From Nemertoderma westbladi (lineage: Eukaryota > Animalia > Xenacoelomorpha), in NCBI GenBank assembly GCA_032718475.1, contig JAUCBJ010007581.1, positions 1 through 40,432 of the forward strand: a DNA stretch of 40,432 nt, written 5' to 3'. The notes under the pieces are model-generated. The model did no database searches. It was not told where the DNA came from and saw nothing but the letters and a program-made list of their open reading frames with translations. Position numbers and translations under genes: made by a program. Each line of letters starts with the position of its first letter. The stretch's first letter is position 1. This document shows, piece after piece, positions 1 to 40,432 of the stretch.

Positions 1-20
1 AAAATATCATGCTGCACAAC

Positions 21-130
21 GGACTAATATTACATACAGTATAACAGACTAATATTGCATACTGCATAATGGACTAATATTGCATACTGCATAATGGACT
101 AATATTGCATACTGCATAATGGACTAATAC
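21..130. repeat. 25-bp tandem repeat (GGACTAATATTGCATACTGCATAAT), ~4.5 copies
   Basis: Unit read directly, recurring at 21, 46, 71, 96 and 121 with a few substitutions in the first copies. Confidence 0.9.
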
Positions 131-199
131 TGTGGATACAGCGCCATATACCGTAACAGCTTGCTTCTCAATACAATGAGCATCATAAGAATCCTGATC

Positions 200-1325
200 C
201 AAATCTGCAATTGAAGTTTCTTTAATGTGACACAAGAGGGTCAATGAAATCCTAGGTTATATTCGGAGCGAAATATTTTCTTAAACGTAGCTGCAGAGGC
301 AATATTTTCTTTCCCAAGGTGTGGTAAAGATCTAAAAGGTTCTTTAATTCCTTAGGCAAGTTTTTCTTCACTGATGATGTACGCACATAATGTGGTTCCA
401 TGGCAGGGAGCTTATTGATAAAATCGTATAACAACTTTTTCTTAGATGGATCAACTTTTGCGCCTAGATTTCTTTGATGGGTAAACCAGCCGATGTTCTA
501 TTCTCCAGTAAGTACCTCACTTCGTTATCATTAATATCCAATGTTGCTAAAAAAAATAACGATTTGCAAACTCGGACCTTTTTGTCATTCTGGAGCAGGT
601 AAAATACCCTTGACTGAGATTTGCCAACTTGCAGAGATGTCTTTGTAGCGATCGGTTTAACATAAATAATTGAATTCAAAAAATGATGGCGAGAATCCCG
701 ATTAGTTAGGTCAACCCAATACATCTGAAACATTTTGGTTTGCTCATCAACCGCAGCACATATTTCCACAATTAGCTTTGCAGTTGACAGGTTTCATTGT
801 ATAGGCTTATTTTTTTCTACCAGACAATGAAAAGTATTGCTTTCCCTGCTTTATAGCCTGCGATCTGATCTTTCTGTCTGCGGATTTGGGTTTTAGAGGT
901 TTCTTTTTCCTCGGATTAGGTGCACCAACAGATGACATACAAGCCTGATTTACTTCAGTACCCATAACATCTGGAGAATTAGTAGCACCGTAGCTAGATA
1001 AATTTCCATCAACATCAACTTCAGTTGGCAATACTTCATCACACTGGATTATTCCAATATAACTGCCATTGTCGCCATTTTCTGAGTCCGATGCATCCGC
1101 TTCAATAGGAATCCAATCCGGATCATCAACCAGCTCAATAGCACCATTTCTAGATATTCCCTCAACAACATCAACTTCTGTTAGCACTTCTTCATTATGG
1201 ATTATTCTAACACAACTAGGCCTACCATCTTCAGTGTTGTCTGTTGCTTCACTAGGAATCCAATCTGCATCACTATCATATCTGGCTAGAGTATTTAATT
1301 GAAGTTGGTCTTCCATAAATTCCAA
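200..1325 (-). pseudogene. Frameshifted N-terminal part of a Sola-type DNA transposase
   Basis: Three consecutive minus-strand ORF pieces (807-1325, 464-769, 252-434) carry motifs I recognise from Sola1/Sola2 transposases in the expected order: acidic N-terminus with D(P)DWIP, GKQYFSLSG, VRVCK.FFLATLDI, FINKLPAMEPHYVR (ESHY.R-like). No catalytic DDD region or TIR visible; subgroup not determined. Confidence 0.65.
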
Positions 1326-1540
1326 CTCAATGTGGTCGTTACTCCTACCAGTAATTTCATCCCTTGTTAATTTACCCCAGAGATGAATATCACGATTTTC
1401 AAGTGTAATGACATGTGAATCAGATACATTTTCAGTTGTTACTATATTTTTCAGTTTAGCTGTTCAGATTCTTCAGAACCACTAACTAGACCACTGCTGT
1501 CTGGGACCGAATGGACAGAACCGACAGCAGAAAACTGCCA

Positions 1541-2085
1541 CTACTACTACTACTAGGATCGGCATTTTTAAGAATGCTGTGCCGGCTTGTCAACAAAATT
1601 GCACCGCCACAACTCCCTATCACCCATGACATTTGCTAGATCATCCGCATCTTTAAGGCCAGTGTCCTTTAAGATGCGTCTCAAGAAAGTCATGGGCTGT
1701 CCACCATGCTTATTCACTCCATGAGGCTGCCATAGTACAAGATTATGCACTGGCTGGTCCTCACGGCGAAAGCAATGTCCTGCATAGCGGAGGCGATTTT
1801 GTTCTAGTGTCAAGCTTGGGGGAACCAATTAGACACCTCCAATGTTATATAGTGTCTGGTTGGAGATGTGTGCATTGTACTTGACACAATGAACCCGGCG
1901 TAGCATTCTTGTGAATGTGCCATCCAGAGATTTGGTGTCCTCAGCAGTTAGAGCCCAGCATGGACTCCCGTAGAGGAGTACTGGAACTACTGCTGCTCTA
2001 AATAATCGGACCTTAAGTTTCCGATTAATTCTCGGTGACTTCCAAATCCTGGAAAGCCTATTCAAGGCTGCCCATGCCTTGAATG
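1541..2085 (-). mobile_element. 5'-truncated non-LTR retrotransposon (RTE-like clade), 3' end of ORF2 with (TAG)n tail and 14-bp TSD
   Basis: GCAGAAAACTGCCA at 1527-1540 and 2086-2099 flanks the insert. Translation AWAALNRLSRIWKS..LKVRLFRAAVVPVLLYGS..W, then after a frameshift RLRYAGHCFRR..DRELWR, is the typical post-RT C-terminus of RTE-type LINEs. (CTA)n at 1541-1555 is the microsatellite tail. Confidence 0.9.
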
Positions 2086-3399
2086 GCAGAAAACTGCCAA
2101 CTGACAACTGCGATTCAAACTCCAGCTCCCATCCTGCACTAATCGCTGCCTTGATCATGTTGTGTTCAACATGACCAATGTCTGTGGTTAACAAATATTT
2201 GTCAGCTAAGGATTGGTCATCCTTCATGGCAATCAACATGATGGGCATGGGGCATCCATCCATAATAAGGAAACCCACTTTCGACATTCAGCTTTGGTGT
2301 CGATATCTGCAAACTAAATAATATAATAGTTGAAATATAAACGAATAGTAAAAAAACTATGTATATGTAAATGTATTACATCATGATATGTTACTATTTT
2401 GTTTCGATTTTGTTTGAATTTATTTTGATTACTATTAGGGTTGGGGGGTGGGGGTCAGGAATAAACGTTGTGTAACGCTGAAATATGTACAGGAAATAAT
2501 AATTAAAATAATATAATTAATAATGATATATTAATAATATTGTACGTAAATATAATAAAATCAGTAATTAATATATTAGCCTAATAAATTTTCTAAAATA
2601 GTACTGCCCCTTTGCCTTCTAAAATAATTTGAGAATATATTTGCGTTTTATTTTTCATGGCGACTCCACAATGAAAAATGTAGTAAAACATCCAATACCA
2701 ATTAACCTGCTATAATGGATGCCTTAAAAATATGCAAAAAATTGATTATTATCGCAATTGCAGCTAGACGCACCCTTCTACATGCACAAGTGAGTGCATC
2801 GTAGTGAAGGCCTGAAGGTTGATCAAGAATTGAATGGACATAATTGAATTAGCTAAATAAATAAAATAATTGTTGAAGTATTATTATCAGAATCTTTATT
2901 ATCCACTATTTCTAAAATATACTAAATGAAAAATCATTCAAACCTTACAATAGACACAATCTAAAATTTAAAAAATTGTTACCACAACTAAATAAAATTT
3001 AAAAATACTATAAAGGCATAACAAATTTAGTACTTAAAAACAGTAGAGTATTGCAATGCATAGAAAAGCACTTAGTTTAGACTCAAATGATCGCCACGGT
3101 TAAAGTTTAAAAAATACTATGGATAAGGAATAACTAATTTAGTACTTAACAATAACAGTAATAATAACCTAATAACAGCAATTACGTATGTGTTACTAAG
3201 GGGATGTAAAGAGGAAATTTTTGAGTGGACCGATTTTCCAAGACAACTTGCGTTTTTTAAATAGCCCACAAAAAAATTTACCATTAGGAACCCAATAGTA
3301 ACATGTTTTAGTTACTACAAACCAGCTACCACCGAACTGGTTCTGAAGGCGAATATTCCCCTTGATCGCCCTTGGGAGACCCTCGGTATCGTAGGTCGC

Positions 3400-4048
3400 C
3401 ACGCTGCTGGTGAGCAATGACTCCATCACAAATATTTTCGTGAATGCCCGTGAAACGAAGGACTTCACATCTAGCTCCTCTAGCTCTGGGACAGAGATGT
3501 GGACCTTGAAGGCCCAAGCCGGCTGGTACGCGGTGGTCCAGTAGCTGCAGGTGAGATCGGTATGCACCAGAGCATTTTTAATCGTTAGTTTGACCGCTTT
3601 GTAGCCTTTCATAAATCCTTCCATCTTGAGTTGTACCTCCCCGGACTCCACTTCTTTATGGTCGGTTATAGTCTGTATGGGCCGCTTGCAAGGTTCATAG
3701 TCTAGGCCTAGTTGTTTGAGGTAATCCCGGTCGATGAAGGTTCCGTCCGACCCATTGTCCAGGAACTCGAGTGTTGTTAAGGATTTTCCGACCCCTTGGA
3801 TTCTTACCGGGATCACTTTGGCGAAGACCATATAGCACCGATTTATTAAATTGACCATGGCTGATATGCTGGTCACGTGTGATACGTCAGCGGTGGTCTT
3901 GAACGGATTGGTTTCTCTCCGCTGAATCGTCGGGGTACCCTTGGAGACGTGATTCATTTCTCTTCTCCGTTTGGATTCGATACGGAACGGTAGGGTGGTG
4001 AAATCGAAGTTTGCAGGAATGTGGAGGAGTGTATGATATCGTAGGTCG
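3400..4048 (-). pseudogene. Bel/Pao LTR retrotransposon gag-end/aspartic protease fragment
   Basis: The frame of ORF 3196-3957 stays open upstream to RYHTLLH (4021-4041), matching the Bel/Pao gag knuckle end HHTLLH, followed by VIPVRI..FLDNGSDGTFIDRDYLKQLGL (LD.GS protease site). Similarity fades downstream, so the left boundary is approximate; no LTRs seen. Confidence 0.8.
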
Positions 4049-4245
4049 TTACAGTTTCAGGAAGTTCTGAACTTCTAATACTGGTAATTGGAATTTAACC
4101 TGTACCAGTAGTGGAAGTGGAAGTACTGGTAGTCGGAATTTGAATACCGGTACTGGTAGTAGGCCTACTGGAAGTTGGAATAGTACAACCAGGAATAGAT
4201 ACCGGCATTGTGGATTTAAGTGCATCAGGAACTCTAATAGGACCT

Positions 4246-4320
4246 CATAGCATAGCATAGCATAGCATAGCATAGCATAGCATATCATAGCATAGCATAG
4301 CATAGCACAGCACAGCACAG
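4246..4320. repeat. (CATAG)n/(CACAG)n pentanucleotide microsatellite
   Basis: Direct reading, about 15 units. Confidence 0.95.
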
Positions 4321-5464
4321 TGACGAAGGAAAGATAACCATACGGATTTCAAATATATAATTTTAAAATTTTAATTTGGTTAGGAAATAGCTGAGTTATG
4401 GGCATTCGAATGTTGCATGTATTTGTTTTCGCTGCAGACATTTTATTATATTTAATTAATACGCGATATTCTAGAACATTTTCTTTATATATGAATAGCT
4501 GCGTGTACTAACAGTATTTTTATTATATTTGGAATCTACTTATGAGCTAGTACTGTTCCCATAACTATAGAATACATCGACTCCAGCGGAACGCCAATAT
4601 CTCAGATATTCCTTTTGATAAATTCCGAATTTATTACAAACTGTATTTAGTTTCTCTGCAATGTCATCTTCCCATCGTTACCAACGAACCTCTTTATAAA
4701 GGTTAAAATTTCAACAGAGATACCTATTTAAAGCGCTTGTATGTAATGATTGAAAGCGAAAATACAATTCTGACTCCCCGACTAAAGAGGGGGAGGTGGA
4801 ACGATCTTGAGAGACAGGGAGGAGGTAACTTGAAGCACGTCGCACATCTCCATATTAGCGAGTTAATATCTTGACACGAAAATTATCAATTCATTTATTT
4901 AATTAATTTATTAACCTAAACAATATACGAAATTTATGGATATTGAAATACACCTTACGTAGGGGCCGTTCACAAATGATGTAACGATATTTTTGACGAT
5001 ATTTGACACCAATCTGTCACCAATTTTATAACCCTTTTATATTTTATAAAGTCACGTCACAAAAATATCCTGTATGTATAGTTAATAAAAAATGTCAAAT
5101 TTGAAATTTAATGCTACTGTAGTTCTGGTACCGGTATTTACTACTACTACTACTACAGTACTAATACTACTAAGTCGAGCGAACTCGGACAGTGGAAATG
5201 AGATCCTTCCAGGCTTCCCGATTCTCCATAGTTGTCGCAATTTCGTTTCTCCCAAGTTCAGTATCCCTTTCAAGTTGATCTATTTATGTTATGGCCGGTC
5301 GATATATTATAATATATTAATATATTTATAATATATTAAAATTAATAATATATTAAAATTAATAATATTAATCATATCGGTAATATATTAATCAATAGTC
5401 TTTCAGAAATTTATAAATATATTTTTTAGAAAACATTACTTACTTAACTAAATATAGAATAATA

Positions 5465-6484
5465 ACTGGAACACAATTCAATTAAATCACATCAATTCAA
5501 CAGAATATACAAATAAATATTCAAAGATAATGAATAGGGTTAGCTTACAATAATGATGCTTCAATAATTATTAGCTGAACATCTGACTTGGTTTCCTGTC
5601 ACCGTTCCATATCTTGTGTTACATATGAATGTAAGTATAGGAACGAACCCCCTGTGTATCCAATACAGAACCCCGAGGTTTACTGACCTAGTCTGTAACC
5701 AATCCACTGATCGCTGAAATTAATGCTAAATATATCCCTTATAAGGATATAAATAGCTGAACTGGTGTTTTTGAGTGCAGAATGGAGAGCAATTGTCCAA
5801 ACAGAGTTGATAGTTTAGTAACACAGACGGACGTACAATGACATAGGGTTGTCGGGTAACTTTAGGGAAACCACAACCAGCCACATTGGGACCGAGATAA
5901 TTAGAATAGATTAGATAAACATATAACATTATAGCAGTTCTGAATGGGAACCAACTCCATTACACTCATTGTAAACCAATGTTTTATTGGTTAAAGAACC
6001 GATTGGTTAATAATATAACCAATGGGAATATCTGAGTAATAATTAAAACTTTTTATTAGTGGATGGTCCAGGTTTGTGTCTACCAAAGGGACGTAGCAGA
6101 TACACAGGTATTACTCGAATACTCACAATACAGATAATATGGGAATAAAATCGAACAAAAACTAATTAAAATGGTAACCAATTGAGGGAATTTTATATCA
6201 TTTATGTATTTACATCTGATATAAATTAATTATTTTAGATCTAATTTTAGCGAAAATTGCGAGCTCTCCCTATGCAAAATGCTAATTAAATCTTTGTTAT
6301 TATTTATAATATAAATAAAGTTAGAAAATTACCATAATATAAATTATTACATAAACCTATTTATAATACTGGCCCTAAACATCAATACTGGAACACAATT
6401 CAATTAAATCACATCAATTCAACAGAATTTATACAAATAAATATTAAAAAGTAATGAATAGGGTTAGTTCACAATGATGATGCT
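5465..6484 (+). repeat. Pair of diverged ~95-bp direct repeats (5465-5560 and 6387-6484)
   Basis: ACTGGAACACAATTCAATTAAATCACATCAATTCAACAGAAT...TAATGAATAGGGTTAG...ATGATGCT occurs twice about 920 bp apart; the sequence between is unassigned. Confidence 0.8.
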
Positions 6485-7646
6485 GCAATGTCACATACAA
6501 TAATAAGTTCGAACTTTTGTCTATATTATTGAATGTTATAAATATTTTAATGTTTTCTTACCTCTAAGTTTTCTAAACACATAAGCTCTGTTTAGTGGCC
6601 GTATGGCCGATATGTGTAGGGTAGTAATCTTGGCTACGTCGTTCGCATTCATGACTGCTTTAGTCCAGCCAAATACTCTCCAGCCACCGTTATAATCTTG
6701 GATAGAATCTTCTAGATGACCTCGTAAATTTTCATCAGTTATCGTTTGGAACTTTGACTAATTTTTGAAATAAAAATAATTATTAATGTGGGGCGAGCCA
6801 CGAAGTGAGTGAGCCTTGCGTAGTGGTACCATTAATCAACCTGTCGTTCTGTCGTTCTGTCTCGTTTTTTTTTTCAGTATTTTATTTTAAACGTTAATAA
6901 CTCGGCCAATCCTTCTTGAAATCTATTCAAACTTGATACACATGTTGTTTGGCAAAAGTTTGAAAATTTTCCAAGTAGATAGGCAAGCGTGGGGCCTTCG
7001 TGCAGCATCAGTGTTATTGCAGTTATAATAAATTTATTTATCCAAATTTAAAACGCATTAAATTATTATTACTATAGAATATAAGAAATTTTGCAATTCT
7101 GCATGTACCATGTGTACCGGTACTCTCAGGCTGTACTCATTCCCTGAATCGAGAATCCTGCAATCAGTCAATACTGCAATACTGGTCAGCCGGTACCATA
7201 CACTGCAGACATACCATATCATGTAATCTAATTAAACATCGCTCCGCCAACCCTTGCGGTGATTATAGTTGAGGCCTAATTAGCCCAGTACCGGCACCGG
7301 TAATAATAATATAATACAGTAATAGTTTAGATAGTTACCGCTAATCATTCAGTCATTGGCACGGTACACCGTATTGCTGTACTGCCGTTGTAGTGCGCAC
7401 CGTAGGTACCACCCTACTACCGGTACCGGCTGACCGCGTGACCGGTGGCAACAAGCACGTCAACACTTGCACAGCAACAGCACTACCGGCGATACACAGG
7501 TTTGAATTTATGTAGAGTTTGCTCAACAGTACAGATATAAAATAGTTATCTGAATTATATATATTACTATTGACAAGTATTGAAATATATACCGTTATTC
7601 GTGTTATCAGTATTTGCAACATCTGACATTGAAGAGGTGAGAGAAG

Positions 7647-7980
7647 ATGAATACCGGCACTCAACAAAACCAAAGCTTATCACAGGTCGGTATGGTTACC
7701 TCGAAACCGGCGCGACTGTCCACTCGAATACAACTTCAAAACACAAACGCCAACAATAAACTGAAAGCGAATCGAACGTCTTCAGAAGAATCTGTCATTG
7801 GGACGAAGAAAAGGAAGCCGAAACCACGGGAATGGACCACAGCTAAGATTGAATGCTACCATTGTCAGAGTTCCTGGACCGAAATTGAAACACCAATTGC
7901 CGATGGGCTTGATCTCTCAAATTAAAACTTCCTCTGCGGGGTTTGCGCGCAGTAAAGGTTGAAAGTCTGGAAGCTGGCAT
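7647..7980 (+). pseudogene. Possible decayed Zn-finger-containing ORF (e.g. LINE ORF1 N-terminus)
   Basis: Basic N-terminus, then IECYHCQ...; reading through the TAA at 7923-7925 gives NFLCGVCAQ, a CxxC...CxxC pair. No other support. Confidence 0.25.
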
Positions 7981-8989
7981 CCCTAGGTATTATTATTATA
8001 AAGAGCGTCAGCCTGCGTTTAATAAATATATTTTAATACAAAACAGGTCGAACGCAAAGAGGCTTATAATAAAGACGAGTACTGCATTGATTATATTCCT
8101 ATAAACCACCTGGCTTTGCATATTGAACATGCGTTTGAAAATAAGTTCGTGCTACCCTTCTGTGGGTGGTAGATGTCGCTGTTATGTATTGGTGGGTGGG
8201 GGGAGGGGGGGTGCAGATTAAAAGGGGTGAACACGTACTGTCCCCCTTTCTTTGATTAATTGGTGGTGTGGGTTAATCTCTCATAACCTGATTTTGTGAT
8301 ACAGTCGCACAACTTTTAATTTGTATCTCATAACTGGGCCTCGTGCTGCGCGAAGGCTCCACGAACGTGTAATACTTGAGTGAGTACTGACTCTTATTTA
8401 CAGAGTCTTGATATACAGTAATATATGTAGCAGATGTGTGGCAGATGTGCATCATAATTTTAAGTCACCAACGACAAATACAATATTGGCTAAACCTTCC
8501 CTCAATACTAAAGTATGGATTGGATTGTAGTTATTAATATAAAGATAAATGTTAAGTTACTAAAATCATTATCAAATTCTAATCTACTCAAACACAGACA
8601 CCCCTATACACTAAAATAGGAATACAAGCTTTGTATAATTATAATTTTTTTTAATTATTTAAAATCACATGTAATTAAGGGGAGCAGGCAGTGAAAAAAG
8701 AATTTTCTGACCAAAATTTTTTTATTGAATTTTCTAGTTCAAAATTTTATTAGCTATTCAAAAAATTAAGTCCTAATTAAATAGAATCAAGCATTCAAAA
8801 GTTATGAACATTTGAGTGAAGTGCATTCCTGACATTTTTTTTTCGAAAAAAAATGTAACAAAATTAACATGATGTAATCCTAAATATTATTCGTCTTTAA
8901 TAATTTTTTTTTCTGGAACATTTTTTAAATGTATTAATAGCCACGTAATAGCACATTAATAATTAATTAATTATTTTAATTAATAATTA

Positions 8990-9110
8990 ATTAATATTAT
9001 ATTAATATATTATTAATTATATAATATAATATTAATATATTATTAATTATATAATATAATATTAATATATTATTAATTATATAATATAATATTAATTATA
9101 ATTATTAATA
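8990..9110. repeat. 30-bp AT-only tandem repeat (ATTAATATATTATTAATTATATAATATAAT)
   Basis: Exact copies start at 9001, 9031 and 9061; the repeat lies at the point where the transposase ORF is truncated. Confidence 0.9.
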
Positions 9111-9698
9111 ATGCAATCGGTTTAGCAGCTTCAAGTAATGATTTTGTGTGTTCAATAAATTTTTGTGGAGGTTGTGGCAGTCCCATTATGCTGCATAAAG
9201 TGTTACCTCCTTCAAATCCCACACCAATACAACGCAAACCATACACTAAACGCAAATTAATTTCATATTGATTATCCACTAATGGCGATGTATAAAATCT
9301 TTTCAGACTGGTACAATTATCGCAATGTAGTTTCAATTTGGAAGATAAACCCCTGCCACAGGCGTCTTCATCAATTACTACAACTCCACCACAAGACTTA
9401 CAACATGTATATTCCGATAACACACAATTCAAAATATCCAAATCTAAAACAATAAACCCCAGCCTGCCGGAACTTTCATCGACCAACCCACTTCGGTTTA
9501 GTTTCTTAGTTGAAGCCGATATTTCTTTTACGGGTTTAGTAGGCCTATCATGAATTTGAACAGTACCGGTACTTTGTTTTTCAACCGGTGGTGTAGTACA
9601 GGTACTTACGGGGATAGGAATAGATTTGGCAATAACATTCGAACTAAATCGATTACCATGGTAGGAACGCTTTCAAATATCGCTTTTCGTCTTGTCAT
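9110..9698 (-). pseudogene. N-terminal fragment of Kolobok-type ('Mutator-like transposase' domain) transposase
   Basis: ATG at 9698, then (with frameshift and stop) KRSYHGNRF..SASTKKL..GFIVLDLDIL..CKSC..GLSSKLKLHCDNC..FYTS..YEINLRLVYGLRCIGVG..LCSIMGLPQP; catalytic region missing. Confidence 0.8.
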
Positions 9699-10460
9699 CT
9701 CGACGTTTCTTCACTCCACATGTAAAATATATACCAATGCAGCATAAAATAATGCATAAAACAGGTAAGAGCAGAGATAAAATGTCTAACTGTGACAGAA
9801 TGATCAGCTGATAATAGGCCTACCAAACTAGCTGTGCTTTTATTCAGATTATTGCTATAAAAATGTAAAAAGATGTAGTGTGCTATCAGTTTGAATTTCC
9901 CTCCAATTTGGTGCAGCCAATGACAGCGTCTTAACTGCTCAGCTGAATTTCAATGTAGATTTATTTTTAATTTTTCACATTTATCCCTCTCAGATTTGAA
10001 AATTTTGAAATTAATATTGGACTACATCCATCATAGCACAGTCAGATATAGTTACTTTAACAATTTTTATTATGTGGGTTGATTCGCCTGACTGAGATAA
10101 ATCCCAAACTATTTAGTTTTCCAAAAAAGACCGATTGGTGCTCGAGAAATAGCAGTTTAAAGATCAAAATTTTATGAATTTCGTTTTCAATTGAGTTTAT
10201 CTCAAAATGACATATCCATACACAAATGCCCCATTATTTCCAAAAGTTTTCGACCAAATTACTCAATATTTTGATTGAAGGTGTGGAATGACATGTCACA
10301 AACATTGAACTAGAATTTTGATATGAGCATTACTATTTTTAAATTATTAATAAACTTTTGAGCTGAATAGTGCTAAATTATTAACTATTATTAATAAGAT
10401 TAAAAAGTTAAGGAAGTTATTAATTTTTTTCAATAATTCTAGTTCAATGAGTTATATTAA

Positions 10461-12633
10461 CCCATTATTTACCGCAACTAGAAGCTGGGTGATAATAATT
10501 TTTTTTTTTTCATTTTCTTAGGTTTTTGGTGGTAATCAAGAATAATTTGAAAAAAAAAAATTCGAAAAAATTAAACCCTTCCTATATTTTTTGACTGATC
10601 TCACATGATGCCACTGGTAAATAGCATATATAAAAATACCATGATTTACTGCTATTTTCATAGTTCAGAGATTAGTTCCATAGAGATTCAAGAATTAATG
10701 TTAAATATTAGATTTACCATATATTTATCATATATTTATCTATATATACCAAATTATTGAGTGTGGTAGGGAGCAAAACAGTGTAACAGGGTAACTTCAC
10801 ACTTTTCTACAATAAGTTCGTGGCCTCGACCCGCACCCTTCAAGCCGCAACAAATCGCAAGTGCATATCATCATCATTACACCAATAAAAATGTTCTGCA
10901 GCTAATGTATGATATGATGTATAGAACAGGAAACCAATAAATGACTTGAGTTCATCGGTTGATAGATCAAAATTGGGCTCATTTTTCTGTTCATGAGCAT
11001 AGCGAATACTCTCTACTTTGAATAAATTCAGAATTTCTGAGTCATACATTTTTTCAAATATCTCTACTGGTGTGAGCCCAGCCAATTGAAGCTCTACATT
11101 TTCCTTTACTAAATTTTCTTTCTGCAAGTCAAATTTTGTAGTATAAGTTGGATGTTTTTTTCGCCATGTTGGGGCTTTAATCTCCTTCCAACATCCATTA
11201 TTATCCTTAGGAGGTGCTGGAACCGGTATCGATACTTCATCCACGCAGACACCTGGATCTGGAACATTAACCCTGGGCTCTAGTTCTATGTCGAGGTCTA
11301 CTGATAACTCAGCTGCTTCAGCGGGTATCTTAACTTGTTCTATCTCGGAATTTAAAAAAGCTCCACACTACCTGGGACATCAGAAATAATACACTCTCCT
11401 AGTTCGTTGTCAGCAATCTCATCCTCATCACTATCTATATTATTGTCTGGAGGTATAAACACAATTGATTCACACTGAGCAGGGTTATGAGAGGCCTCTT
11501 CCTTATCCAAACTCTCCAATATGGCTAAAGCATGGTCTAATGAATATAGCTGCACCTGCTGGGAAGCCATTATATCTATACAAGTAGGCCTATGGCGGTT
11601 CTGCAGTTCGTAGTTGGCCAACCGTACAACCCCCCCAATCCTCAATACGGAAAACAGCAATAAAATAAATATAGACATTAAACTAAACAGCTAGAAATTT
11701 TCTTTGTAAACCAATATAGCAATAAGTACCTAGGTCTACTGGTTGGCCTATATTGCTGGTGCAAATATGAAGTAAGTCTGTCTTCAGATAAAATCCAGCA
11801 CCAGTACGGTAATCTAATAAATTTCAAATTAATTCTGTGGAAATTCAGACTCATTGCCATACTGTACACTATACTGCTATAGGCCCGGAGGCAAAAGACC
11901 ATTATAAGTTGGATTTGGGCTGTTACTCGGTACCCAGGTACCGGTAACCTTCTTCAGTGCTTGAGGGTAACTTATTGGTTAAAAAATTTCCAACTAATTA
12001 CTAAAGTACTAGGCTAAGCCTGAAAACATTGCTTTGGAACAGTAGCCCAGGTGATATTACAGCAATATTTCATATTCTTGGTTGCTTTTAAGGCTGCTGT
12101 ACCATGTAGACAGTGCCACAACTATAGAACAACTTAAGCCTGCAGCCAGAATCATGAAATCATATACTATGTAGCATAACAGGTACAACAGCACTGCAGT
12201 ACCGGTAAGGCTGTATACAGAAGAAGTCTATATGCAATACTTGCAAAAACAAAACTGCAGCCCAATGGCCGTTGGCATCATATGAGATCCGACTGGTTTT
12301 TAACATATTAAATTATATTTTATTGGTTTATTTGGGTAAAAAACATTTGAAAGTTTCTCAGGAGAGATTATTACCGCATTAGTTTCATCAAAGATATAAA
12401 AACATGTTCATATGCAATGATTAAAGTGCTTACTCAAAAAGTCCATATTTTTGGCACTTTAAAATCATCATATCTAACAAAAATAAAATAATTAACCCAT
12501 TGTAACTTAAAGTAAGCTTAAACAACATATCATCTGTCTGTAAATGCTTAGTTATCCAAATATAATTGACTTACCATTACACAGGAAGTCGAAAAGTTGG
12601 TGATCTCAAATGATGCCAATGGTAAATAATGGG
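10461..12633 (-). mobile_element. piggyBac transposon, internally deleted, nested in the Kolobok-type element
   Basis: TTAA(10457-10460)-CCCATTATTTACC ... GGTAAATAATGGG-TTAA(12634-12637): perfect 13-bp TIR. Subterminal motif TGATCTCA.ATGATGCCA.TGGTAAATA at ~10596 and 12601, inverted copy at ~12269-12289. Confidence 0.93.
10754..11572 (-). pseudogene. piggyBac transposase remnant: N-terminus joined to C-terminal Cys-rich domain, DDD core deleted
   Basis: IVFIPPDNNIDSDEDE..DVPGSVE; LTPVEIFEKMYDSEILNLFKVESIRYA..LSTDELKSFIGFLFYTSYH....FYW (start of piggyBac core); then directly GCGSRPRTYC / KCEVTL.HCFAPYHTQ* in shifted frames at ~10754-10845. Confidence 0.85.
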
Positions 12634-12820
12634 TTAATGTTTCTCTACATATGTTCAAAATTTTGAGAAATTTCAATCAGAATATCACAAGATAACGGGG
12701 TAAATGTTAAATAGTAAAACATTAGTACTCCCTGCTCCCCTTAAGTTTATTAGTTTATTATAATGAAAATAATCCTCTAAAATAATGTAATATGTAAGGT
12801 TTTTCTTAAGTAAATTATAA

Positions 12821-15800
12821 TTAGGAACCGAGAGGTTCATTACTGTAAGAATTGTTGGCTGACTGGCTGGCTGGCTGGCTGGCTGGTTAATCTATAGCCA
12901 AAACTACTCTAACGATTTTGATGAAATTTTCACAGCGGCTGGATACCGCGATTCTAAGGTCCCTGGTATGTTCCGCTATTTCGTCCATGAGCCATGGGCT
13001 CGAAAAATAGACATAAACGAAAAAACGCCATAGGCGCAATGGTAAAATAACACCAATAACAGCTGGTGTCGTGATGAAAAATGGCTTATGTAATGGATTT
13101 ATACACAAGGCTTAGTATAAATCGATGAGGTTGCCAAGATTATTGTACTTAGTACACCCATACTGTTTGTTTAGGCCCTAGGACACTCTGTCAAAGCAAA
13201 TATTAACTGGTTGGTTTAGTTAGAAATCTATTATCGCCTCAGCTGAATTACTCTTCCCAATGCATTCTATGAGAATATCTCACTCTGCTAATGTAAGCTG
13301 AATGACTTTAAGTACACAGTGTGTTGGCTACATTAATGCCAACATTATTGCAAAATGTTTTATTGTTGGATTACTCTCTGTCAGTCTCCCCTTCAGAACA
13401 TTGTATAGGGAATTTACTTTAGTTTACTCTACTGTGCCATTCAGCTGAATGGATTTGAGCGATTGCCAAGTTACAGAGTTGTATCATTCTCTGACCATAG
13501 GCAAAGACAAATCTTTTTAAAAATATAATTTTTCCATGTTTTTTTTTCTGACCAAAAATTTCAAAAAAAAATTTTCGTAGCCAGTACTGCCAATCGATTC
13601 GCCATCAAAAATAACGCAAAAAATTTTTTTTGCAAAATTTTAAATTACTGTAAATTTTTGGCGACTGGGGGGGGTCAATTTTTTTCGATCCGCTATAACT
13701 CCGGAACGCTTTGTCCAAATTCGATGGGGTTTTTATTTTTCAACTTAATTCGATGTCCTCTTTCAGTCTATCCATGTTTCGAAACCCCAAACAGCGCCGT
13801 TCAAAATTAATTGATTGACTGGCTGACTGGTTAATCTATAGCCAAAACTACTCTAACGATTTTGATGAAATTTTCACAGCGGCTGGATACCGCGATTCTA
13901 AGGTCCCTGGTATGTTCCGCTATTTCGTCCATGAGCCGTGGGCTCGAAAAATAGACATAAACGAAAAAACGCCATAGGCGCAATGGTAAAATATCACCAA
14001 TAACAGCTGGTGTCGTGATGAAAAATGGCTTACGTAATGGATTTCTACACAAGGCTTAGTATAAATCGATGAGGTTGCCAAGATTATTCACTTAGTACAC
14101 CAATACTGTTTGTTTAGGCCCTAGGACACTCTGTCAAAGCAAATATTAACTGGTTGGTTTAGTTAGAAATCTATTATCGCCTCAGCTGAATTACTCTTCC
14201 CAATGCGCACTCTATGGGAATATCTCCCTCTGCTAATGTAAGCTGAATGACTTAAGTACACAGTGAGTTGGCTACATTAATGTCAACATTATTACAAAAT
14301 GTTTTATTGTTGGACTCTCTGTCAGTCTCCCCTTCAGAACATTGTATAGGGAATATACTTTAGTTTACTCTACTGTGCCATTCAGCTGAATGGATTTGAG
14401 CGATTGCCAAGTTACAGAGTTGGATCATTCTCTGACCATAGGCAAAGACATCAAATCTTTTTAAAAATATAATTTTTCCATGTTTTTTTTCTGACCAAAA
14501 ATTTCAAAAAAAAATTTTTCATAGCCAGTACTGTCAATCGATTTGCCATCAAAAATAACGCAAAAAATTTTTTTTGCAAAATTTTAAATTACTGTAAATT
14601 TTTGGCGACTGGGGGGGGGTCAATTTTTTTCGATCCGCTATAACTCCGGAACGCTTTGTCCAAATTCGATGGGGTTTTCATTTTTCAACTTAATTCGATG
14701 TCCTCTTTCAGCCTATCCATGTTTCGAAACCCCAAACAGAGCCGTTCAAAAATTAATTTTTTCTAGTTCTAGAATTTTACAAATTTCAAAAAAGTTGCAG
14801 TATTTTATTAACGCCTTTACGGAATTCGATAGCGTTTTCGATTTTTATATTAAACGCAATATCCTGAATCTCACTAGCCTAGTTTCGCGTCACCAATGCC
14901 AAGACTTCATACTTTTTGAGGAAAATTTTTCTAGAATAATTTTTATTTAATAACATTTATCGCGATTTCTTATTACTGGTTGCACATGAACTGATGGAGT
15001 TTTCAATTTATTAACTAAACACGATATCGCGCATCGCACCAGCGTGGTTTCGAAATTCCAAAACGAGGTCTTCACTAGTTGCAGGTCGATTTTGTTCTAG
15101 AATTGAGCAAATAATAATAGATCAAATTTATTAATAATTATTGTATGAAATATGATTGTATTTTTACATAATTATTAGTTTTATACTAATTCTCGATGTC
15201 TCTTTTAAATTAAAATAAAAAGTCGGTTCCTTAGCGGGCCGCTAGGCCCGTCACTAGTTAGGAACCGAGAGGTTCATTACTGTAAGAATTGCTCGTGGCT
15301 GACTGATTGACTGACTGACTGACTGACCTACAGCCAAAACTACTCTAACGATTTTGATGAAATTTTCACAGCAGCTAGATACCGCGATTCTAAGGTCCCT
15401 GGCATGATCGGCTACTCCGTCCATAGCCTCTGTGTTCGAAAAATAGAGATAAACGAAAAAACGCCATAGGCGCAATGGTAAAATAACACCAATGACAGCT
15501 GGTGTCCTGATGAAAAATGGCTTATCTAATGCATTTCTACACAAGGCTTAGTAATAAATCGATGAGGTTGCCAAGATTATTATTATTATACTTAGTACAC
15601 TCATACTGTTTATTTAGGCCCTACCAACCACTCACCACTCTCTGGCAATGCAAACATTAACTGGTTGGTTTAGTTTGAAATCTAGTATCGCCTCAGCTGA
15701 ATAACTCTTCCCAATGCATTCTAGGGGAGTATCCAAGTTTCTCCCTCTGCTAATGTAAGCTGAATGACTTAAGTACACAGTGAGTTGGCTACATTAATGT

Positions 15801-18800
15801 CAACATTATTACAAAATGTTTTATTGTTGGACTCTCTGTCAGTCTCCCCTTCAGAACATTGTATAGGGAATATACTTTAGTTTACTCTACTGTGCCATTC
15901 AGCTGAATGGATTTGAGCGATTGCCAAGTTACAGAGTTGGATCATTCTCTGACCATAGGCAAAGACATCAAATCTTGTTAAAATATACTTTTTCCATGTT
16001 TTTTTTTCTGACCAAAAATTTCAAAAAAAATTTTTCGTAGCCAGTACTGTCAATCGATTTGCCATCAAAAATAACGCCAAAATTTTTTTTTGCAAAATTT
16101 TAAATTACTGTAAATTTTTGGCGACTGGGGGGGGGTCAATTTTTTTCGATCCGCTATAACTCCGGAACGCTTTGTCCAAATTCGATGGGGTTTTCATTTT
16201 TCAACTTAATTCGATGTCCTCTTTCAGCATATCCATGTTTCGAAACCCCAAACACCGCCGTTCAAAAATAAATTTTTTCTCGTTCTAGAATTTTACAAAT
16301 TTCAAAAAAGTTGCAGTATTTTATTAACGCCTTTACGGAATTCGATAGCGTTTTCGATTTTTATATTAAACGCAATATCCTGAATCTCACTAGCCTAGTT
16401 TCGCGTCACCAATGCCAAGACTTCATACTTTTTGAGGAAAATTTTTCTAGAATAATTTTAATTTAATTACATTTATCGCGTTTTCTTATTACTGGATGCA
16501 CATGAATTGATGGAGTTATCAATTTATTAACTAAACACGATATCGCGCATCGCACCAGCGTGGTTTCGAAATTCCAAAACGAGGTCTTCACTAGTTGCAG
16601 GTCGATTTTGTTCTAGAATTGAGCAAATAATAATAGATCGAATTTATTAATAATTATTGTATGAAATATGATTGTATTTTTACATAATTATTAGTTTTAT
16701 ACTAATTCTCGATGTCTCTTTTAAATTAAAATAAAAAGTCGGTTCCTTAGCGGGCCGCTAGGCCCGTCACTAGTTAGGAACCGAGAGGTTCATTACTGTA
16801 AGAATTGCTCGAGACTGGCTGGCTGGCTGACTGACTGACTAATCTACAGCCAAAACTACTCTAACGATTTTGATGAAATTTTCACAGCGGCTAGATACCG
16901 CGATTCTAAGGTCCCTGGTATGTTCCGCTATTTCGTCCATGAGCCGTGGGCTCGAAAAATAGACATAAACGAAAAAACGCCATAGGCGCAATGGTAAAAT
17001 AACACCCATGACAGCTGGTGTCGTGATGAAAAATGGCTTATGTAATGCATTTCTACAGAAGGCTTAGTAATAAATCGATGAGGTTGCCAAGATTATTATA
17101 CTCAGTACACCCATACTGTTTGTATAGGCCACCACTCTCTGTCAAAGCAAACATTATGAACTGGTTGGTTTAGTTTGAAATCTAATATCGCCTCAGCTGA
17201 ATTACTCTTCCCAATGCAATCTATGGGAATATCTCACTCTGCTAATGTAAGCTGAATGACTGTTACGTACACAGTGAGTTGGCTACATTAATGCCAACAT
17301 TATTGCAAGATGTTTTATTGTTGGATTACTCTCTGTCAGTCACCCCTTCAGAACATTGTATAGGGAATTTACTTTAGTTTACTCTACTGTGCAATTCAGC
17401 TGAATGGATTTGAGCGATTGCCAAGTTACAGAGTTGGATCATTCTCTGACCATAGGCAAAGACATCAAATCTTTTTAAAAATATACTTTTTCCATGTTTT
17501 TTTCTGACCAAAAATTTCAAAAAAAAATTTTTCGTAGCCAGTACTGCCAATCGATTCGCCATCAAAAATAACGCAAAAAATTTTTTTTGCAAAATTTTAA
17601 ATTACTGTAAATTTTTGGCGACTGGGGGGGGGTCAATTTTTTTCGATCCGCTATAACTCCGGAACGCTTTGTCCAAATTCGATGGGGTTTTTATTTTTCA
17701 ACTTAATTAGATGTCCTCTTTCAGCCTATCCATGTTTCGAAACCCCAAACAGCGCCGTTCAAAAATTAATTTTTTCTAGTTCTAGAATTTTACAAATTTC
17801 AAAAAAGTTGCAGTATTTTATTAACGCCTTTACGGAATTCGATAGCGTTTTCGATTTCTATATTAAACGCAATATCCTGAATCTCACTAGCCTAGTTTCG
17901 CGTCACCAACGCCAAGACTTCATACTTTTTGAGGAAAATTTTTCTAGAATAATTTTTATTTAATTACATTATAGCGATTTCTTATTACTGGTTGCACATG
18001 AATTGATGGAGTTTTCACTTTATTAACTAAACACGATATCGCGCATCGCACCAGCGTGGTTTCGAAATTCCAAAACGAGGTTTTCACTAGTTGCAGGTCG
18101 ATTTTGTTCTAGAATTGCGCAACTAATAATAGATCGAATTTATTAATAATTATTGTATGAAATATGATTGTATTTTTACATAATTATTAGTTCTATACTT
18201 ATTCTCGTTGTCTCTTTTATTTAAAATAAAAAGTCGGTTCCTTATCAGGCCGCTAGGCCCGTCACTAGTTAGGAACCGAGAGGTTCATTACTGTAAGAAT
18301 TGCTCGTGGCTGACTGATTGACTGACTGACTGACTGACCTACAGCCAAAACTACTCTAACGATTTTGATGAAATTTTCACAGCAGCTAGATACCGCGATT
18401 CTAAGGTCCCTGGCATGATCGGCTACTCCGTCCATAGCCTCTGTGTTCGAAAAATAGAGATAAACGAAAAAACGCCATAGGCGCAATGGTAAAATAACAC
18501 CAATGACAGCTGGTGTCCTGATGAAAAATGGCTTATCTAATGCATTTCTACACAAGGCTTAGTAATAAATCGATGAGGTTGCCAAGATTATTATTATTAT
18601 ACTTAGTACACTCATACTGTTTATTTAGGCCCTACCAACCACTCACCACTCTCTGGCAATGCAAACATTAACTGGTTGGTTTAGTTTGAAATCTAGTATC
18701 GCCTCAGCTGAATAACTCTTCCCAATGCATTCTAGGGGAGTATCCAAGTTTCTCCCTCTGCTAATGTAAGCTGAATGACTGTTAAGTACACAGTGTGTTG

Positions 18801-19785
18801 GCTACATTAATGCCAACATTATTGCAAAATGTTTTATTGTTTGATTACTCTCTGTCAGTCTCCCCTTCAGAACATTGTATAGGAAATTTACTTTAGTTTA
18901 CTCTACTGTGCCATTCAGCTGAATGGATTTGAGCGATTGCCAAGTTACAGAGTTGGATCATTCTCTGACCATAGGCAAAGGCAAATCTTGTTAAAATATA
19001 CTTTTTCCATGTTTTTTTTTCTGACCAAAAATTTCAAAAAAAATTTTTCGTAGCCAGTACTGCCAATCGATTCGCCATCAAAAATAACGCCAAAATTTTT
19101 TTTTGCAAAATTTTAAATTACTGTAAATTTTTGGCGACTGGGGGGGGGTCAATTTTTTTCGATCCGCTATAACTCCGGAACGCTTTGTCCAAATTCGATG
19201 GGGTTTTCATTTTTCAACTTAATTCGATGTCCTCTTTCAGCATATCCATGTTTCGAAACCCCAAACACCGCCGTTCAAAAATAAATTTTTTCTCGTTCTA
19301 GAATTTTACAAATTTCAAAAAAGTTGCAGTATTTTATTAACGCCTTTACGGAATTCGATAGCGTTTTCGATTTTTATATTAAACGCAATATCCTGAATCT
19401 CACTAGCCTAGTTTCGCGTCACCAATGCCAAGACTTCATATCTTTTGAGGAAAATTTTTCTAGAATAATTTTAATTTAATTACATTTATCGCGTTTTCTT
19501 ATTACTGGATGCACATGAATTGATGGAGTTATCAATTTATTAACTAAACACGATATCGCGCATCGCACCAGCATGGTTTCGAAATTTCAAAACGAGGTCT
19601 TCACTAGTTGCAGGTCGATTTTGTTCTAGAATGGAGCAACTAATAATAGATCGAATTTATTAATAATTATTGTATGAAATATGATTGTATTTATACATAA
19701 TTATTAGTTCTATACTAATTCTCGTTGTCTCTTTTATTTAAAATAAAAAGTCGGTTCCTTATCGGGCCGCTAGGCCCGTCACTAG
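12821..19785 (+). mobile_element. Five type-A HINE-like units (12821-~13810, ~13811-15257, 15258-16773, 16774-18268, 18269-19785)
   Basis: CTAG ends at 15257, 16773, 18268 and 19785; near-identical ~1.5-kb non-coding body. Confidence 0.85.
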
Positions 19786-20868
19786 TATAATTATTAGCAA
19801 GTCGTTAGACTTGATTACTGTAAGAATTGTTAGCTGACTGGCTGACTGACTGGCTGACTGACTGGCTGACTGACTGGCTGACTGACTGGCTGACTGACTG
19901 GCTGATCTACAGCCAAAACTGCTCTAACGATTTTGATGAAATTTTCACAGCATCTAGATACCGCGATTCTAAGGTCCCTGGCATGATCGGCTACTCCGTC
20001 CATAGCCTCTGGGCTCGAAAAATAGAGATAAACGAAAAAAACGCCATAGGCGCAATGGTAAAATAACACCCATGACAGCTGGTGTCCTGATGAAAAATGG
20101 CTTATGTAATGCATTTCTACACATGGCTTAATGTAAGGCTTAGTAAATAATAAATCGATGAGGTTGCCAAGATTATTGTACTTAGTACACCCATACTGTT
20201 TGTTTAGGCCCTGCACTCTCTGTCAAAGCAAATATTAACTGGTTGATTTAGTTTGTGGTTCTACACAGGCTTAGTATAAATCGATGAGGCTGCCAACTGG
20301 TTGGTTTAGTTTGCAATCTATTACCGCCTCAGCTGAATAACTCTTCCCCCTGCTGAATGACTATTAGGTATACAGTGTATCGGCTACATTAATGCCAACA
20401 TTAATACTGTGGAGGCTGTATGCTTATAAGGTGGAATGTTTACTCAGCCTTATACTGATACTCTGTAAGGCTAAGACTAACATTATAGTTTGAAAAATAT
20501 AAAAATCACTTCTTATTATCTGTATTGGGTTAATAATCACTGTGGCATTCAAAATGTTTTATAGGTGATTGACATTTAGTGCAAGCTGAATGACTGTTAG
20601 TTACAGAGTACTACTGCACTGTATTTTATTTTTAAATCTTTCGTCCAACATTAATACTTTGGAGGTTATATGCTTATAAGGCGAATGTTTACTCAGCTTC
20701 ATACTGATACACTGTAAGGCTAACACTGACGTTATAGTTTAAAACATAAAAATCACTGGTTATTATCTGTATCAGGTTACACACTGTGGCATTCAAAATG
20801 TTTAAATGTTTTATAGGTGATTGATATTTAGTGCAAGCTGAATGACTGTAGGTTACAGAGTACTATTG

Positions 20869-21620
20869 TACGGTGGCTGATTTAGGCCACATTTAATTTA
20901 ATTTTTTTTCGAAGAGGATTAAGAAAAAAAATAAACTAAATTATATTATTTAGGGGATTAAGAAAACAGAAACAAATTAAACTAAATTATGCGAATATTG
21001 ATTTCTGATTGGTTGAAAAAATAAATAAACTAAATTAAGTTATTTCTGATTGGTTTAAAAAATAAATAAACTAAATTAACTGTATTTCTGATTGGTTGAA
21101 AAAATAAATAAACTAAATTAAGTATATTTCTGATTGGTTGAAAAAATAAATAAACTAAATTAAGTTATTTCTGATTGGTTAAAAAAATAAATAAACTAAA
21201 TTAACTGTATTTCTGATTGGTTGAAAAAATAAATAAACTAAATTAAGTTATTTCTGATTGGTTGAAAAAATAAATAAACTAAATTAAGTTATTTCTGATC
21301 GGTTAAAAAAATAAATAAACTAAATTAACTGTATTTCTGATTGGTTGAAAAAATAAATAAACTAAATTAAGTTATTTCTGATTGGTTGAAAAGATAAATA
21401 AACTAAATTAAGTTATTTCTGATTGGTTGAAAAAATAAGTAAACTAAATTAAGGGAGGTTTCTGATTGGTTGAAAAAATAAATAAACTAAATTAAGTATA
21501 TTTCTGATTGGTTGAAAAAATAAATAAACTAAATTAAGTTATTTCTGATTGGTTAAAAAAATAAATAAACTAAATTAACTGTATTTCTGATTGGTTGAAA
21601 AACTAGATAAACTAAATTAT
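20869..21620 (+). repeat. Left TIR: ~132-bp outer segment plus 15 copies of a 41-42-bp repeat (TTTCTGATTGGTTGAAAAAATAAATAAACTAAATTAA-variable)
   Basis: Counted CTGAT(T/C)GG cores between 21001 and 21620. Confidence 0.95.
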
Positions 21621-21723
21621 ACAGTCTGACTCGAGGCTAGTCAGATATTGGACTACTGCTTTAGTCAGTGTAGTTAGTTGGAGTGGAGTCATGTACTATC
21701 TTACCCGGTACTGTTGTTAGATT

Positions 21724-22977
21724 ATGACTCCTACGGCATGCTATTTGTTGATCAGTATATTTACCATGTCGTCCAGTCTTACAGAAGGGTCGGATCAGTA
21801 TGCAAAGTTACTAGAGGATTACTTTTGGAAGGGTTACCAGCATAAAGAAATATGTACTCTCCTTTCTAGTAATGACGGATTCCCAGTGACTTCTTCTAGG
21901 ACTGTTAGAAGAAATTTAAATAAACTAGGCTTAATAAAGCGATTTAATCCTCTCCAGTTCCCCACTGTTATATCTACTATGATAGAAGAAATAAGTAAAG
22001 ATATGAACACGAGTGGCCTTGGTTATAGGCAAATGCAGAAGTTATTATTGTTAAATCATAAATTATATGTACCGAAAAAGTTAGTTGGTCAACTCCTTCG
22101 TTTATTAGAACCGAACGCAGTTAGGAGAAGGATTAGTAGGAAAGTGGTCAGACGTACTTATATTTCAAAGGGCCCAAATTACTTACTACACATAGATGGG
22201 TGGGACAAGCTAAAGCCCTACGGTTTGGCTGTTCATGGGGGAATCGACGGCTATAGCCGTAAACTATTCTGGCTTAAATGCCATCGCACGAATAATGATC
22301 CGTTTATAATCGGTGAATATTTTATTGATGCCCTTAAAGAGCTAGGCGGTGTCCCGCACATTATTAGGTCTGATCGTGGCACAGAAAACGTCAATGCAGA
22401 ATTCTTTCAACGACTTTTACGTCTATATGAACTAAATATTTCTGATCCACAAGTTTTTATATATGGAAAAAGCACGCGCAATCAGCGCATTGAATCATGG
22501 TGGTCTAAGTTCCCAATGCTCGGCATGCAAACTTGGTTGTCTCACTTTGGATCGCTGGAAATTTATGGCATTATAGACACATCTAATAATCTACATATTG
22601 AGATAGTGCGTTACGTTTATTTAGACTTACTTCAAAGAACACTTGACTCTATTAGAATTCAATGGAATAGCCACCGACTTCGTAAAAGTGGACTTATTTC
22701 ACCTGGGGGTAAACCTGACATATTGTTTGTCGATAATCCAAACTATTTGCATCCAGTTAGTATAGAGGATATCAATCTGATTGACAGATTTAACTCGGTA
22801 ATGACAATTAACATGCGAACATGCCGAAGGTCTGTATCAAACATCTGTGACTATTACTTATCAAGAAACCCACATATTATATCTCCTCAGCAAAGTAGTA
22901 CGTTATGGCAATGTGCCGATGTATTGGTATATCTAATAGATTCAATCGAACAAGCATTGGTTAATGTAGTAGTGTGA
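21724..22977 (+). CDS. Integrase-core (IS3/retroviral-like) DDE transposase, apparently intact, 417 aa
   Basis: N-terminal HTH-like region (GYQHKEIC..SSRTVRRNLNKLGL), LGYRQM, RRTYISKGPNYLLHIDGWDKLKPYGLAVHGGIDGYSRK (D158), IIRSDRGTEN (D217), GKSTRNQRIESWW (E257), WNSHRLR..GKPDILF. The true start may be the ATG at 21766. Confidence 0.92.
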   Translation: MTPTACYLLISIFTMSSSLTEGSDQYAKLLEDYFWKGYQHKEICTLLSSNDGFPVTSSRTVRRNLNKLGLIKRFNPLQFPTVISTMIEEISKDMNTSGLGYRQMQKLLLLNHKLYVPKKLVGQLLRLLEPNAVRRRISRKVVRRTYISKGPNYLLHIDGWDKLKPYGLAVHGGIDGYSRKLFWLKCHRTNNDPFIIGEYFIDALKELGGVPHIIRSDRGTENVNAEFFQRLLRLYELNISDPQVFIYGKSTRNQRIESWWSKFPMLGMQTWLSHFGSLEIYGIIDTSNNLHIEIVRYVYLDLLQRTLDSIRIQWNSHRLRKSGLISPGGKPDILFVDNPNYLHPVSIEDINLIDRFNSVMTINMRTCRRSVSNICDYYLSRNPHIISPQQSSTLWQCADVLVYLIDSIEQALVNVVV

Positions 22978-23590
22978 ATTCAACATTATGTGTACTATAT
23001 TATATCAATATATATGTTATATAATAATATGTATTGTTAAAATTTATATTTTTTACCCCTCAGTCAATGGTAGCGGTAAATAAGATTTGCATTATTTACT
23101 TAGGTAAATGAGGATTATTACTCTTCAATCAACCAACTTTGTACCCCCCCCCCCCCCCCCCATCCACAACAGGCTGGTACAGTTCATGTCGTTGTTTTCA
23201 GTCGAGAAGGGTGCAGGTTATATAGTGACGGACCGATTGTAACCAAAACAACAAACGAGACTCGATAGCACATGTTACATATTAATTTTATACTAGTAAT
23301 CAGCTGTAACTAAGGATCTATCTAAGTCGCAGGACATTATGTGTGTATTACGTGTGAACTGAAAAGCAAATCACATCAAATCCCCCCCCCCCCCCCCCCT
23401 CTCTTACCAAACCTCCGGCTCCGGAGGGGGGACTTCAGCAACTGAAAAAGGTTGTAAACAAACTTGAACGCAACTAATTATTGAAAATAAGAAGAAAGAT
23501 TATTTGTATCTAAAAAATAACACAATTAATATACAATAAAAAATAACACAATTAATATACAATAACACTTTCTTTACATCATTGTATTGA

Positions 23591-25578
23591 TCAATAATCT
23601 GAAAATAAGTACCCCATTCCGTTCATGAGTAGTTTCTGTATCTCTTCCTTCAACTCCATATAGGAGTTATAGTCTGTTGGTAACGTTAACAGTGGGGTAC
23701 ATGTTCTCGCAGTTATCGAACGTCCGAAACTCGATTGGAACTTGTCCTCCTTGAAAAATCCAACCACAATAAATTCACATACAAGAAGATTTGAACCAGT
23801 AACAAATCGAACGAATGCTTCCAATAACTTTGGGTCGAACTCCCTCAACATCTTTTTAAGATAACCTTGAATCTCGATCTCGAGTTGCGCCTTTGACATA
23901 TCTAAGGGGAAGTTTAGTTTTTTCCACAAACTAGAGTTTCTGGTGTAATCCCGGTCTTTGCAACAGTCTCACCAAAATAAGCAAACTTACAGAATATGCT
24001 TGATATCCTTATCGGCCAGTATCCTTCATTAACAAATCCATACCAAGCTACTTTCGCAATAATATGCCACATCTCCTCTGTCCAGTCGTGTCTAACAGTG
24101 GGTACAAGAGCACTGGAACCTTTTGTCCCCTTCAGATAGAATTCTTCCCAAAAAAGCGTTAACATTTCTCGTGTCAATCCTTTATCATCTATACCCCTCT
24201 CATCCACAAAACTTACGTCCAGTAAATTCACCGTTATATTATCAAGGGCAGTAAATACTCCTATAACATCATTGAATAGATTACTTCTATTAAGTATCAC
24301 TGAGACCTTCTTATTGCCACCCGAAATATCGGCTTCATCATCATAGGTAATAATTTCGTCAATATCTGCTGAGTTATCTAAAAAGTCACCGTATCTCAGA
24401 GGTGGTCTTGCATTTCGCCTTGGACGAGATAAACCATCATTTCGAAGACCAGTATCGTTACTAGACGTACACTGACCATCTTCAAACTGGCGGCTGTAGA
24501 AGACCGATCGTCTTTCAGCCAGTTGTTCTCGGGATATTTCTATGTCGTTATCTTCTTCTGGAACTACAGTTGCACTTGAGAGCATTGGATCTACACCTGT
24601 TTCTGCCGCCAAAATTTCAACTTCGACTTCAACATCCATTGTATCATCATACACTGGTACCGGTACTTCAATAAACTCCTCATCACCTTCAGGTCCTTTA
24701 GATTTGTCTACTGCTAAACTTATATTATATTCATAATCTTGGCGACAAACTAAACATTTACCATTGATCACTTCTATAGCAGAACCAGTGCGACCACAAT
24801 TACACCGGATTCCAGGATCATCCACTACCGGTACCGGTACGCCTATGGTAGTAGTAGTAGTAGTGAAAGAAGATTTTTTCTTACATAAAAGAGATATTGT
24901 AGGAATCCCTACTATTTTACCACTCTCTAAGAACTTCTCCAGTGACTCAAAGCTTTCGATACTATCACCGAACGTATTTGTGACTGTACAAAAATAGTCA
25001 TCTCTATTACAAGCTTTCTTCAGTACTTTTAGAGCCCTGTTTTCCCCACCTTCACTAGAGAAAATGGTATTAATTAAACTTTCACGAACTTCCTGCATTG
25101 TCTGGTTCACCCTGAGTTTAAGTCCAAGTTTATTTGATCCCCCCAGAGGATGTTTTAGAACTTTATGACCACGTCCAGTATCAATGCTACAAGTAAAATG
25201 TATTGTTCGTATTGCCTCTAACGGACGTCCTACAGATCTAGAAATAGGCCTTCGAGTAGATAGCACATCTTGACGGCGATGTTGCAACCGCCGTGTACCA
25301 GAACTTAGACTCCGCTGGTTATGTGAAATTCTAATAGGATTATTGGCATTGTCACTAATTGTACCCTGAGTTAATTGCCCAGCTTCCATATATAGGTTTG
25401 AGTGTGAACCATTTACATGACCTGTCAGGCGTGATGTACCAGTAGAGGAAGACCTATTAGTATCAACTGATGCAGAATCATGAAATATGCGATAAACTTC
25501 ATCCACACGGAGATAGGTATCCCTCCTTAAGTCTGTTAAAAGCCGCCGTTTCTCCTGATCATCAGGCCCCCCTTCCAT
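23591..25578 (-). pseudogene. HECT-type E3 ubiquitin ligase-like second ORF, split by a frameshift near 23914-23970
   Basis: ORF 23914-25578 ends with a HECT N-lobe start (LNRSNLFNDVI..VSFVDERGIDDKGLTREMLTLFWEEF..GYWPI). ORF 23591-23929 is a HECT C-lobe (LLEAFVRFVTGS..ITARTCTPLLTLPTDYNSYMELKEEI) with the putative catalytic Cys codon at 23699-23701. Confidence 0.85.
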
Positions 25579-26327
25579 TTAGTAGGCTAATAGATTAAAA
25601 CAGTAAAAATCCGGCATGTAGGCCTATACTTCCAGCGGCTGCGGCACCCGGCTGCCCGGTATGCCGGTTTTTGGGTTGCCTTGTCAGCTTGTCGGTAGCG
25701 GTCAGCCGGTACTGTGGTACTAACTAACTACTGTACAGGTACCTGATCCATGTTCAGTTCAACCGTTCAGTCGTCAGACCGTAAGGGTACTGCTTAACAG
25801 TTTAATATAATACAGGTCTGCCGGTACTACAGTACGACCAGCTACAGAACTAGGTACCACTGCTCACTGTGTACAGCTGTACTGTACCCCGCCTTGGCTG
25901 CTTGGTACCTGGCTGCCTGGTGCTGGTGCACATACATCGGTCGATCGGTGATAGACTGATAGGTAGATACCGGTACGTAATGACGTAGGCCTAGGTATTA
26001 ATTAATTACTGCAGTAGGCCTACTGATTACAGTAGTAAAACACAACAGCAGAAGCTGAGAACAGTCCTGCCATCAAACACAACACAGACAAACGAAGCGC
26101 TTATTCATCAGGATAGCATACAGGCATACTGGCACCACTACCTGACTACTACACTACACCGCTACATGTACCAGTACTACAGTTTAACAGTAGCCTCCCT
26201 TACCATGTGGTTGGTGATTCTATTCATACATCTGTACATCATACAGCAGTACAGCATACAGACATATACCACACACAGACCACGGCCAGGCAGTACTGCA
26301 GTACACCAGTACCACAAACTGGCAGTT

Positions 26328-27186
26328 AACCAATCAGAAATAACTTAATTTAGTTTATTTATTTTTTCAACCAATCAAAAATAACTTAATTTAGTTTATT
26401 TATTTTTTCAACCAATCAGAAATATTTTAATTTAGTTTATTTATTTTTTCAACCAATCAGAAATATACTTAATTTAGTTTATTTATTTTTTCAACCAATC
26501 AGAAATATTTTAATTTAGTTTATTTATTTTTTCAACCAATCAGAAATATACTTAATTTAGTTTATTTATTTTTTCAACCAATCAGAAACCTCCCTTAATT
26601 TAGTTTATTTATTTTTTCAACCAATCAGAAATAACTTAATTTAGTTTATTTATTTTTTCAACCAATCAGAAATAACTTAATTTAGTTTATTTATTTTTTC
26701 AACCAATCAGAAATAAAGCTAATTTAGTTTATTTATTTTTTCAACCAATCAGAAATATACTTAATTTAGTTTATTTATTTTTTCAACCAATCAGAAACCT
26801 CCCTTAATTTAGTTTATTTATTTTTTCAACCAATCAGAAATAACTTAATTTAGTTTATTTATTTTTTCAACCAATCAGAAATAACTTAATTTAGTTTATT
26901 TATTTTTTCAACCAATCAGAAATACAGTTAATTTAGTTTATTTATTTTTTCAACCAATCAGAAATAACTTAATTTAGTTTATTTATTATTTCAACCAATC
27001 AGAAATATACTTAATTTAGTTTATTTATTTTTTCAACCAATCAGAAATCAAAATCAATATTCACATAATTTAGTTTAATTTGTTTCTGTTTTCTTAATCC
27101 CCTAAATAATATAATTTAGTTTATTTTTTTCTTAATCCTCTTTGAAAAAAAAATTTAATTAAATGTGGCCTAAATCAGCCACCGTA
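26328..27186 (-). repeat. Right TIR: ~18 inverted copies of the 41-42-bp CCAAT repeat plus outer segment
   Basis: Counted AACCAATCA cores between 26328 and ~27048; ~27055-27186 is the reverse complement of 20869-21000 with a few mismatches. Confidence 0.95.
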
Positions 27187-27659
27187 CTATTGCACTGTAT
27201 TTTATTTTTAAATCTTTTGGCCAACATTAATACTGTGGAGGCTGTATGCTTATAAGGTGGAATGATTACTCAGCCTCATACTGATACTCTGTAAGGCTTA
27301 CACTAACATTATAGTTTGAAATATAAAAATAACTGCTTATTATCTGTATTGGGTTAATCACTGTGTCATTCAAAATGTTTTGTTAGGTGAATGATATTCA
27401 GTGGCTAAGATTATTCTGTGTCAGATTCCCTTCACACCATAGGCAAACGTTGTTGAGGCTGAGGGAATTTACTTTAGTTTACTCTACTGAGTCATTCAGC
27501 TGAATGGATTTGAGCAATTGCCAAATGACAGAGTGGGATCTCTCTCTGACCATAGGTAAATAACACTTCCCTTCTGAACAAAGGTAAACATTGTTGAGGG
27601 AACTTACCTTTGATTGACGACTTCCGACTTGCTTAACGGCGTCTTGACGCCGTCTCTAG

Positions 27660-29842
27660 TTAGGAACCGAGAGGTTCATTACTGTAAGAATTGTTGACTG
27701 ACTGGCTGGCTGACTGACTGGCTGACTGGCTGATCTACAGCCAAAACTACTCTAACGATTTTGATGAAATTTTCACAGCGGCTGGATACCGCGATTCTAA
27801 GGTCCCTGGTATGTTCCGCTATTTCGTCCATGAGCCGTGGGCTCGAAAAATAGACATAAACGAAAAAACGCCATAGGCGCAATGGTAAAATATCACCAAT
27901 AACAGCTGGTGTCGTGATGAAAAATGGCTTACGTAATGGATTTCTACACAAGGCTTAGTATAAATCGATGAGGTTGCCAAGATTATTCACTTAGTACACC
28001 AATACTGTTTGTTTAGGCCCTAGGACACTCTGTCAAAGCAAATATTAACTGGTTGGTTTAGTTAGAAATCTATTATCGCCTCAGCTGAATTACTCTTCCC
28101 AATGCGCACTCTATAGGAATATCTCCCTCTGCTAATGTAAGCTGAATGACTGTTACGTACACAGTGAGTTGGCTACATTAATGCCAACATTATTGCAAAA
28201 TGTTTTATTGTTGGATTACTCTCTGTCAGTCACCCCTTCAGAACATTGTATAGGGAATTTACTTTAGTTTACTCTACTGTGCCATTCAGCTGAATGGATT
28301 TGAGCGATTGCCAAGTTACAGAGTTGGATCATTCTCTGACCATAGGCAAAGACATCAAATCTTTTTAAAAATATACTTTTTCCATGTTTTTTTTTCTGAC
28401 CAAAAATTTCAAAAAAAAATTTTTCGTAGCCAGTACTGCCAATCGATTCGCCATCAAAAATAACGCAAAAAATTTTTTTTGCAAAATTTTAAATTACTGT
28501 AAATTTTTGGCGACTGGGGGGGGTCAATTTTTTTCGATCCGCTATAACTCCGGAACGCTTTGTCCAAATTCGATGGGGTTTTCATTTTTCAACTTAATTA
28601 GATGTCCTCTTTCAGTCTATCCATGTTTCCAAACCGCAAACAGCGCCGTTCAAAAATTAATTTTTTCCAGTTCTAGAATTTTACAAATTTCAAAAAAGTT
28701 GCAGTATTTTATTAACGCCTTTACGGAATTCGATAGCGTTTTCGATTTTTATATTAAACGCAATATCCTGAATCTCACTAGCCTAGTTTCGCGTCACCAA
28801 CGCCAAGACTTCATACTTTTTGAGGAAATTTTTTCTAGAATAATTATTATTTAATTACATTTATCGCGATTTCTTATTACTGGTTGCACATGAATTGATG
28901 GAGTTTTCAATTTATTAACTAAACACGATATCGCGCATCGCACCAGCGTGGTTTCGAAATTCCATTGCGCCCTTCGAGCAGCACGTGAGTTACATCAAAT
29001 AATAGACACACTGTTTCACTTTGTCCCTTCGAGCAGCACGTGAGTTTGGCTTTGACCCTTCGAGCAGCGTGTGTCAATTGAGCTGAATCATACCAATCGA
29101 GCCAAATAGAACCAATCGTGGCGATCAAGTAGAGTCGAGCCCAATTGAGCCGAGTCAAGCCGAACGGAGCCGAGTTGAGCCCAATCAAGCCGAGTCGAGC
29201 CAGACTGAGCCGAGTAAAGCCCAATCGAGTCGAATCGAGTTGAGTCGACTCAGACCGAGCCGAGTCGAGCCGTGTCACGCAAAATTGAGCCGGACTGAGT
29301 CGAGTCGAGACCAATCAAGCTGAGTCGAGCCCAATCGAGCCGAGTCGAGCCGCATGTAGCCGAGTTGAACCTAATCAAGCCGAGTCGAGCCAGACTGATT
29401 CGACTCGAGTCCAATAGCGCGGAGTCGAGCCCAATCAAGCCTAGTCGAGCCAAATTGAGCCGGACCGAACCCAGTCGAGCCCAATCGAGCCGGACTGAGC
29501 CAAATTGAGCCAAATCGAGCCGAGTCAAGCCCAATCAATCCCAATCGAGCCGATTCGAGCCCAATCGAGCCGAGTCGAGACCAATCAAGCCGATTCGAGC
29601 CCAATTGAGCCAAGTGGAGCCGGACCGAGCCGAGTTGAACCAAATGAAGCCGATTGAGACGAATTGAGCTGAGTCGAGTCGAGCCCAATCAAGCCGAGTC
29701 GAGCCCAATTGAGCCAAACCGAGCCGATCAAGCCAAGTCGAACTGAATCGAGCCCAATCGTGCCAGACTGAGCCGAGCTCGTTGTCTCTTTTATTTGAAA
29801 TAAAAAGTCGGTTCCTTATCGGGCCGCTAGGCCCGTCACTAG
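27660..29842 (+). mobile_element. Chimeric HINE-like unit: type-A body switching at ~28964 to a type-C 3' region
   Basis: Type-A sequence up to TTTCGAAATTCCA, then CCCTTCGAGCAGCACGTGAG repeats and a degenerate GAGCC/GAGTC/CAATC tract, then the normal 3' end. Confidence 0.8.
29078..29779. repeat. Degenerate 5-bp-period satellite (GAGCC/GAGTC/CAATC/AAGCC)
   Basis: Direct reading. Confidence 0.9.
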
Positions 29843-32473
29843 TTAGGAACCGAGAGGTTCATTACTGTAAGAATTGTTGCTGACTGGCTGACTGACTGGC
29901 TGGCTGACTGATCTACAGCCAAAACTACTCTAACGATTTTGATGAAATTTTCACAGCGGCTGGATACCGCGATTCTAAGGTCCCTGGTATGTTCCGCTAT
30001 TTCGTCCATGAGCCGTGGGCTCGAAAAATAGACATAAACGAAAAAACGCCATAGGCGCAATGATAAAAACACCAGCTGGCACTCATGAAAAATGGATAGA
30101 GAAAGCCTAGTAATGCTATTCTATAGGAATGGCCACCTAACAAGGAAATGCTTTCTCTGCCAAGTATTATCCTCACTCTACAACTCAGACAGTAAGCAAA
30201 CAAAAGCCGTGGGATTCTAATGTATTACATCATAAGCTGATTGCTCTCCCAATAGCCCTCACACACTCACTGAATCGAATGAAATCGAATATCTATTAGC
30301 TTAATGCGAATAGCTGGTAAGCTGAATGCCATTTTAGTTATTGTGTACTGTTGATTGCAGAGTAGACTGCTATGTTGTATGTATTTAATTAAAATAATTT
30401 TCGTAGAGGGAAGTTAATTTGGGATTACTTTCTATCAGATGTAAGCAAAGCTGTTCAATGGGGTGGGTCATGGGACCCAAATATAGTACATTATGCATGG
30501 CAAACATTAATAAAATCATTCAGTCAACCTGGAGGGTATTTGCTTAGTTAACTCTACTGTGCGAAAAACGAATTTATAATGTTACCCATACTTCAGGTGA
30601 ATGAATTTTTAGATATTTGTACTGAAGGCAACGATTTCTGATATAATTAAAATACAAGACAGGGGCTTGTTTCGATATATGTAGTTGCGCCCTTCTAGCA
30701 GCACGTGAGATGATCAAATAATAGACACAATGTTTGACTTTGTCCCTTCGAGCAGCACGTGAGTTTTGCTTTGACCCTTCAATATATGTATTTGCGCCCT
30801 TCGAGCAGCACGTGAATTACATCAAATAATAGACACATTGTTTGACTTTGTCCCTTCGAGCAGCACGTGAGTTTTGCTTTGACCCTTCGATATATGTATT
30901 TGCGCCCTTCGAGCAGCACGGGGAGTCGACTCAGACCGAGCCAAGCCAAGCCGAGCCGAGCCGAGCCGAGCCGAGCCGAGCCGAGCCGAGCCGAGCCGAG
31001 CCGAGCCGAGCCGAGCCGAGCCGTGCCGAGCCAAGCCGAGCCGAGCCGAGCCGAGCCGAGCCGAGCCAAGCCGAGCTGAACCGAGCCGAGCCGAGCCGAG
31101 CCGTGCCGAGCCGAGCCGAGCCGAGCCGAGCCGAGCCGAGCCGAGCCGAGCCGAGCCGAGCCGAGCCGAGCCGAGCCGAGCCGAGCCGAGCCGAGCCGAG
31201 CCGAGCCGAGCCGAGCCGAGCCGAGCCGAGCCGAGCCGAGCCGAGCCGAGCCGAGCCGAGCCGAGCCGAGCCGAGCCGAGCCGAGCCGAGCCGAGCCGAG
31301 CCGAGCCGAGCCGAGCCGAGCCGAGCCGAGCCGAGCCGAGCCGAGCCGAGCCGAGCCGAGCCGAGCCGAGCCGAGCCGAGCTGAGCCGAGCCTAATCGAG
31401 CCGAGCCGAGCCGAGCCGAGCCGAGCCGAGCCGAGCCGAGCCGAGCCGAGCCGAGCCTGAGCCGAGCCGAGCCGAGCCTAATCGAGCCGAGCCTAATCGA
31501 GCCGAGCCGAGCCGAGCCGAGCCGAGCCGAGCCGAGCCGAGCCGAGCCGAGCCGAGCCGAGCCGAGCCGAGCCGAGCCGAGCCGAGCCGAGCCGAGCCGA
31601 GCCGAGCCGAGCCGAGCCGAGCCGAGCCGAGCCGAGCCGAGCCGAGCCGAGCCGAGCCGAGCCGAGCCGAGCCGAGCCGAGCCGAGCCGAGCCGAGCCGA
31701 GCCGAGCCGAGCCGAGCCGAGCCGTGCCGAGCCGAGCCGAGCCGAGCCGAGCCGAGCCGAGCCGAGCCAGGCCGAGCCAAGCCGAGCCGAGCCGAGCCGA
31801 GCCGAGCCGAGCCGAGCCGAGCCGAGCCGAGCCGAGCCGAGCCAAGCCGAGCCGAGCCGAGCCGAGCCGAGCCGAGCCGAGCCGAGCCGAGCCGAGCCGA
31901 GCCGAGCCGAGCCGAGCCGAGCCTGAGCCGAGCCTAATCGAGCCGAGCCGAGCCGAGCCAGCCGAGCCGAGCCGAGCCGAGCCGAGCCGAGCCGAGCCGA
32001 GCCGAGCCGAGCCGAGCCGAGCCGAGCCGAGCCGAGCCGAGCCGAGCCGAGCCGAGCCGAGCCGAGCCGAGCCGAGCCGAGCCGAGCCGAGCCGAGCCGA
32101 GCCGAGCCGAGCCGAGCCGAGCCGAGCCGAGCCGAGCCGAGCCGAGCCGAGCCAAGCCAGGCCGAGCCGAGCCGAGCCGAGCCGAGGCCGAGCCGAGCCA
32201 GCCAGCCGAGCCGAGCCTAATCGAGCCGAGCCGAGCCGAGCCAGCCGAGCCGAGCCGAGCCGAGCCGAGCCGAGCCGAGCCGAGCCGAGCCGAGCCGAGC
32301 CGAGCCGAGCCGAGCCGAGCCAGGCCGAGCCGAGCCTAATCGAGCCAAACCGAGCCGATCAAGCCAAGTCGAACTTAATCGTGCCCAATCGTGCAAGACC
32401 GAGCCGAGCTCGTTGTCTCTTTTATTTGAAATAAAAAGTCGGTTCCTTATCGGGCCGCTAGGCCCGTCACTAG
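29843..32473 (+). mobile_element. Type-C HINE-like unit (type-A termini, different interior, long GAGCC tract)
   Basis: Diverges from type A after ~30060; interior is repeated at ~33500-34370. Confidence 0.8.
30935..32408. repeat. (GAGCC)n satellite, ~1.47 kb, nearly pure
   Basis: Direct reading. Confidence 0.97.
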
Positions 32474-35077
32474 TTAGGAACCGAGAGGTTCATTACTGTA
32501 AGAATTGTTGGCTGATTGATTGATTGACTGGCTGGCTGATCTACAGTCAAAACTACTCTAACGATTTTGATGAAATCTTCACAGCGGCTAGATACCGCGA
32601 TTCTAAGGTCCCTGGTATGTTCCGCTATTTCGTCCATGAGCCGTGGGCTCGAAAAATAGACATAAACGAAAAAACGCCATTGGCGCAATGGTAAAATATC
32701 ACCAATAACAGCTGGTGTCGTGATGAAAAATGGCTTATGTAATGGATTTCTACACAAGGCTTAGTATAAATCGATGAGGTTGCCAAGATTATTGTACTCA
32801 AGATTATTGTACTCAGTACACCCATACTGTTTGTTTAGGCCCTGTCAAAGCAAATATAAACTGGTTGGTTTAGTTTGAAATCTATTATTGCCTCAGCTGA
32901 ATAACTCTTCCCAATGCATTCTAGTTGAGTATCCAAGTTTCTCCCTCTGCTAATGTAAGCTGAATGACGGTTTAGTACACAGTAGTGTGTTGGCTACATT
33001 AATGCCAACATTATTGCAAAATGTTTTATTGTTGGATTACTCTCTGTCAGTCTCCCCTTCAGAACATTGTATAGGGAATTTACTTTAGTTTACTCTACTG
33101 TGCCATTCAGCTGAATGGATTTGAGCGATTGCCAAGTTACAGAGTTGGATCATTCTCTGACCATAGGCAAAGACATCAAATCTTTTTAAAAAGATACTTT
33201 TTCTGTTTTTTTTTCTGACCAAAAATTTCAAAAAAAATTTTTTGTAGCCAGTACTGCCAATCGATTCGCCATCAAAAATAACGCAAAAAAATTTTTTTGC
33301 AAAATTTTAAATTACTGTAAGAATTGCTCGAGACTGGCTGACTGACTGACTAATCTACAGCCAAAACTACTCTAACGATTTTGATAAAATTTTCACAGCG
33401 GCTAGATACCGCGATTCTAAGGTCCCTGGTATGTTCCGCTATTTCGTCCATGAGCCGTGGGCTCGAAAAATAGACATAAACGAAAAAACGCCATAGGCGC
33501 AATGATAAAAACACCAGCTGGCACTCATGAAAAATGGATAGAGATGGCCTAGTAATGCTATTCTATAGGAATGGCCACCTAACAAGGAAATGCTTTCTCT
33601 GCCAAGTATTATCCTCACTCTACAACTCAGACAGTAAGCAAACAAAAGCTGTGGGATTCTAATGTATTACATCATAAGCTGATTGCTCTCCCAATAGCCC
33701 TCACACACTCACTGAATCCAATGAAATCGAACATCTATTAGCTTAATGCGAATAGCTGGTAAGCTGAATGCCATTTTAGTTATTGTGTACTGTTGATAGC
33801 AGAGTTGACTACTATGTTGTATGTATTTAATTAAAATAATTTTCGAAGAGGGAAGTTAATTTGGGATTACTTTCTATCAGATGTAAGCAAAGCTGTTCAA
33901 TGGGGTGGGTCATGGGACCCAAATATACTACATTATGCATGGCAAACATGAATAAAATCATTCAGTCAACCTGAAGGGTATTTGCTTTAGTTAACTCTAC
34001 TGTGCGAAAAACGAATTTATAATGTTACCCATACTTCAGGTGAATGAATTTTTAGATATTTGTACTGAAGGCAACGATTTCTGATGTAATTAAAATACAA
34101 GACAGGGGCTTGTTTCGATATATGTAGTTGCGCCCTTCAAGCAGCACGTGAGATGATCAAATAATAGACACAATGTTTGACTTTGTCCCTTCGAGCAGCT
34201 CGTGAGTTTTGCTTTGACCCTTCGATATATGTATTTGCGCCCTTCGAGCAGCACGTGAATTACATAAAATAATAGACACATTGTTTGACTTTGTCCCTTC
34301 GAGCAGCACGTGAGTTTTGCTTTGACCCTTCGATATATGTATTTGCGCCCTTCGAGCAGCACGGGGAGTCGACTCAGACCGAGCCAAGCCGAGCCGAGCC
34401 GAGCCGAGCCGAGCCGAGCCGAGCCGAGCCGAGCCGAGCCGAGCCGAGCCGAGCCGAGCCGAGCCGAGCCGAGCCGAGCCGAGCTGAGCCGAGCAGAGCC
34501 GAGCCGAGCCGAGCCGAGCCGAGCCGAGCCGAGCCGAGCCGAGCCGAGCCGAGCCGAGCCGAGCCGAGCCGAGCCGAGCCGAGCCGAGCCGAGCCGAGCC
34601 GAGCCGAGCCGAGCCGAGCCGAGCCGTGCCGAGCCGAGCCGAGCCGAGCCGAGCCGAGCCGAGCCGAGCCGAGCCGAGCCGAGCCGAGCCGAGCCGAGCC
34701 GAGACGAGCCGAGCCGAGCCGAGCCGAGCCGAGCCGAGCCGAGCCGAGCCGAGCCGAGCCGAGCCGAGCCGAGCCGAGCCGAGCCGAGCCGAGCCGAGCC
34801 GAGCCGAGCCGAGCCGAGCCGGGCCGAGCCGAGCCGAGCCGAGCCGAGCCGAGCCGAGCCGGGCCGAGCCGAGCCGAGCCGAGCCGAGCCGAGCTGAGCC
34901 GGGCCGAGCCGAGCCGGGCCGGGCCGAGCCGAGCCGAGCCTAATCGAGCCAAACCGAGCTGATCAAGCCAAGTCGAACTTAATCGTGCCCAATCGTGCAA
35001 GACCGAGCCGAGCTCGTTGTCTCTTTTATTTGAAATAAAAAGTCGGTTCCTTATCGGGCCGCTAGGCCCGTCACTAG
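32474..35077 (+). mobile_element. Truncated type-A unit fused at ATTACTGTAA (33311-33320) to a second type-C unit
   Basis: Internal TTTTAAATTACTGTAA continues as GAATTGCTCGAGACTGG (unit 5' sequence); CTAG end at 35074-35077. Confidence 0.8.
34375..35012. repeat. (GAGCC)n satellite, ~0.64 kb
   Basis: Direct reading. Confidence 0.97.
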
Positions 35078-38000
35078 TTAGGAACCGAGAGGTTCATTAC
35101 TGTAAGAATTGTTGGCTGACTGGCTGCTGATCTACAGCCAAAACTACTCTAACGAATTTGATTAAATTTTCACAGCGGCTAGATACCGCGATTCTAAGGT
35201 CCCTGGTATGTTCCGCTATTTCGTCCATGAGCCGTGGGCTCGAAAAATAGACATAAACGAAAAAACGCCATAGGCGCAATGGTAAAATAACACCAATGAC
35301 AGCTGGTGTCCTGATGAAAAATGGTTTATGTAATGCATTTCTACACAAGGCTTAGTAATAAATCGATGAGGTTGCCAAGATTATTATACTTAGTACACCC
35401 ATACTGTTTGTTTAGGCCCTGCACTCTCTGTCAAAGCAAACATTGACTGGTGGTTGGTTTAGTTTGAAATCTATTATCGCCTCAGCTGAATTACTCTTCC
35501 CAATGCAATCTATGGGAATATCTCACTCTGCTAATGTAAGCTGAATGACTGTTAAGTACACAGTGAGTTGGCTACATTAATGCCAACATTATTGCAAAAT
35601 GTTTTATTGTTGGATTACTCTCTGTCAGTCTCCCCTTCAGAACATTGTATAGGGAATTTACTTTAGTTTACTCTACTGTGCCATTCAGCTGAATGGATTT
35701 GAGCGATTGCCAAGTTACAGAGTTGGATCATTCTCTGACCATAGGCAAAGACATCAAATCTTTTTAAAAATATACTTTTTCCATGTTTTTTTTTCTGACC
35801 AAAAATTTCAAAAAAAAATTTTTCGTAGCCAGTACTGCCAATCGATTCGCCATCAAAAATAACGCAAAAAATTTTTTTTGCAAAATTTTAAATTACTGTA
35901 AATTTTTGGCGACTGGGGGGGGTCAATTTTTTTCGATCCGCTATAACTCCGGAACGCTTTGTCCAAATTCGATGGGGTTTTCATTTTTCAACTTAATTCG
36001 ATGTCCTCTTTCAGCCTATCCATGTTTCGAAACCCCAAACAGCGCCGTTCAAAAATTAATTTTTTCTAGTTCTAGAATTTTACAAATTTCAAAAAAGTTG
36101 CAGTATTTTATTAACGCCTTTACGGAATTCGATAGCGTTTTCGATTTTTATATTAAACGCAATATCCTGAATCTCACTAGCCTAGTTTCGCGTCACCAAT
36201 GCCAAGACTTCATACTTTTTGAGGAAAATTTTTCTAGAATAATTTTTATTTAATTACATTTATCGCGATTTCTTATTACTGGTTGCACATGAATTGATGG
36301 AGTTTTCAATTTATTAACTAAACACGATATCGCGCATCGCACCAGCGTGGTTTCGAAATTCCAAAACGAGGTCTTCACTAGTTGCAGGTCGATTTTGTTC
36401 TAGAATTGAGCAACTAATAATAGATCGAATTTATTAATAATTATTGTATGAAATATGATTGTATTTTTACATAATTATTAGTTCTATACTAATTCTCGTT
36501 GTCTCTTTTATTTAAAATAAAAAGTCGGTTCCTTATCGGGCCGCTAGGCCCGTCACTAGTTAGGAACCGAGAGGTTCATTACTGTAAGAATTGTTGGCTG
36601 ATTGACTGGCTGGCTGGCTGGTTAATCTACAGCCAAAACTACTCTAACGATTTTGATGAAATTTTCACAGCGGCTAGATACCGCGATTCTAAGGTCCCTG
36701 GTATGTTCCGCTATTTCGTCCATGAGCCGTGGGCTCGAAAAATAGACATAAACGAAAAAACGCCATAGGCGCAATGGTAAAATAACACCAATAACAGCTG
36801 GTGTCGTGATGAAAAATGGCTTATGTAATGGATTTCTACACAAGGCTTAGTATAAATCGATGAGGTTGCCAAGATTATTGTACTTAGTACACCCATACTG
36901 TTTGTTTAGGCCCTAGGACACTCTGTCAAAGCAAACTATTAACTGGTTGGTTTAGTTTGAAATCTATTATCGCCTCAGCTGAATTACTCTTCCCAATGCA
37001 TCTATGGGAATATCTCACTCTGCTAATGTAAGCTGAATGACTGTTACGTACACAGTGAGTTGGCTACATTAATGCCAACATTATTGCAAAATGTTTTATT
37101 GTTGGATTACTCTCTGTCAGTCTCCCCTTCAGAACATTGTATAGGGAATTTACTTTAGTTTACTCTACTGTGCCATTCAGCTGAATGGATTTGAGCGATT
37201 GCCAAGTTACAGAGTTGGATCATTCTCTGACCATAGGCAAAGACATCAAATCTTTTTAAAAATATACTTTTTCCATGTTTTTTTTTCTGACCAAAAATTT
37301 CAAAAAAAAATTTTTCGTAGCCAGTACTGCCAATCGATTCGCCATCAAAAATAACGCAAAAAATTTTTTTTGCAAAATTTTAAATTACTGTAAATTTTTG
37401 GCGACTGGGGGGGGGTCAATTTTTTTCGATCCGCTATAACTCCGGAACGCTTTGTCCAAATTCGATGGGGTTTTCATTTTTCAACTTAATTCGATGTCCT
37501 CTTTCAGCCTATCCATGTTTCGAAACCCCAAACAGCGCCGTTCAAAAATTAATTTTTTCTAGTTCTAGAATTTTACAAATTTCAAAAAAGTTGCAGTATT
37601 TTATTAACGCCTTTACGGAATTCGATAGCGTTTTCGATTTTTATATTAAACGCAATATCCTGAATCTCACTAGCCTAGTTTCGCGTCACCAATGCCAAGA
37701 CTTCATACTTTTTGAGGAAAATTTTTCTAGAATAATTTTTATTTAATTACATTTATCGCGATTTCTTATTACTGGTTGCACATGAATTGATGGAGTTTTC
37801 AATTTATTAACTAAACACGATATCGCGCATCGCACCAGCGTGGTTTCGAAATTCCAAAACGAGGTCTTCACTAGTTGCAGGTCGATTTTGTTCTAGAATT
37901 GAGCAACTAATAATAGATCGAATTTATTAATAATTATTGTATGAAATATGATTGTATTTTTACATAATTATTAGTTCTATACTAATTCTCGTTGTCTCTT

Positions 38001-39542
38001 TTATTTAAAATAAAAAGTCGGTTCCTTATCGGGCCGCTAGGCCCGTCACTAGTTAGGAACCGAGAGGTTCATTACTGTAAGAATTGCTCTGCTGACTGGC
38101 TGGCTGGCTGGCTAATCTACAGCCAAAACTACTCTAACGATTTTGATGAAATTTTCACAGCGGCTAGATACCGCGATTCTAAGGTCCCTGGTATGTTCCG
38201 CTATTTCGTCCATGAGCCGTGGGCTCGAAAAATAGACATAAACGAAAAAACGCCATAGGCGCAATGGTAAAATAACACCCATGACAGCTGGTGTCCTGAT
38301 GAAAAATGGCTTATGTAATGCATTTCTACACAAGGCTTAGTATAAATCGATGAGGTTGCCAAGATTATTGTACTTAGTACACCCATACTGTTTGTTTAGG
38401 CCCTGCACTCTCTGTCAAAGCAAATATTAACTGGTTGATTTAGTTTGTGGTTCTACACAGGCTTAGTATAAATCGATGAGGCTGCCAACTGGTTGGTTTA
38501 GTTTGCAATCTATTACCGCCTCAGCTGAATAACTCTTCCCCCTGCTGAATGACTATTAGGTATACAGTGTATCGGCTACATTAATGCCAACATTATTGCA
38601 AAATGTTTTATTGTTTGATTACTCTCTGTCAGTCTCCCCTTCAGAACATTGTATAGGAAATTTACTTTAGTTTACTCTACTGTGCCATTCAGCTGAATGG
38701 ATTTGAGCGATTGCCAAGTTACAGAGTTGGATCATTCTCTGACCATAGGCAAAGGCAAATCTTGTTAAAATATACTTTTTCCATGTTTTTTTTTCTGACC
38801 AAAAATTTCAAAAAAAATTTTTCGTAGCCAGTACTGCCAATCGATTCGCCATCAAAAATAACGCAAAAAATTTTTTTTGCAAAATTTTAAATTACTGTAA
38901 ATTTTTGGCGACTGGGGGGGGTCAATTTTTTTCGATCCGCTATAACTCCGGAACGCTTTGTCCAAATTCGATGAGGTTTTCATTTTTCAACTTAATTCGA
39001 AGTCCTCTTTCAGCCTATCCATGTTTCGAAATCCCAAACAGCGCCGTTCAAAAATTAATTTTTTCTAGTTCTAGAATTTTACAAATTTCAAAAAATTTGC
39101 AGTATTTTATTAACGCCTTTACGGAATTCGATAGCGTTTTCGATTTTTATACTAAACGCAATATCCTGAATCTCACTAGCCTAGTTTCGCGTCACCAATG
39201 CCAAGACTTCATACTTTTTGAGGAAAATTTTTCTAGAATAATTTTTATTTAATTACATTTATCGCGATTTCTTATTACTGGTTGCACATGAATTGATGGA
39301 GTTTTCAATTTATTAACTGAACACGATATCGCGCATCGCACCAGCGTGGTTTCGAAATTCCAAAACGAGGTCTTCACTAGTTGCAGGCCGATTTTGTTCT
39401 AGAATTGAGCGACTAATAATAGATCAAATGTATTAATAATTATTGTATGAAATATGATTGTATTTTTACATAATTATTAGTTCTATACTAATTCTCGTTG
39501 TCCATTTTATTTAAAATAAAAAGTCGGTTCCTTATCGGGCCG
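35078..39542 (+). mobile_element. Three type-A units (35078-36559, 36560-38052, 38053-39542; the last broken inside its 3' hairpin)
   Basis: CTAG ends at 36559 and 38052; the last unit stops at CCTTATCGGGCCG. Confidence 0.85.
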
Positions 39543-39725
39543 AGGCAAACATTGTTGAGGAAATTTACTTTAGTTTACTCTACTGTGGCATCCAGGTGAA
39601 TGGATATGAGCGTCCACAGAGATGACCTTAGTGTAATGCTATTTAATACAATAGGAAGGGCCAACAAGGAATTACTTCCTCTGCCAAGTTATAATCACTC
39701 ACTCTACAACCCGGACAGTAAGCAT
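39543..39725 (+). mobile_element. Diverged fragment related to the HINE interiors
   Basis: AACATTGTTGAGGAAATTTACTTTAGTTTACTCTACTG resembles the A/B interior; CTCTGCCAAGTTATAATCACTCACTCTACAACCCGGACAGTAAGCA resembles the type-C interior at ~30155-30198. Confidence 0.65.
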
Positions 39726-39907
39726 AGGGTGCATTTATTCGAAAAAACTCAAAATACGAATGGATTTGATTTGATGGGATTGATTTGATTGTACCATGAC
39801 CTTTTAATTGCACACAAATAAATACAATACAAAGCTAAAATAATGTTGGGACATCTTTAACAATTAACTTTACTACGTGTCTCATGTCCTAGAGCGTCCT
39901 CTACCGA

Positions 39908-39965
39908 CAGGGCGGTTCTAGGATTTTGCTGGGGGGGGGGGGGGGGGGGGGGGCAAAATATTTAA
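39908..39965 (+). mobile_element. Possible single terminus of a hAT-like MITE (CAGGGCGGTTCTAGGATTTT + poly-G)
   Basis: Resembles the common CAGGGGCGGATCTAGGATTTT-poly-G terminus of invertebrate MITEs; no partner end in the window. Confidence 0.35.
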
Positions 39966-40432
39966 TTTGCTGAGGTCAATTTTTCGGACTTGTAAACGTT
40001 TATAAACGCCAGCTTTAAATCGTTCAACAAAAACATTCCTAACAACAACTTTGTCTAAACCCGTCTATGTCTAATTATCTAATTATTTAGTTAATGGAAG
40101 GGTCGCAGCCGTCAGCTGGTGGTAACCCGTATCGTTCCAAAGATGTGGAGGAGAGACGCGACGTGTGTGGCACTCCTTTCCATTAATTTGTAATGATATC
40201 GTTTATTGTTTTGGTTAGTTAGGTTTCGGTATGGAGATGGTGTTCTGCGCAATAAAATAATTATCTTATATTTAATTATTTAAGAGGCAATAAATATACT
40301 TTAGTATTTTAGCCGCACAAACTTTCATAACATGTGTGGTAGTGGAAAATATTGAAGTAATTAAATGACTATTTTAAGACTATTTTAATTGCAAAATTAT
40401 ATTATATTAAGAAATTTACTGCTTAAATTTAC

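Follow-up and report, generated by a model that had tools for sequence, protein, structure and literature searches.

An IS3EU element within a tandem repeat

The window, a 40,432-nucleotide stretch of Nemertoderma westbladi DNA, contains an IS3EU/GingerRoot DNA transposon of the cut-and-paste type at positions 20869-27186 (6318 bp), with the ends TACGG..CCGTA. The same 6-bp target-site duplication (TSD), CTATTG, stands immediately to the left (20863..20868) and to the right (27187..27192) of the element. The insertion lies in a 252-bp tandem repeat, and the preceding repeat unit serves as an empty-site paralogue: it carries the target site only once, as CTACTG (20611..20616), and both flanks of the element are collinear with it. 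The left terminal inverted repeat (TIR; 20869..21619, forward strand) has a unique outer part of about 135 bp, beginning TACGGTGGC, followed by 14.9 copies of a 41-42-bp unit, every one of which contains a CCAAT-box word; the right TIR (26328..27186, reverse strand) consists of 17.3 copies of a 41-42-bp unit and a unique outer part terminating in CCGTA. The outermost 30 bp of the two TIRs are identical, with 3 mismatches and 3 one-base gaps across the outer 140 bp. The first-pass annotation of this DNA had placed the ends at 20869 and 27186, recognised the TSD and its empty site, and read the near-identical outer TIRs as the mark of a recent event; all of this holds, and the element is a young insertion.

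The transposase gene (21724..22977, forward strand) is intact and encodes an IS3EU-type DDE transposase of 417 aa, or of 403 aa if started from the second ATG at 21766. It matches Pfam rva_4 (E 9e-34), and the triad D158, D217 and E257 is invariant in aligned relatives (40/40 and 61/61 in two alignments), in agreement with the intact catalytic frame described at first pass. Compared by eye, its core is about half identical to IS3EU-1_CGi_2p (supplement of PMC10045372), a label which suggests a second annotated protein. The proposed IS3EU membership is supported by the TAYGG..CCRTA termini, which belong to the IS3EU/GingerRoot definition in passages of PMC10045372 and PMC12730594, together with the 6-bp TSD, TIRs longer than 30 bp and an integrase-like DDE core, in which HHCC is absent by inspection and the first Asp (D158) lies 100-300 residues from the N-terminus. 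The TIRs differ from those of GingerRoot, being 750-860 bp of tandem units here versus 100-150 bp there.

A broken HECT gene opposite the transposase

The convergent 3' ends of the transposase gene and of a second gene, ORF2, are separated by a spacer (22978..23590) containing C-runs, hairpins and short stretches whose repetition in the species far exceeds that of the element. ORF2 lies on the reverse strand in two pieces. The 5' piece (23938..25578, ATG at 25578) terminates in the first part of a HECT N-lobe (profile match 24240-23962), and the 3' piece (23591..23935) holds the HECT C-lobe in a different frame: the frame that closes with the N-lobe part is 554 aa long (25578-23914), and the ARTC-bearing C-lobe, catalytic Cys codon 23701-23699, is in another (23968-23591). 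The C-lobe matches Pfam HECT with E 7e-5 (23.1 bits, cut-off 23.9); against the family profile the two pieces score E 5e-19 and 2e-15 (the C-lobe piece being the latter) and cover profile positions 12-104 and 225-310. At 23871 the 3' piece has a private duplication of 6 bp.

The two pieces meet at 23936..23937, where 292 bp have been deleted from the middle of the HECT domain and the reading frame has shifted. Contigs of runs X1 and X3, from two other samples, span this junction with 292 extra bases, and a contig of run X2, which shares its sample with X3, has loose ends there. With the extra bases in place, both ORF2 pieces fall into one frame. The ligase gene of the window copy, frameshifted and missing about 97 codons, is dead, and its sister copies are apparently whole. 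An intron was rejected as the cause of the split, since the sister contigs are longer rather than shorter and profile positions 105-224 are missing. The first-pass annotation had claimed one convergent ORF with both HECT lobes; the convergent gene, the N-lobe, the C-lobe and the Cys of ARTC stand, but a complete HECT domain in one frame is absent from this copy. The HECT identity itself is upheld by the Pfam and family-profile matches and by those of the family profile to TOM1, HUWE1 and RSP5 in PDB (best E 1e-10; 52 PDB sequences). A PDB sequence search with the window C-lobe piece alone gave no match, nor did a word-index search with the N-lobe piece, the latter being weak evidence. The top phmmer match, P0124, was dropped as a repeat protein matched by chance.

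Upstream of the HECT domain, ORF2 contains a motif like the ubiquitin-binding helix of FAF1/FAF2 (aa 276-291, 24706..24753, reverse strand). Its L276, Y284 and L288 align with FAF1 V507, Y515 and L519, residues whose roles are described in a section of PMC12630741; FAF1 K508 is not kept. The core motif arises in 8 of 200,000 shuffles. A zinc-finger-like stretch with four cysteines (aa 259-278, 24745..24804, reverse strand), which may bind metal, comes immediately before the helix, and both have counterparts in the relative P0250. No UBX follows the helix, and none was found in the window protein by Pfam or by a UBX profile built from the related loci. A divergent ubiquitin-fold domain is a candidate at aa 116-240 (24859..25233, reverse strand) and remains putative in this copy: its profile score is at shuffle level, its hhalign score was reached by 6/60 (local) and 2/60 (global) shuffles, and a single-sequence model of residues 113-300 had a pLDDT of 38. 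The N-terminus of the related locus L053 passes the shuffle test weakly (0/60 shuffles).

The second gene across related loci

Of 33 related loci in which the sequence extends 2 kb or more downstream of the transposase, 26 have a convergent second gene, 23 with HECT and 3 with a kinase; the other 7 lack this cargo, and no recognisable ORF was seen in them by eye. The cargo rate rises with the sequence available downstream, to 18/20 at 3 kb and 11/11 at 4 kb, and the gene is always convergent. Its position and orientation are identical in all 30 cargo-bearing loci, and it is spread over 26 distinct transposase clusters. Independent Pfam calls among 42 ORFs give HECT in 17 loci (15 over the cut-off) and, in 3, a Ser/Thr kinase that occupies the place of the HECT gene. 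Matching ends enclose the cargo of L053 on both sides and are seen on the right for L048 and L056; in L028 and L072 the cargo is flanked by inverted repeat arrays. The two ends of L053 show no TSD, possibly due to a collapsed assembly. ORF2 is also broken in several related loci, e.g., L016 and L048.

The dN/dS values are 0.19 and 0.055 (0.06) for HECT, 0.25 for the helix+UBX segment described below and 0.19 for the N-terminal module (Fisher p ≤1e-5); the transposase gives 0.14 and 0.09 in the two measurable pairs, and dS is similar in transposase and cargo genes. These ratios show purifying selection on the second gene, which is a standing part of the transposon family, usually as a HECT but at times as a kinase. 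That the HECT is the family's own gene and not a one-off capture, as first proposed, is borne out by the co-occurrence in 26/33 loci, the conserved Cys and a HECT dN/dS far below 1.

The catalytic Cys is kept in 45/45 selected full C-lobes, which are only ~28-58% identical; the motif is (A/G)HTC in 40/45, and the window variant ARTC occurs in 2/45. The canonical HECT residue fourth from the end is Phe, and here it is Met in 32/45. HECT and transposase distances are not correlated (rho 0.09, 1537/5000 permutations, 13 elements), and on the transposase tree the two HECT types must have changed 4 times or more. This discordance is compatible with swapping, with host-directed targets or with chimeric assemblies.

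The HECT and kinase versions in relatives have in common a conserved N-terminal domain with a predicted ubiquitin fold. Its model (pLDDT 89) is a beta-grasp with a best Z of 9.3 (rmsd 2.1, 79 aligned); no Foldseek match reached E ≤0.001, the top rows being ubiquitin-like folds. The identity of this domain tracks transposase identity (rho 0.84, 4/120 permutations, 5 elements), which suggests that it follows the transposase while the catalytic domain is swapped (n=5). Docking of the N-terminal module on the L028 transposase scored 0.50 against a best control of 0.04, with at least 44% of contacts shared between runs and a partner pLDDT of at least 65; this is weak support on a scale where only 5/78 solved complexes passed at ≤0.60, the same range as all 4 mismatches that passed. 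When the L028 N-terminal exon was compared with longer proteins in a word-index search, no match emerged, again weak evidence. The helical N-terminal part of relatives has a SAM-like look (Atlas score 0.77), as a lead only, and Atlas gave no family name for residues 20-215 of P0128.

A FAF1-like segment of helix plus UBX is present in 8 related loci, out of 13 HECT loci having at least 3.8 kb downstream. Pfam UBX is over the cut-off in L015 and L028 and under it in L003. The L028 segment matches FAF1 with E 5e-6 and has I/K/Y/L at FAF1 positions 507/508/515/519. In L015, helix and UBX share one frame with the HECT start, and frame-compatible GT..AG sites are present in L028, L016, L019 and L003; no frame-compatible splice pair was found in L048 and L014 with the pattern used. 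UBX contacts p97 in part through an FPR loop, with the signature R...FPR; in the related loci the first-strand Arg is kept in 6/8 and an FP(H) loop in 1/8, and the FPR loop is not kept. The helix motif occurs in only 1/149 relatives of the window ORF2, and no UBX was found among 161 proteins scanned; the putative p97 hook is thus a feature of a subset of the family.

Possible roles of the second protein

Little is known about how eukaryotic cells dismantle the highly stable transposase-DNA complex once integration is over. We propose, with a little short of an even chance of being right, that the ORF2 protein docks on the transposase of its element, attaches ubiquitin to it and passes it on to p97. 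ORF2 from intact copies would be made as an active E3, whose N-terminal module would bind the cognate transposase as the substrate of its HECT domain. The helix+UBX segment would recruit p97-UFD1-NPL4, and versions lacking UBX, that of the window included, would use host adaptors. p97 would then strip the transposase from DNA after integration, clearing the stable complex so that gap repair could follow and the 6-bp TSD be made. Kinase versions would phosphorylate the same docked target. The window copy would supply transposase and need ligase from its sister copies. The first-pass annotation had offered three functions for ORF2, namely removal of the transpososome, tuning of transposase levels and targeting of host silencing factors; we favour the removal of transposase through p97, on account of the FAF1-like helix+UBX in relatives and the N-terminal domain that co-varies with the transposase. 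A broader formulation, which is tentative and somewhat doubtful, is that animal IS3EU elements may encode a one-chain tag-and-extract machine (docking ubiquitin-fold module, FAF1-derived p97 adaptor and exchangeable HECT or kinase) that disassembles their own post-integration complex, as a eukaryotic, transposon-encoded counterpart of ClpX remodelling of Mu.

The main rival, possible but rather unlikely, is that ORF2 is an anti-silencing or host-manipulating effector: its E3 or kinase would tag proteins of host chromatin or of the piRNA pathway, p97 would extract them for degradation, and the element would remain expressed. Catalytic domains that are swapped between lineages, off the transposase tree, would be expected of an arms race, and helix+UBX is equally suited to pulling host proteins off chromatin; fungal IS3EU elements, in the portion of PMC12730594 consulted, carry TET/JBP dioxygenase and alpha-kinase genes with a proposed escape from methylation silencing. 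However, the N-terminal module varies in step with the transposase (n=5), its docking on the transposase has weak support, and every part has a low dN/dS, the two measurable pairs giving no hint of rapid evolution. The same partner evidence would serve an ORF2 that ubiquitinates free transposase for degradation, a brake limiting transposition and host harm, and elements without cargo do exist (7/33). Yet selfish copies would easily lose a trans-acting brake, whereas purifying selection spans 26 transposase clusters, and a p97 adaptor would be needed more for DNA-locked complexes than for free protein (compare the relevant parts of PMC12630741 and PMC9941556); we regard the brake as improbable.

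A non-catalytic HECT, with ORF2 serving for scaffolding or targeting as other DNA-transposon second proteins do, has a slim chance. The domain is very divergent, Met replaces the usual Phe near its end, and the HECT of human G2E3, which belongs to the divergent class, is reported as non-functional in a section of PMC3673628; but the Cys and the (A/G)HTC motif persist despite the low identity, and a ubiquitin-binding helix is within the same chain. That a host gene was captured by chance and is decaying neutrally is very improbable: HECT genes are broken here and in other loci, and GingerRoot elements carry gene fragments (excerpts of PMC6839031), but the constant position and orientation in 30 loci, a dN/dS far below 1 and the sister copies that span the deletion largely refute it.

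Extraction by p97, as in our preferred reading, has partial parallels. In sections of PMC12630741 and PMC12965308, the helix+UBX of FAF1/2 is the minimal p97-stimulating unit, and FAF1 acts in the extraction of CMG and KU from DNA (PMC9941556). The V507/Y515/L519-type helix followed by UBX in 8 related loci, and the helix alone in the window, resemble these UBH-UBX adaptors of p97-UFD1-NPL4 (PDB 11ta) as far as those sections describe them; here the segment is fused to a HECT E3 on a transposon, UBA and UAS are not seen and the FPR loop is not kept. The likeness to ClpX, the AAA+ unfoldase that removes DNA-locked transposase from Mu and CAST post-transposition complexes (part of PMC10055298), is a functional analogy only: ClpX is a host unfoldase that reads a transposase degron, whereas here tagger and adaptor would both be encoded by the element itself. 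Added ClpX raised CAST integration in human cells ~100-fold, according to the same part of that source. The RING of RAG1/Chapaev (PMC4411706) and the OTU, UCH, Ulp1 and F-box-associated domains of Helitrons (PMC11417382) are precedents for transposon-borne ubiquitin machinery, but they are transposase-fused RINGs or proteases, not a separate HECT gene or a p97 adaptor. In its high divergence, the HECT resembles the G2E3/GL-Metazoa class of animal HECTs, some beside kinase domains in other lineages; the part of that survey seen (PMC3673628) has 0 matches to 'transpos'.

Rust-fungus TET+ IS3EU elements, in the part of PMC12730594 covered, share the TAYGG..CCRTA ends, the 6-bp TSD and a gene opposite the transposase, there an alpha-kinase; here it is a HECT or Ser/Thr kinase behind a ubiquitin-fold domain, with no TET gene. 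The words HECT and ubiquitin are absent from the IS3EU/GingerRoot descriptions compared, with 0 occurrences in the searched portion of the text and supplement of PMC12730594. Among the papers listed, our literature search found no report of HECT or UBX in IS3EU; Repbase entries or bioRxiv supplements may already name the domain. The novelty lies in the make-up of the second protein: a shared ubiquitin-fold domain, a swapped catalytic domain and, in 8 loci, a FAF1-like helix+UBX. The second protein of this little-studied superfamily thereby acquires an identity. If the proposal is true, a two-gene transposon with its own E3 and p97 adaptor would offer a small system in which to test how the complex is cleared, and could point to improvements in integrase tools. 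Many gene models annotated as 'uncharacterised' or 'HECT domain-containing' in molluscs, corals and insects may be transposon genes.

Element ends, insertion site and transposase

The element (20869-27186, 6318 bp) starts with TACGGTGGC and ends with GCCACCGTA, each a single-copy word in the window. The terminal 30 bp are the same at both ends, the outer 140 bp differ by three substitutions and three one-base gaps, and the inner parts of the terminal inverted repeats (TIRs) consist of an inverted 41-42-bp unit, with 14.9 copies on the left and 17.3 on the right. CTATTG adjoins the element on either side as a 6-bp target-site duplication (TSD). The target is a 252-bp tandem repeat; its preceding unit carries a single CTACTG (20611-20616) and aligns collinearly with the sequence on either side of the element (85-91%). 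The precise ends, TSD and in-window empty-site paralogue of the first-pass annotation are all present. The transposase (ORF1, 21724-22977) is intact, as had been read: the frame is open over 417 aa, matches Pfam rva_4 (E 9e-34) and holds D158, D217 and E257, invariant in 40/40 and 61/61 aligned relatives. Named relatives at 33-39% identity belong to limpet, brachiopod, corals, sea anemone, nemertean and bryozoan, which points to a probable invertebrate host.

The earlier assignment to IS3EU also stands, since the ends, TSD and transposase core fit the IS3EU/GingerRoot definition in PMC10045372 and PMC12730594; the core is about half identical, judged by eye, to IS3EU-1_CGi_2p (PMC10045372 supplement). 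Over the transposase region, only 2/1460 bases separate the window from contigs of sequencing runs X1-X3, which argues for a young copy, the age already proposed from the near-identical outer TIRs and intact TSD.

Every 41-42-bp TIR unit (21001-21619, 26328-27048) contains a CCAAT-box word (exact copies: 14 left, 18 right), and these words face the starts of both element genes; the arrays may serve as promoters in addition to binding the transposase. This word also occurs close to a putative element end in L026, a metagenome locus encoding a related transposase.

The second gene in the family and in the window

From metagenome stretches encoding a related transposase, the best 80 of at least 451 were taken. 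Profiles built from 17 ORFs of these loci found a cargo, that is, a HECT or kinase gene, in 30/80, in every case downstream and on the opposite strand. Where the downstream sequence reached 2 kb or more, it was present in 26 of 33 loci (HECT type A 15, HECT type B 8, kinase 3; none in 7), with 18/20 at 3 kb or more and 11/11 at 4 kb or more. Clustering by transposase at 90% identity places the cargo-bearing loci in 26 groups. To offset the partial circularity of these profiles, 41 ORFs from the loci and one from the window were searched with Pfam, giving HECT in 17 loci (15 above cut-off) and kinase in 3. Judged by this gene arrangement, the second gene is part of the transposon family and not confined to the window, and a one-off capture is not borne out. 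The cargo sits within the element: L053 has TACGGTGGC ends on both sides (24/25 bases alike) with no TSD at the two, L048 and L056 have a right end past the cargo, and in L028 and L072 inverted repeat arrays flank it on both sides.

In L063:5579-6847, L066:2956-4352 and L072:2632-4908, a Ser/Thr kinase occupies the place of HECT (Pfam E to 4e-50); that of L072 is one 759-aa frame with a ubiquitin-fold domain in front, as in the HECT versions. Beside the L044 element, an ORF with no Pfam match (L044:8493-9341) resembles, by eye, a Polinton/adintovirus-type major capsid protein. ORF2 relatives (P0125-P0273) are annotated as uncharacterised or 'HECT domain-containing' in oyster, scallop, pearl oyster and beetle (names for 5/10 clusters), and one, probably host contamination, is assigned to the genome bin of a bacterial symbiont.

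In the window, the single convergent ORF with both HECT lobes described in the first-pass annotation proved to be two frames: one of 554 aa (25578-23914) that stops within the N-lobe, and one of 125 aa (23968-23591) that contains the C-lobe, equivalent to positions 12-104 and 225-310 of a 318-position profile built from related loci. Pfam HECT is matched by the 125-aa frame only (E 7e-5, 23.1 bits, cut-off 23.9). One X1 and one X3 contig have 292 more bases across 23936/23937, X2 (same sample as X3) shows loose ends on both sides of this junction, and the window's form of it is crossed by none of 18 sequence records compared. Given this split and shortfall, the window's ligase is dead, whether the bases were truly deleted or the assembly is at fault. 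The frames are offset by 1610 bases, and 1610 + 292 = 1902, or 634 whole codons; thus, the longer form joins both HECT parts in one frame, of about 757 codons once a 6-bp duplication at 23871, private to the window, is discounted. The outer 30 letters on each side of the 292-base insert, translated by hand, are stop-free in the expected frames, and from these we infer an open frame across the other 230.

An internally deleted derivative in run X4 skips 21831-24169 and with it the HECT C-lobe and the greater part of the transposase; the kept parts are ~99% alike. Contigs over short stretches of the spacer (23053-23523; C-runs, hairpins and a 26-bp tandem duplicate at 23511-23565) far outnumber those over the element, and these stretches are possibly small nested or shared repeats.

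The family profile matches 52 HECT sequences with solved structures, TOM1 scoring best (E 1e-10), and the catalytic Cys is invariant in 45/45 sequences picked for a full C-lobe (8 loci and 37/150 phmmer hits; AHTC 37, GHTC 3, ARTC 2, other 3). The expected dN/dS<1 was found in the two pairs with measurable dS, at 0.19 and 0.055 for HECT versus 0.14 and 0.09 for transposase (Fisher p 3e-9 and 1e-5); one more pair was too close, the remainder were saturated, and L016 carries one stop.

IS3EU itself is already known, and other transposons are described with domains of the ubiquitin system (RAG1/Chapaev with RING, PMC4411706; Helitrons with OTU, UCH and Ulp1, PMC11417382), as is, in fungal IS3EU, an alpha-kinase on the opposite strand (PMC12730594). 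The main texts of PMC10045372, PMC11934779, PMC6839031 and bioRxiv 10.1101/2021.09.26.461848 contain no mention of HECT, nor do the main text and supplement of PMC12730594. Our literature search found no report of HECT in IS3EU; Repbase entries, Kojima 2019 and bioRxiv supplements, outside its scope, could name the domain.

Proposed docking, p97 link and function

ORF2 relatives share an N-terminal module comprising a small helical part, SAM-like as a lead only, and a separate domain, present in 64/161 proteins scanned and in six loci, one of them the kinase element L072 (E 3e-22 to 8e-32; the profile was built with these loci included). The predicted domain model from a 51-sequence alignment (pLDDT 89) matches ubiquitin-like beta-grasp domains (Z up to 9.3, with rmsd 2.1 across 79 residues; many further matches at 7-8); Foldseek with this model gave nothing under E 0.001. 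For window ORF2, such a domain is a candidate only.

HECT and transposase distances are uncorrelated (rho 0.09, 1537 of 5000 permutations, 13 elements). On the transposase tree, where the window is a long branch and broken ORFs were entered as joined pieces, HECT types A and B are interleaved, with at least four changes forced by well-supported branches, and the three kinase elements form one group. The N-terminal module, in contrast, tracks the transposase (rho 0.84, 4 of 120 permutations, only five elements), and L016/L028 and L019, transposase sisters (92/92), have a common N-terminal layout at 47% identity and differing HECT types. This suggests a docking module tied to the transposase plus an exchangeable enzyme; part of the swap pattern could be mimicked by metagenome chimeras. 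Complex prediction of the L028 transposase with its N-terminal module scored 0.50 versus 0.04 for the best control (contact agreement of 44% or more, partner pLDDT of 65 or more). Among benchmark pairs, those that passed with a score no higher than 0.60 were 5/78 solved pairs and all four passing mismatches, so such a result is more often wrong than right unless likely beforehand; it weakly supports docking for a relative's proteins, not the window's.

Helix and UBX, the latter a p97-adaptor domain as in FAF1/FAF2, follow the N-terminal module in eight loci (8 of the 13 HECT loci whose downstream sequence spans 3.8 kb or more); L014, L044 and L048, outside the profile, match at E 3e-27, 7e-24 and 1e-35, and L015 and L028 exceed the Pfam UBX cut-off. 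The FPR loop of UBX, which contacts p97, is not kept in these loci; one of the eight reads FPH there, and six of the eight have the first-strand Arg. UBX lies in the same frame as the HECT start in L015, and 4/6 other loci tested have frame-compatible UBX-HECT splice sites. The L028 segment has human FAF1 as its best PDB match (E 5e-6), its I, K, Y and L aligning with FAF1 V507, K508, Y515 and L519; these FAF1 residues are contact sites for ubiquitin or UFD1, and the smallest unit that speeds p97 unfolding is helix+UBX (PMC12630741, PMC12965308). FAF1 is also tied to pulling CMG and KU70/80 from DNA (PMC9941556). Window ORF2 has the helix motif at aa 276-291, its core reproduced in 8 of 200,000 shuffles, directly preceded by a four-Cys stretch as in relative P0250, and no UBX; only 1/149 of its relatives has the helix and none has UBX. 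Together with the FPR loop not being kept, this argues against a general p97 link.

We tentatively favour a reading in which, past the sequence anatomy, ORF2 would dock on the transposase, ubiquitinate it and hand it to p97, directly via helix+UBX or via host adaptors, thereby clearing the post-integration complex for gap repair; ClpX is the precedent, for Mu and CAST (PMC10055298). What is new lies in the p97-adaptor module of relatives and the exchangeable enzyme, both of predicted function; the window copy is broken and its lineage lacks UBX.

A role of ORF2 as an anti-silencing effector is possible, and we rate it lower. That it brakes free transposase would draw on the same putative docking, and we consider it improbable. 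A non-catalytic scaffold, set against an invariant Cys in the relatives, seems slightly more doubtful still, and a neutral passenger, with dN/dS this low in the measurable pairs, very improbable.

Surroundings of the element

The element lies in an array of ~1.5-kb tandem units (12869-20860, 27190-39400) that number 9-13, reach 98-100% likeness and include CTGA/CTGG microsatellites; the array may resemble Helitron-derived satellite arrays. Within it are long (CCGAG)n arrays of up to 285 copies (29132-29777, 30936-32358, 34379-34959); a 108-bp repeat, identical in both cases, stands ahead of each of the last two. Short ORFs at 807-11367 look, by eye, like mobile-element fragments: LINE-like (1829-2287), retroviral-type protease-like (3196-4056), Mutator-like (9073-9672) and piggyBac-like (10840-11367).
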